Source of the DNA: Bacillota bacterium
GTDB taxonomy: Bacteria; Bacillota; Sulfobacillia; Sulfobacillales; JAIMBI01
Length of the DNA: 64,000 nucleotides
Direction: 5' to 3'
Assembly: GCA_021846505.1 (NCBI GenBank)
Contig: JAJZWV010000002.1
Location: forward strand, 46,163 to 110,162
Part shown: piece after piece, positions 1 through 64,000 of the stretch
Layout of the letters: each line of letters begins with the position of its first letter
Numbering within the stretch: the stretch's first letter is position 1
Notes under the pieces: generated by a model
What the model was told of the DNA's origin: nothing
Database searches by the model: none
What the model saw: the letters and a program-made list of their open reading frames with translations, nothing else
Program-made: the position numbers and the translations under genes

Positions 1-1
1 C

Positions 2-346
2 AAGCTGACGGGATCTCAGTTCGAGGAGGCCCATTGGATGGGCGCCGCCATTGAGCGCGGCGACTGGTCCTACGCCGCGCTCCGGCGCGTAGCCTGGGAT
101 GGATTCCACTTGGCGGGCATCAAGTTGGTCGAGGCCGACTTGACCGGCGCGCACTTGGAGCGCGCCACCCTCACCCACGCCGACTTAGCGCGGGCCACGC
201 TTGATGGCGTGCACTGGGCGGGGGCGGATCTGCGCGGCGCCAATCTGGCGGGCGCCGCCCTGAGCCAGGTCAGCTGGCGCCGGGTCCGCATCGACGTGGG
301 CCAAGCGGTGCTGGTGGCGTCATCCTTGGGCGCACAGGTGGAGTAG
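2..346 (+). CDS. Pentapeptide-repeat protein (5' end cut by the window edge)
   Basis: Tandem 5-residue repeats are visible (ADLTGAHLERATLTHADLARATLDGVHWAGADLRGANLAGAAL). The frame stays open upstream of the ATG at 38, back to base 2 (KLTGSQFEEAHW). Confidence 0.75.
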   Translation, partial: KLTGSQFEEAHWMGAAIERGDWSYAALRRVAWDGFHLAGIKLVEADLTGAHLERATLTHADLARATLDGVHWAGADLRGANLAGAALSQVSWRRVRIDVGQAVLVASSLGAQVE

Positions 347-354
347 GCGAGCCG

Positions 355-786
355 CTACGGGCTGAGCGCCTGGCCATTCAGATAAACCTGCCGCCGAATC
401 TCCACCGGCGGCTCCAGCATGGCCGACACGGTGCAGTAGCGCTCCGCCGACAGCGTGACGGCCCGCTCCAGCTGAGCGGGCGTGCAGTCCGGCGACGACA
501 GCCGATAGCTGACCACCACGTGCTCAAAAATTTTGGGGTGCACCTCCCGCCGATCGGCCTCGGCCTCGATGTCAAATGCCTCGACCGTCACGCGCATCTT
601 CTGCAAAATCGACAGCACATCGATGCCGGTGCAGCCCATCAGCGAAATCAGCGTCAGCTCCGTGGGCCGGAACCCGCGGTTGGCCCCACCCACGTCGGGC
701 GAGGCATCCATCAGCACCTGGTGTCCCGATCCCGCCTCGGCAGCAAGGGCCATGCCCCCCTGCCAGCGCACGCGCGCATCCGCCAC
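355..786 (-). CDS. OsmC/Ohr family peroxiredoxin-like protein
   Basis: 143-aa ORF with the OsmC-like layout and two conserved-looking Cys contexts (LMGCTGID, ERYCTVS). GC3 is high. Confidence 0.85.
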   Translation of the reverse strand: MADARVRWQGGMALAAEAGSGHQVLMDASPDVGGANRGFRPTELTLISLMGCTGIDVLSILQKMRVTVEAFDIEAEADRREVHPKIFEHVVVSYRLSSPDCTPAQLERAVTLSAERYCTVSAMLEPPVEIRRQVYLNGQALSP

Positions 787-789
787 GAC

Positions 790-1473
790 TCACCGCCCCC
801 TTAATAATTCATGCTGAGACTCCCACGCCACAGCCTCCCAGGGCATGGGCAGCGCCGGCTCCCACGCCGGGTGGTCCTCGACGGCCGCCTGGCGGTCGCC
901 CTCCGTCTTATAGCACCGCTGCCAGCGGTCGCAGTCCAGGCAGTGGCGGGCTGGCTCCCGCGGCGGCAGTTGGCCTTCGCTGGCCCAGGCCCACGCCTGC
1001 TGCACGCGCTGCACCACCCACTCCGCAAAGGCCGTCCCCACCGGCTGCTGCGCCACCAGGCGCCCCCCGCCTTCGGCCCGCTCGTCCACCACCAGCACGC
1101 CGTGCGTAAAGGGGCGCGGCGGGCAGGCTAAGTACAGGGCCAGCTGCGCCCAGTGCGACACCGCCGGCCCCTCGCGAGCCAGCTGGGCAAAGCGCGTCGA
1201 GTTCGCGGTTTTGTACTCCAAGGGCACCGCGTCCCCCCGGCCGCCCTCCCGCACCAGGGCGTCGATGCGGCCCGACATCAGGAGGTGCGGGTCGCGGATC
1301 GTCACCTCGGCGCGCACCAGCACCCCGCGCCCGGCCAGCTCCTGCTGAAAGCGGCGGTGCATGGCCGTGCCCTCCGCCATGCGGGCGCGCGCGGCCTCGT
1401 CCAGCTGGCGGCCAAAGCCCATAAGGCCCATGGTGGCATAGCGCAGGCAGCCGCCTGCCTGCGACGCCGCCAG
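790..1473 (-). CDS. Cas4-like PD-(D/E)XK nuclease with a 4-Cys cluster; start uncertain (first canonical ATG at 1431)
   Basis: Motifs GRIDAL...LEYK (D...ExK), QLALY (QxxxY) and a C-terminal CLDCDRWQRC (CX2CX5C). The expected N-terminal Cys (QAGGCLRYAT) is encoded at 1447-1449, upstream of the first ATG/GTG/TTG. The only candidate start in frame is CTG at 1473. Confidence 0.7.
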   Translation of the reverse strand: MAASQAGGCLRYATMGLMGFGRQLDEAARARMAEGTAMHRRFQQELAGRGVLVRAEVTIRDPHLLMSGRIDALVREGGRGDAVPLEYKTANSTRFAQLAREGPAVSHWAQLALYLACPPRPFTHGVLVVDERAEGGGRLVAQQPVGTAFAEWVVQRVQQAWAWASEGQLPPREPARHCLDCDRWQRCYKTEGDRQAAVEDHPAWEPALPMPWEAVAWESQHELLRGR

Positions 1474-1504
1474 CGAGCGCGGGCGGCGGCGGGCACGCGC
1501 CGGC

Positions 1505-2230
1505 TCAGGCGTAGGACTCGCCCGGCGCGAGCGCCACCACCTCGGCCCTATCGCCCACCAGGTCCGCCAGCGCCGCCGGCGTGCCGGTGAGCGGCGGGAA
1601 GGTGCCGTAGTGCATCGGGATCACCACCTGGGGCTCCAGCAACCGAACGGCATAAGCCGCCTCTTTCGGGGCCATGGTGAAGTGCCCGCCGATGGGCAGC
1701 AGGATGATGGCGGGTGCATACAGGTCGTGGATGAGCCGCATGTCGGAAAACACGTTGGTGTCCCCCGCATGGTAAAGCGTCAGGCCGTCTTCCAGCTCCA
1801 CGACAAAGCCGGCCGCCTCGCCGCCGTAGACGACGCCCTGCGGCGTCGCGATGCCGCTGGAGTGCACGGCTTCCACCATCGTGACTTTGAGGCCGGCCAC
1901 GTCGACCGTGCCGCCCTTGTTCATGCCGATGGTGGCCGGGGCGCCTTCCACCTCTTGGAGATAGCTCGCAATTTCGAAGTTCGCCACAATGGGGGCGCCG
2001 GTCCGCTTGCCGATGGCGGCCGCATCTTCCATGTGGTCGCCGTGGCCGTGCGACACCGTGATGACATCCGCCGCCTCCACGTGCCGGTGCGCCTCGGGGC
2101 ACATGGGGTTGTGGGTCAGAAACGGATCCATCACCAAGCGCCGCCCCTTCGAGGTTTCGATCAGGAATGCGGCGTGGCCCAGCCACGTGATGCGGGTCCC
2201 ATTCAGCGCGACGCGCGTTGCCTTAGCCAT
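1505..2230 (-). CDS. Metallo-beta-lactamase-fold metal-dependent hydrolase (UPF0173-like)
   Basis: 241 aa with the HGHGDH metal motif and the overall pattern of the UPF0173 family (ITWLGHAAFLIE ... VIPMHYGTFP). Confidence 0.9.
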   Translation of the reverse strand: MAKATRVALNGTRITWLGHAAFLIETSKGRRLVMDPFLTHNPMCPEAHRHVEAADVITVSHGHGDHMEDAAAIGKRTGAPIVANFEIASYLQEVEGAPATIGMNKGGTVDVAGLKVTMVEAVHSSGIATPQGVVYGGEAAGFVVELEDGLTLYHAGDTNVFSDMRLIHDLYAPAIILLPIGGHFTMAPKEAAYAVRLLEPQVVIPMHYGTFPPLTGTPAALADLVGDRAEVVALAPGESYA

Positions 2231-2342
2231 CCAGGTGCACCCTCCCCAAACTCACTGCCTTCCAGGTTGGCGCTGCCAACAGGGTCATGGTGGCCCAGGG
2301 TGTCAGTGCCGTCAACCAGATTTCCGCGTTTCACGCGCCCAG

Positions 2343-2720
2343 CTAGTCCCTGCGCCACTCCATCAGGCGAATGCGGTTGCCTTCCGGATCCACCACCACC
2401 GCCGACAGCAGGGGGCCGTCCAGGAGTGGGCCCTCCACTCGCTCCTCAGCCAGGCGGAGGCGCTCCACCACCTCCATCACCGGGCACTCGAGATACACGG
2501 CCCCTCGGTCCCAATCCCCGCCAAACGCCGCCTCGGCCAATGGGCTCACGCCATGCAACGCCAGCGCCGCCCCGCCAGCCAGCGTGAACTGCACCCACGG
2601 GTCCCGCGCCAGCTCCTCCGCCGTGCGCTGTTGGTCGGGCGGCTGGCCCAACAGCTCGGCGTACCAGTCCGCCATCGGAGCAAGGTTCCGCACCCGCACC
2701 ACTGCATACGCCAGCTTCAC
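2343..2720 (-). CDS. VOC/glyoxalase-bleomycin-resistance family protein
   Basis: VOC-like sequence (VKLAYAVVRVRNL ... VVVDPEGNRIRL). The start was moved to GTG at 2720, which is preceded by GGGAGG at 6-nt spacing. The longer ORF to 2777 has no RBS. Confidence 0.8.
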   Translation of the reverse strand: MKLAYAVVRVRNLAPMADWYAELLGQPPDQQRTAEELARDPWVQFTLAGGAALALHGVSPLAEAAFGGDWDRGAVYLECPVMEVVERLRLAEERVEGPLLDGPLLSAVVVDPEGNRIRLMEWRRD

Positions 2721-2782
2721 GCCGAACCTCCCTCGCTGGGCGGCCTGCCGGACTCCTCTTACCGGCCAGCTTAACACGGTAT

Positions 2783-2820
2783 TGACGGTTGGCTCGCGAT
2801 CACCGGCTATACTGATCGCA
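2783..2820 (+). promoter_or_regulatory. Putative sigma-A-type promoter giving a leaderless mRNA for the response regulator
   Basis: TTGACG (2783-2788), 19-nt spacer, TATACT (2808-2813), then 6 nt to the ATG at 2820. There is no Shine-Dalgarno between the -10 box and the ATG. Confidence 0.45.
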
Positions 2821-3545
2821 TGAGTACGTCAAAGCCGGTCGTGGCGGTGGTGGAAGACGAGCCGGCCCTGAGGCAGTTGCTGGCGGCCTATCTGCAGCGT
2901 GCCGGCTTTGCCGTGCAGCTGTATGAGGATGGGGCGGCCGCCTTGGCGGGCGTGCGCGCGCAAGTCCCGGACCTCGTCATCCTGGATGTCCTGCTGCCCA
3001 AGCTGGATGGCTTCGAGGTGCTCGAGCGGCTGCAGCACGACGGCACCGCGCCCCCCGTGCTCCTGCTCACCGCCAAGACGACCGAATCTGACCGGCTCCG
3101 GGGGCTCCAGCTCGGCGCCGACGACTACGTGACCAAGCCGTTTTCGCCCGCCGAGGTGGTGCTGCGCGTCGAAGCCATCCTGCGGCGGGTGCGGGGAGGA
3201 GCCCCCACCCCCCGCACGCGCACGGTGGCCGGCATTACGGTGGACGAAGACCGGCATTTGGTGGAAGTCGCCGGCCGGCCCGTCACCCTCACACCCACCG
3301 AGTTCCGCCTGCTGACCCTCCTTATGCACCGGCCGGGCTGGACGCTGACGCGCCAGCAGCTGCTGGACGGAGCAGTGGGCACCGACTTTTTGGGCTACGA
3401 CCGCAATGTGGATGTCCATGTCGCCAACCTGCGCAAAAAGCTGGGGCTGCGGCCTAGCCCCATCCACACGGTCTATGGCGTGGGGTATCGCTTTGACCCG
3501 CCCGAGGAAGGCGGCTCGTCCGGCGCGGCGCCCTCCTCGCCGTGA
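2820..3545 (+). CDS. OmpR-family response regulator
   Basis: Receiver domain (VEDEPAL..., LVILDVLLPKLDG, KP) plus a winged-helix C-terminus (LTPTEFRLL ... VYGVGYRF). Confidence 0.95.
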   Translation: MSTSKPVVAVVEDEPALRQLLAAYLQRAGFAVQLYEDGAAALAGVRAQVPDLVILDVLLPKLDGFEVLERLQHDGTAPPVLLLTAKTTESDRLRGLQLGADDYVTKPFSPAEVVLRVEAILRRVRGGAPTPRTRTVAGITVDEDRHLVEVAGRPVTLTPTEFRLLTLLMHRPGWTLTRQQLLDGAVGTDFLGYDRNVDVHVANLRKKLGLRPSPIHTVYGVGYRFDPPEEGGSSGAAPSSP

Positions 3546-4912
3546 CGCCCCGGCCCAGGCCCCGGGCCCCCCGCCTCTCGCTCTGGGCGCAGCTGTTTCT
3601 GGCGGCCATCGCATCGACCGCCGTGGCCCTGGGGGTGGTGGGGCTGTTTGTGCGACATGCCACCGCCAGCCAGCTGGCCACGTACAGCCATCGGCGGAGC
3701 GTCGCGGTGGTGCACCAGGTAGCCGGCGCGCTGGTCCAGCAGTATCGCCTGCAGGGCGATGCCGGCCTGCACGCCGCGGCCACTCACTACGCCGCCCTGC
3801 TGAACACCGTGATTATCATTGAAAGCCGCCGGGGCCGGGTGCTGTATCGCGCCGCGCCTCCGGTGGGCCCGCGCCACGCGGGCTCCACGGTGTCTGCGAC
3901 CGTCCCGCTGTATCCGCTGGGCCCGCGCGTCCGCGTCGTGCTGAGCCACCTCCCGAACCTCGGGCCGCGCCTGTCGCCCGTGATGAAAAGCTTGCTGTCC
4001 AGCCTGCTGGTGGCGTCGCTGGTCGGGTTTCTCGCGTCGCTCTTGCTGTCCAGCCTGGTGGGCGACCGCATTGTGCGCCAGCTGCAGCGCATTGCCCAGG
4101 GCGCCCGGCGCCTGGGCGCCGGAGAGTGGAGCTACCGCGTGGCGCCGGAGGGACCGGTGGAGGTGCGCGAGCTGGCGCACGACTTCAACCGCATGGCTGC
4201 GGCGCTGGAATCCGGCGAGCATGACCGCCATCGCCTGATGGCCGACGTGGCCCACGAGCTGCGCACGCCGCTCGCGATTCTGGAAGGCTACCTGGAGGCG
4301 TGGCGGGAAGGCGTGGACATTCCTGGAGCCGACCCCCTGGCCGTCGCCCAGCAGCAGGCGCGCATCGTGTCGCAGCTGGTGGACGAGCTGCAGGACATGG
4401 CGCTGGCCGACGCCCACCAGCTGGAGCTGCAGCGGGACGAAGTGGACGTGGGGCACTTGGCGGCCGCCGTCGGCACCGACTGGCAGCGCCTGGCGGACCA
4501 GCGCCACATCGCCCTCACGGTCGAGCCCGCGCCAGCGCCCTTGGTGTGGGGAGACGCGCGGCGACTGCGCCAGGTGCTGGGGAACTTGGTGGGCAACGCG
4601 CTCAAGTACACGCCCGATGGCGGTGCAGTCACGGTTGCCGTGGCTCGCGACGCCGACACCGGCGGCGTGCGCGTCACGGTGGCGGACAACGGTCCCGGCA
4701 TCGCCGCCGAGCACCAAAGCCACGTCTTTGACCGCCTGTACCGGGTGGATGCCTCGCGCAGCCGCGGGACCGGCGGCTTTGGCTTAGGCCTAGCCATCGC
4801 CAGGCAGCTGGTGGAACTTCACGGCGGACGCATTGGAGTGGCTTCCGAACCCGGCCACGGCGCCACGTTTTGGGTGGTGCTGCCGCCAGCGCCCACTGAC
4901 GCCGGGGCTTGA
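3542..4912 (+). CDS. Sensor histidine kinase (2 TM, HAMP, HisKA, HATPase_c)
   Basis: H-box HELRTPLA, N-box LGNLVGNALKYT, and DNGPGI / GGFGLGLAIA boxes. It overlaps the regulator by 4 nt. Confidence 0.9.
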   Translation: MTPRPRPRAPRLSLWAQLFLAAIASTAVALGVVGLFVRHATASQLATYSHRRSVAVVHQVAGALVQQYRLQGDAGLHAAATHYAALLNTVIIIESRRGRVLYRAAPPVGPRHAGSTVSATVPLYPLGPRVRVVLSHLPNLGPRLSPVMKSLLSSLLVASLVGFLASLLLSSLVGDRIVRQLQRIAQGARRLGAGEWSYRVAPEGPVEVRELAHDFNRMAAALESGEHDRHRLMADVAHELRTPLAILEGYLEAWREGVDIPGADPLAVAQQQARIVSQLVDELQDMALADAHQLELQRDEVDVGHLAAAVGTDWQRLADQRHIALTVEPAPAPLVWGDARRLRQVLGNLVGNALKYTPDGGAVTVAVARDADTGGVRVTVADNGPGIAAEHQSHVFDRLYRVDASRSRGTGGFGLGLAIARQLVELHGGRIGVASEPGHGATFWVVLPPAPTDAGA

Positions 4913-4919
4913 CCACATC

Positions 4920-4948
4920 TTGACACATAATTGATGAGCGCTTGACAG
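4920..4948 (+). promoter_or_regulatory. Direct repeat CTTGACA x2 (22 nt start-to-start), a possible response-regulator operator or promoter element
   Basis: CTTGACA occurs at 4920-4926 and again at 4942-4948, in an AT-enriched spacer between the kinase stop and the next gene. No convincing -10 box lies at the proper spacing. Confidence 0.3.
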
Positions 4949-4990
4949 GTTCTTAACAGCCTCCGGGGACAATCGCGGTGGAGGTGACAC

Positions 4991-5632
4991 ATGTCGCACG
5001 CAAACCAAAGCTCGGGTCCGCGGGCAGGGATTCTCGGAACAGCGCGGCGCCGGTGGGCGCTGCTGGCGGCGGGCGTCGGCACTGCGGCGGCCGTTGCCGT
5101 GGGTGGTGCCGTCTTTGCCGCCAGCCCGGCCAGCGGCGGCACGGGATTTTGGGGGCTTCTGGCCAACAAGCTGGGCGTGTCGGTGACGACGCTCAAAAGT
5201 GACGTGGCCAGCGTCAAGGGGCAGCAGTTTCAGGCGTACGCCCAATCTCACCACCTAACGCCGCAGCAGATTGCAGCCGGGCAAAAGCGCATTCAGCACG
5301 CGCAGTGGCGCGTCGTGCCTGCGCACGCGTTTTGGCGGCACGCGTGGCGCCCGCTGGTGCTTCACACCACTGCCACTACGCTCAAAATGACACCGGCGGC
5401 CGTGCGCGCCGCACTGCGCGGCGGCACAACGCTGGGCCAGCTGGCCACGGCGCACGGCAGCTCGCCGGCAGCACTGCAGCAGGCGGTGCAAAGCGCGCTG
5501 AGTGCGCGCCTGGCCAAGCTGGTGGCGTCCGGCAAGATGTCGGCCGCACGGCAGGCGGCGATTGAGAAAGGGGCAGCGCGCATGCTGCCGCATCTGATGA
5601 CGCGCAGCTGGGGACACCGGCCGAGCGCCTAA
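4991..5632 (+). CDS. Secreted hypothetical protein with a twin-arginine-like signal
   Basis: N-terminus has RRRWALLAAGVGTAAAVAVGGAVFAASPASG. RBS GGTGGAGGTG lies upstream. No family was recognised. Confidence 0.6.
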   Translation: MSHANQSSGPRAGILGTARRRWALLAAGVGTAAAVAVGGAVFAASPASGGTGFWGLLANKLGVSVTTLKSDVASVKGQQFQAYAQSHHLTPQQIAAGQKRIQHAQWRVVPAHAFWRHAWRPLVLHTTATTLKMTPAAVRAALRGGTTLGQLATAHGSSPAALQQAVQSALSARLAKLVASGKMSAARQAAIEKGAARMLPHLMTRSWGHRPSA

Positions 5633-5647
5633 GCGTCTCGGACGAAT

Positions 5648-5683
5648 CAGGCGGGCTGGGGCTCAAAAGCACCAGCCCGCCTG
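5648..5683. terminator. Bidirectional intrinsic-terminator-like hairpin between convergent genes
   Basis: Perfect 12-bp stem CAGGCGGGCTGG / CCAGCCCGCCTG with a 12-nt loop, between the stop at 5632 (+) and the glnA stop at 5694 (-). There is no clear U-tract. Confidence 0.6.
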
Positions 5684-5693
5684 CTGGCAGAGG

Positions 5694-7013
5694 CTAGTAC
5701 ACGGTCAGGTACTGGTCAATTTCCCACGCGTGCACTTCCTCCGCGTAGACGTCCCACTCAATCCGCTTGGCTTCAAGAAATTGCTCGGCAATGTGGGCGC
5801 CTAGCGCCTCGCGCATCAGGGCATCGCGCTTCAGCGCGTCCAGGGCGCTGGCGAGGCTGTCGGGCAGGCGCCTGAGTCCCAGGCGATCGGCGTCGGCGGC
5901 CGCCGCCAGGTTGCGCGGCTGCGCCGCCGGCGGCTCCAGGCCCCGGGCGATGCCATCCAGCCCCGCCTGAATGGTCACGGCCCACGCCAGGTACGGATTG
6001 GCGGAGGGATCTGGGGATCTCAGCTCCAAGTGCAGGCGGTCCGGGGGCGCGGTGACCACGCGCACCAGGGGGCTGCGGTTGGATTCCGACCACCCCACAT
6101 ACATGGGAGCCTCGTAGCCCGGCACCAGCCGCTTGTACGAGTTGACCAGAGGATTGGCCACCGCCGTATAGCCCGGTGCATGCGCAAGGAGCCCCGCCAG
6201 GTACCGTCGGCCCATGCTCGACAGGTGGCCGTCCTGCGCCATGACATTCTGCCCGTCCGCCATTCGGCTGAGATGCTGGTGCAGGTGCAGGCCGGACCCG
6301 TTGATGCCCGTCACCGGCTTGGGCAGAAACGTGGCGTGGCACCCAAAGCGCCGCGCCACTTCCCGCACCACCACCCGGAGCGTCACCAGCAAGTCTGCGG
6401 CATACAGCGCATCGGTGGGAGCTAAGTCAATTTCGTGCTGGCCGGGCGCCACTTCATGGTGGCTGGCCGCCACGGGAAACCCCATCGCCAAAAGCTCCAG
6501 GACAGCCGCCCGCCGCACATCTTCACCCACGTCGCCGGGCGACACGTCAAAGTAGCCGCCTTGGTCCTGCGTCCGAATCGTCGCCCGCCCCTGCTGGTCG
6601 CGCTCAAACACAAAAAACTCCACCTCGGGAGCCACCTGAATGGCAAGCCCCATCTCTCCTGCCTGATCCAGCACCCGCTTTAAGGCCGAGCGCGGGCAGC
6701 CGGGAAACGGGGACGCGTCGGGATTGACAATGTCGCAGACCATGCGCGCGGCGGGCGGGTCCTCCAGGCCCGGCGGGTCGACCCGAAACGTCTCGGGGTC
6801 GGGCAGCAGATACACATCGGCCTCTTCACTGCGCACAAACCCCAGGACCGCCGACCCGTCAAACAGCACCCGGCCCGCCAGGGCATCGGGCAGCCCCGCG
6901 GCTGGAATGGCGACGTTTTTGACCACGCCCAAGATATCCGTGAACTGCAGGCGCACCAGCTGAACCCCTGCCTCCTGGGCCAGGCGAACCACGTCGTCGG
7001 CAGTCTGCCTCAT
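5694..7013 (-). CDS. glnA: Glutamine synthetase, type I
   Basis: GS-like throughout (FTDILGVVKNV, HHEVAPGQHEI, NGSGLHLHQH, SYKRLVPGYEAP, SNRSPLVR). The start was set at the ATG at 7013, which is preceded by GGGAAGGGGG. Confidence 0.95.
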   Translation of the reverse strand: MRQTADDVVRLAQEAGVQLVRLQFTDILGVVKNVAIPAAGLPDALAGRVLFDGSAVLGFVRSEEADVYLLPDPETFRVDPPGLEDPPAARMVCDIVNPDASPFPGCPRSALKRVLDQAGEMGLAIQVAPEVEFFVFERDQQGRATIRTQDQGGYFDVSPGDVGEDVRRAAVLELLAMGFPVAASHHEVAPGQHEIDLAPTDALYAADLLVTLRVVVREVARRFGCHATFLPKPVTGINGSGLHLHQHLSRMADGQNVMAQDGHLSSMGRRYLAGLLAHAPGYTAVANPLVNSYKRLVPGYEAPMYVGWSESNRSPLVRVVTAPPDRLHLELRSPDPSANPYLAWAVTIQAGLDGIARGLEPPAAQPRNLAAAADADRLGLRRLPDSLASALDALKRDALMREALGAHIAEQFLEAKRIEWDVYAEEVHAWEIDQYLTVY

Positions 7014-7232
7014 GCGAAACGCCCCCTTCCCAAAGATGGCGCGCACTTAGCGCGCGGATAGCCACGATGAAGATAATGATAGCGCGGATGTGGCGTCCGC
7101 CCGCCGGCGGCTCGGGATCGCCTCATCATGCCAGATTCTTGGCGGCAGGCGAGCCCAACATCGGAGCCGCCGCTGCGAACCTTGTACCGCGAGCGCATCC
7201 ACCGCCCCCCAAGGGCACAGGAGGGACACACA

Positions 7233-7688
7233 ATGCGGCAGGGACTTCCCGCAACTCATGTGGGCTCCGCCGGCGGCGCCCTCGGCGTGGCGCTGCTCAC
7301 GGCCTATCTGACGATGCTGGCGCCCCATCCCGTGCACGCCGCCCCCCCATCAGACGGCTTCCGCGGCGCCCCCGCCAGCGACCCGCCTCCCCCAGATGGC
7401 GGTCACCGTCACCACCACGACGCGGCTGCCCACGCCGGCTGCCCCTGGCCCGGCTGTCCAGGGGACAGAGCACGGCACAAAGCACCAGCCGAAGACGGAT
7501 CCGGGCAAGGGGCACAAACACTCCCGCCATCACGGGCACTAGCCGGCAGAAGGCCGGGCCGCCGCTTTCCCCGGGTGCCTAGTCCGCCGCCGTGGCAGCC
7601 ACCCGCTGCCCGGCCGCGCGCACCCGAATGGCTTCCACTTCGTCGTCGGGAATCGCTCGCTCAAAGCGGCGAAACCCAGCCATCCTGA
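7233..7688 (+). CDS. Possible small secreted His-rich protein (3' limit doubtful)
   Basis: Strong RBS AGGAGGG lies 7 nt before the ATG at 7233. The product has a signal-like N-terminus (GALGVALLTAYLTMLAPHPVHA) and a GGHRHHHD stretch. GC3 bias is lost after about 60 codons, and the ORF tail overlaps the convergent gene. Confidence 0.3.
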   Translation: MRQGLPATHVGSAGGALGVALLTAYLTMLAPHPVHAAPPSDGFRGAPASDPPPPDGGHRHHHDAAAHAGCPWPGCPGDRARHKAPAEDGSGQGAQTLPPSRALAGRRPGRRFPRVPSPPPWQPPAARPRAPEWLPLRRRESLAQSGETQPS

Positions 7689-8682
7689 ACCCATGTCGGT
7701 CGGCGATGGCGGCAATCTCGCCCGCTTTGCCGGGATCCACCGTGGGGCCCAGCGTGAAGTTTTCCAGCCGCCCGTCTAACGCCAGCGCCATGGTTTCGGC
7801 CATGCACGCCTCCACCATGCGCGGCGGGAAGCCAAAGTCAAAGCCCAGGTCGGCCCGCTCCCCCGGCACCTCGATGACGCCGCCGTCAATGACCAGCACA
7901 TCGGGGCGCCGCTCGGTCACCACGCGCGACAGGTTGCGCGGCCGCGCCACATCGCACACCACGGCACCCGGCTTCAAATCCTCGGGCGCCACCAGTGCGT
8001 CCGGCGACGAGGAAACCGCAATGAGAACGTCGGCGCGCCGCACCGCCCGCGGAATATCCGTCTCCACATGCAGGCGGACGCCGGGATAGCTGGCGGCCAA
8101 GGTGGCCGCCAGCTCCTCGAGCCGCTCTCGCCCCCGGGCCACCACCGTGATTTCCGGCACCTCGCGGGCCAGCAAGTGGCAGCACGCCGCCCCAATCGAG
8201 CCCGTGGCGCCGATAACCGCCACATGGGCCGCCCGCGGCTCCACGCCCAGCCGCCGCGCCGCTCTGAGCGCCCCGGCGACTGCGGTGGCGGTGGTGTACG
8301 AGTTGCCGGTGGTGACGGGGATGTGGAGGCGGCTGGCCAGGGTCACCCCCCGGTCCCCGGCGATTTTGGTGAACGCCCCCAAGCCCAAAATTTCCGCCCC
8401 CAGCCTTTCGGCCATCCGGCCCGCCTTTTCTAAGGCGCGCAGCACCACCGGGTAGGGGGTTTCCAGCAGTACCCGCGGCGTCATCGCCAGCGCCACGAGC
8501 CAGCCTTCCAGCTGCTCTCCCGTGGGAGACACCACCCCGGTCACGTGCCCGACCCGCATCGGGGGGACATGGCGAAACAGCGACTCCACCCATCGCTCGG
8601 GCAGCCGCTGGGTAAAGGGATACTTGCGCGCGAAATCATCGAACCGCAGTGGGTGCATTAGAAACGCAAACTGCCGAGCCAT
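7579..8682 (-). CDS. Acyl-ACP reductase (AAR)-like NAD(P)-dependent oxidoreductase
   Basis: Collinear with my recollection of cyanobacterial AAR: FAFLMHPL, GLGAFTKI, TTGNSYTTA, VAVIGATGSIGAACCHLL, and a Cys in EACMAETM at the AAR catalytic-Cys position. Start is the ATG at 8682 with GGAGGG upstream. The longer 574-aa ORF is Gly/Arg junk. Confidence 0.85.
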   Translation of the reverse strand: MARQFAFLMHPLRFDDFARKYPFTQRLPERWVESLFRHVPPMRVGHVTGVVSPTGEQLEGWLVALAMTPRVLLETPYPVVLRALEKAGRMAERLGAEILGLGAFTKIAGDRGVTLASRLHIPVTTGNSYTTATAVAGALRAARRLGVEPRAAHVAVIGATGSIGAACCHLLAREVPEITVVARGRERLEELAATLAASYPGVRLHVETDIPRAVRRADVLIAVSSSPDALVAPEDLKPGAVVCDVARPRNLSRVVTERRPDVLVIDGGVIEVPGERADLGFDFGFPPRMVEACMAETMALALDGRLENFTLGPTVDPGKAGEIAAIADRHGFRMAGFRRFERAIPDDEVEAIRVRAAGQRVAATAAD

Positions 8683-8774
8683 GCTGGTCCCTCCCCGAGT
8701 GCAGATCGTGTGCTCAATTTTGTGCACACTCCTCATCCGGCTCAGGATACCATGTGGGGCCCGCCGTGCCCAAT

Positions 8775-10820
8775 TTAGCGAGCCGGCAGTCGCCGGGGCC
8801 AAAACGCCCGCGGCCCCATCAAGGTGACGAGGGCCGGCACCACAAACGTGCGCACGACCAGCGTGTCCAGCAGCACGGCCGACGACAGCCCAATGGCCAA
8901 GGTTTGCAGCACTTCGAATGGGCTCACCACCAGCCCCGCGACCACCGCCACCATGATGAGGCCCGCCCCGGTGATGAGGCCGCCGGTGGTGGCCACCGCG
9001 CGGCGAGCGGCCTGGCGGGCGGTGGCGCCGCCGGCCAGCTGCTCCTGAATGCGGTGCAGCAAAATCACCTGATAGTCCATCGACAGCCCAAACAGCATGA
9101 CAAACACCAGCGGCACCACCGCCAGGTTCAGTGGAGCCGCCGCGATGCCGAAGGCTCCCCGCTGGATGATCGACACCAGCACCCCCGCCGTCGCCGCCAT
9201 CACCAGCACGTTGATGCCGATGCCCACCGCTGCCTGCAGCACCGAGCCGGTGGCGGCCCACAGCACCGCCAGCGCCACCAGCAGAACCGCCCCGGCGACC
9301 CAAGGCAGGCGCCCCGCCAAGTAGCGGTCGAACCCCTGCATCACCGCGGCCGCGCCGCCCACGCGGGACATTACCCCGTGCACCCGGGCGAGGCGCACCC
9401 GCATCGCATCCAGAAGCGTCGCCGTGCGGGCCGCGTCAGGCCCAGTGCGTGCCGTCACAAACAGATCCACCTGGTGGGGCCCCGCCACGAAGGCGGACAG
9501 CGCGCCGCCAGGCCGCGCCGCCAGCGCGGCCAAGGTACGCGGCGAGCCCGATCCCGTGGGCGAAGACACCGCCGCCACGTCGGGCAGCTGCTGGAGTGCG
9601 GCGGCCACGTGCCCCACCGTCAGCCAGGTGGCCGCGGTGGCCGTGGTCTCCGGCAGGGAAAGCGCCACCACGATGGGCGCCACCGAGCCCGCCCCCTCCA
9701 CCCGCTGCACCAATGCCTGAGCTTCCGCCAGCGCGCTGTGGGTGGGCAGCATGCGCGCTACATTGGCGGGAATGTTGGCCGACAGCGCTGGCGCCGGCAG
9801 GGCGAGGATCACCAGCACCCCAAGGCCCAGCCCCAGTGCCCACCCCGGGAACGCCGTGGCCCAGTCCGCGAGCCGCCCCCACAGCGCCCAGGCGGGCAGG
9901 GCCCAGCGGATTTGCCCTCGATGAATGCGGCGGCCCAGCAGCCGGAGCAGCGCCGGCAGCAGTGTATGTGTCACCAGCAGCACGGCCGCAACCGCGAGCG
10001 CACCTCCGAGCGCCATGCCCGTCCAATACGCCGTGCCTCCCAGCATCAGGGAGGCGAGGGCCAGTGACACCGCGATGCCGGAGTACAGCACGGACCGGCC
10101 TCCGGTAGCCATGGCCACGGCCAGCGCCTCGTCCACGGAGGCGTCGGCGGTCAGCTCCGCCCGGAATCGGCTGCTGACAAACAGGGCGTAATCTACGCCC
10201 ACTCCCAGCGCCAGAAACGTGACAACTTGCAGGAGATACACGGACAGCGGCACGTAGCGCTCCACCACTGACACCACCGCCAGCGTTAGCAGCGTCCCCG
10301 CGCCCGCCGTCAGCAGCGGCAGCAGGGCTGGCCACAGCGCCCCAAACACCAGCACCAGCAAAAGTCCCAGGGCCGGCAGCGCCACGGCGGTGCTGCTGGC
10401 AAACGCCCGGAGAGCCTCTCCGCTCACCGCATGGCTTTCGGCCGACGCATCGACGGCGGTGAGGCGCCCCCCGGCCGCACGCACCGCCCGTGCCAATCGC
10501 GCCGCCGCGGCCTGGGGCGCGCCCGGCAGCACCACGCTGCCGGCCACGCCCCCGTCTCTGACGCCAGCAGCCATTCCTGCCTGCCGCGCCAGCGCACGCA
10601 CGCGCGCGGCGGGCAGCCCCCGCACCAGCATCGCCGGTGCCGACGGCGGCCGCCGCAAGTGCGCGGTGGTGGCGTCCGCCGCCTGGGCCGCGCTGTGTGG
10701 CGCAGCGAAGCCCCCCGCGCTCAGATGGCTGGCCACGCGGGGCACCAGCGGCAGCGCGGCCAGCAGCACCACTGCCCACAGCAGGAGCGTCACCCACGGC
10801 CGACGGGCAGCCAGGCGCAT
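8775..10820 (-). CDS. MMPL-family (RND superfamily) membrane transporter
   Basis: 681 aa with two 6-TM bundles and the MMPL signature GVDYALFVSSRFRAEL, repeated as GLSMDYQVILLHRIQE. Confidence 0.9.
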   Translation of the reverse strand: MRLAARRPWVTLLLWAVVLLAALPLVPRVASHLSAGGFAAPHSAAQAADATTAHLRRPPSAPAMLVRGLPAARVRALARQAGMAAGVRDGGVAGSVVLPGAPQAAAARLARAVRAAGGRLTAVDASAESHAVSGEALRAFASSTAVALPALGLLLVLVFGALWPALLPLLTAGAGTLLTLAVVSVVERYVPLSVYLLQVVTFLALGVGVDYALFVSSRFRAELTADASVDEALAVAMATGGRSVLYSGIAVSLALASLMLGGTAYWTGMALGGALAVAAVLLVTHTLLPALLRLLGRRIHRGQIRWALPAWALWGRLADWATAFPGWALGLGLGVLVILALPAPALSANIPANVARMLPTHSALAEAQALVQRVEGAGSVAPIVVALSLPETTATAATWLTVGHVAAALQQLPDVAAVSSPTGSGSPRTLAALAARPGGALSAFVAGPHQVDLFVTARTGPDAARTATLLDAMRVRLARVHGVMSRVGGAAAVMQGFDRYLAGRLPWVAGAVLLVALAVLWAATGSVLQAAVGIGINVLVMAATAGVLVSIIQRGAFGIAAAPLNLAVVPLVFVMLFGLSMDYQVILLHRIQEQLAGGATARQAARRAVATTGGLITGAGLIMVAVVAGLVVSPFEVLQTLAIGLSSAVLLDTLVVRTFVVPALVTLMGPRAFWPRRLPAR

Positions 10821-10979
10821 GGGCCACCTCCCTTCTCGATGATGGCCGGCATCGGGACGCCTTGTCAGGTCATGCTATCATGCTGGCGATCGGCGGCGGA
10901 TGGACAAGTTCAGTGCCAAAGCCAGGGCAGCCGGAGAGTGCGGCCCCTCGCCGCCGCTCACACTAGCGGCGGGGGGTCG

Positions 10980-12458
10980 ATGCACATGCCAGAGGGGACC
11001 GAAGCACGCGCCGCCACGGACGCGGGAGTGGTTGTGGGCAGTGCGGTCGCAGGGCTGCGTGTGTGGCGCGGCATTCCCTATGCCCGCCCCCCGCTCGGGC
11101 CAGACCGCTTCCGGCCCCCGGCGCCGCCCCGGCCGTGGGCCGGCAGCCGGCGCGCCGACCAGTTTGGCCCCGTGGCGCCACAGGTGGCCACGCACCCCCT
11201 GCTGGCCGAAGAGGGCCCTCAAAGTGAAGACTGCCTGACGGTCAATATTTGGGCACCGGCCGCCGCCGGGCCCCACCCGGTGCTGGTGTGGATTCATGGC
11301 GGCGCCCTGGTGACGGGCAGCGGGCGGCGCGCCACCTATGACGGCACCTCCTTTGCCGCGCATGGCGTGGTGCTGGTGACGCTGAACTATCGGCTGGGCC
11401 CCCTGGGCTTTCTCTACCTGGATGCGGTGGGCGGCGCCGCGTTCGAGGGATCGGGCAACGTCGGCCTGCTGGATCAGGTGGCCGCGCTCGAATGGGTGCA
11501 GCGCAACATTGCGGCGTTTGGCGGCGACCCCGACCGCGTGACGGTGGCCGGAGAATCGGCCGGCGCCTTGTCCATCGCCACGCTGATGGCCATGCCGGCA
11601 GCGCGTGGGCTGTTTCACCAAGCCATCCTGGAAAGCTTCATCCCCGTGCACCGCGACCGGGACCAGGCGGCCCGGGACACCGAGGAGCTTTTGGGCCAGC
11701 TGCATCTAGCTGGGGACCCCGTCGGGGGGCTCCAGCGCCTGCCGGTGCAGGACTTGCTGGCCGCGTATCAGCGGGGCGTCGCCTGGCCCACCGTCGATGG
11801 CGCCACGCTGCTCGCGCCGCTGTGGGAGGCCGTGGCCAGCGGCCGAATCGCCACAGTGCCGATGCTCATCGGGTCCAACCGGGACGAAATCCGCCTCTGG
11901 GGCGGGTTGGACCCCCAGTGGCACACGGAGGACGCCAGCGCCCTGCTGGCGCTGTTCGAGCGGACGTGGGGGCCGCTGTCCCCCGAGGAGCGAGCCCGAT
12001 ACGTCGCGGGGAAGGCCGGGCCGGATCTGTTTGATGCCCTAATGCATGCAGGCACGGTGCGCGCGTTTCAGTTCCCGGCGCAGCGGCTGGCGGCCGCTGC
12101 CTCCCGGCAAGCGCCCACCTGGGCCTATCGCTTTGACTGGCCCAGCACGGCCTTCGACGGCCGCTTGAAAGCCAGCCACGCGATGGAGCTGCCGTTTGTG
12201 TTCAACACGTGGGAGGTGCCGGGCACGGAGCTGCTAACCGGTGCGGGCGCGGACCGCCCAAAGCTCGCGCGCCAGATGCACCAGGCCTGGGTGGCCTTTG
12301 CCACCCGGGGCGACCCCAACACACCCGAGCTGCCGCCGTGGCCTGCCTACGAGGAGGAGCGGCGGTCCACGATGCTGTTTGGGTCCAAGAGCCGGGTAGT
12401 GGAGGACCCCGATGCGCCTGACCGCGAGCTGCAGGAGCAGCTCCTGAGGCGGCGCTAG
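10980..12458 (+). CDS. Type-B carboxylesterase (para-nitrobenzyl-esterase-like)
   Basis: IPYARPPLG, EDCLTVNIW, VWIHGGA and the nucleophile elbow GESAGA. The start was moved to the ATG at 10980; the upstream part of the 675-aa ORF is antisense to the MMPL gene. Confidence 0.9.
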   Translation: MHMPEGTEARAATDAGVVVGSAVAGLRVWRGIPYARPPLGPDRFRPPAPPRPWAGSRRADQFGPVAPQVATHPLLAEEGPQSEDCLTVNIWAPAAAGPHPVLVWIHGGALVTGSGRRATYDGTSFAAHGVVLVTLNYRLGPLGFLYLDAVGGAAFEGSGNVGLLDQVAALEWVQRNIAAFGGDPDRVTVAGESAGALSIATLMAMPAARGLFHQAILESFIPVHRDRDQAARDTEELLGQLHLAGDPVGGLQRLPVQDLLAAYQRGVAWPTVDGATLLAPLWEAVASGRIATVPMLIGSNRDEIRLWGGLDPQWHTEDASALLALFERTWGPLSPEERARYVAGKAGPDLFDALMHAGTVRAFQFPAQRLAAAASRQAPTWAYRFDWPSTAFDGRLKASHAMELPFVFNTWEVPGTELLTGAGADRPKLARQMHQAWVAFATRGDPNTPELPPWPAYEEERRSTMLFGSKSRVVEDPDAPDRELQEQLLRRR

Positions 12459-12495
12459 CGGAGGGGCCGGCCACCCACGCGAGCCGCCCCCTCCG

Positions 12496-12845
12496 CTAGT
12501 AGCCGCGGCGAATGAGCGGCCGCCCCTGGGCATCCAGCATCGACCCGGTGGCAATGAGGATGACGTCAATGAGCCACCAAACGCCAAATCCCCCCAGCGT
12601 GAATAGCTTTAGGAGGCCGGTGCCGATTTTTCCTAGATAGAAGCGGTCACCCCGAGCGAGCCCAGAAAGACTGACAGCAGCAGCGCCACCAGCCAATCAC
12701 GGCCCGGCGGCGCGAGATAGCTGGGCGGCATGGCCACCGCCATGCCGCAGTGGGGGCATGCCGGCGCGTCCAGCGGCATCGACTGCCCACAGTGGCGGCA
12801 GAACACTTGGGGTCCGGTATGGGTAGGGTCGGTTGGGTTGCTCAC
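12496..12845 (-). pseudogene. Zinc-ribbon + TM2-domain membrane protein interrupted by a 1-nt frameshift
   Basis: ORF 12633..12845 (CRHCG...CPHCG, DWLVALLLSVFLGSLGV) and ORF 12496..12696 (RFYLGKIGTGLLKLFTLGGFGVWWLIDVILI) together make one TM2 domain. The frames switch at about 12650-12660, where GGG GTG ACC GCT TCT ATC TAG is read in place of the expected GTG xAC CGC TTC TAT. Confidence 0.75.
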
Positions 12846-13029
12846 GTTCCTCCCCTTTTCGTGACGCCCTGCGTTTCGGATCGCCGAGCGCCGAGCTCGC
12901 TTCGACCCAGCGATTCATCCGCACTGCTGCCGCTGCGGCACAGCGGCGCCGCCCGCTGATGATATCGGGTCCACCATGCGACTGGCAACCAATTAGCGCC
13001 GCTTCGTGGCCAGGCCTGAATCCGGAAGC

Positions 13030-13314
13030 TCACAGGCGCCGTTCGCCGCCGCCAGCCGGATAGCCGGCCGGAGTTGGGTGGGCCAGCGCAGCCCCCGCCC
13101 ACACTCCCGCCACGCCGAGCCCAGTAGAGACCAGCCCGACAGCGATGGCGGCGATCTCCGGCCGCGCGCTCCACAGCAGCAGCGCGGCCAGGGGCGGCAC
13201 CAGCAGGGGCGAGAGCGTCAAGGCCGCCGCCCCCAACAGCACCGCCACGCCGAAAAGCCACCAGAGCACCCGCGCCGGGCGCTGATCCCGCATGGGCAAA
13301 TCCAGCGGAGGCAT
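13030..13314 (-). CDS. Small membrane protein downstream of the ECF sigma factor (possible anti-sigma; start uncertain)
   Basis: Hydrophobic segments VLWWLFGVAVLLGAAALTLSPLLV and IAAIAVGLVSTGLGVAGVWAGAAL. The frame is open up to the sigma stop, and in-frame GTG codons upstream of the ATG at 13314 could serve as the start. Confidence 0.4.
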   Translation of the reverse strand: MPPLDLPMRDQRPARVLWWLFGVAVLLGAAALTLSPLLVPPLAALLLWSARPEIAAIAVGLVSTGLGVAGVWAGAALAHPTPAGYPAGGGERRL

Positions 13315-13408
13315 AGGCGGCACGTCTGCCGGCAGGTGCGCCACCAGGCGGTCAATCGGGTCCAGGGGCACCAGATCCCGCGGTGCCTGCCGCTGCCTCG
13401 CGGGCCTC

Positions 13409-13966
13409 TCACTCGCAATCGGGCACCACCTTTCTCGGAGCCGATCCTCTGCCGGGCGCCCCCGTGCCCAGGTCGCGCCGGAGGCTCTGCCGCGCGCGGT
13501 GGACCCAATTGCGCAGCGTGCTGGGCCGGCACGACAAGGCGCGGGCCGTCTCTTCATACGTCAAGCCCTCGCGCGCCACCAGCAGCAGCGCCACTCGCCA
13601 CAGCGGCGGCAAGTTGGCCACCGCCTGCGCGACTGAGGCCCAGTGCTCATGCTCAACCACCACCTCTTCTGCGGAGGGCCCCCCCTCCTCGGACCAGTTT
13701 TCGCAAAGATCGGCACGATGGCGGCGGCGCTCATTGCGGGCGAGGTTGAATCCAATGGACACAATCCAGGTTTCCACCCGGCTGTCCCCGCGAAAGGACG
13801 GCAGGCGCCGCCAGGCTTGGAGCAAAGCCTCCTGGGCTAAATCCTCGGTGGCCTCCCGATCCCCCACATACGGCAGCAAACTTCGGTACAGCAGCGGCCA
13901 CACACCGTCGGCCAGCTGCCGAAAGGCGTCGGCTTCGCCCGCCTGAGCTCGCTGCCAAAGCTCCAT
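13409..13966 (-). CDS. ECF-type sigma-70 factor
   Basis: Region 2 (EDLAQEALLQAWRRL) and region 4 (LWRVALLLVAREGLTYEETARALSCRPSTLRNWVHRAR). The start is set at the ATG at 13966 (MELWQRAQAGE). Confidence 0.9.
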   Translation of the reverse strand: MELWQRAQAGEADAFRQLADGVWPLLYRSLLPYVGDREATEDLAQEALLQAWRRLPSFRGDSRVETWIVSIGFNLARNERRRHRADLCENWSEEGGPSAEEVVVEHEHWASVAQAVANLPPLWRVALLLVAREGLTYEETARALSCRPSTLRNWVHRARQSLRRDLGTGAPGRGSAPRKVVPDCE

Positions 13967-14139
13967 GTCTGCCGCCTTCCCGGGCGCCGCACTTGTGTGC
14001 CTGCCGCCACTGATCATAAGACACCAAGGCGCGCCAGGTATTTCAGGTCCCGCTCCTTTAATTTTCCGGGGGTGAAACGCCGGCTCCCCTCGGCACACCT
14101 ATCACTGGATGGGCAGTGCCACGAGGGAGGCGGCTTCAC

Positions 14140-15066
14140 ATGGGATCCCGAAAAGCACTGGGGACGGTGGCGCTTGCCCTGGCCGCGGCAGTGCTGGCGG
14201 CCGGCGTGCTCCTGCTGGGCAGCATCCGGTGGACGGGCTTGGGTGTCCAGATCGCGCCGCACACGCTGGCGCCGTCCATCGCGGGGCCGCCCCACACCGT
14301 CCGCCAGTCGACGGCGGTGGCCCCCGGCGCGCTCATCACGGTGGTGGCGCCCGTCGGCAGCGTCACGGTGGCGACCACGCGCTCCAGCCACCGCGTCAGC
14401 GCCACGGCCCGCCTGTATGGCGGCCAGCGGCTGTCGCTCCGCCCGGCGGCCGCCGGAGGCGGGCTGGCCATCACGCTGCAGATGCCGGGTGCCAGCCAGC
14501 AAAACTGCCTGATGTTCTGCGGCCTGAACCTGCCCGGCTCGCCGGGCAGTGCGGGAGAGGGCAGTCACCTGTGGATCCGCGTGCCCGCTGGCGTGCAGGT
14601 GGATGTCCGGGTGGCGGTCGGCACGCTTTCGGTGTCTGGCCAGTACGCGCGGTTCTCCGCCGACAGTCAGCTGGGGTCCATCACCGCCAGCCACATCACG
14701 GCCCCCGTCCTGAGCCTCACGGATCAGGCGGGCACCCTCGCGGTCACCGACGCCAGCGCCGCGCAGCAGCTGACACTGTCCGCGCAGGCCGGCACCATCC
14801 GCTATCAGGGGACCCTGGGCCGCACGGCCGTGATCACGGACCAAGCCGGGTCCATTCGGCTGCAGGTGGAGCCGCTCCACCTGACCGACGCCACCGTCAC
14901 CGTGACCGCGCGCCAACTCACCAGCGGCTTTCCCGGCCTGTCCGGCGGCGGCTTTGGCACGCATCAGGGGCAAATCGGGCACGGCCCTCCGGGCGGGGTG
15001 CTGACGGTCACCGCCCAAGTGGGAGCAGTGACCATCGGGCCCTGGGCGGGGGCACCTCCCGGATAA
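14140..15066 (+). CDS. Membrane-anchored DUF4097-like (putative adhesin / LiaF-C-like) beta-repeat protein
   Basis: N-terminal TM followed by repetitive strands (VGSVTVAT, VGTLSVSG, LGSITASH, AGTLAVTD, AGTIRYQG, AGSIRLQV, VGAVTIG). RBS GGGAGG lies before the ATG at 14140. Confidence 0.75.
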   Translation: MGSRKALGTVALALAAAVLAAGVLLLGSIRWTGLGVQIAPHTLAPSIAGPPHTVRQSTAVAPGALITVVAPVGSVTVATTRSSHRVSATARLYGGQRLSLRPAAAGGGLAITLQMPGASQQNCLMFCGLNLPGSPGSAGEGSHLWIRVPAGVQVDVRVAVGTLSVSGQYARFSADSQLGSITASHITAPVLSLTDQAGTLAVTDASAAQQLTLSAQAGTIRYQGTLGRTAVITDQAGSIRLQVEPLHLTDATVTVTARQLTSGFPGLSGGGFGTHQGQIGHGPPGGVLTVTAQVGAVTIGPWAGAPPG

Positions 15067-15122
15067 AAGGTTCCGGAAGCCAAGCAGGCGGGCAGAAAGC
15101 GGACAGAAAGAAGGTGGCGTGC

Positions 15123-15656
15123 ATGGGATTCGTGCCCGGGGCCGTGGCAGCGGCCTTCGCGCTGCAGATTGCTGTGGTGCTGGGCATCTTGGCGCTCATT
15201 GGCCTGGCGATTTACCTCCGCCATCGGGAGCGCATGATGAGCTGGGCCGCGAGCCGGGTGCCGCTCGCCGCGACCGCACCGCCAGCGCCTCCGGCGGCGC
15301 CCGCCGCGCTGGAGGGCGCCCTCACGCTCATCGGCGTGGGCCTGGCGCTGGTGTTGGGGCTCCTGACTCTTGGAGTCGGCGTGTGGCTCCTGGCCGGCCT
15401 CATGGTGCTGTTTATCGGGCTGGTGCGGTTTGGCCTGATTGCCTTTGGACTCGAGCCGGCCGGCCCCCTGTCGGTGCCCGCTCCCATTTTGCTCCGCCGG
15501 GGCCTCTACACCACCGCCATCGGCCTGGCGCTGCTGCTTGGGCTCCTGACGCTCGGCTTCGGCGTGTGGATCCTGGGCGGCCTCATTCCCGGCTGCATCG
15601 GGCTGGCCCAGCTGGCCGCCGTATGGCTGAGCCAGCGCGGCTGGATGCCCGGCTAG
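15123..15656 (+). CDS. Polytopic membrane protein with an internal duplication
   Basis: 177 aa and very hydrophobic. RBS GAAGGTGG lies before the ATG at 15123. No family was recognised. Confidence 0.7.
   Translation: MGFVPGAVAAAFALQIAVVLGILALIGLAIYLRHRERMMSWAASRVPLAATAPPAPPAAPAALEGALTLIGVGLALVLGLLTLGVGVWLLAGLMVLFIGLVRFGLIAFGLEPAGPLSVPAPILLRRGLYTTAIGLALLLGLLTLGFGVWILGGLIPGCIGLAQLAAVWLSQRGWMPG
15349..15591 (+). repeat. In-frame intragenic tandem duplication (two about 66-nt copies, 177 nt apart)
   Basis: GGCCTGGCGCTG...GGGCTCCTGAC...GGCGTGTGG...CTGG.CGGCCTCAT occurs at 15349-15414 and again at 15526-15591. The encoded segments are GLALVLGLLTLGVGVWLLAGL and GLALLLGLLTLGFGVWILGGL. Confidence 0.7.
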
Positions 15657-16418
15657 CGGCACTGGGGGGCGGCCGACACGCCGGAACACGGCGCGGCGAC
15701 CGTTGTGCGTGGGCGGATCGGAGGACACGGCCCTCGGCGTGCTCGACGAGGTGATTCACCCGGTTCATGCGCCAAGATCCATGGGCCCCTTTTCCACCGC
15801 GCTGCCCTATGGCCCATCCCAACCGTGTTGCCGCTCAGCCGCGCTCTGGCGGCCTCTCCCGTGAAGGGCGGCCGCTGACTTTCTGTTGGATAGTCCAGGG
15901 CAACATCAATGCCCTCAGCCGTTAAGGCATTCATGGCCCCGATCTATTCGGTGGCGGCGGTGGCCGTGGGGATGGGGGTCGCCACGATCCAGGGCCGCTT
16001 TTCCCATGAAGGGACGGTCATGCCCTTGCCCCCTGCCGCGACCGATGCGGGCGCCAATCGCTGGATGGCCCACCACCTCGCCCCGGCGTCGGATCGCGAC
16101 AGCGCCGGGGGGTCGGTGCTCGTGAGGCCGCCTCACTCCTCGGGCTCCCTCCATGCCGCCGCTTCATCGCTTTCGTGGCGGGACGCTCCCTGCCCGCCAT
16201 GATAGGGGCGCCGGCGGTGAAACTCGCCCCGCATCAGCGCTTCGCGCTCGAGGCAGACTCCGCGCCGTGTCTGTCGAGTGTTCCGATGTGTCGCCCACGG
16301 TCACACGTGGACGGCCGGGCACGCGTCCGCCACCTTTCAGGCGTGGCCCACCGCACGTGTCCCCTCCGGCTCGCCGCAATTCCCGGCTGGCTAGCCAGCG
16401 GCGCCGGCGCCTTGCAGG

Positions 16419-17453
16419 TCAGCCGGTCACGTGCACGGTGATGACGGCCGGAGCGGTGAAGCCCGACGTGGCGGCGGCCGGCACGATGGCAAACCGATAC
16501 GTGCCCGGGGCACTAACCTTATAGGACCACAAGCTCACCGTGTCCGCCGCGTCCAGCGGCACCTGCCCCGCGGGCACGCTGCTGCCAAATGAGCCGCCGT
16601 ACAGGCCCAGCCGCCCGCTGTTCACGAGGCTCGCCGTGGACCCATTGGCCGGCCAAAACACCAGCGTCGTGCCAGCCGCCACGGACAGGGCGGGCGTGGC
16701 CGTCTGGACGCCGCGCGCGCCGGCGGCAAACAGCACGCGCTGTCCCCGTATCTGCTTCAGGAGCGCGGTGCACGACAGGCGAGACACCCGAGCCCGGCCC
16801 TGGGTTTGGGTAGCGGAAACCGCGCTGCACACGTTTTGGCTGACCAGCAGTCCCCGCGCGGTGCGGGTGATGGTCCCGTCCATCATCTGCTGGCCGCTGG
16901 TGGTGGCCGCCCACAGCGTCTTGGGCGGGGCCCCCGGCGGCACCCACACCATGAGGCCGTCATTCCAAACATCGCTGGCTCCCAGCGACGCGGGCGACAG
17001 CAATCCCACCAGCACCCCCTGCGCCGACCGCCGCATGGCCCAGGCAGAGAGCGGCGGCATTACTGGATGGCCCGGCTCCACCCCGCGCTGCACCGCCAGC
17101 GTGGGCGAGTTCCACACGATGTGCCAGTGCCGCGTGTGCGCATCCCAGGCCGCCAGGGCCACATTGAGGGCCCCCACGAGGCCGGATGGCGTGGCCGGCG
17201 GGCTCGCCGCCACCACCAACTCTTCCGGCGGATGGCCTGGAAAGCGCACGGCGGCCGTCTTCACGACGCTCTGCCGCTGGGGCAGCAGCTGGCGCAGCAC
17301 CGCTGCGGACGGGAGGGAAACGCGCCGCGCCGGCACCGGCCGGGCCTGCGGAGTGCTGCCGCACCCGGCCGCCAGTGCGGCCAGCGCGACCGCGGCCGCC
17401 CCGAACGCCCTCGCGCACTTCGCTCGCCCGCGGAACAGCGACTGGGCCTTCAC
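16419..17453 (-). CDS. Lipoprotein of unknown function
   Basis: Lipobox LAALAAGCGS follows a basic N-terminus. The start was moved to GTG at 17453, and the coding frame has strong GC3. The upstream part of the 483-aa ORF is low complexity. Confidence 0.7.
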   Translation of the reverse strand: MKAQSLFRGRAKCARAFGAAAVALAALAAGCGSTPQARPVPARRVSLPSAAVLRQLLPQRQSVVKTAAVRFPGHPPEELVVAASPPATPSGLVGALNVALAAWDAHTRHWHIVWNSPTLAVQRGVEPGHPVMPPLSAWAMRRSAQGVLVGLLSPASLGASDVWNDGLMVWVPPGAPPKTLWAATTSGQQMMDGTITRTARGLLVSQNVCSAVSATQTQGRARVSRLSCTALLKQIRGQRVLFAAGARGVQTATPALSVAAGTTLVFWPANGSTASLVNSGRLGLYGGSFGSSVPAGQVPLDAADTVSLWSYKVSAPGTYRFAIVPAAATSGFTAPAVITVHVTG

Positions 17454-17723
17454 GACATCCACCACTCCGATCGCCGATCGATCCGACCGAATTTGCTCAG
17501 CAGCCGACCGAGCACGCTGGTTGGGTCCCACCTCACACAACGTGGCGCGGCCGTGCAGAGTTGCATGGCTCGGGACCGAGGCGGGCCCTGGCGCGGGCAG
17601 CCGGCTGGGGCTCCCCCCCTGCCACGGCGTCGGCCGCGCCAGCGATTCGCCCGCAGGGCCAGGCAGGAGGTGGGCGCGCGATGCCGAACCCTGTCGCGGA
17701 CTGACGACGCGGAGGTGAGGGAG

Positions 17724-18068
17724 ATGGCGACCCTGACGCGCGAAGGAGATACGCTGTGGCTCAACCTGTCGGCGGCCGAAAAGGTGGAGGGACTGCACGG
17801 CGACCTCAGTGCCCCGGTGGACCAGGTGCAGTCGGCGGAGGTGCTGGACGACGCCATTCACGCGGTCCATGGCCTAAAACTGCCGGGCTCACGGCTCCCG
17901 GGGGTCTTCGCCATGGGCACGTTTGTCGCCGGCGAGGGCCGCACGTTTGCCATCGTGCACCACCACCCCCGAAGTGGGGTGGCCATCACCTTCGCGAGCG
18001 GCCCCTATGTCCGCTGGATCGTGAGCACCGAAGATCCCCGCGCCCTGCTGGCGGCGCTGGGCCTGTAG
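17724..18068 (+). CDS. Small hypothetical protein (bacterial PH-like fold suspected)
   Basis: Very strong RBS GGAGGTGAGGGAG lies before the ATG at 17724. The 114-aa product is non-repetitive (TLWLNLSAAEKVEGLHGDL ... VRWIVSTEDPRALLAAL). Confidence 0.6.
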   Translation: MATLTREGDTLWLNLSAAEKVEGLHGDLSAPVDQVQSAEVLDDAIHAVHGLKLPGSRLPGVFAMGTFVAGEGRTFAIVHHHPRSGVAITFASGPYVRWIVSTEDPRALLAALGL

Positions 18069-18707
18069 CTCAGGCGAGCGGGCCGCCAGCGCCAGCAAGT
18101 CGCGCGGCTCGGGGGCCCACCGATCCGGCGCCGCCCCGGCCAGGCGGCGCTGGTGCCCCTCGCCCCACAGGGCAGCCACGGCCACCATGCCGGCGCGGTG
18201 GGCCGCCACCAAGTCGGTGGGCTGGTCGCCGACATACCAGCAGGACGCGGGCGGCACATCCAGTACGCGAGCGGCCATCAGGAGCGGGGCTGGCGACGGC
18301 TTCACCTCGGGGCAGTCCTCCTGGCACACCGCAGCCGAGAAAAATTCTAAGAGCCCCGTCTGGCCCAGCTCAGCGAGAGCATAGCGCCGCAGTTTGGTGG
18401 TGACCAGCCCCAGGCGGTGCCCCGCCCGGCGCAGTTCCGCGAGAGCCACCGCCACCCCGGGGTAGGGGCCGATGCGATGGTGCTCCTCCTCATAAAACGC
18501 AAACATGGCGCGGATAACAGCCGCGGCCTCTTCAGCGGAGAACAGGTCCCCCAGGGCGCGAAAGGGCTTGCCCAGCAGGTACTGGGCTTCGGACGCCGTC
18601 AAGTTGCGGCCCAAGGCTGCGCGCGCGCCCACTTGGTAGGACGCCTGCGAGAGCCACTCGCTGTCCAGCAGCGTGCCATCCAAATCTAGAAAGATCGTGG
18701 GGGTCAT
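17889..18707 (-). CDS. HAD-superfamily hydrolase (phosphoglycolate-phosphatase-like)
   Basis: Motif I FLDLDGTLLDS, motif II LGLVTTK, and motif III/IV KPSPAPLL ... YVGDQPTDL. Start is the ATG at 18707 with GGGAGG upstream. The last 60 codons overlap the convergent gene. Confidence 0.85.
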   Translation of the reverse strand: MTPTIFLDLDGTLLDSEWLSQASYQVGARAALGRNLTASEAQYLLGKPFRALGDLFSAEEAAAVIRAMFAFYEEEHHRIGPYPGVAVALAELRRAGHRLGLVTTKLRRYALAELGQTGLLEFFSAAVCQEDCPEVKPSPAPLLMAARVLDVPPASCWYVGDQPTDLVAAHRAGMVAVAALWGEGHQRRLAGAAPDRWAPEPRDLLALAARSPELQAQRRQQGAGIFGAHDPADIGAAREGDGHPTSGVVVHDGKRAALAGDKRAHGEDPREP

Positions 18708-19246
18708 GGCGCCTCCCTTAGCTCGTGCGACCCAAACTCTTCTGGACACCAGCACGGCCCACACCCACGTTGCTCCGGATGATAGCACGCGATCGGCACC
18801 GGCGGCTCTCCTTCCCCGCGCTGGCCAATCTTGCATGGGCCCGTGGCAGGAGGGGCTGGCGGCTTGGCTTCGGTGCCGAGGTCGGAATGAGGGGCATCTG
18901 AGCCGTCCGGCCGGCCGTGCCGGCGGCGCGTCGCGGGGCATGACCCAGCGCGCAGTCCGCAGGCGCTGTCGCTGTCAGCTGGTATCCGAAGGAGGTCGGC
19001 AGGCATGGGCTCCTGCCGGAGCGGCGTCACGGACGAGGCCGTGGGCGAAGGGCTAGCCGTGCTGAATGGCGACACCCTGACGGATGCCTCGGGGCCCCAT
19101 TTCAGCAGTTCTTCCTCCGCGCGCATGACGGTTTCCCCATGCGCGCCGCCTGCGCCAGGACACCGATGGTCGGCTGTGTCGAGAGGAACGCGGCCATCCG
19201 CGGACTGGCCGGGCGGCAATGGAACCCGACCTGAATGAGGGCATTT

Positions 19247-19627
19247 TCACTGCCAACCGCATTCGGGAGCGTGAACGGGAGCCCGTGATAGGTACCTTCG
19301 ACACTCATCACCTGCTTGAGGTTCCACCGACGGATATTCCAGGATGTGCCGCATCGCGGGCCCGGTCCGTTTCGGGTTGATGCACCGGGCTGGGTGAAGG
19401 CTCGGCAACTGGGGGCCCGGGACCGCTGCTACGTACCCTATGCGCCTCGGCGCCCTATCGCATCGCCCTGGCCCGCGTTCCGGACTAGGGTGCCATCGAT
19501 ATCCCGGGCTCAGATGGAATCCCTCCAACGCGATGCTGTGCCTGGCAAATCGAAGGGCTTCGGCCCGTTGGCTGCGTTCCTGGACGCTGAGGCTCGCCTC
19601 CCATCGATTCAGCCTATCACGTGCCAT
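19247..19627 (-). pseudogene. VbhA-like antitoxin domain ORF with an aberrant tail (probable remnant of a Fic-type TA module)
   Basis: MARDRLNRWEASLSVQERSQRAEALRFARHSIALEGFHLSPG resembles the VbhA antitoxin core (..A.....LEG...). Downstream coding potential is split over several frames with low GC3, and no intact HPFxxGNGR motif was found. Confidence 0.4.
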
Positions 19628-19704
19628 GGTCTTGGCACCGCCTGTGCACCTCGAGCAAAAGCGCTTTCCCGCCACGCGCCCACGGGCTTCAGTCATGGGC
19701 GCAC

Positions 19705-19734
19705 AGAAAAAACACCCGCAGTCCCTCATGGGGT
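19705..19734 (-). terminator. Intrinsic terminator after tRNA-Arg
   Basis: The minus strand reads CACCCCATGAGGGACTGCGGGTG followed by TTTTTT, beginning 15 nt past the tRNA 3' end. Confidence 0.55.
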
Positions 19735-19749
19735 GCAGGCTCAAAAAAG

Positions 19750-19824
19750 TGGTGCGCCCGAAGGGACTCGAACCCCTGCTTCAGGCTCCGGAGGCCTGCG
19801 TGATATCCACTTCACTACGGGCGC
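19750..19824 (-). tRNA. tRNA-Arg (anticodon CCG), CCA encoded
   Basis: A 75-nt cloverleaf folded by hand: acceptor GCGCCCG/CGGGCGC, D stem GTGA/TCAC, anticodon stem CAGGC/GCCTG with loop CTCCGGA, T arm AGGGG-TTCGAGT-CCCTT, discriminator A, then CCA. Confidence 0.93.
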
Positions 19825-19835
19825 GACCTGTACGC

Positions 19836-19864
19836 AGTGTAGCACAGTGAGCCAGGCCGAGCAA
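19836..19864 (-). promoter_or_regulatory. Putative promoter of tRNA-Arg
   Basis: The minus strand has TTGCTC (19864-19859), a 17-nt spacer, and an extended -10 TGcTACACT (-10 at 19841-19836). This lies about 12 nt upstream of the mature 5' end. Confidence 0.5.
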
Positions 19865-19967
19865 CCGCCGCCGGCGCTTTGGCTGAGGCCCGCCCCGCGC
19901 GGCGCGGCGGGCGCGACGCCAAAATGCTAGTATATGGCATGAACAAGCCCCTAAGGGCCGTTGCGCC

Positions 19968-21050
19968 GTGAAGCGCCGGCACCGCTGCCGGCGATGGTGC
20001 TGGGCGGCTGCCGCCATCGCAGCGCTGCTCATCGCCTACTTGTGGCCGGGCCCACTTGTGCCAGAGCGCCCGACGGCCGCGGTGAGCCGCGTGCCGCGCT
20101 TTCGGCACGTGTTTGTCATCATGATGGAAAATCACAGCCCGGAGGCGCTGCTGAGCCCGGCCGCGCCCGATCCGTACATACGCCACCTCATCGCCACAGC
20201 GGGCTACGACAGCGACTACTATGGCGTCACCCACCCGAGCCTGCCCAACTATGTGGCCGCTCTCGGGGGCCAAACGCTGGGGAGCCACAGCGACAGTCCG
20301 ACGCAGCGGTTTGCCATCCCCAATCTGGCCCTTCAGATGGACCAGGCGCACATCGCCTGGCAAGCCGCCATGCAGTCGCTGCCGCACCCGGGCTTTCTCG
20401 GCAGCTGGTACCCGGATCCGATTCCGCACGCATCGCCCCTTGCGACGCCCGCCACCGCGCTGTACGCCAAAAAGCACGACCCGTTTTTGCTGTTTCCGGC
20501 CGTCGTCAAAGCGGACGCCAACCACGTGGTGCCGCTCACCGCGCTGGGGCGCGAGCTCGCCGCGGGCACGGTGCCGCCGTTCGTCTGGATTTCGCCCAAT
20601 TTGTGCGCGGACATGCATGGCCAGCCCAGCGCGCCCGGCGCCTCCTGCCCCACCAGCCACCCCCGCGCGCTCATTGAAGACGGCAACGCGTTTTTAGCCG
20701 CCTGGGTGCCACGCATCATGCAGTCGGCCGCCTGGGGGCCGGGGTCGGTGATTTTCATTACGTGGGACGAGGGCAGCGGGCCGGCCGGGCCCTCGCCCGC
20801 CAGCATCCAATCCTACAAGGCGGCCGGTCCGGCCGCGCCGCCCATCATCCACGGGGTCCCGTGGCTGGGGGTGCTGGGAGGCGGCCGGGTCCCGCTGATT
20901 GTCATCACGGCCGGCCAGCACCCCGTGCGGGTGCATCTCTGGGCCGACCACTACAGCATCTTGAAAACCATAGAGGCCAGCTGGCACCTGAAGTACCTGG
21001 GCCATGCCCAAAGTCCCGAAGTGCCTCTGCTCACGCCCCTTTTGCCCTAG
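19968..21050 (+). CDS. Phosphoesterase-family protein (acid phosphatase / phospholipase-C-like), membrane-anchored or secreted
   Basis: N-terminal hydrophobic segment, then HVFVIMMENHS, HPSLPNYVA and VIFITWDEG, which are typical of the phosphoesterase family. GTG start. Confidence 0.85.
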   Translation: MKRRHRCRRWCWAAAAIAALLIAYLWPGPLVPERPTAAVSRVPRFRHVFVIMMENHSPEALLSPAAPDPYIRHLIATAGYDSDYYGVTHPSLPNYVAALGGQTLGSHSDSPTQRFAIPNLALQMDQAHIAWQAAMQSLPHPGFLGSWYPDPIPHASPLATPATALYAKKHDPFLLFPAVVKADANHVVPLTALGRELAAGTVPPFVWISPNLCADMHGQPSAPGASCPTSHPRALIEDGNAFLAAWVPRIMQSAAWGPGSVIFITWDEGSGPAGPSPASIQSYKAAGPAAPPIIHGVPWLGVLGGGRVPLIVITAGQHPVRVHLWADHYSILKTIEASWHLKYLGHAQSPEVPLLTPLLP

Positions 21051-22019
21051 CACCGTGTGTGTTTGGCCGTCTCCCCATCGGGCTGGGGGCGCTCTAACAT
21101 TCAGGGGGCCCGTCGCGGCCCGCTAGCCCAGGGAGCGTGCGCCAGGCTCGCCCCGGAGGCGGTCAGCGGCGCAGTCTGCCGCAGGATCTTGGGCAGGTCG
21201 CCACCGCACAGTGCGATCGCCACGCGTGGGGACCTTGGCCAGTGAGCCAGCCGTGCCCAGCCACGATCCTCCGCGGGCTCCTCGGAGCCAGGACCGCTGT
21301 CCATCGCGGTGTGAGCCCGGTGTTGGTCTGTGGATTTGCTCCAGTGGATGGGAAAGCTCGCCTGGGAGGGCGGGGAGGCTCACACAGCCACTCCCCGGTT
21401 CGACCGCGCTCTGCCGCCGGGTTCGCGGCCACCGGCCCCGGGGGTATGGGCCGCGCTGGGGCCCGTCCGGCCCCCGGCGCGGCAGAGTGCGGGACCCGTG
21501 CACTACCGGGGACTCTGAGGGCGCAGACGCACGGGCGCATCGTCTGGGGCGCCTCGAGCCACGACCAGTGGGTGATGTTAGAATGGCCGCCTCAGCACGA
21601 CCTGCTGGGGGACCCTCACCGGCCCCGCCAGGCCGGGCGAGATCTGCCGGGGCCGCCCGCCCCCGCCGGCGCGGCTTCAGCGATGCGGGTCCCGGACTTG
21701 CCCAGCATGGCGCGCGCAAGGCGGCTGCGCTTGATGTTGGCGCCGTCGCACCCCTGCAGGAGGTCGTTGCCGTCCGTCGTCCGCGCCCCGATGGTGCGCT
21801 TGCGGCTAAAGGAGCACCGCCATCCCCTTCACGTCTGCCGGCCCATCCCACAGGTTTCAGCATAGTGCCGCGGCCGCGAAGGTGATACCCTCCGGTGGGC
21901 GCACGGCGCTGGCCTTCCTCGTGGCGTGGCCCGGTACGCGGCGGAACGCGGGCGCCGCTCGGCGGGCGTGCGAGCGGCTTGCTCCTGCGGCATTCCCGAG
22001 CGAGGTGGAGGTGCATCGC

Positions 22020-22697
22020 GTGACTGTTGTATATGTATTGGCCGATTTGTCCCAGGCGAACCGGGTTGCGCGAGCCGGGGCGAACCTGGTGCGGCGCGTT
22101 GATGCCTATCACACGCTGCTGGCCGGTCGCTCGGATTGGGACTGTCCTCGGGGCTGGGCATTCCACGATGCGGAGTCGGCACGCGAGGCCTTTGGCCACG
22201 CACTGCCTGCTTGGACCAGCACCACCACGCAACTCGTCCATATCGCGCCGGCACCAGGGGATTGGCACGCGCTATATGCGGGGGTCGTCGGCTCCATCTC
22301 CGATCCCCGCGTGGCGCCCTATGCCATCGTGACCAGCGAGGATGTGGCCACCATCGCCGGCCATGAGCTCACCCACCACTTGCGGGCCTTTCGGAATACG
22401 CCGCCGGGAGCCGAGTGGTTCGAAGAGGGCTTCTGCTTCGGGGTGCCTCGCCAGCAGATCCTGGCACCCCGTCGATTGGCCGCGGTGACAGCCGCCGAAG
22501 CCGCACTGACTGAGGCCTACGCCGCTCGATTGGGGACCACGGAGGTTTGGAGCTTCGGGGCTAATGATGACGGGTCGGGATGGCCCGCCGCCCTTTATGA
22601 CTACGCGGGCGATCCCTGGGCCGCTCTCACCGCGTTTGAAGCGTGGAATGAGCGGCACCGCCACACCCCCTTGGCCGAGTGGCTGGGGGTCAGGTGA
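22020..22697 (+). CDS. Hypothetical HExxH (zincin-like) protein
   Basis: HELTHH motif with a downstream EWFEEG. RBS GAGGTGGAGGTG lies 6 nt before the GTG at 22020. GC3 is high and no family name was recognised. Confidence 0.65.
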   Translation: MTVVYVLADLSQANRVARAGANLVRRVDAYHTLLAGRSDWDCPRGWAFHDAESAREAFGHALPAWTSTTTQLVHIAPAPGDWHALYAGVVGSISDPRVAPYAIVTSEDVATIAGHELTHHLRAFRNTPPGAEWFEEGFCFGVPRQQILAPRRLAAVTAAEAALTEAYAARLGTTEVWSFGANDDGSGWPAALYDYAGDPWAALTAFEAWNERHRHTPLAEWLGVR

Positions 22698-22764
22698 CGC
22701 CGCGGACCTGACGCGCCGGCAAACACGCTGCCCTGGTCATGCACTCTCCCATGCGGCTAGGCGC

Positions 22765-23649
22765 TCAGCGCCGGTTCGAAGCGCCGGGCGCCGAGTCCAC
22801 GCCATCCCAATACCGCGCGATGCTGGTTTCGTCCGCGTCGGCGTCCTTTGCCGCCGCGCGCGCGAAGGCGGAGTGCGCCGCCGCGGCCAGCACCGTCGGA
22901 AACCCGAGGCCCTCCGCCATTTCCAGCGCCAGCCGCAGATCTTTGGTGCGGTTGGCCAGCGAGAAGCCCGGCGCCAGCGCGCGGGTGGGCCAGCGACTCA
23001 GCAGCTTGTCCACTTCGAACGAGCGGGCCGAGCTGGCCGGCAGCACCTCGGCCAGCACGTCAAAGGCAATCCCGGCCGCCTCCGCCAGCCGCACCCCTTC
23101 GGCGGCGGCCAGGAGATTTAAGCCCGACACCAGGTTGGCCACCAGCTTTAAGCTTTGGCCGGCGCCACTGGGCCCCGCGTGCACAATGCGCTGGCCCACC
23201 GCCGCCAGCAGCGGGCGCACCGCGGCAAAAGCGTCCGCGTCCCCGCCCACCATAATGGTGAGGGTCGCCTCGCGGGCCCCCACGTCGCCCCCGGTCACCG
23301 GCGCGTCCAGCCAGGTGAGCCGGCGGCGGGCGGCCTCCGCCGCCAAGCCCGCGGTGGCGGTGGGCCCAATGGTGGAGAAGTCCACAAAGATCGCCCCGGG
23401 CTGCGCGCCGTCAAAAAGCCCGCCCGCGCATACGGCTTGGACCGCGCTCCCGTCTGTCACCATGATCGCCACCACGTCGGCGTTCGCCGCCAGCTCGTGG
23501 AGCGAACCCGCGGCATAGGCGCCGGCCGCCGCCAGCGGCTCCATGTGCCGCGGCGTCCGGTTGTACACCTGCACCTCAAACCCCGCGTGCAGCAGGTTTT
23601 CGGCCATGGGCGCGCCCATGACGCCGAGGCCCACAAATCCTACGCGCAT
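22765..23649 (-). CDS. Beta-hydroxyacid dehydrogenase family (3-hydroxyisobutyrate / tartronate-semialdehyde-reductase-like)
   Basis: MRVGFVGLGVMGAPMAENL Rossmann start, DAPVTGG and GAGQSLKLVANL motifs. Start is the ATG at 23649 with AAGGGGG upstream. Confidence 0.9.
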   Translation of the reverse strand: MRVGFVGLGVMGAPMAENLLHAGFEVQVYNRTPRHMEPLAAAGAYAAGSLHELAANADVVAIMVTDGSAVQAVCAGGLFDGAQPGAIFVDFSTIGPTATAGLAAEAARRRLTWLDAPVTGGDVGAREATLTIMVGGDADAFAAVRPLLAAVGQRIVHAGPSGAGQSLKLVANLVSGLNLLAAAEGVRLAEAAGIAFDVLAEVLPASSARSFEVDKLLSRWPTRALAPGFSLANRTKDLRLALEMAEGLGFPTVLAAAAHSAFARAAAKDADADETSIARYWDGVDSAPGASNRR

Positions 23650-23671
23650 GATGCAACCCCCTTTATCCACT

Positions 23672-24598
23672 CTATGAAGTAGCTCCAGCCCCCGGTTCGG
23701 CGCTCTCAAGGCCATCGCGCGGCCAGCGCGCGGCCGCCTCGGCCATCGTGCGGACCGGCACCACCAGGCCCACGGGATAGCTTCGCAGGTGGGCGAGAAG
23801 GCTCTGCCGCACGCGCCGGCTGCCAGCGAGCACCCCGCCCACCGCCACCAGCGGCCACGGCGGCTGCCCCATATCGCCTGCTTGCTCCAAAGCCGCCGCC
23901 ACCTGCAAGGCCAACTCTGAGCCAGCGCCGTCCAGAATGCTGCTCGCCACCCCGTCGCCCGCCCGGTCGGCCTCGTCCACCAGCGCGGCCAGGCCGGCAA
24001 TGTCATGCCGCGCGGTGCTGGGGCCGTACACGTGCGCCACTGCTTCCCGGAGGGTGGCCGCCCCAGCCCACGCGCAAATCAGGGTGGTGAGCTGCGTGGC
24101 CGGCCCTCGCCCATCCGCCGCCCGCGCTGCGGCGACGAGCGCCTGCCGGCCAATGTCGCCGCCGCTGCCCTCGTCGCCCATCACACTGCCCCAGCCTCCT
24201 ACGATGGCCCGCCGCCCGCCGGCATTGCGCGCCATCACCAAAGAGCCCGTGCCAGACACCACGGCCAGGCCTGGCCCCCTCACGCCGCCCGCCGCCAGGG
24301 CCAGGTCGCCTTCGTGGCAGCGTCGCAGCGCCGCTCCTGGGAGCAGCCGGTGCGCCACTCGCGCCAAAACGTCCGTCGACACCGGCCCCCCAAACACCAC
24401 CCACTCGACGCGGGCCGGATCCGCGCCGGTGCTAGCCAGCGCCCCCTCCATGGCCACAGCCAGCGCCGCCTCGGCGGCCGCGCCAGGGACAAAGTGCGGG
24501 TTGCTGGGCCCGCCGCGGCCCCGCCCGACGGCGTCCCGGCCGTCGCACAGCACCGCCTCGGTTTTGGTGCCGCCCCCATCGAGCCCCAGCACCCACAC
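23672..24598 (-). CDS. BadF/BadG/BcrA/BcrD-type ATPase (N-acetylglucosamine-kinase-like sugar kinase)
   Basis: LGLDGGGTKT, VVSGTGS and GGWGSVMGDEGSG motifs. The GTG start overlaps the upstream stop by 1 nt. Confidence 0.85.
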   Translation of the reverse strand: MWVLGLDGGGTKTEAVLCDGRDAVGRGRGGPSNPHFVPGAAAEAALAVAMEGALASTGADPARVEWVVFGGPVSTDVLARVAHRLLPGAALRRCHEGDLALAAGGVRGPGLAVVSGTGSLVMARNAGGRRAIVGGWGSVMGDEGSGGDIGRQALVAAARAADGRGPATQLTTLICAWAGAATLREAVAHVYGPSTARHDIAGLAALVDEADRAGDGVASSILDGAGSELALQVAAALEQAGDMGQPPWPLVAVGGVLAGSRRVRQSLLAHLRSYPVGLVVPVRTMAEAAARWPRDGLESAEPGAGATS

Positions 24599-25356
24599 TA
24601 GGGAATCACCGGGCTCGGCCAGGCGCCGCGGCGCGTCAGCTCCTCCAGCACCGCCCGATTGTGCTCCGCACCGCCGGGCTGGTTGCCGCTCAAGAGGACC
24701 GGCGGCGCGAGCCCTGCAGCCTGGAGCCGCTCCACCGTGCGAAGCAGCCAGGCATGCAGCAGGAACGAGCCCGCAATCGTTGACACCGGGCCCAGCGGCA
24801 CGGGCGGACTCCCCGGCGCGGCCAGCGCCGCATCGCCCAGGGGCACCCCGCTGTCCAGCACCACGGCGGCAAAGTCGGCCACGGTGGGGCCTGAGGCGGA
24901 CCCGGCGGCGGCGCGTGACGTCAGCGCCACCACCGATAAGCCCCGCGCCTGAGCTTGGGCCGCCATTTCGACCGGCACCGGGTTTCTGCCCGAAGTGGAC
25001 ACCACCAGCAGCACATCACCAGGCTGGACAGGTGCGTGGTCTAAGACGCGGGCCGAAAGTCCCGGCAGCCGCTCCAGCGCCGAGCCGTACTCGGGAGCAC
25101 CGGTATCGAGCCGCAGGCCCGGCACATGAATCGGGTTCATGAACACCGGGGTCGCCGCCCGATAGTACAGGTCATCCACCAAAAGTCCCGAGTGGTTGCA
25201 GCCGAAGCCAAACAGCTGGTGCTGGGCCTGCCAGGCGTCTGCGAGCAGGGCGGCGGCCCGGTCCAGCTGCGGCGCCTCCCGCTCGGCAATGGCGGCCAGG
25301 TGGCACGGCACCCACGCCATCCACTCCCCCATGAGGCTCTCCACCGGCGGCCGCAT
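24598..25356 (-). CDS. SIS-domain protein (UPF0309-like), paralogue 2
   Basis: SIS core GDVLLVVSTSGRNPVPVEMA ... LSVVALTS. It is paralogous to the upstream gene and overlaps it by 1 nt (TGATG). Confidence 0.8.
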   Translation of the reverse strand: MRPPVESLMGEWMAWVPCHLAAIAEREAPQLDRAAALLADAWQAQHQLFGFGCNHSGLLVDDLYYRAATPVFMNPIHVPGLRLDTGAPEYGSALERLPGLSARVLDHAPVQPGDVLLVVSTSGRNPVPVEMAAQAQARGLSVVALTSRAAAGSASGPTVADFAAVVLDSGVPLGDAALAAPGSPPVPLGPVSTIAGSFLLHAWLLRTVERLQAAGLAPPVLLSGNQPGGAEHNRAVLEELTRRGAWPSPVIP

Positions 25357-26102
25357 CAGATGCCCAGCTCCCGGTAGCGGGCCATCGCGTCCCGGTAGCG
25401 CTCAGGCCCGTCCGGGTAGTTGACGCTGCGAAATACGGTCGGCTCAATGCCCCGCGCCACCAGCGCCTCCGCCACCTCGCCCACCAAGCACCACGCCGCC
25501 AGCGCGGCGCTGATGCCTGACGAGGGCAAAAGCTTTTCCGGCAGGCCGGGGAGCGCCACTTCGGCGTCGCCCGCGCTGGTGTGCGTGTCCAGCACCACCT
25601 GGGCCGCCTGGTCCAGCCGCTGGCCGGACGGATGGGCCGGCGGCAGGCCCGACGCATGCGCCAGCGCGGTCAGCGCGATGGTGAGTGCGCCCCGCCGGGA
25701 TGCCTCTTGCGCCATCTCTACCACCAGAGGGCTTCGCCCCGACACGGATCCCAAGAGCACCACGTCGCCGGTGCGCACGCCGGCGTGCTGCACGGCCAGC
25801 CGCGCCAGCACCAGCTCCTCCTCGTCTCCGTCCACCAGCGGGTGCGTGGGCTCGCCGCCCCGGCGCAAGGCGCCGGACCCCCATCGGGGCCGCACCAGCG
25901 TGATGGGCGCCAGCAGCGCCAGCCCCCCGGCCCGGTTAAACAGCTCGCTGGTCAGCAAGTGCCCGTTGTCGTACACGAAAAAAATGCCGCCAGCCTCGAT
26001 GCGGCCGGCAATCTCGCCGGCCAAGCGCGCGATCTCGGGCACATCCTCGGCGAGGCTTCCCACGATGCGCCGCATCGCGGCGAGATACTGTTGCGCCAGC
26101 AT
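25356..26102 (-). CDS. SIS-domain protein (UPF0309-like), paralogue 1
   Basis: GGIFFVYDNGH and GDVVLLGSVSGRSPLVVEMAQEASRRGALTIALT, with the C-terminal tail YPDGPERY typical of UPF0309-type SIS proteins. Confidence 0.85.
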   Translation of the reverse strand: MLAQQYLAAMRRIVGSLAEDVPEIARLAGEIAGRIEAGGIFFVYDNGHLLTSELFNRAGGLALLAPITLVRPRWGSGALRRGGEPTHPLVDGDEEELVLARLAVQHAGVRTGDVVLLGSVSGRSPLVVEMAQEASRRGALTIALTALAHASGLPPAHPSGQRLDQAAQVVLDTHTSAGDAEVALPGLPEKLLPSSGISAALAAWCLVGEVAEALVARGIEPTVFRSVNYPDGPERYRDAMARYRELGI

Positions 26103-26135
26103 GGCGTTCCTCCTCTCAGTGCGCTCCGAGCGGCG

Positions 26136-26351
26136 CTAGGCGCGAAACAGCTCCACGTGGCCGCACTCGGGGCACGTGCGCACCTCCAGCGGCAGGCGCG
26201 TCTCGGCCAGCTGGTTGATGCTGCCCAACAGCATCCCCGAAAGCCCGGTGGCACCCCCGACCCGAAACTGCAGCACTCCTTGGCTCTCCAGCGGCCGCTG
26301 GCACCTCAGGCAGTCGAGCGCCGGGCCCGTCACTCCTCCAGATCCACTCAT
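26136..26351 (-). CDS. Small zinc-ribbon protein
   Basis: 71 aa with CLRC ... CPEC pairs. RBS GAGGAGG lies before the ATG at 26351. The rest of the 180-aa track ORF is antisense junk. Confidence 0.6.
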   Translation of the reverse strand: MSGSGGVTGPALDCLRCQRPLESQGVLQFRVGGATGLSGMLLGSINQLAETRLPLEVRTCPECGHVELFRA

Positions 26352-26418
26352 AGCGATTCCTCCTCGCGGCGTCCGGGTGGATAGCCGCTCAACCCAAGAC
26401 CGCGCGCCTATCCGTGCC

Positions 26419-26988
26419 CTATCCCACCCGCTGATTGTACGCGCCCAGCTCCCAGCGGCCCCGGTCGTATGTCGTCCAGGACAAACTGCAGTTGGCCAGC
26501 TGCGCGTGAAAGCTGCCGATCGCCCCGGTGGCCACCAGACCCAGCACCGCGTTGATGCTCCCCCCGTGCGCCACCACCAGCACTCGCTGGCCCGAATACT
26601 CGGCGGCCAGCCGATCCAAAGACGCTTTTCCCCGCGCGCCCAGCGCCTCATACGGCTCGACGCCGGGCATCTCGCCATTGGGAAAGCGCCGCTCGCGCTC
26701 CGCCCAGGTGAGCCCCTCGCCCGTGCCGTAGTGGCGCTCCATCAAGGTGTCCCAGAGCGCCACGGGGGCAAGCTCGGTGCGGGCCGCAATAATTTCAGCG
26801 GTTTCGCGGGCGCGCGCCAGCGGGCTCGCCACAATGGCATCCCACGGCAGCGCCGCCAAGTGGGCCGCGCAGCGCGCGGCCTCCTGGCGCCCGCGCTCGT
26901 TCAGCGGCACATCCGACTGGCCCTGCAGCCGCCCATCCCGATTCCAGTCCGTCTGCCCATGGCGCACCCAGCATGCGATCGTGCTCAC
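26419..26988 (-). CDS. Histidine phosphatase (phosphoglycerate-mutase-like) family protein
   Basis: RHGQTDWN catalytic motif, SPLARARETA and VVAHGG. Start is GTG at 26988 with GGAGGAAG upstream. Confidence 0.85.
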   Translation of the reverse strand: MSTIACWVRHGQTDWNRDGRLQGQSDVPLNERGRQEAARCAAHLAALPWDAIVASPLARARETAEIIAARTELAPVALWDTLMERHYGTGEGLTWAERERRFPNGEMPGVEPYEALGARGKASLDRLAAEYSGQRVLVVAHGGSINAVLGLVATGAIGSFHAQLANCSLSWTTYDRGRWELGAYNQRVG

Positions 26989-27050
26989 TTCGACGACTTC
27001 CTCCACTCTCCCCGCCACTGAATCTATGGAAGGGGCACTATGTTCGAAAG

Positions 27051-29765
27051 CTATCGGCGCTTCTGGCCCGGAGAACCCGCGTCCACCACAAACCGATAGC
27101 GCCCGGATCCCACCCGGCAGTGCACCGCCGCCCCCCCGAAGGCCAACACCTCCACGCCGGGCGCCTGGGCCAGCGGCCGCCGGCTTTCCCAGGCCGCCTG
27201 GCCCGGTGCCAGCGGCAGGCGCACGGTGGCGGTGGTGGACGGCGGCACACGCAAGCCCAGCACCAGGCGGCCGCTGGCCCGCTGGGTCCACCGCACCCGC
27301 ACCGAGCCGGCCGGGGTCGCACAGGTGGCCGACACCCACCCCATGGTGGGGTCAGGGACGGGCGCCACCACCACCGACTGCAGGCCGGGGTCCGCGGGGT
27401 CAGGCCGCACGCCCGCCACCCAGCCAAACAGCCAGGCCCCCACCGATCCCAAGGCGTAGTGGTTGAACGAGTTCATCTCGGGGTTTTGGAACCCCCGGTC
27501 TGGTGTCCACCCGTCCCACCGCTCCCACATGCTGGTGGCGCCGTGGCGAATCATGTAGCCCCACGACGGATAGGTCGTCTGAGCCAGCAGCTGGTGCGCC
27601 ACCTGGCCCAGCCCCGCGTCACTCAGCACCGGGAGCAAAAACGCGGTGCCGGCAAACCCGGTGGACAGGTGGCCGCCGCGCGCCGCGATGTCATCCGCCA
27701 GCTGCCGCGCGATGCCCGGGCGCGCCGCCTCGGGCGCCAGCTGCATGTGCAGGGTGAGCACGGCCGCCGTCTGGGTGGGGTGCAGCAGCTGGCCGCTGGC
27801 GGGGTCCAAAAACGCCTGCTGGTATGCCTCGCGAATGTGCTGCCAGAGCGCCTGATAGCTTGCGGCGTCGGCCTCCCGCCCGAGCCGGCTGGCCATCGCC
27901 GCCAGCTGGCGGACATCTTCGGCGTAGTACGCGGTGGCCAGCAGCGTGGAGTCGGTGGACGGGTCCACCGCCAGCCAGTCGCCGAAGTCGTTGGCCCGGC
28001 GGTGCCGCCACAGGCCGTCGGGGTTGGCATCGGTGAGATAAGCCACCCAGCGCTGCATGGCCGGGAAATTTTCCGCGAGCATCTGCCGGTCGCCATACCG
28101 CGCATACAGTGCGGCGGGCACCAGCACGCCTGCGTCGCCCCACGCCGGGGCGCCGTCGGCTTCGTCGACAATGCGGGGGGCGACGTCGGGAAAGGCGCCC
28201 GCGGCCGACTGGCTGTCGCGCACAGTTTCCATCCAGCCGCTGAAAAACGCGGCCAGATCCCGGTTGCACAGGGCCGTGTCGGCAAACGCCTGCGCGTCTC
28301 CCAGCCACCCCAGCCGCTCATCGCGCTGCGGGCAGTCGGTGGGCACCGCCACCAAATTGCCACGCTGGCTGGTCACGATGTTCGCCTGCAGCTGATTGGC
28401 CAGCGGAAGGCCGCATCGAAACTGGCCGGCCACTTCGCTGGCGCTTTCCAGCACCAGGGCCGACAGCGCCGGGGGCGCCGCCAGCTCGCCCGCGGCCGTC
28501 ACTTCCACATAGCGAAATCCCCGGTACGCGAACGTGGGGTGAAAGCGCTCCAGGCTCGGCTCGCCGCTCTCTTCCCGAGCGCCCGCCAGCGTGAAGAAGT
28601 CGGTGCACGCCGCCGCCCGGTAGTTGTCGGTATACAGCTGGCCGCTGGCGTCCAGCACTTCCGCACACCGCAGCTGAAGCATAGTGCCGCGGCTCCCCGA
28701 CACCGTGAGGTCGGGCTGGCCCACCAAGTTGCGGCCGAAGTCAAACAGCCAGGCCCCCGGCCGCGGCGACACGGCTGAGATGGGCTCCACCCGCTCGGTG
28801 GCCACCACCCCATCGTCGCGGTCGGCCGTCACCAAAATGGGCGGCGCCTCCCGCGCCACGGCGGGGCGCCACCCGGATAGCGCCAGCGGCGCCTCGCACC
28901 AGTGCGGCACCTCCCGGCGCGCATCGTACGCTTCGCCCATGAGAAAGTCCGAATACAAGATGGGGCCGGAGCGGCCCTGCCACTGGCCATCGGTGCCTAA
29001 GCAGAGATGAGTGCCGTCGGAAAGCTCCACCTCCAGCTGCGCCAAGAGGGCGGGACGGCGCCCATACAGCTGGCGGTGCCCGCCAAATCCCAGGTACCCG
29101 GCGTACCAGCCGTCGCCCAGCAAGAGGCCCAGCACGTTGGCGCCGGCTTTGAGCAGGTTGGTCACGTCATACACCTGATACCGCACCCGCCGCCGATAGT
29201 CGGTCCACCCGGGCGCCAGCCGCTGGCGACCCACGCGCTGGCCATTGACATACGCCTCATACACGCCGAGCGCGGTGGCATACAGGCGGGCGCGCACGGG
29301 GCGAGCCGGCAGCGCCCACGCTCTGCGCAGCAGGGCGGGTGCCGACAGCACTCGGGCGACGGGCGGCGCCGCCTCGGGAAACTCCGATGGACTTTCGGGG
29401 TCGAGCGCGATCCACTGGGCCGTCCAATCGGCTGAGTGCAGGAGCCCCATCTCCCAGGTGGCGGGCGTCGACTCCCGCGACCACTCGCCCTGTTCGTCGC
29501 GCACCTGCACCGTCCAGGCAAACGCCTGGCGCGACCGGGCCTCGGGCCCGCCACACGGCACCACCGGCTCTCGGCCCGGCACTACTCCGGAGTCCCACCA
29601 CAGGCGCTGGCCCGCGGCGGATACCTCCCACACCCGCACGCGATAGGCGGTCTGGCGGCGGCCGCGGCCGGCCCCGCGCAGGCGCCAGCCGAGGCGCGGC
29701 CGCACCGCGTCAATGCCCAGGGGATTTTGGCGATACTCGGTCGCTAGATCGCAAGGCGTGAGCAT
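27051..29765 (-). CDS. Alpha-L-rhamnosidase, GH78
   Basis: About 900 aa with the typical GH78 N-terminus (L.TEYRQNPLGID...PRLGW) and an (alpha/alpha)6 region (PTDCPQRDERLGWLGDAQ). Start is the ATG at 29765. Confidence 0.9.
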   Translation of the reverse strand: MLTPCDLATEYRQNPLGIDAVRPRLGWRLRGAGRGRRQTAYRVRVWEVSAAGQRLWWDSGVVPGREPVVPCGGPEARSRQAFAWTVQVRDEQGEWSRESTPATWEMGLLHSADWTAQWIALDPESPSEFPEAAPPVARVLSAPALLRRAWALPARPVRARLYATALGVYEAYVNGQRVGRQRLAPGWTDYRRRVRYQVYDVTNLLKAGANVLGLLLGDGWYAGYLGFGGHRQLYGRRPALLAQLEVELSDGTHLCLGTDGQWQGRSGPILYSDFLMGEAYDARREVPHWCEAPLALSGWRPAVAREAPPILVTADRDDGVVATERVEPISAVSPRPGAWLFDFGRNLVGQPDLTVSGSRGTMLQLRCAEVLDASGQLYTDNYRAAACTDFFTLAGAREESGEPSLERFHPTFAYRGFRYVEVTAAGELAAPPALSALVLESASEVAGQFRCGLPLANQLQANIVTSQRGNLVAVPTDCPQRDERLGWLGDAQAFADTALCNRDLAAFFSGWMETVRDSQSAAGAFPDVAPRIVDEADGAPAWGDAGVLVPAALYARYGDRQMLAENFPAMQRWVAYLTDANPDGLWRHRRANDFGDWLAVDPSTDSTLLATAYYAEDVRQLAAMASRLGREADAASYQALWQHIREAYQQAFLDPASGQLLHPTQTAAVLTLHMQLAPEAARPGIARQLADDIAARGGHLSTGFAGTAFLLPVLSDAGLGQVAHQLLAQTTYPSWGYMIRHGATSMWERWDGWTPDRGFQNPEMNSFNHYALGSVGAWLFGWVAGVRPDPADPGLQSVVVAPVPDPTMGWVSATCATPAGSVRVRWTQRASGRLVLGLRVPPSTTATVRLPLAPGQAAWESRRPLAQAPGVEVLAFGGAAVHCRVGSGRYRFVVDAGSPGQKRR

Positions 29766-30144
29766 GGCGCCTGCCCCCTCTCTCCGGCTACTCTCTCCCC
29801 GCACCGGGGCTCCAGGCCACGCCCGACGGCATTGCCGCTGATTATCGGCGGGCGGATGCGCCTTGGCAACTGGCGGGCGGTGCTCGTCTGGGCGGCGCCT
29901 TCACCGGCAAACGGCCGCGGGGATATCTCGCGTCCCCTCGCAGCGGGGGCCGCCGGCGCGGGCGTCCGCGCCGGCCTCCATGAATGCTGGGAGAGTCTTC
30001 TCCCACGCGCCCGCCGACACTCTCTTGGGCTAATGCCCGCGTTCCCCAGCAGCACGGGAAAACGCGGACACAACGTCGGGGCGGGGCGCTGCCGTAGACT
30101 GCCTCGCTCCTGGCATAATAAAGGCATGCGAGCTGCAGTCGACC

Positions 30145-30462
30145 TTGTCCCCGATGGCGCGAGCAGAGTTAGGGGAGGAATTGTTGGCCACATTTGATTT
30201 TCCGCGCCGCTCAGCAATTGACACCGCATGGAGTGCAGAGGCAGAGACTCGCCTGGGGGACTTTGAGCGGGGCGACATGCAGACATTTTCTTCCGACGAG
30301 GTATTTCGGCGGCTGCAGGCGCCGTCTATGGGCGGCCAGCGTTCCGCTTGCGTGGCGGCGAATTCAGAGCGATCGCGGCCCCTCGTGCCGACCGCATCCC
30401 TTGATCTGCGAACGGATGGCCGCCGTAGTGTCCGCCGTGCACAGGGATCGGATAGGCGTTGA
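30145..30462 (+). CDS. Addiction-module antitoxin-like ORF (Unstab_antitox/ParD-like) fused by read-through to remnants of its ParE/RelE toxin
   Basis: LGEELLATFD...IDTAWSAEAETRLGDFERGDMQTFSSDEVFRRL matches the 'putative addiction module component' pattern. Another frame downstream carries a toxin-tail-like RPHPLICERMAAVVSAVHRDR, but there is no toxin N-terminus. Confidence 0.55.
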   Translation: MSPMARAELGEELLATFDFPRRSAIDTAWSAEAETRLGDFERGDMQTFSSDEVFRRLQAPSMGGQRSACVAANSERSRPLVPTASLDLRTDGRRSVRRAQGSDRR

Positions 30463-30494
30463 CGTATGACACCGTAGCCCGATCGTGTGCACTA

Positions 30495-30530
30495 GGGGGC
30501 GGGGGGGGGGGGGGGGGGGGGGGAAGGGGG
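30495..30530. repeat. Extreme G homopolymer: G5-C-G23-AA-G5
   Basis: Read directly from the sequence: 30495-30499 G5, 30500 C, 30501-30523 G23, 30524-30525 AA, 30526-30530 G5. That is 33 of 36 nt G. Confidence 0.99.
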
Positions 30531-30623
30531 CCAAATATCGTGGGCCTCCGGACGGGGCCATAGAAGCAAGAGGGGGAAAAACATTTTGCCCGGCGGCAAG
30601 GCAACAGCGTCAGCGAGACGCTG

Positions 30624-30935
30624 GTGGAACTTGTTGAAGAAGGGTTGCGCGCGGCGGAATACCCGCTCGTTCAGTTTCGGGACCGCTCCGTGGGACGAGA
30701 GGCGTATGTGATGGGAACCAGCACGGCGGTGTGGCTTGCGCGCTTCTTCGCCGGTGATGCCGACGCCGTGGCAGCGCACCTGAACTGGCCCTGAGCGAGG
30801 GTCAGGGCGGCGCTGAACGACGGCGCGCGATTTCCGGAGGAGATCCAGGATGCCCTGGAAGATATGGAGCGGGACCCGCGTGACCTCCAGGCGATGCTGC
30901 CGAGCCTGCGCGTGGCTGCGGTCGGCGATGAGTGA
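30624..30935 (+). pseudogene. DUF433-like (antitoxin-like, HTH) gene with an in-frame TGA
   Basis: VQFRDRSVGREAYVMGTSTAVWLARFF...AAHLNWP-TGA(30792-30794)-ARVRAALNDGARFPEEIQDAL. The same frame continues across the stop, and the pattern matches my recollection of DUF433-type proteins paired with DUF5615. Confidence 0.55.
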
Positions 30936-30938
30936 TCG

Positions 30939-31320
30939 GTGAAGTTGCTCTTGGATGAGCACCTGGCGCCAACGCTCGCCGCATCCCTCCGCGCTCAGGG
31001 GATTGATGCTGTTGCGTTGGCGCAGTGGCGCGGCGGCGGTGTGCTAGGGGCGCCGGAGGAGGACCTCCTTCGGGAAGCGATGGTCGAAGGGCGCGTCTTG
31101 GCAACATACGACCGGCGCACGCTCCTGCCTCTTGTTGCGCCGTTGGGCTGAGCATGGGCTACCGCACGGCGGCGTGATTTTAGTCGATGGCCACACGGTG
31201 CCTCCAAACGATATCAAGAGGGTACAGCGCGCACTGGTCAAGCTTGTATGCAACGAGGGAGAGACCCCGTGGGTCGACCGGGTGCTGTACTTAAGGGTCG
31301 CGCCTTCTGACCGCGACTAG
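30939..31320 (+). pseudogene. DUF5615-like (PIN-like putative toxin) gene with a frameshift
   Basis: ORF 30939..31151 (KLLLDEHLAPTLAASLRAQGIDAV...) and ORF 31132..31320 (RRWAEHGLPHGGVILVDGH...) form one domain. The frame switches at about 31125-31140. Confidence 0.65.
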
Positions 31321-31401
31321 ACCTCCCCCTTTGCTTCCCTTCAGTGGTCGAGGGTGGTGCTGAAGCCGATGCCCGGGACCGGGAGTAGGCCCCGAGTCGC
31401 C

Positions 31402-32307
31402 TTAGCCCCAAAGACCCAAGGCCACCACGCCGGCCGCGATCAGCCCGGCGGCGGCTATCCGCCGACGCCCATGGGACTCGCCCAGCACCACAACCCCTAG
31501 CACTGTGCCAAACACCGTCCCAACCGCCCGCATGGGCGCCACCTGCGCGGCGGCTGCCTCGCGAAGGGCCAGCAGGAACAGCAGGTAGGACCCGGGGGCT
31601 AGGATGCCCGCCAATATGATGGTCTGCCGGGTGCGCGCCCATTCCTTTCGCACCACGCCCGAGCGGAGAGCCCACCAGGAGAGCGCTAGCACGTTTGCAA
31701 GGTTGCCTGCGTCGTTTAAGGTGACGGCGGCCACGTACGGGAGTGCCACTTTGTCCAAGAGGGTGTAGCCGGTAATCGCGAGGCCCACGGTGAGCGCTAG
31801 CCGCGCCGCCCTCGGAACGCCAGCCCGTTGGCCGTCGCTAGTCCGCCAGTGCCAGTCGCCCAGCAGCCAGATGCCAGCGACGATGGCACAAATCCCCGCC
31901 CAGCCCAACCCCGACACGGCCTCGCCTAAGACGGCCACCGCCAGGATAGGCACCAACAGCGGGCTCACGCCGCGCATCATGGGGTACACCTGAGACAAGT
32001 CCCCCGCGTCATATGTGCGCGACAGGAAAATGACGTAGATGCCGTGCATGGTGACGGCCGCCGCCAACATCAGCCACCCTCGTCCCGAAATGGGGTGACT
32101 GGCCAGCGCGTAGAGCGCCCAAGGCAGAAACGCCAAAACGGCCACGCACTGAAACAGCCAGAGAAACACCACGGGGTGGGCGCTGCGCTTGGCAAACAGA
32201 TTCCACACGGCATGGAGCAACCCCGACATGGCGACCAGCACAAAGGCCCACGACGACAAAACGAGCCTCCTTTGCGGGAGACTCTTCAGGGGACTGTTCA
32301 TGGCCAC
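31402..32307 (-). CDS. EamA/DMT-superfamily transporter
   Basis: 301 aa with 10 predicted hydrophobic helices in two EamA-like halves. Confidence 0.9.
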   Translation of the reverse strand: MAMNSPLKSLPQRRLVLSSWAFVLVAMSGLLHAVWNLFAKRSAHPVVFLWLFQCVAVLAFLPWALYALASHPISGRGWLMLAAAVTMHGIYVIFLSRTYDAGDLSQVYPMMRGVSPLLVPILAVAVLGEAVSGLGWAGICAIVAGIWLLGDWHWRTSDGQRAGVPRAARLALTVGLAITGYTLLDKVALPYVAAVTLNDAGNLANVLALSWWALRSGVVRKEWARTRQTIILAGILAPGSYLLFLLALREAAAAQVAPMRAVGTVFGTVLGVVVLGESHGRRRIAAAGLIAAGVVALGLWG

Positions 32308-32908
32308 ATGGGCAAAGCCAGCAATAGCCCTGACCTAGTCGCCGCGTGGCACCCGAAACCCTTCTTCCATCCGGACTGTACCGTCGGCACGGGATTCGCA
32401 CCCGTTCATGCCGTCGGGCCCCCGACACGCGGAGCCCCGACGGCTCGTGGGCTTGTCAGCCTCGCTGAATCACCACCGATCGGGAATTGGCCGCTGCAGG
32501 CCGGCCTCACCCTGCCCTGAAGGTCTATGCAGTTGTCAGGTACGCTAGGCCACGGTGGGACCGGTGTCAAGGACACCGCGGGACGCAGTGCGCCACACCA
32601 AAGTGGCCAGCCCTTGACCAGTCTCTCGCTGCGGGCATTCTGACCAGGCAGTCGGTTGGCCGCACGCCCCGGCCTAAGCATTCCCTGACTTTCGAGCAGA
32701 AGATTCTAGTGGCCGAATTTGCAAGCCCTGACGCCCGCCGCCGTGCGGGGCGACAATGGGCCCCCCCTCCTCACAGCGTTCGTCTGGGGCTACGTCATCT
32801 CAGCCCTCTGCGGCCGCCCGGTCGAGAAGGTCCCCGCACCCGCAATTTCGGACCATCTAACGGCAACCTGGGGGCTTGCACCCCTTGTCACAACCATTAG
32901 CCAAACGA

Positions 32909-33352
32909 TCAGATGAGATCATCAAGGGATAAGAGCTCGCACATTCCAGTCTTCGCTTTCCACGCTCTATCATTGCTAATAATCATTGGGCAATGAAACG
33001 CTTGCGCCGTCGCAACCAGCAGGGAGTCGGGCAAGGGGAGCTTCGTCTCCCCTCGTATCCTCGCTCCTAGCCGCGCTACCTCGCGGTTGACGGGAGCTAC
33101 CAGGAGGCCGGGAAACTCGGCGAAAAATGTGTCCAGAATCCGCAGGGCGGCTTCGTCGCGCTCCACTTCCGGGCCAACTCGAAGTTCCGCTTCGGTCACC
33201 ACGGACACCACGCCCTGCACGCTGCCCGAGGCCACTTCCCGAAAGAGGGCTTGAACCGCGCCGCGAAAAACTTCGACGCCGGACAAATAGTAAATAATCA
33301 CGTGGGTGTCTAGTGGCACGCGCTTGCCCGCCAACCGCTCTAGGTCCGCCAT
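32909..33352 (-). CDS. vapC: PIN-domain toxin
   Basis: LDTHVIIYYL (first acidic residue), TEAEL, and LPLPDSLLVATA...ISND, all typical of VapC. It overlaps the antitoxin gene by 13 nt. Confidence 0.85.
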   Translation of the reverse strand: MADLERLAGKRVPLDTHVIIYYLSGVEVFRGAVQALFREVASGSVQGVVSVVTEAELRVGPEVERDEAALRILDTFFAEFPGLLVAPVNREVARLGARIRGETKLPLPDSLLVATAQAFHCPMIISNDRAWKAKTGMCELLSLDDLI

Positions 33353-33579
33353 GAGTCACGCTCTGCTCGGACCCACTGGTCCACTTCGTCCGCAGAGTGA
33401 AACCGACCCGATAGCACACCGGCGAAAAACTCAACGGGATCCTCCGGCACTTTGCGCAACCGCAGTTCGCCGTCCGTCGCATCCATCCAGATCCAGTCAT
33501 GAGGCCCGAGGCCAACCTCCTTGGCCAGTCTGCTTGGCAATGTTATTTGCCGCTTGCTGGATATTCGTATCGCCGGCAT
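33340..33579 (-). CDS. vapB: AbrB/SpoVT-type antitoxin
   Basis: N-terminal swapped-hairpin motif (IRISSKRQITLPSRLAKEVGL) lying immediately upstream of the PIN gene. Confidence 0.8.
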   Translation of the reverse strand: MPAIRISSKRQITLPSRLAKEVGLGPHDWIWMDATDGELRLRKVPEDPVEFFAGVLSGRFHSADEVDQWVRAERDSWRT

Positions 33580-33914
33580 ACGCCTCTGCTCAAGTCGGCC
33601 GCCGAGAGCGTCGCGTGTCTGACATTGTTCAAGACGTCGAATTGGGTAGAGATAGCGCCGGCGGCCTTCCGACAGGGCTTCGGCGGCTTCCGGAACAAAG
33701 CCCTGGAACTAGCCACAGCCAGAAACCGAGGATGGAAGGTCCCTAAGCCTCGGGTGCTCCAGCATCATCGACGGGTCGCAATCGGACAGGATCTTCACCG
33801 GCACGGCGAAGGCGGCGCAAGGCCCCTCCCAAGGCGCGACTCATCCGAGCCACCAAAGACCGCCCCGCCCCAGTGCCTCTGCCGCCCTGCCGTGGCCGAC
33901 CCGCCAAGTCCCGC

Positions 33915-35282
33915 CTACGGCGCGGCGGGATTGACACCGCTGAACGCGATGGCCCACTGGCGCCCGCCATCGGTGGAGCGCCACAGCTCGGCCCGAGATC
34001 CCACATCCACCAGTGCCCACTGGTCGGCCGCGCTCACAAAGTCCAGCTGCTGCACCACGGCCGCACGGCCCAGTTGTGGGCGCAGGACCACGATCCACCG
34101 CAGCAGGGCGTGCGGCCCCCCGCCAAAATACTGCCCGGGCGGCCCGTGCCCCCCCGCGCGGCCCATGCCGGGCTCCAGTGTCGCCCCCGTCCAGGCGTTG
34201 GGTCCCACCGACGTCAGCACAGGCCGAATGCCCCAGGTGCCGAAGGCCGGCGCCCAGGCGGCGCCCCCCGTGCTGGTAGTGAGCACCCGCACGCGGTCCT
34301 GTCCCACGGGCGCCCCGGGGGTGGCGCTCGCGTCCACCCACACGCCACTCAAGCCATAAAACCTGGGCACCCCGACCAGCTGAGCCAGCCCGGCGCCAAA
34401 CGGCACCGCGCGCCACGGGCCCCGGCGGCCGGCTGGGCCCGATATCCACAGGTGGTGGCGGCCGGCGCTTTCCAGCAGCAGGCGGCCCCGGGGCGCGGCA
34501 AACAGGCTGCCCGCGTCCTCGGTCCCGCCCGAAAAGCCCCGCAGCACGCGCTGGGACCACGTCTGCCCCCCATTGTGGGTGCTCCACAGCAAGTCCGGCT
34601 GGGTCGGCCGTGATCCAGCTTTGCCATACCAGCTGCCGGCGACCAGCAGGAAAGCCGTGCCCGCCGGGCCCAGCGCCAGGGCATGGGTGGACAGGCGCCA
34701 GCTCGCCGGCCGGGCCGGGCCGGCAATCTCGGTCCACCGCCAGGTCCGCCCGCCATTCTGGGTGTGGTACACCGCGACCCCCTTGGCGGTGGCGACCGCC
34801 CACCAGGCGTCGGTGGCGGATCGTGCTTCAAACGCGCCCGCGGCGCCGGCGTCTTCAAGCGGGGACACGTTGGTCCAGTGCTGGCCGCCATCGCGGGTGG
34901 CGAGAATCTCCCCCGGCGCGCCCATTGCCCACCCGCGCCCATCGGCTTCCATCCACACGTGCGACAGGCCGCCCGTACTGGCGCGGCCCAGCCCCAGGAC
35001 CAGCCCGGTGCCGGGCCGGCCCACCGTACCCTGCGCGGGCTGGCCCTGGTAGTAGTAGCGGTGAACGAGGGATGGGCCGGCCATCGCGGCCGCCGCCACC
35101 ACCGCGGCCGCGGCCACCCATCCCGCCATGGGAAGGCGCGGCTGCCATGCTGCCCGAGCGGGCGCGCCCAGCTCCCACCGCCGGCGGTCAAAGGCCGCCG
35201 CCGGCGGCGGCGGCAAAGTGACCCCGGCCCGCAGCGCGCCATCCCCCCAGTCTTCGGCTGCGCCCATTTTCTTCCCGCTCAT
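33915..35282 (-). CDS. Membrane-anchored BNR/Ycf48-like beta-propeller protein, probable anti-sigma partner
   Basis: Cytoplasmic N-terminus, one TM (AGWVAAAAVVAAAAMA), then repeated S/T-x-D-G-G-x-T-W motifs (TRDGGQHW, TQNGGRTW, THNGGQTW, STDGGRQW). It overlaps the sigma gene with ATGA. Confidence 0.7.
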   Translation of the reverse strand: MSGKKMGAAEDWGDGALRAGVTLPPPPAAAFDRRRWELGAPARAAWQPRLPMAGWVAAAAVVAAAAMAGPSLVHRYYYQGQPAQGTVGRPGTGLVLGLGRASTGGLSHVWMEADGRGWAMGAPGEILATRDGGQHWTNVSPLEDAGAAGAFEARSATDAWWAVATAKGVAVYHTQNGGRTWRWTEIAGPARPASWRLSTHALALGPAGTAFLLVAGSWYGKAGSRPTQPDLLWSTHNGGQTWSQRVLRGFSGGTEDAGSLFAAPRGRLLLESAGRHHLWISGPAGRRGPWRAVPFGAGLAQLVGVPRFYGLSGVWVDASATPGAPVGQDRVRVLTTSTGGAAWAPAFGTWGIRPVLTSVGPNAWTGATLEPGMGRAGGHGPPGQYFGGGPHALLRWIVVLRPQLGRAAVVQQLDFVSAADQWALVDVGSRAELWRSTDGGRQWAIAFSGVNPAAP

Positions 35283-35875
35283 CGCTCATTCCTCCCGCTG
35301 GTCGGTTGATGGGCCTCTCCCGCACGCCACGCCTCCAGAAATCGGCGGCGCGCTCGAAACAGCCGCCCGCGCACGTTAGCCCGGGTGACGCCCAGCCAGC
35401 GCGCAATGTCCAGTGAGCTCCACCCTTCGTAGTAGAACAGCCACAGCGCGGACCGGTCGGCCGGGCTCATTTTCTCCAGGATGTCCGCCAGGTCCAGCCG
35501 ATCCACCGCCGGCGACTCCCAGTCAGCGCCGGGCGCCCTCACCGCCTCCGCCTGCGCCAGCCGCTCGCGGCGGGTCCGCGCGCGCAGGCGGTCAATCGCC
35601 AGATGCTTCACGATCCGGTAGAGAAACGCCGGCTCGACGATGCGGGCGGGGTGATGGCACTGCCACCGGTACAGGCGCCAGAACGCCTCCTGCACGATGT
35701 CCTGGGCATCCTCTGGGTCCTCCACCAGCACCTGGGCGTATCGCACCAGCCGATCGCCGTACGCCTCCACCCATCGGCTGACCGCTTGCTCCACCTCACT
35801 GCGGCCGCTCCCGCCGGTGACCTTGATGCCCTTCACCTCCCTGGCCAGACGGCCACGGCTATCCTCACCCAACAA
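35279..35875 (-). CDS. ECF-type sigma-70 factor
   Basis: Region 2 ([14 protein letters not shown]) and region 4 ([36 protein letters not shown]). Confidence 0.9.
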
Positions 35876-35920
35876 ACGATCCTAAGCGCGCAAGTGTTGA
35901 AGGCGGGCTCCGACTTCTCC

Positions 35921-35950
35921 AACGTCAAAAACGTCCGAAACGTCAAAGAG
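35921..35950 (+). promoter_or_regulatory. Triple ACGTC direct repeat (PurBox-like) upstream of purEK
   Basis: AACGTCAAAA-ACGTCCGAA-ACGTCAAAGAG forms an AT-rich island about 115 nt upstream of purE. The central ACGTCCGAAAC partly resembles my recollection of the Bacillus PurR PurBox (..CCGAAC..). Confidence 0.3.
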
Positions 35951-36063
35951 GGCCGGACCTCACCCGCCTGCGGGTGTGCTTGGGGGAACCGCCGCCCGCG
36001 TGGCATGATGGCAGAAAGCCCGCAAGAGCGGGTCAGCTTGGTTGGCGGGGGAGAGAACGCATC

Positions 36064-36549
36064 ATGCAGGAGCTCGAGCCGGCCGTCGCCGTCATTATGG
36101 GCAGCCGTTCTGACTTAGATACTATGCGCCACGCCGTGGACATCTTAGAGCGGTTCCAGGTTCCGCACGAGGTGGCCGTGGTGTCCGCCCACCGCACCCC
36201 GGACTTGATGTTTGAGTTTGCCGCCGCCGCGCGCGCGCGGGGGATCCAAGTCATTATCGCGGGCGCGGGGGGCGCCGCCCACTTGCCCGGCATGGTGGCC
36301 GCCAAAACGACGCTGCCGGTGATTGGCGTGCCGGTGCAGAGCCGGGCGCTCAGCGGCTGGGATTCCCTCCTCTCGATTGTGCAGATGCCGCGCGGCGTGC
36401 CGGTGGCCACCGTGGCCATTGGCGAAGCCGGCGCCGCCAACGCCGGCCTGCTGGCGGTGCAAATACTCTCCCTCCACGACGCGCGGCTCACCGAGGCGCT
36501 GGCCGCCTTTCGGGCGGAGCAGGCCGCGGCCGCGCGGGCGGGCCGATGA
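36064..36549 (+). CDS. purE: N5-carboxyaminoimidazole ribonucleotide mutase
   Basis: [17 protein letters not shown] and [13 protein letters not shown] motifs. Start is the ATG at 36064, after GGGGGAG. Confidence 0.95.
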
Positions 36550-37706
36550 CCGGCGCGCGGCCGCTGCCGCTGGGCAGCGCCATTGGGATTTTGGGGGGCG
36601 GCCAGCTGGGGCAAATGACCGCGGTGGCGGCGCGGCGGCTCGGATACCGCTCCGTGGTGCTGGATCCCGATCCGGCCTCGCCCGCCGCCCAGGTGGCCGA
36701 CCAGCTGATCCAGGGCAGCCTCGAGGACCGCGCCAGCATCGAAGCCATGGCCCAGCATGCGGCGGTGGTCACCTATGAATTTGAGAACGTCTCCGCCGAT
36801 GCGGTGGCGGCGCTCGCCGAGCGCGTGCCGGTGCATCCCTCCAGCGATATCCTGAAAACCTCCCAGCACCGCCTCCGCGAGAAGGCGGCGGTCGTGCGGC
36901 TGGGCGGGCAGGTGCCGCCGTTCGCGGCGGTCGGGTCGCCGGCCGACTTGGAAGCCGCGCTGTCGTCGCTTAGGCTCCCGGTCGTCATTAAGACGGCCAC
37001 CGGCGGCTATGACGGCAAGGGGCAGGCGGTTGCCCGCACGGCCGCGGAAGCCCGCGCGGCCGTGGTCCAGCTGCTGCAGGTGTGTGACACCCTGATTGCC
37101 GAGGAGCAGGTGGACTTGGCGCTGGAGCTGTCGGTCATCTGCGCCCGGGACCAGCAAGGCCGCCTCGCCACGTATCCGGCGGCCGAAAATCGCCATGTGC
37201 ACGGCATCTTGGATGTATCGTCCACGCCCGCCCGCGCCAGCGGCGCCGTCCTCGGCCGCGCCGACGCCGTGGCGCGCCAGGTGGCCACCGGCCTGGGCTT
37301 GGTGGGCGTGATGGCGGTGGAGATGTTTGTCGACCAGCAGGGCCGCGTGCTGGTCAACGAGATTGCGCCGCGCCCGCACAATTCGGGCCACCACACGATC
37401 GAGGCCAGTGCCACCTCGCAGTTCGAGCAGCTGGTGCGCATGGTCGCGGGCCTGCCGCTGGGGGACACCCGGGTGGCGCGGCCCGCGGCCATGGCCAATT
37501 TGCTGGGTGACTGGTGGGGCCCCGACGGCACCCCGCCCGATGTCGCCCGCATGCTGGCGGTGCCCGGGGTATCCCTGCACCTGTACGGCAAGGCCGCCGC
37601 ACGCCCCGGCCGCAAGATGGGCCATTTAACGGCCGTCGGGGACACCGTCGAAGACGCCGTGGCCCGCGTCCTCAAAGCCCGCGGGGACCGGCCACCCACC
37701 GCCTAA
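36546..37706 (+). CDS. purK: N5-carboxyaminoimidazole ribonucleotide synthase
   Basis: ATP-grasp PurK pattern ([36 protein letters not shown]...GRKMGH). It overlaps purE by 4 nt. Confidence 0.95.
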
Positions 37707-38011
37707 CCCTCGCCGTGGGGCGACGGAGCGCGAGTGAAATACAAAAAAGCCGCCATGCCGGCATCGCTGACCGCATCGGTTGGGCCGGCGGGGACGGGTC
37801 CACCCCGCCCCGGGCCGTCAGCGGGAAGGGGCTACGCCGCCGTGGTGCCCGGCCGGGTGAGCCCACACAGCCAAGGGCAGATGGCAGGGCCCGCCTGCCG
37901 GCTCGCCCTGCATTCCCTTGCCAGAAACCCGCCCGGCGGCACCGGCGCCAGCGTTCGACGCGAGGCCGCCGGGATGCGGTTCCCTACAGATGCATGTTGG
38001 GCGCTCGACGC

Positions 38012-38404
38012 TCACTCCGCTGTGGAAGCGAGCACATGCACGTCCGCCAGAGCGGTTTCCGCCGCATTTTCTCCCAGCACCGCTTGGCCATCCGCCGTGA
38101 TGAGCAGTCCCCCGACCGCCACCACCCGGCACCAGTAGGTGGCGTCGATTTGCCGGTGGAGCGTCGCCAGGTAATGCGCGTAGTCCGTGCGGTGCAGCTC
38201 CACCCGCCACTGAGAGTCCGACTTCGTCTCGTGGGCAATCGCCAGCGCCGGCCCGTTCCAGTATGGGCGGCCGGCTGCCGTCACGCTGGCCCAATGCCGG
38301 TCGATAGCGGCGCGGACCTGGTCGGGCAGCGCAGCGGGCAGGTCCACCACCCGAATGCGCCAATCCTGGGGCATCGGCTCCACGGTCGTCGCATGCTTTT
38401 CCAT
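38012..38404 (-). CDS. Hypothetical protein, possibly the N-terminal part of a truncated Nudix-type hydrolase
   Basis: YWNGPALAI ... RTDYAHYLAT ... VVAVGGLLITADGQAVLGE resembles the region preceding a Nudix box, but the ORF stops before any GX5EX7REUXEEXGU motif. Confidence 0.45.
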   Translation of the reverse strand: MEKHATTVEPMPQDWRIRVVDLPAALPDQVRAAIDRHWASVTAAGRPYWNGPALAIAHETKSDSQWRVELHRTDYAHYLATLHRQIDATYWCRVVAVGGLLITADGQAVLGENAAETALADVHVLASTAE

Positions 38405-38568
38405 TGGCCACCCCCCGCCCGCTGCTCCGCGCGACCCTTGCCGTCACGTCGCCCGAGGTGGCACGGGAGCGGGCATTCGTCCGACCCAGCTCCCGGCCAT
38501 CGTACACCATCCGCCGGTTTAAGCCCGCCCGGGCCGCACCTAGCCGGCCAGATCCGGTGGGGCCGCAT

Positions 38569-39900
38569 TCATCGGGCTCCGCCGCCCATCCCCACGATGA
38601 AGGCAGGGGCCCAGCGGCGGCCACCATCTACCAGCTGCAGCAAAGCTCCTGCGCCGGACCGCCTGGTCCCCGCAAGCCAGCCGGCGGCCGCCGTAGGGAA
38701 CACCAGGTAAGAGGTCGCCACCGGGGCCGACGGATTGCTCAAGGCGGCGTACGTCGCCGAATGCCAGCGACCGCCCGCGTAAACCAACCCGACTAGGCGG
38801 CCGGTGTTAAGGTTGTCGCCAACCACCACCAGCCCGGTTGTGCCCACCGGTGCCATGACGCCGACGATCATCATCTGATTGACCGCCTGTGCTACCCCCG
38901 CGGTGACAGCGGGCGCGTCCAAGGGTTGGGTGTAGGCATCGAATGCGATCGCGGTCCAGTGGGCCCCGCCATCTTGCGTCTGCCACAACACGTAGCCACT
39001 GTTGGCCGCGGCCCCTAAACCGGTTAGCAGGAGAAACGCTTCTTGGGGGGAGTTGGCGGCGACCCACCCGATCCACGGTCCGGCCGTGCGATTGACGGGC
39101 GCGGCAAACGCGCGGGCCCAGCGCCGTCCGCCATCGGTGGTCCGGTACACGTCGCGGCCCACCGCGGCATACCCGACGGCCACGCTAGGCCACGCCATGC
39201 TGTTGACAAAACCCCTGGGCGAGCGCGTGACAAGAGAAAGGGCTGGCGCGGACCCGGTCACGATGCGCTTGATGGTACCGCGGTCCAGGACATACCCCGT
39301 TTTGGCGGTCGGAAACACCAAGTCCGTGAGCTCCGTGTGGTTCACGGCGGGCCGCGGCGGCACCGGCAGCGCGGCGGCATGCGCCACCGTCCCGGACCCA
39401 CCGGCCATGGCGGGCTGGTTCGCCGCGCCCGCCCCCGGCAGCACGCTGACGGAGCTTGGCCCGAGCGGTGCCCCGTTATCCAGCCCGTTGAGCGAGGCCA
39501 CCCTCTGGGCCCGCAAGCCGCCGGTAAGTTCTATCACGCGGTGAGGCGTCGCGGCCCACAGCGTGGACGGCCCCGCGGCGACGAGCCCCTGATACTGGGC
39601 GGACGCGCGGTACCAGGGCTCCCATACGTGGCCCCCATCCGTCGTGCGGTAAATATCGTCCGACGTGGCGAGCCACCCGACGTGCGCCGACCACCATGCC
39701 ATCGCAGTGAACGCCGGGAGCGGGGTTCGTTCGGCAGAGGGGCGATGGTGCGGCGGGACACCCGCCGACCCGTGGTGATGCGGGCCCGCCCCGTAAAGTG
39801 AGGGCGGCGCCCCCGAAGGGCCGCACCCCGCCACCACCGCGGCGGCCGCGATTAGTGCGATTAGAACAAGGCCGGGCCGTACCCTGGCCGCGTGCGTCAT
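38569..39900 (-). CDS. BNR/Ycf48-like beta-propeller lipoprotein
   Basis: Lipobox VVAGCG plus repeated TTDGGHVW, TTDGGRRW and TQDGGAHW motifs. It is paralogous to the C-terminal part of 33915..35282. Confidence 0.75.
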   Translation of the reverse strand: MTHAARVRPGLVLIALIAAAAVVAGCGPSGAPPSLYGAGPHHHGSAGVPPHHRPSAERTPLPAFTAMAWWSAHVGWLATSDDIYRTTDGGHVWEPWYRASAQYQGLVAAGPSTLWAATPHRVIELTGGLRAQRVASLNGLDNGAPLGPSSVSVLPGAGAANQPAMAGGSGTVAHAAALPVPPRPAVNHTELTDLVFPTAKTGYVLDRGTIKRIVTGSAPALSLVTRSPRGFVNSMAWPSVAVGYAAVGRDVYRTTDGGRRWARAFAAPVNRTAGPWIGWVAANSPQEAFLLLTGLGAAANSGYVLWQTQDGGAHWTAIAFDAYTQPLDAPAVTAGVAQAVNQMMIVGVMAPVGTTGLVVVGDNLNTGRLVGLVYAGGRWHSATYAALSNPSAPVATSYLVFPTAAAGWLAGTRRSGAGALLQLVDGGRRWAPAFIVGMGGGAR

Positions 39901-39985
39901 CCCTGAATTACCACTCCACTAACGGTTTTGCCGGAGACCATGTCATCGACATCAACTTCGACCGCAGGCGAACCGCCCGCGCACG

Positions 39986-40569
39986 TCATATATATGGGCG
40001 ATGAGGACGTGCTGCACGGGCCCTGGTCGATGGCTTCGCCAATGCCCTTCGGGGCCCGCATCCCGACCAAAATCCGCGGAACAACCCGGTGGCCATCAGA
40101 CCGCCCACATCTCCCGCCGTCAGCGAATTGCCACCGGCACCGAAATAGAGCGCGGCATAATACGGGCTATCTTGTTGCAGGTACGTCGCCCAGCCCTCGC
40201 AAAACCGGATGGGGTCGGAGCCGGATGCGTAGTCTTCGATGTCGAGCCACAGCCAGGCCTCGTTGGGTACACCGACCGCACTCGCGTTGGTCGAAGCTGC
40301 CGTGGCCAGGGGATTCTTCCCAGATCGGCTGTCAGGGCTTGGGACTGTTCGGGATGCTGGACGACCACGACGCCCCATCCACCGGCGCAGCGGTTGCTGA
40401 GCTCGGCACTCGAAAGGTCGCCAGCCGCCTCTTCCCCTTTGCTGAATTAACGAGCGATCCACAAATACGGAGAGTTTTCAAACAGGCACCGTGCTTCCGT
40501 GAGGGACGATATTTTGGTGTCCGTGTCGCATCCTGGCGTGTTCGAATACGACCCGGTCGTCACGCTCAT
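39986..40569 (-). pseudogene. DUF1906-like (glycoside-hydrolase-like) gene with an in-frame TAA and a frameshift
   Basis: Strong RBS GGAGGAGG with the ATG at 40569. After 40 codons (..ARCLFENSPYLWIAR) there is a TAA at 40449-40447. The same frame continues (SKGEEAAGDLSSAELSNRCAGGWGVVVVQ), and then the homology moves to the 39986..40462 frame (EAWLWLDIEDYASGSDPIRFCEGWATYL...AALYFGAGG). Confidence 0.6.
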
Positions 40570-40989
40570 GGCACGCACCTCCTCCGATTCCCTCGACGGT
40601 TCCAACGCCAGTGCCTGCCCTCCGGTTTCAACGGGTGGAGCGGCACGGCCGCGGCCGATTTAGCGGCCCGCTCGACGCGCAGCTGCGAGAGTCCCGCGGG
40701 GCGAGCCACGACGCCCCGGCCGGGGGACATGGGTCAGCGCACGGTCCACCCCCGCTTTGCGAGTCGGCGCCGGCGTGAGGTGCGCGGCCGAGCGCGCCGC
40801 GAGGCTTCGGGCGAGGCGGAAGCGGAGGTGGCGGCCCCACGGCGCCTTGCTCATCACGCCGACACCGCCTGTGCGGCGGCCATGGGCGCGAGCCCACAGG
40901 GCGCTCCATAAGTGCTTCGCGGGCCGGTACCGCAGGCCCAAGCGGGCACGGTGGTGCCGGAAGGCCACGCAGAACGATGGCGCCCGCCC

Positions 40990-41946
40990 TCACCCGAACA
41001 GCCGATGGGCGTTGCGCCAGCCAATGGCTTCTTCGGCGTCGGGGCCCAAGTTCGCCTGGGCGATGTGGCTCCACACGGCCTCGGCGTCGCCCAGATGGGG
41101 ATAGTCCGACGCAAACAGCAGGTGGCCGGCCCCCACCATCTGTGCGGCGGCGGCAATGGCCTGCGGCTGGAACGCCAGCGTATCGTAAAAAAGCTCCGGT
41201 GCGGGATCGGGCGCCACGGCGCTCGCGGGCCACCCGAACCGCACCCGGCCGCCGACCCACAGCGCCGCGCCCCCCATCTGCGGCAGGATGAACCGGATGT
41301 TGCCGTAGCGGCGGAAAAACCCGGTCAGGGTCAGGCGCACCACGGACTCCGTAATGGCGCCGATAAAGCCGACCAGCGACAAAAGGTCATGGTCCCGGAG
41401 GTGTTCCCCGCCGCGGGTGGGCACCATGGGGTGGAGGAGCACCGTGGCCCCGCGATCGTGCAGGCGGCGAAAGATGGGAGCGTAAGCCGGGTCATCCAAG
41501 TCGCGCTGGCCGACGTGGGTGCCTATCACAAAGCCCGAGAGGCCCAGCGCGTCCAGCGCGCGGTCTACCTCCGCGACCGTGCCGCCGCCGTCCATCGGCA
41601 GGCTCGCCAGCCCCCGCACCCTATCCGGATACGCATCCCGCCAGCGGGCCAGCTCGTCGTTCACCAGCCGCGCGGCTTGCTCCTGTATGGCCGGTGGGAA
41701 CGGATATACGTTCGGCACCGTGGTGGAGATGAGGTGCAGGCCCACCCGCGCCTGGCGTGGGTCACGAAAGCGGACCGCAATGTCATAAGTAGCTGGGTGG
41801 AGGGTCACGACCGGGATGCCGCGCCATGTTAGGCGCGGCGGCCCAGCCGGCGCCCGCGCGATCCGGTACTCGCCCCCATGATTCTCGAGCAGGGCCAAGT
41901 ACTGGTGGCTGTAGCAGTGCGTGTGCACGTCGACGAGCACGGTCAT
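40990..41946 (-). CDS. Amidohydrolase-2 family protein (ACMSD-like decarboxylase/hydrolase)
   Basis: VDVHTHCY metal-binding start, LLHP, and the terminal FASDYPH typical of amidohydrolase_2. Start is the ATG at 41946, after AAAGGGGG. Confidence 0.85.
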   Translation of the reverse strand: MTVLVDVHTHCYSHQYLALLENHGGEYRIARAPAGPPRLTWRGIPVVTLHPATYDIAVRFRDPRQARVGLHLISTTVPNVYPFPPAIQEQAARLVNDELARWRDAYPDRVRGLASLPMDGGGTVAEVDRALDALGLSGFVIGTHVGQRDLDDPAYAPIFRRLHDRGATVLLHPMVPTRGGEHLRDHDLLSLVGFIGAITESVVRLTLTGFFRRYGNIRFILPQMGGAALWVGGRVRFGWPASAVAPDPAPELFYDTLAFQPQAIAAAAQMVGAGHLLFASDYPHLGDAEAVWSHIAQANLGPDAEEAIGWRNAHRLFG

Positions 41947-42253
41947 CCCCCTTTTGACTTCGGGCGATCGCGCGGCCACTCCCGCGCGGCAGAATACGAA
42001 TAGCCCTGTGGTGTTGCGGAAGGCCGCGCCTCCACGTGCCGGCGCAGCGTATCTGAGCGAAGGCCGCTTCGGACCTGGCCGCATTCGCGGGCCGCCTGTG
42101 CCACCCAGGGCCACCACCTAAGATGCTATCACCCGAGAGGTTCTTGGGGCCTCGAAGTCACACAGAGGAGATGTCAGTGCCCACTTTTGGCCACCACCCC
42201 GCGCGGCCAGCGAGCCAGGAGATGCTCGCGGCTGGGCAGCGGCACGGCATGCC

Positions 42254-42571
42254 TTAGAGGGGCCGTTGCTGTGGGTGGCGAATTCGTGCGACTTCGATGC
42301 TATCGTCTGGGCCGGGAGCGATGTAGACCGCGAACCGCTTGGAACGGACCGTGACCCCACATCGTTTGATGGGTGTGACCTCGCCCTGCGCGACAATGAT
42401 CGGATAAGGCAATGCCGTGTATCCGAGAAAGCCGGAGAGCTTGCGGACAATCGCGGCACCAATTTCCTCCCGCACCGGGGCCGCTGGCGGATCCAGAGAC
42501 GCCCGCCACCGGTCGTGCGCACGGAGGTCCTCCAGCGCCGTGCCCCGGAAAATGATGGATGGCGCCTTCAC
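42254..42571 (-). CDS. ParE/RelE-family toxin
   Basis: 105 aa. The C-terminal FAVYIAPGPDDSIEVARIRHPQQ is typical of the ParE/RelE tail. It overlaps the upstream small gene by 4 nt. Confidence 0.7.
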   Translation of the reverse strand: MKAPSIIFRGTALEDLRAHDRWRASLDPPAAPVREEIGAAIVRKLSGFLGYTALPYPIIVAQGEVTPIKRCGVTVRSKRFAVYIAPGPDDSIEVARIRHPQQRPL

Positions 42572-42813
42572 CGCTCCCCAGCCACCTCGTGGCGCAAGAG
42601 AGCCATAGCTTCATCCGCTGTGTATCGCAGGCCGCCGGACTCCGCTGCGGCCTCTAACACGAGAGCGATTTCCTCGGGATCGGTCACTTCGATTGTGCGG
42701 GGCAATCGCAGGACCAAGTACTGCTCGCCGCCCGCCTCCACAATCACTTCGCCCCCGCTGGCGGCCGCCCGCAAGCGGGTAGCGAGGTTCCTGTCATAGA
42801 TTCGGTGTACCAA
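42568..42813 (-). CDS. Type II antitoxin (Phd/YefM- or ParD-like)
   Basis: An 81-aa acidic protein lying directly upstream of, and coupled to, the ParE-like gene. Confidence 0.6.
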   Translation of the reverse strand: MVHRIYDRNLATRLRAAASGGEVIVEAGGEQYLVLRLPRTIEVTDPEEIALVLEAAAESGGLRYTADEAMALLRHEVAGER

Positions 42814-43284
42814 GGACGCACCTCCCCTTGGTTCATTATACCTGGGTGCCGCGTAGCCAGGTTCTTCGTTGAGCCCAGCGTTCCAGCGCTCCTCGCGGCT
42901 GGTCGCGTGAGGGATATGGTCATCTTTCGTGGTTCGCGTCCATCCAGGTCAACGTGCATTGCCCAATCTGCAAGATACCGCCGCTGAGCCCGCCCAGGCG
43001 CTGGGCAACCCACGACTGTAGCAGCTAGCCCTATTTGACCGGCAGTAGACGGTGTTCGGTGTCCACGAAGTGCCGAACCCGGCTGTCCGCCGTGGGGGCG
43101 GCGGCCGCCCCTGGTTTGGGCCGTGGCGTGTCGCCTCGGCCAAAGTTAGCGCATATGGGGGCCATCAGCCAGCGGCAGTGAGAGGCGGTCGGACATGCTG
43201 TAGGCCAAACGGGACGCCCCGAGACGGGGCGTCCTCGGCCAGCGGAGCGAAACGCACAGCCCTGGTGGCGCGACGGTGCCCGAG

Positions 43285-44349
43285 TCACTGCGTCGCCGGA
43301 CGACGCGCTCCCCACATCCTTAAGGTCAAGCGCCAAAGGAGCCATGGCAGCGCGGCGGCCACCAGGCCGATGGCCAACAGCGGCCATCCGTGCAAGGTGT
43401 ACCACCAGGAGCGTGCCAGACTCACACCGGCAAACGCCCCAACAACCGCCCACCACACCAACTGAGCCCCCCGAGCAGCTGGCGACGTCACCGCGTCGTC
43501 CAGGTGCTCGACCGGCACCCGCTCCCACTGGTGCAGCCCCAAGCGGACCACAAACAGCGACCACGCGACGAAGATGGCGGCGGTCACGATACCGGCCATG
43601 CCCATGGGAAGCGGGGTGGCAGTGGGCGTGGCCAGACCCAGCCAGTGCTCCAGGTGCAAGATCCCTAAGGACGGCTCGCCAGGCAGCGGGTGCGCAAAGA
43701 ACCTGGGCGGCACCTTCCCCATGGGAAGGCTATAGGAGTAAAACGGCGCGAGGATTTGCCCAAGCATGGGCCCAGCGGCGGCGAACCCGAACGCGCCCAC
43801 GGCGGCCGCCCACAGGCTGGGCACGAGCGCCGACGTCACCAGTGCGGTCATCGCCATCGACTCGGCCAGCGCCGTGGCTACGACCGGGTAAGCCAAGATG
43901 GACCCGAGTTGGGCCCCCCCGAGGGACAGGGAGACGGCGGCGACCGCCAAGGCGGTAATCACGCCGACCAACAGGACCGCCGCGGACAGCAGGCCGGCCT
44001 TGACTCGCAGGACGTCGCGCCGGCGCACCGGCCCTTCCAGCACGTAGTGCAGCCCGCCGCGCGAGCGGTCATGGTAAAACAGCAGCAGCCCCATGATGCC
44101 GGCGAACACCACCGGCCACATGGTGGCGTGCACTTGCCAAGGACCCACGCCGGCCACGTACACTTGCTGCAGGTAGCCGAGGTCCCTCTGCTCGGTAAAC
44201 CACGACAGCACTGCCGGCGCCAACATGGCGCCCGTGCCCGCCAGGTAGATGCCGCCGTTCACCTTGAGCTCACGGTAAACCAGCGGGCTGGCGGTCCAGC
44301 GCCGCCGCCCATGAACCCGAACGGCGCCCGGCGCCGTGGCCTCATGCAT
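43285..44349 (-). CDS. ABC-2-type / YtrC-like membrane permease
   Basis: 354 aa and multi-TM. The ATG at 44349 overlaps the ATPase stop by 8 nt. Confidence 0.7.
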   Translation of the reverse strand: MHEATAPGAVRVHGRRRWTASPLVYRELKVNGGIYLAGTGAMLAPAVLSWFTEQRDLGYLQQVYVAGVGPWQVHATMWPVVFAGIMGLLLFYHDRSRGGLHYVLEGPVRRRDVLRVKAGLLSAAVLLVGVITALAVAAVSLSLGGAQLGSILAYPVVATALAESMAMTALVTSALVPSLWAAAVGAFGFAAAGPMLGQILAPFYSYSLPMGKVPPRFFAHPLPGEPSLGILHLEHWLGLATPTATPLPMGMAGIVTAAIFVAWSLFVVRLGLHQWERVPVEHLDDAVTSPAARGAQLVWWAVVGAFAGVSLARSWWYTLHGWPLLAIGLVAAALPWLLWRLTLRMWGARRPATQ

Positions 44350-45301
44350 TGCCTTCTGCCTCCTCGTACAGCGCGTCCACCCAGCTGACGGCATCGCGTG
44401 CGTAGCCTTCGCGGTGGATGAATTCGCGAAACAGTGACTCCAAGTCGGAAGCGGCCACGTCAATCGCCTGGGCGCCCCGCGCGCGAAGCAGCGCCGCCAC
44501 CGGCTCGATGGGCCCGTCCACGGTGACGCAAACCATCTGCCCGGACTGCTCCACCCGCAGCACATGCGGCGCCGCCGCCAGCTCCTCGACGCTTCCCCGG
44601 GGCCAGTGCGCCTGGATGCGGCGCACCCGCGCCTTGAGATCATCGAGCCGGCCCGCCATGAGCAAGCGGCCCTCGTGCAAAATCGCCAGGTCGTCTGCCA
44701 GCCGCTCCACATCGCTCAGTGTGTGGCTGGCCAGCACCACGGTGGTGCCCTCGCGGGCCGCCACGTCCACCACCAGCTTCAGCATTTGGGCCCGCACCAC
44801 CACATCGAGGCCGTTGGTGGGCTCGTCCAACAGCAGCAGATCGGGCCGGGCGGCGATCGCCAGGGCCATCTTCAGGCTGCTCCGCTCGCCCAGCGACAGC
44901 GTGCCGATGCGGCGCGTCCCCCCGATAGCCATCGCGGCGAGCAGCCGCCGCACCACGCTGTCGTCCCAGCGGCGGTACATTCCGCGCAGGTACCGGGTCC
45001 ACTCGTCCACACGCAGCGCCGGCAGGGGCTGGCCGTCAGCACCTACGTAGCCCACGCGCTGGCGCAGCTCGGCATTCTCCCGCCCCAAGGGCATGCCCAG
45101 CACCCTGATCACCCCCGCGTCGGGCCAGAGAAGTCCCAAGGCCAGGCGCAGCAGGGTGGTTTTCCCCGCTCCGTTGGTGCCCACCAGTCCTGTGATGGTG
45201 GCGGGAGACACCTGCCACCGGATGTCGCGCAGCGCCTGGTGGCCGCCTAAACTTTTAGATACGCCCTGCATGGCCATGGCCGGTTCTGACGCCGCATTCA
45301 C
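44342..45301 (-). CDS. ABC transporter ATP-binding protein
   Basis: Walker A GTNGAGKTT, signature LSLGERS, and Walker B LLLLDEPTNGLD. The GTG at 45301 overlaps the GntR stop (GTGA). Confidence 0.9.
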   Translation of the reverse strand: MNAASEPAMAMQGVSKSLGGHQALRDIRWQVSPATITGLVGTNGAGKTTLLRLALGLLWPDAGVIRVLGMPLGRENAELRQRVGYVGADGQPLPALRVDEWTRYLRGMYRRWDDSVVRRLLAAMAIGGTRRIGTLSLGERSSLKMALAIAARPDLLLLDEPTNGLDVVVRAQMLKLVVDVAAREGTTVVLASHTLSDVERLADDLAILHEGRLLMAGRLDDLKARVRRIQAHWPRGSVEELAAAPHVLRVEQSGQMVCVTVDGPIEPVAALLRARGAQAIDVAASDLESLFREFIHREGYARDAVSWVDALYEEAEGNA

Positions 45302-45699
45302 GCTTCGCACCCTCCCTGCTCTGCCTGCCACTCCTGTGCGGCCACCAAAAACAAGCGCAGGATCTCGTCGCCGGTCAGCGGGATGTAGTGCGCCTCCACC
45401 ATTAGCCGCTTCATGGCTTCTTTCAGCGTTTGGACCCGGGCTTCCCGGTCCACGCGGGGCTCCACGGCGGCCACGAACGTGCCCCGGCCCCGCAGCACTT
45501 CGATGACGTGCGCGCGCTCCAGCTCCTGGTACGCCTTGGCCACCGTATTGTGGTTCAAGGTCATGGAGGTGGCCAACTCGCGGACCGACGGCATCCGGGA
45601 GCCCGGCGGCAGAAGCCCCCGGGCCACCGCGGACTTCACCCCGTCCACCACCTGCTGGTAGATGGGAGTGGACGACCGCGGGTCCACTGTGAGCCACAT
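45298..45699 (-). CDS. GntR-family regulator, YtrA subfamily
   Basis: PIYQQVVDGVKSAVARGLLPPGSRMPSVRELATSMTLNHNTVAKAYQELE with a short C-terminal domain. It is followed by ABC genes, as in ytrA operons. Confidence 0.9.
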   Translation of the reverse strand: MWLTVDPRSSTPIYQQVVDGVKSAVARGLLPPGSRMPSVRELATSMTLNHNTVAKAYQELERAHVIEVLRGRGTFVAAVEPRVDREARVQTLKEAMKRLMVEAHYIPLTGDEILRLFLVAAQEWQAEQGGCEA

Positions 45700-46267
45700 G
45701 CCACTAACCCTCCCATGTGTACCATATCATCCAGTACACATAGCATATATGGTCCGCACCCCCGAGTCAAGCCGCAGCGGCCGGGCAGTCCCGCCCCCTT
45801 CCCGGTGGATAGGGCGTACCCGAAGGCCAGCCCAGAGGGGTGCGCTCATTCCGCACCCACTCCGCGGGCCGTCGGGTTTCTCGCCGCACGATGGGGCGGC
45901 GGAGCTCGTGGCTTGACTTGTCAGCGGCCGTGGCCCGGGAATGCGTGTGCGGCGGCTGGGGGATGCAGGCGCTGGCGATTTTGGACCGCGTGCGCCCGGG
46001 GGTGCTGCGGGTGGTGGTCGTCCTGCGTCCCTCCTCCCCACAGCCGGCCGATGCGCCTTGCCCTCCCCTCTCTACAACGGCTGGGGAAAGCTGAAGGACA
46101 CGTGGCAGGAGAACCACGGGATTCCGGAGAAGTCACGCGATGGGGATGACGTGTTTGCGCGAGTGCCGCTTGAGCACGTGTGCACGCCGCCGGGCGTAGG
46201 GGGGGTACCGGCTGGCGAAAGAACGTCTGAATGCCAACTGCGCTGTAGCGTCAGGGGAGGAGATTGT

Positions 46268-47134
46268 TTGGGATCCATCATTCGTGCCGAGTGGGCCCGC
46301 AGCATTCGCACCTGGCGCTGGTGGCTGGCGGTGGCCACGGCCCTCCTGCTCCTCCTCTTCACCGCCGTGCAGTACGCGCAGCCGTGGTATCACGACCCCA
46401 CGCCGCGCGCCGTCAACTTTTTCAGCGTTACGGTCGAAGCGTTCGGCGCGTGGCTCACAGCGCTCTGGCCGGTCCTCGTGCCCGTCGTCGCCGCGCTGCC
46501 CGCGGGGGATAGCCTGGCCGTCGATCGGCAGCGGGGCCTGGATGCCCTCCTCATCACGCGGGTAGGCTGGGGCCGGTACCTGTGGGGCAAGTTGGTGGGC
46601 GCGGTGCTGATGGGCGGCCTCGCCATCGCGGTAGCGGTGGGAGTGGCCGAAGGGCTGTTTCTTCTGCTGTTCCCCCGGGCGCTGCCCAAATTCTTGGGAT
46701 GGGTGGTGAACCCGGCGCTGCCGTACCGGGAGAAAATTTCCGGCTTCTTTGCGGACATCTACGCCACGCAATTTCATGTGCATCTGTTCTGGGGTGCCCC
46801 CGGGGTGTATGTCGTGCTGGTGGTGGCGGGAGCCTTGGCATCGGCGCTGGCGCTCGCGGCCCTGGCCACCACCTCCGCGGTGTGGGTGCGGCGGCCGCTG
46901 CTCACCTTGGCGGTGCCGGTGATTTTGTTCCTCGTCGGGGACGTCGTGACCCTCGCGCTGGGCAACCGGTACCTGGTGCCGTCAGTGTACGCGGGCGCCT
47001 ATTTGTCGTGGCACCCGTTCATTGGACCCTGGACGGTGCTGGGCTTGTATTGGGCCGTCCCCCTGGCGGCGTCGGCCGCCATCATGGGCTGGATAATGCG
47101 GTGGCATCGCGAATGGCCAAGGAGTGTGCACTAA
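46268..47134 (+). CDS. ABC-2-like membrane protein
   Basis: The start was moved to TTG at 46268, after GGGGAGGAG. 288 aa and multi-TM. Confidence 0.7.
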   Translation: MGSIIRAEWARSIRTWRWWLAVATALLLLLFTAVQYAQPWYHDPTPRAVNFFSVTVEAFGAWLTALWPVLVPVVAALPAGDSLAVDRQRGLDALLITRVGWGRYLWGKLVGAVLMGGLAIAVAVGVAEGLFLLLFPRALPKFLGWVVNPALPYREKISGFFADIYATQFHVHLFWGAPGVYVVLVVAGALASALALAALATTSAVWVRRPLLTLAVPVILFLVGDVVTLALGNRYLVPSVYAGAYLSWHPFIGPWTVLGLYWAVPLAASAAIMGWIMRWHREWPRSVH

Positions 47135-47826
47135 TGACGACTGAGGCGCCCCGGATTATTTTGCAAGGGGTACACAAGCGGTACCAAGGCCGCGACGTGG
47201 TGCACGGGATTGATTTGACCGTCGCCCCGGGGGAGGTGGTCGGGCTCATCGGCCCCAACGGCTGCGGCAAAACCACCCTCCTCAGGATCGTGGCAGGCTT
47301 GGTGCAGCCGACGGCGGGCACCGTGACCGTGGGGGGACGGCAGCTGGCCGACCTGCCCGGCGGCGTGCCGGAGGGCCTCGGCGTATTGTTTGACCCCCCC
47401 GGGCTGCTGCCGCACCTCAGCGGCTTCGCCAATCTGTCGATGCTCGCCTCGATTCGGCGCGTGATGACCGACACCGAGGTGCGCGCGTGGATGCAGCGCG
47501 TCCGCTTGAATCCCGATGACAAGAAGCGCGTCGGGGCGTACTCCCAAGGCATGGTGCAGCGCTTGGGTATTGCCCAAGCGCTTATGGAGGCTCCCGACGT
47601 GCTTCTCCTGGACGAGCCCACCAACGCCCTCGACCCCGACGGCGTGGAATTGGTTGCGTCCCTGATTGGAGAAGCCCAAAGCCGGGGCGCGGCCATCTTG
47701 GTGGCCAGCCACTACCTCGAAGAGGTCAGCCGGGTGTGCACCCGGGTCCTAAAGATTGCCGAGGGACGGCTCATCGGGGCGGCCCGCGAGGATTTGGTGC
47801 GCACGCCGGCGCCGGAGCTCCCATGA
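47134..47826 (+). CDS. ABC transporter ATP-binding protein
   Basis: Walker A GPNGCGKTT, signature YSQGMVQR, and Walker B LLLDEPTNALD. The start overlaps the previous stop (TAATG). Confidence 0.9.
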   Translation: MTTEAPRIILQGVHKRYQGRDVVHGIDLTVAPGEVVGLIGPNGCGKTTLLRIVAGLVQPTAGTVTVGGRQLADLPGGVPEGLGVLFDPPGLLPHLSGFANLSMLASIRRVMTDTEVRAWMQRVRLNPDDKKRVGAYSQGMVQRLGIAQALMEAPDVLLLDEPTNALDPDGVELVASLIGEAQSRGAAILVASHYLEEVSRVCTRVLKIAEGRLIGAAREDLVRTPAPELP

Positions 47827-48602
47827 CGACGCGCACCATAGGGGTGAACCTGGGGGTGGCACTGGGCGGGCGCCGGTGGCTGTGGCTTGTCGGCGGCTTG
47901 GCCGGGCTGTGGCTGTTCGCCCGCCACCTCACCAACCCCTGGGACATTGTGATGTCGGCCACGCAGCAGAATCCCGTGACCTTTGTCGTTATCCCGCTCT
48001 ACCTCTTCCTCCAGCCCGCGGACCTGCTAAACCCCTGGCAGAGCCTCACCGCGCTCCGCCTCGGCTCCACGCGGGTGTGGTGGTGGACCCATGTTGCGGC
48101 GGCCGGCCTGTTGGCCGGGCTGCTTGCGGGCGGGCTGGCCGCCGCCGCCGGGATCGTGGCGCTGGCCAGCGGGCGGTGGAGCTGGCGTTGGGGCCGCTTC
48201 GGCCACCTCAGCGAATATCCGGCGGTCTTGGCGCGCGAGCCTTGGAGCGTGCCGTGGCACTACGGGCTCATTGCCCTCGGATTCCTGTTCGGGGGTCTTT
48301 GGGCGGTCGGCGTGCTGCGCTTGGCCCTCACGCTCTGGTGGCAGGGCCCGTGGATGGCGTGGCTGGCCGTGGTGACACTGGGCCTTCTCACGGTGGCGCT
48401 GAGCAACACGGTACTTCAGGGCGTGGTGTGGTGGCTTCCCGGGGCGCAGTTTAGCTTCTACTATCACTGGACGCCGGTGGGGTCGCGGACCGTGAGCTGG
48501 ACCCTGGGGTACACGCCGCTGCTGGCCACGGTCGCCGCAGCCGCGGGACTGTGGATGGCGGACCAGCCTCCTTGGCACGCCCCTCAGGGAGAGGCGCCTT
48601 GA
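47823..48602 (+). CDS. Membrane protein (transporter subunit, family not recognised)
   Basis: ATGA overlap with the ATPase gene. 259 aa, Trp-rich and multi-TM. Confidence 0.65.
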   Translation: MTTRTIGVNLGVALGGRRWLWLVGGLAGLWLFARHLTNPWDIVMSATQQNPVTFVVIPLYLFLQPADLLNPWQSLTALRLGSTRVWWWTHVAAAGLLAGLLAGGLAAAAGIVALASGRWSWRWGRFGHLSEYPAVLAREPWSVPWHYGLIALGFLFGGLWAVGVLRLALTLWWQGPWMAWLAVVTLGLLTVALSNTVLQGVVWWLPGAQFSFYYHWTPVGSRTVSWTLGYTPLLATVAAAAGLWMADQPPWHAPQGEAP

Positions 48603-49330
48603 GGCGCCGAGCGGCATGGGGCACTTTGGCCCGCAACGACTTGCGGAACTGGCGCGCGCAGGTGGCCCCCTGGGTGTGTGGGATCCTGGCGGTGGGGGCG
48701 GCGCTGCTGAAAATCACCGGGCCGGTGTCCCACTCTGTGGTCCGCCAGGCCGTGGGCGGGCCCGCCGTGGTGGCGCTGGGCGGGCAGCTCCGCGCTGGCC
48801 CCGGCTGGACATGGTTCCTCCTGGCGATCCTGTTTGTCGTGGCGGCGACCGGTGTCATCGATACCCCAGACGCGTGGACACACTTGGCCGTGATTCGCGG
48901 CGCGCCCCGCCGGCGCTTGGCTGGGGCACGCCTGGCGGCGTTGGCCGCCGGGGCCGCCCTGTATGCGGTGGGTCTGCTGGCGGCCCTGGGTGCGGTGGCG
49001 TTGCGAACCTCGTCCGCGCCATTCCTGCAGCCGGCCACCCTGTGGGGCGTCGGGGTCTGGGTGCTGGGACTGGTGAGTCTCGGCTGGTTCGCGCAGGCGC
49101 TGAAGGCTCTTACTCGGCAGGCCTGGCCCGCGCTTGTCGTGCCCCTCATTTTGCTGGCCGCGGCCCGCTACGGCGGCAACGTGTCTCCCTACGTCCCCTT
49201 CGCGCAGTGGATCGTGGCGCTCCATGGGCTGCCGGGCACGCTCAGTGTCGGCAGCGGGGCGGCCTACGTACTGGGCTGGCTGGTGCTGTCGGGCGTCGTG
49301 GCCGTGTGGGCCGCCGGGCGGCAGGACTAG
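48599..49330 (+). CDS. Membrane protein (transporter subunit, family not recognised)
   Basis: TTGA overlap with the previous gene. 243 aa and multi-TM. Confidence 0.6.
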   Translation: MRRRAAWGTLARNDLRNWRAQVAPWVCGILAVGAALLKITGPVSHSVVRQAVGGPAVVALGGQLRAGPGWTWFLLAILFVVAATGVIDTPDAWTHLAVIRGAPRRRLAGARLAALAAGAALYAVGLLAALGAVALRTSSAPFLQPATLWGVGVWVLGLVSLGWFAQALKALTRQAWPALVVPLILLAAARYGGNVSPYVPFAQWIVALHGLPGTLSVGSGAAYVLGWLVLSGVVAVWAAGRQD

Positions 49331-49561
49331 CCCGGCCAGGGAAGAGCCGGCGCAAGCACCCTCAACCGCGCCGTGCCATCGCTTAAGCTACTGCCATGCG
49401 CACAGTGCATGCGCGGCCGCTGGCCCGTCCAAAGGGGTCGACGCGAGATTGCCGCCGGGAAGACCCAATCCCCTCGGCGCCACCCGGGCTCCGTCCGCGA
49501 AAGCTGATTCCATGCAAATGACGACCCCTCTTACCGATTTTGTTGCAGAGCCCGGCCGAAT

Positions 49562-49590
49562 TTGCCACGGCGCTGCCCGCGTGGTATGGT
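49562..49590 (+). promoter_or_regulatory. Sigma-A-type promoter upstream of the ribosomal-protection pseudogene
   Basis: TTGCCA (49562-49567), a 17-nt spacer ending in TG, and TATGGT (49585-49590). This is followed by a 100-nt leader. Confidence 0.5.
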
Positions 49591-49694
49591 AGCTCGGTAC
49601 ATGACATCCGCGGCGATAAGGTGGTGATTTTTCATGGCGCGAGCGTTCATGCCCGTTCAGACACCCAATCTGATCAGCGTGGAGGCATGGACTC

Positions 49695-51691
49695 GTGACA
49701 GGAAAGCACCTGAACCTTGGAATCCTCGCGCACGCCGGCGCCGGCAAGACCACTCTTACTGAGCGCCTGCTCTATGAGTCCGGTGCCATTGCCAGCATTG
49801 GCAGCGTGGATGCCGGCACCACCCAAACGGACACCCTCACCTGAGAGCGCCAGCGCGGCATCACCATCAAGGCGGCGGTGGCGGCATTTCGGCTGGGCGA
49901 TGTGCACGTCAATCTGGTGGACACCCCCGGCCACCCTGACTTCATCGCGGAGGTGGAGCGCGTACTCCACATTCTTGACGGCGGGGTGCTGGTGGTGTCG
50001 GCCGTCGAGGGCGTGCAGCCGCAGACCCGCATTCTGATGCGCGCCCTGCGCCGCCTCGCGGTCCCCACGCTCCTATTTGCCAACAAGATTGACCGGCCGG
50101 GCGCGAGCGCCGAGGGAACGCTCCGCGCCATCGGCCAGCGCCTGACCGACCGGGCGGTCCGCATGACCGAGACCAGCGCGCTGGGCGGCCAAAACGCCAC
50201 CGCGGCCGCGCTGGGGCCAGTGGCGGCTCCCTTCGCGCGCGAGCTGACCGACGTGCTGTCACGGAGCGATGACCGCGTCCTGGAGGAATACGTGGGCCAC
50301 AACGGACACGTCCCCTACGGCCGCTTGCGCCAGGCACTCGCCGAGCAAACCCGACGCGGCCTGGTCCACCCCGTGTTCTTCGGCTCGGCGCGCACGGGCG
50401 CCGGGATTTCGGACCTCATGGCGGCGATGGCCGAACTGCTCCCCTTGAGCGCCGGGCCCTCCGCCGGGCCGTTCGCGGGCACGGTGTTCAAAGTCGAGCG
50501 GGACCAGCGCGGCGGCAAGATTGCCGACGTGCGGGTGTTCTCCGGCTCCCTCCGGACCCATGGTCGGGTGCGCACGGGTGATGGCACCGAAGGCAAAATC
50601 AGCAGCATCGCCGTATTCCAGCCCGGGGCCATCAAGCGGCAAGCGGCTGCCGGCGCCGGGAACATCGCCAAGGTGGGGACCTCGCCGCCGTGCGGGTCGG
50701 CGAGGTGCTTGGCCAGTCCCAGACCTCCAGCCCTGAGTATCACTTCGCACCGCCCACCCTCGAGTCCCTGGTGGCTGCGGTCCGGCCGGCGGACCAGCGG
50801 CACCTGACTGCCGCCCTCGCCCAGCTGGCCTAGCAAGATCCCCTGATTGGGGTGCGCCAGGACGACTCCCGCCGCGAATTGTCGGTAACCCTGTACGGCC
50901 AGGTCCAGCAAGAAGTTCTTCAGGCCACGCTGGCGAATGACTATGGCATCTCGGTGGCATTCGAGGCGCCCACCCCCCGCTACGTCGAGCGCCCGATGGG
51001 CATGGGCGAGGCGACGGAGGTGCTCCAAAACCCCGCCAATCCGTTTCACGCCACCGTGGCGCTCGCCATCGCGCCCGGCGCCCCCGACACGGGCGTCACG
51101 TTCCAACTTGCCGTCGACCACGCGGCGGCGCCTCTCTATCTCTATAAGACCCTACAGAACTTTGAGGCGCGGATGACCGACTACGTGCGGGCGTCGCTGG
51201 CGGAGGGGCTTTCTGGCTGGCCCGTGACCGACTGTCTCGTGACGATGACCGAATGCCAGTACATGGGGTCCGACGGCCCCCCGGCGATGCGCGGGCCCCA
51301 TCCTACGGCGGCGGACTTTCGCGCCATTACCCGCGTCGTGCTGCTGCGCGCGCTGGCGGAAAGCCACACCGTGGTCTGTGAGCCCACCCTGCACGTGGTG
51401 CTCGAGATTCCGCAAGCGTCCCTGGGCACCGTCACACCGGTGTTGGCTCGCCTGGGTGCCGCAATCCGCGAACCTCGCGTCCACGGCGAGCTTGCTGTCC
51501 TGGAGACGGCGCTCCCCGTGCGCCGCACCAACGAACTGCAGCGGCAGCTCGCCTTCTTGACCGGTGGCGAAGGCGTCATGGAGGCAACTTTCGCCGGCTA
51601 CACCACCGTGCGGGGCGAACGCCCAACGCGCGCCGGCGCCCTCGCTGCCCCAGGCAACAGCACCAAGCCCGAACGGGGGATCTCGATCTGA
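49695..51691 (+). pseudogene. Tet(M)/Tet(O)-like ribosomal-protection GTPase (EF-G-like) with 2 in-frame stops and 1 frameshift
   Basis: The G1-G4 region reads [26 protein letters not shown]...[12 protein letters not shown](49842-49844)-ERQRGITI...DTPGHPDF...NKID. A frame change occurs at about 50671-50680 (run GTGGGGAC), and a TAG at 50831-50833 interrupts ALAQLA-*-QDPLIG. The C-terminal domains are intact in ORF 50852..51691. Confidence 0.8.
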
Positions 51692-52736
51692 CCCCTGGCC
51701 CACGCGCCGTAACCGTCAGACGCACACCGTGCGCAGCATCTGGAGGGCCGCCCTGCCGAGCGGTGCCGATCACTCGCGCGGGCGGCGTTCGATGGACGCG
51801 ACGAGCGCCATGCCCGGGGCCCTCCATGCGAAGGCGGCTGCACAGAGTCCGAAGCCTACTGCCTCGCGTCGTTCGACTTGCTGACAAACCAGTCCCCGGG
51901 GGGATCGTGGCCACCAGTGCCACAAGGCCGCAGTGGCGAGAGGGGTTGCCAGGGCCAGGGGCGACCGGGATCCCAAGCCCACCCCCACCGCGGTGCTGAT
52001 GGGCGGGTCGTTTGCCGCCACCGCCCTCCTGGGCGCCCCAGTCTGCTCGGGCCCGGTGGCAGCCCTGTCCTGGTGCCGGCGCCGTGCTGTCGGCCACCAG
52101 CTGCTGCAACAGGGCGGGCTGCGCGGCCGCGTCCGCCCACGCGATCGCCGGCAAGCGCCGCTCCGCCTCGTCAGCGCGCGGCAGCGCCGGCGCGGGCCGT
52201 CCCTCCGCTAACCCCTGCCGCAGCACCCCCGCGATCGCGCGGCGGATCAGGTCAGCGTCCTTCGGCGCGCGGCGGCGCCAACCGCGCCCGGCTCGTCTCG
52301 GTTGCCAGCACCCACCCCCGGTACGTGCACACGGTCGACCGGTCGATCTGGATCTCGGGGGCTGCGGGAGAGCCCCAGGGCAAACGGGTCATCCCAGGAG
52401 CACTGGCATGAGGGCGGCTCGCGCGACCGCGCCGCCCTATGGGGCCCAGACCTGTCGGGCCCGGCTCTGGGTGCACCGAGGACGCGTGGAATGACTGCCT
52501 GCAGGTCGTGGCGTGGCAGGACCACCCGCCGCGGCACGTGGCGCACGAGGCGCGGGAGTTGGCGCAGGCCGCGGCGTGGTTGAGGGGGCACGACCAAACG
52601 TGGCATGAGGGGGATCCGGGCGTGTGGTGCGCCTACGTGCGGGCCCTGGCCAGCTTGGAGCGCGACCGGGCCGCGCGCCTTGCGGTGCACCGGGCGTATG
52701 CGTTCTGGCACTGGGCTCGCGCCCTTGCCGCACCTG

Positions 52737-52931
52737 GGCATGCGAGGGCAGGTGGATTCCGTGTGGTTTGCGCGTCAGGAAACCCCGGTGGTGGACTTCG
52801 GCCCCGGGTCTTGGCAAGCGGGGAATGTGCACACGCCGGATGAAAACATAGCGATCGCGGATCTCCTCGAGACGACCAAAGTGCTTGTGTCCACCATCCT
52901 CCGGCTGGTCGACCATCCCGCGGCACACTGA
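52737..52931 (+). pseudogene. C-terminal fragment of an M20-family peptidase/deacylase (ArgE/DapE-like)
   Basis: VDSVWFARQETPVVDFGPGSWQAGNVHTPDENIAIADLLETTKVLVSTILRLV matches the M20 C-terminus (TD..f....P.v.fGPG....aH.pdE.v.i.dl). No matching N-terminal or catalytic domain lies upstream in one frame. Confidence 0.6.
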
Positions 52932-53545
52932 TGGGCGTCTCAGCCGCTTCCCCCGATCTCTGGCTGGCGACGGGCATCACCGGCCGGCGAGCAGGCCGCG
53001 CCGCCGCCGTCATGCACCCCGGATGGACCGCTGCACCTCATCCCCTGCGGTGCACCAAATCATAACCGGGGCCGACCAGGGGTGGCCGACCGGGGCCCCG
53101 CCTCCTTCCGTCCTTTCAGGCCCGCCCCGCACGTGCTTGTTTGCCCCCGAGGCCCTGGCTAGGAGTGCGTGTTACCTATCCTCGAGTCCATGACGCGGGC
53201 CGCCCTGCCTTTGTCATGGGCCGGTCCTCACGGGTGCCGTCACTCCCCTTGCCCCGACCACGCTGCCGCGACACTCCCTCGTGCTGGAAGACTTCTCTTG
53301 CGTTCCCGGCCGCCGTCAATGCCGGGGACCGCTGCCGCTTCTCTCCTGCTGGGCCATCCCGCGGGTTTCAGCATACGTCCGGTGACGTACGCCGCAGTTG
53401 TGCCTCTGTGCAAGGAGGCGACCAAGACGGCCGGGGAGGTGTCGCCAGACGACGAGTTCCGTTCTGGCCGTGCGCGAGGCCAGCCTGGGGGAGCTCGCGT
53501 CGCTGAGCGCGCCGTGGAAGCCCCCTGATCGGTGGGCAGATGCCT

Positions 53546-53885
53546 GTCATGCCGCTGTAGGCTGCCCTGGGAATCGTGCGCGCTTTTGTACTGCGCATGG
53601 GGCGGGCGAACCAGACTCAACTGCTCTTTTAGCGGGACGACCTCCGGGAGCCTCACTACTGTGGCTGCTTCGTCGGCATCGCCACCCGCGTTCAGGGGCA
53701 GGGGCTCGGTACCGCGTAGCCGGGCCCCACGCTCGAGCGTTGCGACCGGGAAGGATTGCCTGCATACCTCGAAGCCAGCCGGGAGCGCAGGGCGGGGCAG
53801 TACGAGCGGACCGGGTTTGTGGACCTCGGGGAGGCGCGGTCGCCGGATGAGCCTCCCTACTGGCCGATGCGGCGTCCTCCGCGCG
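53546..53885 (+). pseudogene. GNAT acetyltransferase pseudogene with several in-frame TAG codons
   Basis: One frame reads ..HYCGCFVGIATRVQGQGLGTA-TAG-PGPTLERCDREGLPAYLEASRERRAGQYERTGFVDLGE...PYWPMRRPP, giving GNAT motif A and the C-terminus. It contains three TAG stops, the first at 53558. Confidence 0.55.
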
Positions 53886-54481
53886 GAGACTATCGCGCAC
53901 GAGAGCACGGGGCTGAGCCGGAACCTGGACACCGCGGCGACGGGGTCGCGCTGGGTCGAAAGCTCTACGTGAACCGCCCCTGGCGATCCCGAAGCCCCTG
54001 CCGGGCGCCTCCCCCTCTTGCGCGAAAACCTGCTTGAGGGGCCGACCCGTCCGGCTATGGACGGCCGGTTTGGCTCCCGCAGCGCGTTGGGCGCCACCTA
54101 CGTGAGCACCCAGCATCGCCGGCCTGGGGCTCGGGACGCGCACCGTCCACCGCATCGCGGTCTCCGCCGCCGCCTCCACCTGTTCTGGCCTCAATCCCAG
54201 CACCGTCGCCAGATCTGCGCGACACTCCTCCATAGCAGGAGCTCCCTCGCGTGTTGACTTCAGCTATCAACGAATTGGGCATGCTGTCGGTTCTCTCCTG
54301 CTGGCCCATCCCAAAGGTTTTATAGAGCCTTCTCCCTGTTGCATTTTTGTTTCCTCCGTGATAGCGTCGTGGCAAATCCATATCTCCTGACAAGGGCAAA
54401 ACCGCCGAAAGACGGTGGCGCAAAACCACGGGCCTAAATTCGCTTGCGCGGACAGGGCAGCCGGGTTGCCGTATTTCCGCC

Positions 54482-55723
54482 TTGGGCAGGAAACGTAAGG
54501 GGCAACGGGTTGTGAGTTCTGGATCTTTCTCCGGACGAGGTGCTTCGCTTTATGCCCTGGCCGCCTCGTTCATGGCCACCACCGTGTTCGCGCTATCGCT
54601 CTCTGTCAATCCTCCGGTGGCTCAGGCACATGCCGGTGTGCACAGAGGGGCTGCGGTTGCGGATCGCGCTGCCACGGATCTCCATCCATTCGGCACGGTG
54701 CTCATGGGCAGGCGCACGACGCAAGTGGAGCCGGCACAAAGGATCGCTACAACCAAGCCTGCAACGTCCAAGACGCGCCCGGCGCGCAGCGTCCCCGCGG
54801 CGGCGGCGGCCACGACGCCGTCGAACGCAGCGACAACCCCCGCGCCGTCTCGGGTGCCACCCCCTGCCCCGCCCAAGAACGAGTCGGGCGGCGCTGCTCC
54901 GCCCTCAGCAGCCGCGAACCCTTCACCACCCACGACCGCCGGTGCGCCGGCTGTCCGGGCGCTGTGGCAGTGGTACACGGGGCTCATTGTCTCCGCGCCC
55001 CAAACGCTGCTGTCGTTCGCGGCCGCCCATCAGGTCAATGTGATCTATCTGCAGGTCAACCAGAGCATCCCCCAGACTTCCTACGCCGCCTTCATCCAGG
55101 CGGCTGGCCAGCACGGCGTCAAGGTGGTGGCTTGCAGTGGAGCGCCGACCTGGGGAACACGTGCCGGACAGGGACAGTTGCTGTCGTTCGTCAGTTGGGT
55201 CGGCCAATACAACGGCGCACATCCGTCCGCTCCGTTCGCCGGGATCAATCTGGATATCGAGCCGTACCAACTGCCCGCGTGGACCAGTTCCCAGGCGACG
55301 GTCGTGTCGCAGTGGATGGCCAATGTCGACGCGGCGGTCGCGCTGGCTGCCCGCAGCAGGCTTGCCGTATCGGCGGCGGTCCCCTTCTGGCTGGATACCA
55401 TCCCGGCCGCTGGCGCCGGAGAGCCGCTGGGTCTCTGGATGGCCCAGCACACCCAGCAGTTGGTCATCATGGCGTACCGCAACGCGGCGGCAGGCGTTAT
55501 CGCCGTGGCGGCGGCGGAACTGAAGGATGGGGCCCAAGTGGGACGACCGGTGGTGGTTGCGGTAGATACCACGAACAGCGGCCCCACGACGAGTTTTAGC
55601 GGCGACACCCAACCCGAACTGGCGACCGCCCTGTCAGCGGTTGCACGCAACCTGGCCGCGACCCCTGCCTTCGCGGGATGGGCGGTCAACGACTACACCG
55701 CTTGGAGCCAGATGGCGCCGTAG
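54482..55723 (+). CDS. Secreted protein: signal peptide, Pro/Ala/Thr-rich linker, and a TIM-barrel-like glycoside-hydrolase-like domain
   Basis: Signal ALAASFMATTVFALSLSVNPPVAQA, then low-complexity PAPS... Alternating beta/alpha-like segments follow, with INLDIEPY and LVIMAYRN, reminiscent of exopolysaccharide (EPS) hydrolase-like TIM barrels. The family was not firmly recognised. Confidence 0.65.
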   Translation: MGRKRKGQRVVSSGSFSGRGASLYALAASFMATTVFALSLSVNPPVAQAHAGVHRGAAVADRAATDLHPFGTVLMGRRTTQVEPAQRIATTKPATSKTRPARSVPAAAAATTPSNAATTPAPSRVPPPAPPKNESGGAAPPSAAANPSPPTTAGAPAVRALWQWYTGLIVSAPQTLLSFAAAHQVNVIYLQVNQSIPQTSYAAFIQAAGQHGVKVVACSGAPTWGTRAGQGQLLSFVSWVGQYNGAHPSAPFAGINLDIEPYQLPAWTSSQATVVSQWMANVDAAVALAARSRLAVSAAVPFWLDTIPAAGAGEPLGLWMAQHTQQLVIMAYRNAAAGVIAVAAAELKDGAQVGRPVVVAVDTTNSGPTTSFSGDTQPELATALSAVARNLAATPAFAGWAVNDYTAWSQMAP

Positions 55724-55939
55724 CATGGTCGCGATCGCCCCGGGCAAGCCTGGCGATGGCCGACACTGAGGGCCTATGGCACGACGGGTAGGTGGACGTG
55801 CCACCCCCGGGCGCTGCAGCTTATGGCGTCGGCTCGGAAACCGTTCGCCATTTGACCCGGCTGGTGGAGCGGGTGGCCGGCACGACCACGCCCGCCAGGG
55901 TGATGGCCGACGCGCCCAGCATGCGCCGCAAGACCCCTT

Positions 55940-56520
55940 ATCGGTGGAGAGAAGCAACCTGCCAGCATCCAGTCGAGCCCTTGGCGGGCCAGGCCCCCTC
56001 CGCATCGACGACTAGCGGAGGCGGGATTGAGAGCAGACGACCCACGATCTCCCAGGGAAGAACACCATCCTGAGCGCCATCCTCAAGAAGGCGCCGCGCA
56101 TCTTCTCCAACGGCCAGACGTCAGGTCGCATTCATTCGCGACCATCGCTTCCGCTTCGCTTCTCGGTCACGAAGAGGTGTCCGGGGCTGCAGCTCTCACG
56201 CAGCGGGTATTGGGCATGGGCGGCGCGGCGGCTCAGCGCACAGGCGTCGGCCGGCAGGACCCACTGGCGCGCACTCGGACGATCAATGCCGAGGCGGCAG
56301 GGCGTAGGGCAGCCCCACGATTGCGGCGGTGCTCCAGCGCGCGGGCCAGCGGATTGCCCTGAACGTCGTAGCCGCCGGGCTATGCGCGGGCGGCCCTCGG
56401 CAAATATATCGAGGCCGTCTACGACCGGCAGCGCCTGCACAGCGCTGTGGGATGGCCGCCACCACACTCACCGCCTCACCGATGCATTCCCTATTTTTCG
56501 GCTGTTCACGATCTTGGCTT
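55940..56520 (+). mobile_element. IS3-family transposase (rve integrase core) remnant, multiply frameshifted
   Basis: Tail motif KYIEAVYDRQRLHSAVGW (..YIE.fYN..R.HS.LGY) at about 56400-56460. Weaker SMPRRQG (SMSR.GN) and NLPASS..(NLLAR.F) similarities lie upstream in other frames. Confidence 0.45.
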
Positions 56521-56559
56521 AAGTCCAGTGGCCGGCTATGTGGCTGTCGTGGATTCCTG

Positions 56560-57008
56560 GCCTACGTAAATGGAGACCGACCGCTATCCCGCGGAAGACA
56601 AACAGGCCCACAATGGCATGACGGTCAAAGGGAATCAACCGGCCTCACGTGGCCGGGTCTGGTTCAAGTGTTTCGCATCGCCCGCCGCGTCACGACGCTC
56701 GACGGCCCCCCGCAGCGAGGCAGCCTATGGCCTCACGGACCCTCTCCCCGGCCGAGGCCGATGCCGCAACCCTGGGTGCCTGCGTGCGTCACCACGGAGA
56801 CATCCAAACCCGGCTCCACTACATTCGCGACAGGACCGACGATGAAGGCCGCTCCCAGGTGCGCACCCACAACGGCCCGCGCGCCATGGCCACGTTCCGC
56901 AACACCGCCATCAGCCGGTGGCAAACGCACGGCCTCCCCAACATTCAGGGGGCGCTGAACCACTTGGCGCGGCATCCCGACCAAGTCGCCCACCTCCTGC
57001 TCGGCTAA
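56560..57008 (+). mobile_element. ISAs1-family (H-repeat-associated) transposase C-terminal remnant
   Basis: LTWPGLVQVFRIARRV sits in one frame. Another frame reads HHGDIQTRLHYIRDRTDDEGRSQVRTHNGPRAMATFRNTAISRWQTHGLPNIQGALNHLARHP, which matches HW.IEN.LHwvrDvtf.ED.sr.r.g.gp..mA.lRN.ai. Confidence 0.6.
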
Positions 57009-57164
57009 GCGGCCGCGACACAGCCTTCGTGCCCAGGACGACGGCGCCGCCGTGTCGTGCCTTACCCCTTTCCCCGCGGCACGTCAGCCGAGCGGCGGAC
57101 ATCACGCTGCCCAATCCTGGACCCAAAGCCTTGTGAAGCGCCCCGACATTGCCGTCATCTTTCC

Positions 57165-57193
57165 TCGACACCGCAGCCCGGCCATGCTATGAT
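57165..57193 (+). promoter_or_regulatory. Putative promoter of the HEAT-GT2-GH16 operon
   Basis: TCGACA (57165-57170), a 17-nt spacer ending in TGC, and TATGAT (57188-57193, an extended -10). This lies 18 nt before the GTG at 57211. Confidence 0.45.
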
Positions 57194-57210
57194 CTGAAAA
57201 TAGGGGTAGT

Positions 57211-58083
57211 GTGCGTTCGCATCATCCTCATAGGTCTCTAAGGAAGGGCGCACCAGAGTTGGCTATTGTGGAAACTCTCATTGGGCTGGTGTTTTATGGC
57301 ACCGCAGTGGCGACAGGGGTCTTGTTCTTCCTATGGGTGGCGGTCCGGGGTTTAGCCCGTTTGCGAAAGTCACCATCCCGAGCCAACTCTCCTCAGACTT
57401 CCACCGCACTCTGGCGGCTGGAGCACACCCCACCCGGTCACCGCGCCTTGGGTTGGGCGTGGGTCGCTCTGACGACCACACCTTCGGCGAGCGGTCGGGC
57501 CCAAGTGGTGTTGCATCTATTGGCCCATCCGCGACCGGCATACCACTTTATAGCGTCGCTCTTGCACGCATCCAACTATCGGGATGCGCACACCTTTTTT
57601 GAAGGAATCCTCTCCGAACCGCATCGGCGCCTCCGCGATCTCGCGCTTCTGGGGCTGTCGCGCGCCGCTGCGGTGGATCCCTCACTTCGACCCTTGCTTC
57701 TGGAGGAGGCCGCCTCGGCGGACCCAAAGCGTCAGCTGGCAGCGGTGCGACCCCTGCTAGCCACCTACGCGGAGGAAGCCTCGCCGCCTCTGGGTCTTCT
57801 GGCCGATCTGGCGACCGCTCCTGATTGGCGAATCCGGGCGGCTTGCGCCTCTGCACTGGGGCGCTGGGATTCGCCGCTCGCCGGACAGTACCTGCGGCAC
57901 CTCCTCCGTGATCCACAGTGGACCGTTCGGCACGCGGCGGCGCGCACCCTCGCGGGGCAGCACGGGGGATGGCGAGCCCTTCACGCTTCCGCCCACGACC
58001 CCGATCCCTTTGCTGCGGATATGGCGCTCGATGCCTTTCAATGGCTGCCTGCGGCCACGACCTTCAAGGCATCCGTACGGTGA
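57211..58083 (+). CDS. Membrane-anchored HEAT-repeat protein
   Basis: N-terminal TM (LIGLVFYGTAVATGVLFFLWVAV) and HEAT-like repeats (DWRIRAACASALG, DPQWTVRHAAARTLA). Confidence 0.75.
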   Translation: MRSHHPHRSLRKGAPELAIVETLIGLVFYGTAVATGVLFFLWVAVRGLARLRKSPSRANSPQTSTALWRLEHTPPGHRALGWAWVALTTTPSASGRAQVVLHLLAHPRPAYHFIASLLHASNYRDAHTFFEGILSEPHRRLRDLALLGLSRAAAVDPSLRPLLLEEAASADPKRQLAAVRPLLATYAEEASPPLGLLADLATAPDWRIRAACASALGRWDSPLAGQYLRHLLRDPQWTVRHAAARTLAGQHGGWRALHASAHDPDPFAADMALDAFQWLPAATTFKASVR

Positions 58084-58087
58084 GCAG

Positions 58088-59491
58088 ATGACTCGCTTCC
58101 CCTTCATGACAGTCGGGGAGTATGCCGGACTAGTGTGGCTGGTTGCCGTGATGGGGTTCTATTACGCGTTGCTCGCGGCCTCCGCGTGGTGGTTGGTCCG
58201 CTACGTCCGCGGGGTCATCACCATTCCGCTCGAGGCGCTCCGCACGTCCCCGCATGTTCCCCCGGTGTCGATTATTGTGCCGGCTTACAACGAACAGGAA
58301 ACCATCGTCGATTCTGTCGAGGCGCTGTTCGGCATCGACTATCCGGAATTTGAGATTATTGTGGTGAACGACGGATCCACGGACACTACTTTGGAGCGCC
58401 TGACGGACCGGTTCCAATTGAAGCCGGTTCAGCGGCGAGCGCTCATCTCCCGATTGTCCTGCGCCCGGACGCGCAGCATGTCCGTGAGCAGTGAGGACGC
58501 GCGGCTGGTCGTGGTCGACACCGACAACGGGGGCAAAGGCCGCGCCCTCAACGCTGGCATCACTGTGGCGCGATTCCCCTTGGTCTGCACCATCGATGCA
58601 GATTCGCTGCTGGAGCGGGATGCCCTGCTCCGCATGGCCCGGGTGCACATGATCGACCCGGAACGCATTGTCGCCGTGGGTGGGATGGTGCGGGTTGGCA
58701 ATGGCTGCGATATTGAGGGGGGGCAAGTGGCTCGCGTGCGAGCCCCACGCCAACTGGTTCCTGCACTCCAGGCCGCGGAATACATTCGAACGTTTGTAGG
58801 CGGTCGGATGGGATGGACCGCGTTTAACGCGCTCCCCATTATTTCTGGCGCCTTCGGCCTGTTCCGTCGGGACATGGTTCTGGCGGTCGGTGGCTATTCG
58901 GATACCCGACCGGGCGAAGACATGGGCATCGTCCTCGCCATTCACCATCAGTGTCGGGCCCTCAACGTGCCCTATCGCATCGAGTACTGTCCGGATGCGG
59001 TGTGCTGGACGCAAGCCCCGGTCACCTTGAAAACGCTTGGCGTCCAACGCCGGCGGTGGGCTCGGGGCAACCTCCGCAACATCGGCGCGTACGGCCGGTT
59101 GATGTTGGGTCGGCCTCGGTACGGCGTGCTGGGTTTGGTTGTCATGCCGTATATGCTGCTGGTCGAGGTGTTGGGGCCATACTGGATGGCCATAGCTTTG
59201 GCACTGGTGGCCGTGGCGCTCATGCGGTCCTCTCTCGGTCCCGCCGTGTTGGCACTGGCCGGCGCCCTCATGGTGCTGGAGATCCTGTTGGGGTGGATCG
59301 CCCTGTTTCTTGACGACTGGGCTTTTCGGCGGTATACCGTGCGTGACGTGCTGATATTGTTGCTTCACATGCTCCACATGCCGTTTTGGTATTACTTCGT
59401 CACGTCTTACTGGCGCGTTGTCGGACACGTGCAATGGATCCGGCGGCAGAACCCCTGGGGTACCATGAGCCGGGTGTCCTGGAAAGCGTGA
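58088..59491 (+). CDS. Processive family-2 glycosyltransferase (PgaC/IcaA/NodC-like polysaccharide synthase)
   Basis: VSIIVPAYNE, VVNDGSTD, DADS, GED and QRRRWARG (QxxRW) motifs, flanked by N- and C-terminal TM helices. Start is the ATG at 58088, 4 nt after the HEAT gene stop. Confidence 0.9.
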   Translation: MTRFPFMTVGEYAGLVWLVAVMGFYYALLAASAWWLVRYVRGVITIPLEALRTSPHVPPVSIIVPAYNEQETIVDSVEALFGIDYPEFEIIVVNDGSTDTTLERLTDRFQLKPVQRRALISRLSCARTRSMSVSSEDARLVVVDTDNGGKGRALNAGITVARFPLVCTIDADSLLERDALLRMARVHMIDPERIVAVGGMVRVGNGCDIEGGQVARVRAPRQLVPALQAAEYIRTFVGGRMGWTAFNALPIISGAFGLFRRDMVLAVGGYSDTRPGEDMGIVLAIHHQCRALNVPYRIEYCPDAVCWTQAPVTLKTLGVQRRRWARGNLRNIGAYGRLMLGRPRYGVLGLVVMPYMLLVEVLGPYWMAIALALVAVALMRSSLGPAVLALAGALMVLEILLGWIALFLDDWAFRRYTVRDVLILLLHMLHMPFWYYFVTSYWRVVGHVQWIRRQNPWGTMSRVSWKA

Positions 59492-60429
59492 GCCAACATC
59501 ACCCGGCGTCGGCCGGCCTATCGCAGGCGCTCCGCAACATCGAGCGCCGCCGACGCCGGCGTCGACGCGTCCTCCTGACTATCGTGGCAGCACTTCTGGC
59601 GGCGGCGGTGGGTGTCAGCGCGTGGCGGGAGACGACGCGCACAACCCTCTCACCGCCGTCGGCTGGGCCCGTGCCCTCGCCGACGGTCATCGCCGCGACC
59701 CACGATACGCGCATGCCGGGATGGCACTTAGTGTGGGACGATGAGTTCGACAGCCAAGCCCTGACGGACCGCCTTTGGACCATTAAGAGCTTTGCTTACC
59801 CGTACAACCGTCAGCTGCAGTATTACAGCGCGGCGCACGTCTTGGTCAGAAGCGGAAATCTCCGTCTTGTGGTGACGCCGCAACCGCTCGGCGGTCGCAC
59901 CTACACCTCGGCTATGGTTACGACCAAGGGCACTATGGCGTGGAAGTACGGCTTGTTGATGGTTCGTGCGAAGTTGCCAGCAGACGCGGGGCTCTTTTCC
60001 GCCATCTGGATGCTTCCCGCGCGGACCGGAAAGACCGTCCTTCCGGAGGTGGACGTGGTCGAGGCAAAGGGGTCCCTTCCCCACCACGTGGTCATGACCC
60101 TGCACTGGGCGGGTCCCGGCGGGCGGATCCAAAGCCTCGGTGCCGCAGAAAACGGGCCTAACTTTACAGACAGCTTTCATACGTTCGCCCTAAAGTGGAC
60201 CCCGTCCCAATTGACATGGTATGTCGACGGGGTACCTCGATTCCACACGTCCCAGAATGTTCCGCATGTAGCGATGTATCTCATCATGAACGTAGCCGTG
60301 GGCGGGGTGTTCCCGGGCAATCCGCTCCCTTCCGATCACTGGCCGGCCGCCATGGTGGTGCAGTACGTCCGGATCTATAAGCCGGGCAACCCGCCTCCCC
60401 CCATCCCAGAGTCCATCCGGCGCGGTTAG
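59488..60429 (+). CDS. Membrane-anchored GH16 glycoside hydrolase (beta-glucanase/laminarinase-like)
   Basis: WDDEFD, catalytic EVDVVE (ExDxxE), and FHTFALKW...LTWYVDG. The GTG at 59488 overlaps the GT2 stop (GTGA). An N-terminal Arg-rich segment is followed by a TM. Confidence 0.9.
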   Translation: MSQHHPASAGLSQALRNIERRRRRRRRVLLTIVAALLAAAVGVSAWRETTRTTLSPPSAGPVPSPTVIAATHDTRMPGWHLVWDDEFDSQALTDRLWTIKSFAYPYNRQLQYYSAAHVLVRSGNLRLVVTPQPLGGRTYTSAMVTTKGTMAWKYGLLMVRAKLPADAGLFSAIWMLPARTGKTVLPEVDVVEAKGSLPHHVVMTLHWAGPGGRIQSLGAAENGPNFTDSFHTFALKWTPSQLTWYVDGVPRFHTSQNVPHVAMYLIMNVAVGGVFPGNPLPSDHWPAAMVVQYVRIYKPGNPPPPIPESIRRG

Positions 60430-60458
60430 CCACCACCGTTCGCTGCTAATGTGTCAAC

Positions 60459-60534
60459 GGCCACACGATTCCACCGGCTGAGCGCTGAGTTGGCCACGAA
60501 ATTCCCCCCACCTCGCTGGCCAGGGAATTCCCCC
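60459..60534 (+). repeat. Three direct copies of GGCCA-N4-5-ATTCC(A/C)CC: IS21-like multiple terminal repeats (left end)
   Basis: GGCCACACGATTCCACC (60459-60475), GGCCACGAAATTCCCCCC (60492-60509) and GGCCAGGGAATTCCCCC (60518-60534). They are preceded by TGTGTCAAC and followed by an IstA-like HTH ORF. Confidence 0.5.
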
Positions 60535-60599
60535 GGCCAGGGTCTCTCCATCCGACCGCTAACCCCTCCTTGGCGACCTGATGGACGCCGCGAGGGCGA

Positions 60600-60899
60600 T
60601 TGATGGGACGAACGGAGTGCACCTTGCGCGACGGTCTCGAAAACTGGGAGCACTGGTACGCCGGCAACAGCCTGCCGACCCTCGAACGCAACGTCGGGGT
60701 GGCCCGCCACGCCCGCCGGAAGTACATCGCGCTCGCCGAGGCGGCGGGGTACGCGCCCCCGCAGCCCTGGGCACCGTGGGAGGCGCTCCACCGCCAGACG
60801 TTTCCGCAGCGGACGCCGTGCGACCAATACCCTCGTTTTCGCCACGGCCCCCGATATCACTTGACTTTCATCTCCACAATTTTCTGTGCTGCGTCCTAG
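60600..60899 (+). mobile_element. N-terminal HTH fragment of an IS21-type (IstA-like) transposase
   Basis: LENWEHWYAGNSLPTLERNVGVARHARRKYIALAEAAGY resembles the IstA/IS481-type N-terminal HTH. The ORF then degenerates and no DDE core follows. Confidence 0.4.
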
Positions 60900-61079
60900 A
60901 GCTTGACTGCGTCCGCCCGGCGGCTGGGCGGCCCCCGGCCCGCGACCATGGCCCATGCCCTGGGTACTACACTGCAACTGCACAGGGCCCGCTAGCACAA
61001 ACCACCCGGCACCACATTCTACCTGGAAGAGTGGCGCTCCGCTAAACGACGCGGCTACGACCCCACCCAAGCACCCTCA

Positions 61080-61430
61080 TGACGACATCACGCGCCGAGT
61101 GCCTAAGCGCTCACGGAGGCGGCGGGCACGGCGGCGCTGGCGGACTTTGCGAACGCGGGGGGGACTCGGTATCGGACGAGGGGCTCGCCATACGACCTGC
61201 ACCACGAACCTCATTGAGGGGTTCCACCGGTCACTTGCGCAAGGTGGCCACAATCGGGAATCTCATTCCGACAGACGCGACCCTGACGAAGCTGCTGTAC
61301 CTCGCAGGCCAACAAGCCCAGCAGAAGTCGACGAAGCGGGTGCCGAGCTGGGGCGAAATTCTGGCCCACTTGGTCATCTATTGTGAAGACCGACTGACTC
61401 CCTACCTGAAACAGCCACATGGAAATTTGC
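61080..61430 (+). mobile_element. IS256-family (Mutator-type) transposase C-terminal remnant, frameshifted
   Basis: TTNLIEGFHRS sits in one frame. After a shift at about 61228, another frame reads LRKVATIGNLIPTDATLTKLLYLAGQQAQQKSTKRVPSWGEIL, matching the IS256 tail (TTN.iE..n..ir.r.....FP........l.y). Confidence 0.6.
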
Positions 61431-61714
61431 TCACGACTCTTGACACTCACCGAAACCCTCGGGGCGGGGGCATGACCAACATCACCGTTGATGACTGGGA
61501 GCGCCAGTAAGGGTGTCACCGTCCGAGCCGCGCAGCGCATGATAATTGGCCCGGGGATCAATGTCACCGCCGGAGGCTTCTGGTATGTTCAGATAATCGG
61601 GAGGCGCAGCCGGCGATGCACGGGACCAGATGCCTGCAACGCCGCCGACCGACACGAAGGACCCGACCGCGGCGCCAGTTCCTAGCGCCGATTTAGCTCG
61701 GACTGGAAGAGGGG

Positions 61715-62197
61715 TTGGCCAGGATGCGATTGCGATCGATGACCGAAGAAGAATTTGCTCGGTACCTCACGTCGGCCGTGAGCCATTATGCGGACGAACA
61801 CGTGAAGTCTGGGCGTTGGGATGCGGGTCACGCCCAAGAACAGGCTGAACGGGAGTTTCAGGAGCTGTTGCCTCACGGTCTGAACACGGTGGACCAATTT
61901 CTTTTCACCCTGGTGGACGAAGTGCTCGACGAAGCCGTTGGCATGCTCTGGTACGGCATCCGGGAGAAAATCGGCACGCGGGAAGCGTGGATCTGGGATT
62001 TCAGCGTCACCGAGACGGTCCGCCGGCGGGGCTATGGCCGGCAGGCACTCGACGCCTTGGAACGCCACGTTCGACAGCACCGATTGGACCGGATTAGCCT
62101 CCACGTGTTTGGTCACAACACTGCGGCGCGGGCCCTCTACGAACGCATGGGCTACGAGCCGGTCAACATCGTGATGAGCAAGGCGCTGACCGTCTGA
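61715..62197 (+). CDS. GNAT-family N-acetyltransferase
   Basis: Motif A RRRGYGRQALDALE and a C-terminal ALYERMGYE. The true start may be the ATG at 61724. Confidence 0.85.
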   Translation: MARMRLRSMTEEEFARYLTSAVSHYADEHVKSGRWDAGHAQEQAEREFQELLPHGLNTVDQFLFTLVDEVLDEAVGMLWYGIREKIGTREAWIWDFSVTETVRRRGYGRQALDALERHVRQHRLDRISLHVFGHNTAARALYERMGYEPVNIVMSKALTV

Positions 62198-62268
62198 ACT
62201 TCCCGTTTCGGAGTTGCGCGTACTACTGGCACTCTGGCCGAGCTATTTTCCCGAGGAGGCCGAACCCC

Positions 62269-62823
62269 TTGACGATTGAACCGCTCAGCGCCGACAACTG
62301 GAGCGATTTCGCGAGTCTCTGTGGGGACATGGGGCCCAACCGGTCCTGCTGGTGCCTGTGGTGGCGCTACGACGGGGGTCCCTCGCGTACGCCCGCCCGG
62401 GAGCGCGCCCGGGCGCTGGTTCGGGAATCGCGCCGGCCCGTCGGACTCATCGCCTACGAGGACCAGGAGGCCATCGGCTGGGTCGCCGTGGGGCCGCGAG
62501 CCGATTACCCACGACTCAATCGGGGGCGCGACACCGCCCCCATTGATGATGCCTCGGGGGTGTGGGTCATCCCATGTTTCTTCGTGCGAGAACGTTGCCG
62601 CGGACGCGGAGTGGCGACCGCCCTGTTGGAAGCCGCCGTACGCTTCGCGACAGCCGGTGGGGCTGCCGCCATCGAGGGTGTTCCGGGGGACCCCACCACA
62701 CAGTCACGCAGCGCCACGGCATCTTACACGGGGACGGTCCCCATGTTTCAGCGGGCCGGGTTTGCCGAGCAGGCCCGGCGCACGCCCAGGGGGCGGGTGG
62801 TGATGCGAAGGCATCTGCCGTAG
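62269..62823 (+). CDS. GNAT-family N-acetyltransferase
   Basis: CFFVRERCRGRGVATALLEAAV (motif A) and MFQRAGF. The N-terminal CWCLWWR pattern is seen in a GNAT subfamily. Confidence 0.85.
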   Translation: MTIEPLSADNWSDFASLCGDMGPNRSCWCLWWRYDGGPSRTPARERARALVRESRRPVGLIAYEDQEAIGWVAVGPRADYPRLNRGRDTAPIDDASGVWVIPCFFVRERCRGRGVATALLEAAVRFATAGGAAAIEGVPGDPTTQSRSATASYTGTVPMFQRAGFAEQARRTPRGRVVMRRHLP

Positions 62824-62988
62824 TGGGTTGGTCGTTCCCGGGTGCCCCCGGGGACCGCACGATGGACCCCGTGGCCTGGACCGGTGGGCCGGGATGCGCA
62901 GGGTCGTTCCTCCCACCAGTCTGGATGCCCAAGTTGGAGCGGCCTTAGGCTATCGGGCATGCGCTCTCCTGTCAACCGGCGGCCGGCG

Positions 62989-64000
62989 CTATGTCAAACC
63001 CTGTGGGATCTGGATCGGTGGACGGAAGCCCAGCAACATCTTCCGGCGATACCGATCCCGGTTGCGGAACCCATAGCTCTGGCGCTTCTGGCTCTTGATC
63101 TTCGTGTGGCATCCTCGATGTCCCCGCTGGTGAACGGCTGGGCCAGTTGCCAGCGCGCCAACAGCGCGGGCCGCCACCGGCGGAGCGTCTGGGCCCATTG
63201 GTAGCCTTCGGCGTCGTCGCACGCCTCGGCGTTGAGGAGCCCGCGGTGCAGCTGCGCGGTCGCTGCCTGTAGGTCCGGCGCGTGGATGAGCGTCCGCAAG
63301 TCTTCTTTCAAGTGGTGGAGTGGGCCCAACGCCGGATAGGTTGTTTGAATCGGTGCGAGGGCCTCCTGCTACCGGGGCCGGAGGTTTTCGACGCCCTTGA
63401 TCAGAGGCCAGCGCTGAATCGTTATCTTGGTGAGGTGTTCTCGAGACAGCGCGCCCCGTCCACCCGGACCGTCCCGTCCTGAATGAGGTGAAAGGGGTCC
63501 ATCAGGACGGCCACGTGCGGACACGCGCGCCGCGGGGCTTTCGCGTACGCGACCGTCATGTCGATGCAGCCCCGCGGATGCGGGCCCGCACCGACGCCGG
63601 GATCCGGGCGAACCACGCGTCCAGCGTGGCAGGTGGTCATCCGCCAGGATCGTGAGCACCCGGCGTTCGGGGGCCAGCCGCGCGATGGTGATGCACAGGT
63701 CGGTGCCCCGAAACGAGGCTGCATCAATGGACAGCATCCAGTCCCCGGGGAGATCCCACCACGTGTCGTCCTCGAGCGCCACCATGCGGTCCACCAAGCG
63801 CCGCTAGCGCCCGACGCCCCCGCCCAGCACGGGGGCGACCCCGCCGAAGCTGTCCCGGCGCAGTCGGCTCAACGCGGCCGTCTGCGCGGCGGCGGACCCG
63901 CGCTGCCACGCCGCGCGCGGGAGCGGCCGGGCCTGGGTCACGTGGTGGCACACCACGCACCGATAGCGCTGGGGGGCCCACGCGACCTGGACCGGCGTCT
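62989..64000 (-). mobile_element. ISL3-family transposase pseudogene (multiple frameshifts; continues beyond the window)
   Basis: The tail HTKIKSQKRQSYGFRNRDRYRRKMLL (NtKIK.lKR..YGFRN) is in frame 62989..63222. DPFHLIQDGTVRVDGAR (D.FHvv....avd.vR) and LSIDAASFRG..LCIT (iDE.s.rkg..Y.T) lie in two other frames. Confidence 0.7.

Follow-up and report, generated by a model that had tools for sequence, protein, structure and literature searches.

A 36-nt G-rich string between decayed toxin-antitoxin modules most likely overlays sequencing errors on a shorter genuine G-run

The 64,000-nt stretch of DNA analysed here (the window) carries a G-rich string whose right third, together with the adjoining 57 nt, is most likely a sequencing and assembly error lying over a shorter genuine G-run. 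Our preferred reading, to which we give a probability of about 0.7 on sequence comparisons, is that a genuine G-run was inflated by short-read miscalls crossed in assembly. The case is an ordinary one, explained by phenomena that are already known. The features discussed are collected in Table 1.

Table 1. Coordinates of the G-rich string, its flanking modules and their genomic setting in the window
Feature	Position	Strand	Basis or remark
GH78 alpha-L-rhamnosidase gene	27051-29804	-	
Lineage-specific 6.3-kb segment containing the tract	29805-36085	.	Rhamnosidase and purE about 240 nt apart in L001/L002
Upstream (promoter-side) region of left toxin-antitoxin module	30074-30131	+	80% identity to L085 2893-2951
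Unstab_antitox (PF09720) antitoxin remnant	30143-30312	+	Pfam E=9e-8; 83% nucleotide identity to intact genes
Spacer where a ParE remnant had been placed (182 nt)	30313-30494	.	No ParE or Pfam match
Probable real core G5-C-G16, about 16 G's	30495-30516	+	7 G's verified by L081, the rest read in the window alone
Right part of apparent tract, overlying real sequence	30517-30530	+	ATCGGGCAATGCCG in L081, L092, L093
RHH + DUF433-like antitoxin pseudogene	30525-30935	+	Family HMM; in-frame TAG 30561-63, TGA 30792-94
Substitution patch, 11 window-only substitutions, likely miscalls	30531-30587	+	L081, L092, L093 mutually identical there
GGC-type trigger GCCGCCGGGC (minus-strand order)	30588-30597	-	Directly precedes first mismatch, 30587
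DUF5615/PIN_10-like toxin pseudogene	30939-31320	+	Frameshift near 31130-31150
EamA/DMT-family transporter	31402-32307	-	Within the 6.3-kb segment
FMN riboswitch (Rfam RF00050)	32355-32528	-	85.9 bits; directly upstream of EamA/DMT-family transporter
VapBC pair, apparently intact	32909-33579	-	147-aa PIN toxin and 79-aa upstream partner
ECF sigma factor and 455-aa protein	33915-35875	-	Sigma factor 35279-35875 overlaps start of 455-aa protein

Read directly from the window, the string at 30495-30530 consists of five G's (30495-30499), a C (30500), 23 G's (30501-30523), AA (30524-30525) and five further G's (30526-30530), just as the preliminary description of this DNA had it in counting 33 G's among 36 positions with an unbroken run of 23. 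Its statement that the tract is without equal in the 64 kb also holds, the second-longest homopolymer being 7 nt, and poly-Pro ORFs do cross the tract in all three minus-strand frames. The string is far above chance level; at the G content of the window, the expected numbers of G23 and G16 runs are 4e-7 and 9e-4, and the longest homopolymer among loci fetched from genomes both related and unrelated, 1.37 Mb in all, is 12 nt.

Same-species contigs from other samples were retrieved through exact-protein look-ups. The right flank is covered by three metagenome contigs from three samples: L081 (ERZ27237466), L092 (ERZ27237474) and L093 (ERZ27237493). Further contigs came from ENA samples (L082, L084, L089) and from Logan (L083, L090, L091); two of the latter, L083 and L091 (SRR13222494), match the window at 100% identity. 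L081, L092 and L093 are near-identical, and since SNPs elsewhere separate them from one another, they represent different strains. All three end at the tract, at window-equivalent positions 30510, 30520 and 30514 respectively, with L081 (aligned to window 37864-30534) carrying seven G's of the run, aligned at 30510-30516, and L093 carrying three.

These contigs contradict the window over tract positions 30517-30530. Where the window reads G...G-AA-GGGGG-CCA, the three contigs have GGGGGGG-ATCGGGCAATGCCGTCC in register and ungapped; L081, taken from its very start, reads GGGGGGG ATCGGGCAATGCCGTCCAATATCGTGAGCC against G...G AA GGGGG CCAAATATCGTGGGCC in a gap-free alignment. The three are mutually identical over 30517/30520-30587, and across the 71 nt of 30517-30587 the window has 18 substitutions of its own and no indels, while the next 6030 nt (30588-36617) hold a single difference between L081 and the window. 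Within 30517-30529 the window has G at each of the six C/T positions of the shared allele and at one of its three A positions, and the AA that the window retains at 30524-25 is in register with the AA of GGGCAATGCC.

The window-only substitutions have a marked direction. At 16 of the 18 sites the window has the same base as a neighbour of that site in the shared allele, and the reverse is true at only 2 of 18 (Fisher p=5e-6); for the patch 30531-30587 the corresponding counts are 10/11 and 2/11. Control substitutions elsewhere between the contigs and the window (n=141) give 76 matches in the one direction vs 59 in the other. Each change lengthens a homopolymer (for example GCGGG to GGGGG, GTAAAG to GAAAAA and TTTGG to TTTTG). 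Taken in the order of the minus strand, the presumed miscall is one of the two preceding bases in 15/18 cases vs 60/145 controls (p=3e-4). A search of the window and of 1.4 Mb of loci for a gene-conversion donor of the patch found none.

A perfect 8-bp inverted repeat, formed by GCCCGATC (30477-30484) and, in the shared allele, GATCGGGC (30516-30523), surrounds the G-run and is lost in the window version. We rejected an extended inverted repeat or hairpin around the run, as the pairing is of only 8 bp and its score was reached by 149 of 2000 shuffles, which is not significant.

Illumina sequence-specific errors are runs of miscalls, low in base quality, that follow GGC or inverted repeats (of 8 bp or more) in one read direction; the miscalled base agrees with the one or two bases read before it, and the published trigger is a GGC that lies no more than 10 bases upstream of where the errors begin (PMC3141275). 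The footprint in the window is most likely of this kind (lagging-strand dephasing), to judge from the sequence pattern: in minus-strand order the cluster begins within about 10 nt downstream of a GGC (GCCGCCGGGC, 30597-30588), it copies preceding bases in the proportion given above, and, like the errors described by Nakamura et al. (2011), its substitutions start right after GGC, extend over tens of bases and include no indels. Unlike those errors, the ones in the window stand in an assembled consensus instead of individual reads, and they span some 70 nt, compared with about 40 nt. Mismatch errors on Illumina instruments are moreover elevated at G-quadruplex (G4) motifs (PMC10519405).

Two-channel chemistry leaves G unlabelled and gives A both labels (PMC11140927). 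Beside the run the window resembles no-signal poly-G from this chemistry in that every C or T has become G and AA, the double-labelled base, has been kept; that AA persists where its neighbours are miscalled as G fits the labelling scheme. It differs from dark-cycle poly-G, which forms 3' tails after real sequence, in that its G's lie in register over real bases. We rejected a pure dark-cycle tail since in L081, L092 and L093 genuine + strand sequence follows the G's, so that the contigs end in C's on their own strand, the wrong orientation for dark cycles; what we find is neither a run appended at a 3' end nor a join between unrelated flanks. Of the technical artefact suspected in the preliminary description, then, an error footprint is indeed found, at 30517-30587, and the proposed bridging of unrelated contigs by no-signal poly-G fails on orientation and on synteny (below).

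The gene to the right of the string bears on which version is real. In three other assemblies the antitoxin begins with an ATG equivalent to window positions 30525-30527, that is, within the apparent tract, where the window has AGG; the shared allele translates as MPSNIVSLRMRP*QRERVKHLARRQGNSVSETLVELVEEGLR... A family profile built on 13 homologues (100-200 aa) from an exhaustive HMMER search aligns with the shared, L081-type allele from residue 1, covering positions 1-139, and scores it at 150.5 bits, the window version reaching 135.6; restricted to the first 42 residues, the values are 37.8 vs 22.5 bits. Similarly, tblastn with the homologues aligns from residue 2 in L081 and only from residue 19 in the window, and several RHH families match the shared version weakly and the window version not at all. 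Judged by these profiles, the shared allele encodes a complete ribbon-helix-helix N-terminus, with similarity over the full length from the N-terminal ribbon strand; because the profile fits from the first residue, the gene is full length, without 5' truncation. In the shared allele 8 nt separate the end of the G-run from the ATG downstream, a Shine-Dalgarno-like position for the run.

The families that had been named for this right-hand remnant are borne out, the antitoxin as DUF433-like (DUF433 is borderline in the homologues, 23.5 bits vs a cut-off of 23.6) and the toxin by Pfam DUF5615 (E=2.7e-7 for the N-terminal part and 1.7e-9 for the joined frames, profile positions 1-100 of 110); its start had been put at 30624 and moves to the ATG at 30525-30527. 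Both antitoxin stops and the DUF5615 frameshift are present in all four strains, leaving the gene pair dead in each.

The left-hand module is decayed in a different manner. Its Unstab_antitox remnant lacks about 78 nt of the 5' end, including the start codon; intact relatives in L085-L088 have a 77-aa antitoxin followed by a 101-aa ParE, and the part of L085 that resembles the promoter-side region (2893-2951) lies just upstream of an intact Unstab_antitox/ParE module. The ParE-type remnant that had been drawn at 30145-30470 thus keeps its antitoxin portion, by Pfam, and loses its ParE portion: in 30313-30494 tblastn with the cognate L085 ParE gave no match at E<=10, Pfam on frame-corrected translations gave none, and no fetched locus contains DNA resembling it. 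The idea that the string marks a junction between two remnants is likewise half sustained, the left remnant being 5'-truncated and the right antitoxin being full length with its start 8 nt past the run. One of the intact relatives, L086 (JAJZWS010000077.1), lies on another contig of the same MAG as L001 (see below), where it adjoins transposase-associated and defence-type genes (DDE_Tnp_1_assoc, DruA, NACHT/TPR), a setting consistent with a mobile toxin-antitoxin cassette.

The preferred reading may be set out as follows. A genuine G homopolymer would occupy the 55-nt spacer between the two decayed modules, followed on its 3' side by ATCGGGCAATG, and would most likely have grown by replication slippage in a non-functional module. 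Reads entering from either side would dephase or lose signal at the run, and ordinary assemblies would stop there; the window assembly would have crossed it by following reads with systematic miscalls. This route would have turned ATCGGGCAATGCCG into GGGGGGGAAGGGGG, extending the run from about 16 to 23 G's and creating the AA-G5 tail, and would have left 11 more substitutions that copy a neighbouring base, as far as 30587, while the clean allele, a dead-end tip of about 70 nt, would have been clipped by the assembler. The true sequence, as best we can estimate it, is CACTA-G5-C-G~16-ATCGGGCA-ATG, in which only seven G's are independently verified; a figure of about 16 real G's is suggested because dephasing repeats only the last 1-3 bases and would not give 16 or more identical calls unless a real run lay underneath.

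Two cautions apply to the error reading: consensus sequences seldom keep this many systematic errors, and this population naturally contains short recombination patches of high divergence (for example 31222-31270 and 44939-45131). Together with the location in a pseudogene under no selection, such natural patches lend some credit to the possibility that the window is correct as written and that its strain carries G5-C-G23-AA-G5 plus the 18 substitutions, through localised mutagenesis or import of a diverged allele. Neighbour-copy substitutions are a known signature of template-dislocation mutagenesis, and 'dislocation' errors of a translesion polymerase beside a replication-blocking G-tract or G4 would be expected to leave the same pattern. 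We nevertheless consider a real allele improbable, since it would have 25% divergence in 71 nt next to one difference in 6030 nt, in a patch bounded by the run on one side and by the GGC trigger on the other, with no indels despite the adjoining slippage-prone run; the other allele is common to three different strains, no donor copy was found either in the window or among the fetched loci, and the neighbour-copy signature is one-sided. A more specific proposal, that the G4-forming homopolymer, lying on the leading-strand template, stalls replication again and again and that restart by an error-prone polymerase writes neighbour-templated substitutions in a dense gradient over the adjoining 70 nt, the run being extended by substitution instead of slippage, strikes us as very improbable; if true, this would amount to tract-anchored localised hypermutation in a bacterium.

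The opposite alternative is that no long run exists, with perhaps 7-10 real G's and the rest contributed by no-signal or dephased reads closing a coverage gap. Seven G's are indeed all that is independently verified, and at least 14 tract positions are demonstrably not G in other assemblies, yet all three of the MEGAHIT contigs break exactly here, which 7-10 G's would not normally cause; at least 16 unbroken identical calls would probably need a long real run, given the 1-3 bases that dephasing repeats, and the G's precede genuine + strand sequence, the wrong arrangement for dark-cycle tails. We regard this alternative as unlikely. The flanks might instead be non-adjacent, joined through poly-G k-mers of unrelated contigs or across a collapsed gap. 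They are joined in no second assembly: in the collections searched, no contig besides the window's own assembly spans the tract, and the left flank 28314-30494 (2.2 kb) has no contig in the searchable public assemblies. Neither a spanning nor a left-flank contig emerged from exact-protein look-ups with the rhamnosidase (from M14), the 102-aa antitoxin and the 56-aa, 180-aa and 92-aa ORFs, or from exact-pattern scans of JGI metagenomes and of IMG/VR with each flank; cluster look-ups gave no additional members, and a protein search with the rhamnosidase N-terminus gave a best identity of <= 52%. Also in favour of a misjoin, within ERZ27237466 L089 stays 99.955% identical to the window (17091-28313, over the whole contig), whereas L081 diverges beyond 36617. 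Against it, rhamnosidase lies beside purE/purK in both L001 and L002, with the relative orientation that they have in the window, a neighbourhood that a random chimera would not recreate, and L081 ties the right flank continuously to purK. A misassembly of this kind is accordingly very unlikely in our estimation, although loss of some sequence at the run is possible.

The synteny in question comes from the closest genomes found, the 'Bacillota bacterium' MAGs L001 and L002 (rhamnosidase protein identity 68%), in which about 240 nt separate rhamnosidase from purE. The genes that bracket the segment are thus neighbours in relatives, and on this ground we rejected a chimera between replicons; that the flanks derive from different replicons or contigs is unlikely on this comparison. 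Two observations on contig ends may be added. L089, from the same sample as L081, ends within the rhamnosidase gene at 28313. L090 (SRR13222495) and L091, from different strains, both begin at window-equivalent 30630, about 40 nt to the right of the last window-only substitution; this common start could be a shared graph branch caused by a repeat or by another allele.

The tract lies in a lineage-specific segment with a G+C fraction of 0.646 over 29805-33900, as compared with 0.71 and 0.69 in the flanks. To the right of the toxin-antitoxin pair the segment contains an EamA transporter, VapBC, and an ECF sigma factor plus its BNR-repeat partner, before purE/purK. The transporter is a candidate riboflavin transporter because of the FMN riboswitch directly upstream. 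The VapBC toxin recurs as an identical protein in three other samples, beside two toxin-antitoxin modules that have decayed. The 455-aa protein has weak PSII_BNR (Ycf48-like) matches, and with the ECF sigma factor it may form a sigma factor/partner pair on the inserted segment. Elsewhere in the window, a c-di-GMP-I-GGC riboswitch aptamer (RF03167, 70.6 bits) is found at 54386-54474 (+). After its one SNP over 30588-36617, L081 shows about 7-12% divergence from 36618 onward (window 36618-38054), a sharp boundary that suggests recombination inside purK. Short patches similar to this divergent stretch occur at 31222-31270 (L090, L092), 44939-45131 (L084) and 27959-27982 (L089).

A contingency-tract or G4 role for the real core of the run is possible. 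Like the poly-G contingency tracts of Neisseria and Campylobacter (PMC5084427, PMC6321876), the core is a G homopolymer well above the slippage threshold and just upstream of a start codon; unlike them, it precedes a pair that is pseudogenised in all strains seen here, and its host is an environmental, Bacillota-like lineage of high G+C, in which the 64 kb contain no further tract of this kind. Phase variation would have nothing to switch, because both genes downstream are dead in each of the four strains; the repeat is neither in nor just upstream of a functional gene. From the earlier suggestion of slipped-strand contingency we therefore retain a slippage-sized run before a start codon and lose, through the stops and the frameshift, the functional gene to be switched. 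The flanking genes belong to families of type II toxin-antitoxin modules (Unstab_antitox/ParE type on the left, RHH-DUF433-like with DUF5615/PIN_10 on the right); unlike intact modules of that type, the left antitoxin is without its 5' end and has no detectable ParE, and the right pair has two stops and a frameshift. The G4 motif (a minimum of four blocks, each with three G's or more; loops of 1-7 nt) occurs both in the window and in the reconstructed G5-C-G16, and G4-aware minimum-free-energy folding predicts a quadruplex within the run in both versions. G4 formation would be compatible with the sequence, in a tract that, unlike structured G4 motifs, is a plain homopolymer.

The main value of the case lies in quality control: window positions 30495-30587 are unreliable base by base, the run length and the left junction are as given by the window assembly alone, and the antitoxin start codon has been erased by miscalls in the window. 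For other scans, a practical test is to compare the consensus with independent contigs of near-identical strains, where a one-sided neighbour-copy asymmetry separates systematic short-read errors from real variation. For the organism, a G-run of about 16 nt before a dead antitoxin gene would be a biological curiosity with no evident function; it probably has no demonstrable present role, and the most economical view is that of a neutral homopolymer that would have expanded by slippage in a decaying toxin-antitoxin island.

What the first reader, a model, noticed from the sequence alone, without database searches (positions are those of the whole stretch)
54482..60429. Intact HEAT-repeat / GT2 synthase / membrane-anchored GH16 operon forming an island of function inside IS debris: candidate uncharacterised exopolysaccharide (beta-glucan-type?) system
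**Operon structure.** Three genes are tightly coupled: a 4-nt gap between HEAT and GT2, and a GTGA overlap between GT2 and GH16. They lie behind a good extended -10 promoter.

**Gene content.**
- The GT2 has all the hallmarks of a processive membrane polysaccharide synthase (DxD, GED, QxxRW, flanking TMs).
- Its partners are neither the usual PgaABD/IcaADB, cellulose BcsB, nor CrdA/C components.
- Instead there is a TM-anchored HEAT-repeat protein and a TM-anchored GH16 with an intact ExDxxE catalytic motif.
- GH16 enzymes cut or transglycosylate beta-1,3 or beta-1,3-1,4 glycans, which suggests the polymer class.

**Context.** A secreted TIM-barrel-like protein (54482-55723) lies upstream, separated only by IS3 and ISAs1 remnants. 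It may originally have been part of the same locus. The operon is the only clearly intact multi-gene unit between 49.7 kb and the window end, which argues for ongoing selection.
Basis: partly seen in the sequence, partly recalled or inferred. Interest (0 to 1): 0.65.

Follow-up and report, generated by a model that had tools for sequence, protein, structure and literature searches.

The report
c-di-GMP-linked HEAT–GT2–GH16 polysaccharide synthase module

Summary
Three coupled genes lie at 57211-60429: a HEAT-repeat membrane protein, a processive GT2 synthase and a membrane-anchored GH16. They are flanked by ISAs1, IS256 and ISL3 remnants.

- **Upstream ORF:** 54482-55723 encodes a secreted TIM-barrel protein and belongs to the system.
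- **Riboswitch:** a c-di-GMP-I-class aptamer lies at 54386-54474, directly in front of that ORF.
- **Conservation:** the full set (riboswitch, TIM-barrel gene, HEAT, GT2, GH16) recurs in five other lineages (GT2 47-79% identical), in varying gene order.
- **HEAT–GT2 pair:** it is far wider. A HEAT gene sits directly upstream in 59 of 64 metagenomic loci, and also on Mesorhizobium and Deinococcus plasmids. GH16 and the riboswitch are specific to this clade, except that one Clostridia relative without GH16 also has the riboswitch.
- **GT2 family:** it reaches 144 bits against the PgaC/IcaA model (cutoff 422). Its predicted fold is closest to class I hyaluronan synthases.
- **TIM barrel:** it has no Pfam family and has an invariant D-x-E plus Tyr.

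My reading is an uncharacterised, c-di-GMP-linked, synthase-dependent exopolysaccharide system. The polymer is unresolved: GH16 points to a β-1,3-type glucan, while the synthase and TIM barrel hint at HexNAc. I rate it a new variant of a known kind, with interest about 0.6.

The parts
54386..54474 (+). c-di-GMP-I-class riboswitch aptamer, the leader of the TIM-barrel gene
   Evidence: Rfam RF03167 at 70.6 bits (gathering score 59), E 1e-14. Orthologous aptamers score 80-86 bits on RF01051 in front of the orthologous gene in L003, L031/32, L033, L034 and L036. Nine predicted pairs show compensatory changes across five sequences.
54475..54511 (+). Expression platform: a conserved CUUGGGCAGGAAaCGUAAGGGG segment with the Shine-Dalgarno sequence AAGGGG (54496-54501)
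   Evidence: Conserved in four of the five relatives aligned there. The 5' flank CUCC/UCCUG is complementary to the SD and to CAGGA. No terminator-like hairpin was found on the + strand in this stretch, so control is probably translational. The sign of regulation is unresolved.
54512..55723 (+). Secreted TIM-barrel protein ('w413'; 403 aa from GTG 54512, or 413 aa from TTG 54482). Layout: signal peptide, Pro/Ala/Thr-rich linker, then a (β/α)8 domain.
   Evidence: No Pfam or NCBIfam hit. AF2 pLDDT 98. The nearest folds are GH18 chitinases, GH84 O-GlcNAcase and SleL, with TM-scores of 0.45-0.66. D104, E106, W149 and Y178 are invariant in 73 sequences. The family profile hits PDB 10yv, 'Putative GH97 from Cellulomonas fimi', at E 1.6e-34. 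The family has 4885 representative clusters.
56739..57005 (+). ISAs1-family transposase C-terminal remnant, lying between the TIM-barrel gene and the synthase operon
   Evidence: tblastn against plasmids: 45-51% identity to annotated ISAs1 transposases, E 2e-14. Pfam gives no hit.
57165..57193 (+). Sigma-70-like promoter match with an extended -10 (TCGACA-17-TGcTATGAT)
   Evidence: Consensus scan, 10 of 12 matches with TG. It is the only match in 54-61 kb, but 1.1 are expected by chance.
57211..58083 (+). HEAT-repeat partner: an N-terminal TM helix, an Arg/Lys cluster, then a cytoplasmic α-solenoid
   Evidence: PF13646 at 64.8 bits. The alignment with nine homologues shows the shared TM plus basic cluster and the D-x-x-W-x-[VI]-R HEAT motifs. 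A HEAT gene lies directly upstream of the GT2 in 59 of 64 metagenomic loci.
58088..59491 (+). Processive membrane GT2 polysaccharide synthase
   Evidence: Pfam and NCBIfam results. Invariant D95, DAD170-172, GED276-278 and QRxRW320-324. AF2 pLDDT 90.5. The best folds are Chlorella-virus and Xenopus hyaluronan synthases, with TM 0.66-0.69 and rmsd 4.0-4.6 Å over about 460 columns. dN/dS is 0.09 against L031.
59488..60429 (+). Type-II membrane-anchored extracellular GH16 endo-β-glycanase (or transglycosylase)
   Evidence: PF00722 at 72.9 bits. The best PDB matches are β-1,3-glucanases and laminarinases at E 1e-34. The E-x-D-x-x-E motif and the poly-Arg plus TM anchor are conserved in six lineages. 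dN/dS is 0.10.
61211..61453 (+). IS256-family transposase remnant bounding the operon on the right
   Evidence: tblastn against plasmids: 35-42% identity to annotated IS256 transposases, E 1e-9.

Best explanation
The locus encodes an uncharacterised, synthase-dependent exopolysaccharide system tied to c-di-GMP signalling in an uncultured, high-GC, Clostridia-like Bacillota bacterium.

Proposed working, with what is shown and what is inferred:
1. **GT2 (58088-59491).** It polymerises UDP-sugars at the cytoplasmic face and extrudes the chain through its own transmembrane pore, like class I hyaluronan synthases and PgaC/IcaA. The motifs and fold are shown; the activity is inferred.
2. **HEAT protein.** It has a single-pass anchor and a cytoplasmic α-solenoid, and is translationally coupled 4 nt upstream of the GT2. 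I take it to be the synthase's obligatory co-subunit, either a scaffold or activator in the role PgaD/IcaD play for PNAG synthases. The near-universal adjacency is shown; the role is inferred.
3. **GH16.** It overlaps the GT2 by GTGA and is anchored with its catalytic domain outside the cell. It cleaves or transglycosylates the emerging polymer, setting chain length, release or wall attachment, as ExoK/ExsH, BcsZ and PssZ do in other systems (inferred).
4. **TIM-barrel protein.** It is secreted and is a second glycosidase-like enzyme for the same matrix. Its translation is gated by a c-di-GMP-I riboswitch, which links matrix remodelling to the sessile/motile switch. The aptamer and its conservation are shown. 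The ligand, the sign of regulation (ON or OFF) and the substrate are inferred.

The polymer is not identified. My best single guess is a β-linked glycan with β-1,3-linked Glc-type residues, about 0.4. A HexNAc-containing or HA-like heteropolymer is almost as likely.
For: - **Domains and motifs:**
- **GT2 fold:** closest to hyaluronan synthases (TM 0.66-0.69) and clearly better than BcsA or chitin synthases (TM 0.45-0.56).
- **Conservation of the five-part module:** it recurs in six lineages in all, with GT2 identity of 47-79% and GC of 0.53-0.68. Gene order varies: the TIM-barrel gene is convergent, divergent or upstream, but always adjacent and always behind the riboswitch.
- **HEAT position:** directly upstream of the GT2 on the same strand in 59 of 64 wider metagenomic loci. 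The same arrangement is annotated on Mesorhizobium and Deinococcus plasmids.
- **TIM-barrel family in other HEAT-GT2 operons:** it is also present in those of Brevibacillus and Paenibacillus and in L037-L039.
- **Purifying selection:** dN/dS is 0.09 (GT2), 0.10 (GH16), 0.28 (HEAT) and 0.27 (TIM barrel).
- **Coupling:** tight junctions between the three operon genes.
- **Riboswitch elsewhere:** a Clostridia MAG has a c-di-GMP-I riboswitch at the head of a whole HEAT-GT2 operon (L011).
Against: - No experimental datum exists for any member, and the open-access library held no paper on such a system.
- The polymer clues conflict. GH16 is laminarinase-like. The GT2's nearest curated families all use UDP-GlcNAc. 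The TIM barrel resembles GH18/GH84.
- The riboswitch controls only the accessory TIM-barrel gene, not the synthase operon, which has its own promoter-like site.
- The HEAT role is pure inference, and no complex model could be run.
- In this window an ISAs1 remnant separates the riboswitch unit from the operon, so their coordination here may differ from that in relatives.
- dS is saturated (1.3-2.1), so the dN/dS values are approximate.
Confidence: 0.7

Rival explanations
1. The product is a β-1,3- or β-1,3-1,4-glucan, curdlan- or lichenan-like. The GT2 would be a UDP-glucose-using β-glucan synthase, comparable to the small Firmicute synthases Tts/Gtf (recalled from memory). GH16 would be its cognate glucanase.
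For: - The GH16 domain is 35-40% identical to solved β-1,3-glucanases and laminarinases, at E 1e-34, with an intact β-bulge-type E-x-D-x-x-E motif.
- Hydrolases encoded in EPS operons normally cut the operon's own product (established knowledge: BcsZ, PslG, ExoK).
- GH16 is translationally coupled to the synthase in six lineages.
- GH158 β-1,3-glucanases appear among the TIM-barrel fold hits.
Against: - The GT2 is not BcsA-, CrdS- or BgsA-like. CelA scores 43.6 bits against a 699 cutoff, there is no PilZ domain, and BcsA aligns only over residues 52-190.
- The characterised Gram-positive mixed-linkage glucan synthase RiGT2 is of the BcsA/PilZ type (PMC10374906).
- The nearest curated models are PgaC/IcaA, NodC and Chitin_synth_2.
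- Bacillales members of the family sit with UDP-glucose dehydrogenase, GlmS and a GlmU-like gene.
- The invariant residues of the TIM barrel fit a GH18-like pattern.
Confidence: 0.4
2. The product is a HexNAc-containing polymer: PNAG- or chitin-like, or a hyaluronan-like GlcA/GlcNAc copolymer with alternating β-1,3 and β-1,4 bonds. The TIM barrel would be a substrate-assisted endo-β-N-acetylhexosaminidase, and GH16 would cut the β-1,3 or adjacent bond.
For: - The best curated model is PgaC_IcaA, at 144 bits over the full length; NodC and Chitin_synth_2 also hit.
- Hyaluronan synthase is the only PDB protein aligned full-length by the family profile, and it gives the best fold match.
- The Brevibacillus operon (HEAT-GT2-RR-UGDH-GlmS-GlmU-like-TIM barrel) parallels the streptococcal has operon (the operon parallel is from memory).
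- UGDH also occurs in Paenibacillus, L038, L039 and L034. A GlmM-like mutase occurs in L037.
- The TIM barrel has D-x-E at the end of β4 and Tyr after β6, as in GH18.
Against: - No UGDH, Glm gene or CE4 deacetylase lies in the window.
- UGDH is found in only 2 of 51 wider loci.
- No GH16 is known to cleave PNAG, chitin or hyaluronan hydrolytically (from memory).
- The score is far below the PgaC/IcaA cutoff.
- The TM-scores of the TIM barrel to GH18/GH84 are modest (0.45-0.66).
Confidence: 0.35
3. This is not a secreted matrix polymer at all. The GT2/HEAT pair would make a cell-wall-associated or spore-associated glycopolymer, or a glycolipid. GH16 and the GH18-like TIM barrel would be wall-remodelling enzymes, with GH16 acting as a Crh/XTH-style transglycosylase that grafts the chain onto the wall.
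For: - GH16 is membrane-anchored rather than released.
- The TIM-barrel fold hits include the spore cortex-lytic SleL.
- L003 lies beside spoIIID and an M23 peptidase gene.
- GH16 includes transglycosylases (established knowledge).
Against: - c-di-GMP riboswitch control is typical of matrix, adhesion and motility genes.
- The flanking genes differ in every lineage, so the spoIIID neighbourhood is not conserved.
- The HAS-like pore architecture with QRxRW indicates a long secreted chain.
Confidence: 0.15
4. The operon is a decaying passenger in an IS-ridden region and is no longer functional in this genome.
For: It is flanked by ISAs1, IS256 and ISL3 remnants, and a broken EF-G-like gene lies nearby. 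The riboswitch unit is displaced from the position it holds in relatives.
Against: All four ORFs are full-length with catalytic residues intact. dN/dS is 0.09-0.28. The junctions are intact. Identical or near-identical copies occur on independent contigs.
Confidence: 0.05

Closest known systems
PNAG systems PgaABCD / IcaADBC
   Same: - It has a small processive GT2 synthase with an N-terminal TM, a GT domain and C-terminal TMs.
- PgaC_IcaA is its best-scoring curated model.
- The synthase pairs with a membrane partner gene, and a TIM-barrel glycosidase-like protein belongs to the system (compare the PgaB C-domain).
- The system is linked to c-di-GMP.
   Different: - The score of 144 bits is far below the 422 cutoff.
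- The partner is a 270-400 aa HEAT solenoid, not the small PgaD or IcaD.
- There is no CE4 deacetylase.
- There is a GH16.
- c-di-GMP acts through a riboswitch on an accessory gene rather than allosterically on the synthase.
Class I hyaluronan synthases and the has operon
   Same: - It gives the best structural match (TM 0.66-0.69).
- It is the only PDB family aligned full-length by the profile.
- Bacillales relatives of the GT2 carry UGDH, GlmS and GlmU-like genes.
   Different: - Sequence identity is about 17%.
- No hasB or hasC lies in the window.
- HAS needs no protein partner, whereas this GT2 is almost always preceded by a HEAT gene.
- The product is unknown.
c-di-GMP-controlled synthase systems of Firmicutes with a cognate hydrolase (Listeria PssA-E/PssZ, clostridial CcsA/CcsZ, Bcs)
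   Same: The logic is the same: one membrane GT2 synthase, a dedicated glycoside hydrolase and c-di-GMP input (PMC4125290, PMC7710045; seen only in the search listings, not read here).
   Different: - Those synthases are BcsA-like, or they use PilZ or GGDEF-type receptors.
- Their hydrolases are GH8 or GH5.
- None has a HEAT partner, a GH16 or riboswitch control of a TIM-barrel protein.
Sinorhizobium succinoglycan glycanases ExoK / ExsH / EglC (GH16)
   Same: These are GH16 endo-glycanases dedicated to processing a self-made EPS. The EglC model is the best NCBIfam hit for the GH16 here, at 101.8 bits.
   Different: - The score is far below the cutoff of 700.
- Succinoglycan is made by a Wzx/Wzy-dependent pathway, not by a synthase.
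- ExoK is secreted rather than TM-anchored.
PDB 10yv, 'Putative GH97 from Cellulomonas fimi'
   Same: It is the only solved member of the TIM-barrel family (profile E 1.6e-34, with the D-x-E motif conserved).
   Different: - The Tyr of the MAYR motif is absent (it is Phe).
- Its gene is not next to a GT2 or HEAT gene.
- No function has been published that I could find.
- No GH97 model hit the window protein in the Pfam scan.

Membership tests
Processive membrane-embedded GT2 polysaccharide synthases (BcsA/HAS/Chs/PgaC superfamily) | The D, DxD, (G/T)ED and QxxRW motifs in a GT-A domain flanked by TM helices that form a pore | tested here: met
   D95, DAD170-172, GED276-278 and QRRRW320-324 are invariant in 28 sequences. 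The AF2 model aligns over about 460 columns with hyaluronan synthases.
PgaC/IcaA PNAG synthase (TIGR03937 equivalog) | Score at or above the curated cutoff of 422.3 bits | tested here: not met
   144.2 bits.
PgaC/IcaA PNAG synthase | Operon partners: PgaD/IcaD and a CE4 deacetylase (PgaB/IcaB) | tested here: not met
   The neighbours are HEAT, GH16 and a TIM barrel. No deacetylase domain was found in any of the four proteins.
Class I hyaluronan synthase | Fold and architecture | tested here: met
   Top 13 Foldseek hits, TM 0.61-0.69.
Class I hyaluronan synthase | Dual UDP-GlcA/UDP-GlcNAc use, with UDP-glucose dehydrogenase in the locus | tested here: inconclusive
   There is no UGDH in the 64-kb window. 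UGDH is adjacent in L034, Brevibacillus, Paenibacillus, L038 and L039. Substrate use cannot be tested here.
BcsA-type cellulose / curdlan / mixed-linkage glucan synthases | A CelA-level match, a PilZ or C-terminal c-di-GMP domain, and a BcsB-type partner | tested here: not met
   CelA scores 43.6 bits against a 699 cutoff and there is no PilZ hit. The profile aligns with BcsA only over residues 52-190.
GH16 | A Pfam PF00722 match and the catalytic E-x-D-x(-x)-E motif | tested here: met
   72.9 bits against a cutoff of 22. E187, D189 and E192 are invariant in six lineages.
GH16_3 laminarinase subfamily | Subfamily-level classification (dbCAN/CAZy) and β-1,3-glucan activity | tested here: inconclusive
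   The best PDB relatives are laminarinases at E 1e-34. No subfamily HMMs were available, and activity cannot be tested here.
c-di-GMP-I riboswitch (Rfam clan CL00126) | A covariance-model score above gathering, with conserved P2/P3 and junction nucleotides | tested here: met
   RF03167 at 70.6 bits against 59. Orthologues score 80-86 bits on RF01051. Compensatory pairs are present.
c-di-GMP-I riboswitch | Binds c-di-GMP and switches expression | not testable with these tools
   This needs in-line probing, ITC and reporter assays.
c-di-GMP-I-GGC variant (RF03167) specifically | The variant-specific nucleotides | tested here: inconclusive
   The window reads GCAAAA where the RF03167 consensus has GCGAAg. 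L031 has the same GGCGCAAAA yet scores best on RF01051. This is probably an ordinary c-di-GMP-I aptamer.
GH18 (for the TIM-barrel protein) | A Pfam/sequence match with the DxxDxDxE motif | tested here: not met
   No Pfam hit at E ≤ 0.01. Only D-x-E, Tyr and fold-level similarity are present.
GH97 (the label of PDB 10yv) | A sequence match to GH97 | tested here: not met
   No GH97 or any other Pfam family was found. The domain is about 260 aa.
HEAT-repeat proteins | A PF13646/PF02985 match | tested here: met
   64.8 bits against 27.7, and 31.7 bits against 23.5.

The most novel reading that the evidence does not exclude
HEAT+GT2 may be a previously unrecognised class of synthase-dependent polysaccharide machinery that crosses phyla: Bacillota, Deinococcota, Alphaproteobacteria and possibly haloarchaea. 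In this class a membrane-tethered cytoplasmic HEAT solenoid would be the obligatory co-subunit of a HAS-like synthase. The product would be a polymer not yet described. In this clade, polymer remodelling would be set by a c-di-GMP riboswitch acting on a new glycoside-hydrolase family (the Pfam-less TIM barrel) together with a membrane-anchored GH16.
Probability: 0.4. Interest if true: 0.75.

Novelty: new variant of a known kind. Interest (0 to 1): 0.6.

Why it matters
Synthase-dependent exopolysaccharides (cellulose, PNAG, alginate, Pel, hyaluronan) are the main scaffolds of biofilms. Each system found so far has brought new enzymology and new targets.

- **A widespread, unstudied pair.** The synthase occurs with a conserved HEAT partner at 92% adjacency in a blind metagenomic sample, yet no paper in the searched library describes such a pair.
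- **A large unclassified protein family.** The associated TIM-barrel family has about 4900 clusters at 50% identity, no Pfam model and one unpublished crystal structure.
- **A testable regulatory link.** A riboswitch ties the system to c-di-GMP, which makes the regulation directly testable in vitro.
- **Tractable experiments.** The whole module is four genes and about 6 kb. Heterologous expression and linkage analysis could identify a new polymer and possibly a new GH family. They could also show what a HEAT solenoid does for a glycan synthase.

Tried and rejected
- **Genome scan with the single GT2 sequence.** Neighbourhoods were recovered instead through exact-protein look-ups and a metagenome scan.
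- **Self-tblastx of the flanks.** The output was uninformative noise, and blastn showed no internal repeats.
- **IS3 remnant at 55.8-56.4 kb.** Pfam and tblastn found nothing.
- **Cellulomonas fimi homologue of PDB 10yv.** I checked its context hoping for a curdlan-type synthase neighbour, and found none.
- **Romboutsia mixed-linkage glucan synthase.** It proved to be of the BcsA/PilZ type and so is not comparable.
- **Literature.** Searches for HEAT+GT2 systems, for c-di-GMP-I-GGC and for C. fimi 'GH97' found nothing relevant.
- **Anti-phage defence.** PADLOC gave only a generic HEAT similarity, so this was rejected.
- **Sign of riboswitch regulation.** Several mutually exclusive pairings are conserved (CUCC:SD, UCCUG:CAGGA and a local hairpin). 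I could not decide between ON and OFF.
- **Organism name.** Cluster look-ups gave only 'Clostridia bacterium' for one relative.

Full report
**What is in the sequence**

The window is high-GC (0.62-0.73 around the locus). On the + strand I find four ORFs:
- 54482-55723 (413 aa);
- 57211-58083 (290 aa);
- 58088-59491 (467 aa, within a longer ORF that starts at 57908);
- 59488-60429 (313 aa, within an ORF that starts at 59386).

Pfam and NCBIfam identify the last three.
- **HEAT-repeat protein.** PF13646 scores 64.8 bits.
- **GT2.** PF00535, PF13641, PF13632 and a weaker Chitin_synth_2 hit. The best curated model is PgaC_IcaA at 144 bits against a 422-bit cutoff. NodC scores 52 bits and CelA 44 bits.
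- **GH16.** PF00722 scores 72.9 bits.

The first ORF has no family.

HEAT and GT2 are separated by TGA-GCAG-ATG. GT2 and GH16 share GTGA. A promoter-like site, TCGACA-17-TGcTATGAT, lies at 57165-57193, but one such match is what chance alone predicts.

The IS picture is mostly confirmed:
- an ISAs1 transposase tail at about 56.74-57.0 kb;
- an IS256 tail at about 61.2-61.45 kb;
- ISL3 fragments at 62.99-63.73 kb;
- a GTPase of the EF-G type split into pieces at 49.7-51.7 kb.

The proposed IS3 remnant was not confirmed.

Rfam places a c-di-GMP-I-class riboswitch aptamer at 54386-54474 (70.6 bits, gathering score 59). It ends 22 nt before a conserved Shine-Dalgarno sequence (AAGGGG). That in turn lies 10 nt before GTG 54512, the probable true start of the first ORF.

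The best-scoring model is the 'GGC' variant (RF03167). However, the orthologous aptamers in relatives score 80-86 bits on the canonical RF01051. The window also carries A where the variant consensus has G. I therefore treat it as an ordinary c-di-GMP-I aptamer.

**The four genes and the riboswitch form one conserved module**

Exact-protein look-ups of GT2 relatives gave five further lineages:

| Locus | GT2 identity | Notes |
|---|---|---|
| L003-5 | 55% | GCA_027343685.1 |
| L031/32 | 79% | |
| L033 | 53% | GC 0.53 |
| L034 | 53% | 'Clostridia bacterium' MAG |
| L036 | 47% | |

Each has HEAT, GT2 and GH16 in the same order and tightly packed. Each also has an orthologue of the first ORF, 37-71% identical over the C-terminal domain. 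That orthologue lies immediately beside the triad and directly behind a c-di-GMP-I aptamer.

Its placement varies. It is convergent downstream of GH16 in four lineages, divergent upstream in L034, and upstream on the same strand in the window. So the association is kept through rearrangements. In the window the ISAs1 remnant lies exactly in the 1.5-kb gap, which suggests an IS-mediated relocation (inference).

All four genes look selected. Against L031/32, dN/dS is 0.09 (GT2), 0.10 (GH16), 0.28 (HEAT) and 0.27 (TIM barrel), with no internal stops. dS is saturated, so these ratios are rough.

**The wider family**

The GT2 has thousands of relatives at 40-50% identity in Brevibacillus, Paenibacillus, Cohnella, Pontibacillus and others. 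All carry only generic names.

In Brevibacillus and Paenibacillus the operon reads as follows:
- an unknown 741-aa protein;
- HEAT (390-400 aa);
- GT2;
- a response regulator;
- UDP-glucose dehydrogenase;
- in Brevibacillus, GlmS and a GlmU-like gene;
- a homologue of the first ORF's domain.

A profile-based metagenome scan gave 80 more loci at 33-51% GT2 identity. Using HMMs built from my alignments:
- a HEAT gene lies directly upstream on the same strand in 59 of the 64 loci with enough upstream sequence;
- among the 51 loci with at least 3 kb on one side, GH16 occurs in 0, the TIM-barrel family in 6, 741-aa-like proteins in 13, response regulators in 18 and UGDH in 2.

A covariance model built from seven aptamers found no riboswitch in those 80 loci or in the Bacillales loci.

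On plasmids, the annotated arrangements are YaiO-family porin, HEAT, GT2 with two-component genes in Mesorhizobium, and TPR, HEAT, GT2 in Deinococcus.

So HEAT+GT2 is an old core that crosses phyla. GH16 and the riboswitch-controlled TIM barrel are additions specific to this clade. One Clostridia MAG (L011) has a c-di-GMP-I riboswitch at the head of a whole HEAT-GT2 operon.

**The proteins**

*GT2.* D95, DAD170-172, GED276-278 and QRxRW320-324 are invariant across 28 sequences. The AF2 model (pLDDT 90.5) matches Chlorella-virus and Xenopus hyaluronan synthases best, with TM 0.66-0.69 and rmsd 4.0-4.6 Å over about 460 columns. BcsA and chitin synthases are clearly worse, at TM 0.45-0.56. By sequence profile, hyaluronan synthase is the only solved protein aligned over the full length (E 2e-6). 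No PNAG synthase appeared among the PDB sequence or fold hits, so the 'HAS-like' match may simply reflect the minimal synthase architecture.

*HEAT protein.* All ten aligned homologues share a short N-terminus, one TM helix, an Arg/Lys cluster and then HEAT repeats (D-x-x-W-x-[VI]-R-x-x-x-A). This places the solenoid in the cytoplasm (the topology follows from the positive-inside rule).

*GH16.* It has a poly-Arg N-terminus, one TM helix and then a catalytic domain 35-40% identical to solved laminarinases (E 1e-34). E187-x-D189-x-x-E192 is invariant. It is therefore a type-II anchored extracellular enzyme.

*First ORF ('w413').* It has a signal peptide, a Pro/Ala/Thr-rich linker and a 259-aa domain. 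The family is large: 4885 clusters at 50% identity with E ≤ 1e-3.
- AF2 gives a TIM barrel with pLDDT 98.
- Across 73 sequences the invariant residues are G66, D104, E106 (in LDIEPY, at the end of β4), W149 and Y178 (in MAYR, after β6).
- Foldseek's best hits are GH18 chitinases, GH84 O-GlcNAcase and SleL, at modest TM-scores. A GH158 β-1,3-glucanase also appears.
- The family profile matches PDB 10yv, 'Putative GH97 from Cellulomonas fimi' (E 1.6e-34). Its gene is not next to any synthase, and I found no paper on it.

**How it most likely works**

I commit to a synthase-dependent exopolysaccharide module.
- The GT2 polymerises and exports the chain.
- The HEAT solenoid is its cytoplasmic co-subunit (scaffold or activator).
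- The membrane-anchored GH16 trims, releases or grafts the emerging chain outside the cell.
- The secreted TIM-barrel enzyme remodels the same matrix under c-di-GMP control.

Shown: domain identities, motifs, folds, topological signals, tight coupling, conservation, purifying selection and the riboswitch. Inferred: every activity, the HEAT role, the riboswitch ligand and the sign of regulation.

The leader has no terminator-like hairpin on the + strand. It has conserved segments complementary to the SD (CUCC 5' of the aptamer) and to CAGGA just before the SD. I therefore expect translational control by SD occlusion. An SD:anti-SD helix that encloses the aptamer would argue for an OFF switch: hydrolase made at low c-di-GMP, driving dispersal. 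Competition with P1 would argue for an ON switch. I could not decide between them.

**The polymer**

The clues conflict.
- GH16 points to β-1,3-linked Glc-type residues. This clue is strong, because operon-encoded glycanases normally cut their own product.
- The GT2's nearest curated families (PgaC/IcaA, NodC, Chitin_synth_2, HAS) and the D-x-E/Tyr pattern of the TIM barrel point to β-HexNAc.
- The Bacillales operons add UGDH and Glm genes.

A heteropolymer with alternating β-1,3 and β-1,4 bonds would reconcile these clues, but that is speculation. My estimates:
- β-1,3-type glucan, about 0.4;
- HexNAc-containing or HA-like polymer, about 0.35;
- wall-associated rather than free polymer, about 0.15. 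This concerns location, so it is not exclusive of the first two.

**Comparison and novelty**

The system works like the PNAG, HAS, Pss, Ccs and Bcs systems: one synthase, a cognate hydrolase and c-di-GMP input. It is a member of none of them.
- It fails the PgaC/IcaA and CelA cutoffs.
- It lacks PgaD/IcaD, CE4, PilZ and BcsB.
- It has a HEAT partner, a GH16 and a Pfam-less TIM barrel behind a riboswitch.

The characterised Gram-positive mixed-linkage glucan synthase is of the BcsA/PilZ type. PADLOC shows no link to phage defence. The literature searches found nothing on HEAT-GT2 systems, within the limits of an open-access library.

Verdict: a real feature, and a new variant of a known kind. 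It is of moderate to high interest to biofilm and CAZyme specialists.

Noticed in passing
window 32355-32528 (-): An FMN riboswitch (RF00050, 85.9 bits) lies upstream of a 301-aa ORF at 31402-32307 on the minus strand.
   Followed up: no
window 49.7-51.7 kb (+): An EF-G/ribosomal-protection-type GTPase is split into at least three ORFs (GTP_EFTU, EF-G_D2, EFG_IV, EFG_C). It is probably a frameshifted pseudogene.
   Followed up: partly
window 61715-62197 (+) and 62269-62823 (+): Two intact GNAT acetyltransferase genes lie between the IS256 and ISL3 remnants. The synthase operon is therefore not the only intact unit near the window end.
   Followed up: partly
window 62989-63727 (-): ISL3-family transposase fragments occur in several frames (PF01610, 20-23 bits each).
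   Followed up: partly
L006 (Brevibacillus brevis CP134050.1) 2550-13443; L007/L008 (Paenibacillus); L037-L039: This is the Bacillales variant of the system. It comprises a 741-aa unknown protein, a long HEAT protein, GT2, a response regulator with an unknown N-domain, UGDH and the TIM-barrel family. GlmS and GlmU-like genes are added in Brevibacillus, and a GlmM-like gene in L037. The sugar-nucleotide genes resemble a streptococcal has operon.
   Followed up: partly
L118 (Mesorhizobium ciceri pMc1192) 1-6518; L119 (Deinococcus radiophilus pRadio2) 1307-6341: The HEAT+GT2 pair also occurs in diderm bacteria. In Mesorhizobium it sits with a YaiO-family outer-membrane β-barrel, two response regulators, a kinase and an Hpt protein. 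In Deinococcus it sits with a large TPR protein. This suggests a complete trans-envelope version of the same machinery.
   Followed up: no
L011 (Clostridia MAG JAZRYL010000042.1) 107-13620: A c-di-GMP-I riboswitch sits at the head of a long operon: a 223-aa gene, a 743-aa gene, a 1089-aa gene, HEAT, GT2, and then two 741-aa-like genes.
   Followed up: partly
window 54386-54474 versus L031 10641-10729: The window and L031 aptamers share GGCGCAAAA (GGC instead of GAC before GCAAA). One is called RF03167 and the other RF01051, so the Rfam variant assignment is unstable for these sequences.
   Followed up: partly
PDB 10yv / P0298 (Cellulomonas fimi CP002666.1, L035 9001-10044): The only solved structure of the large Pfam-less TIM-barrel family is labelled 'Putative GH97'. 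It is a 347-aa protein with no GH97 features, and its gene is next to a WYL-domain regulator rather than a synthase.
   Followed up: partly
window 55724-56738: About 1 kb between the TIM-barrel gene and the ISAs1 remnant matches no family and no plasmid sequence. Its origin is unknown.
   Followed up: partly
window 19753-19824 (-): A single tRNA gene (RF00005, 66.9 bits).
   Followed up: no
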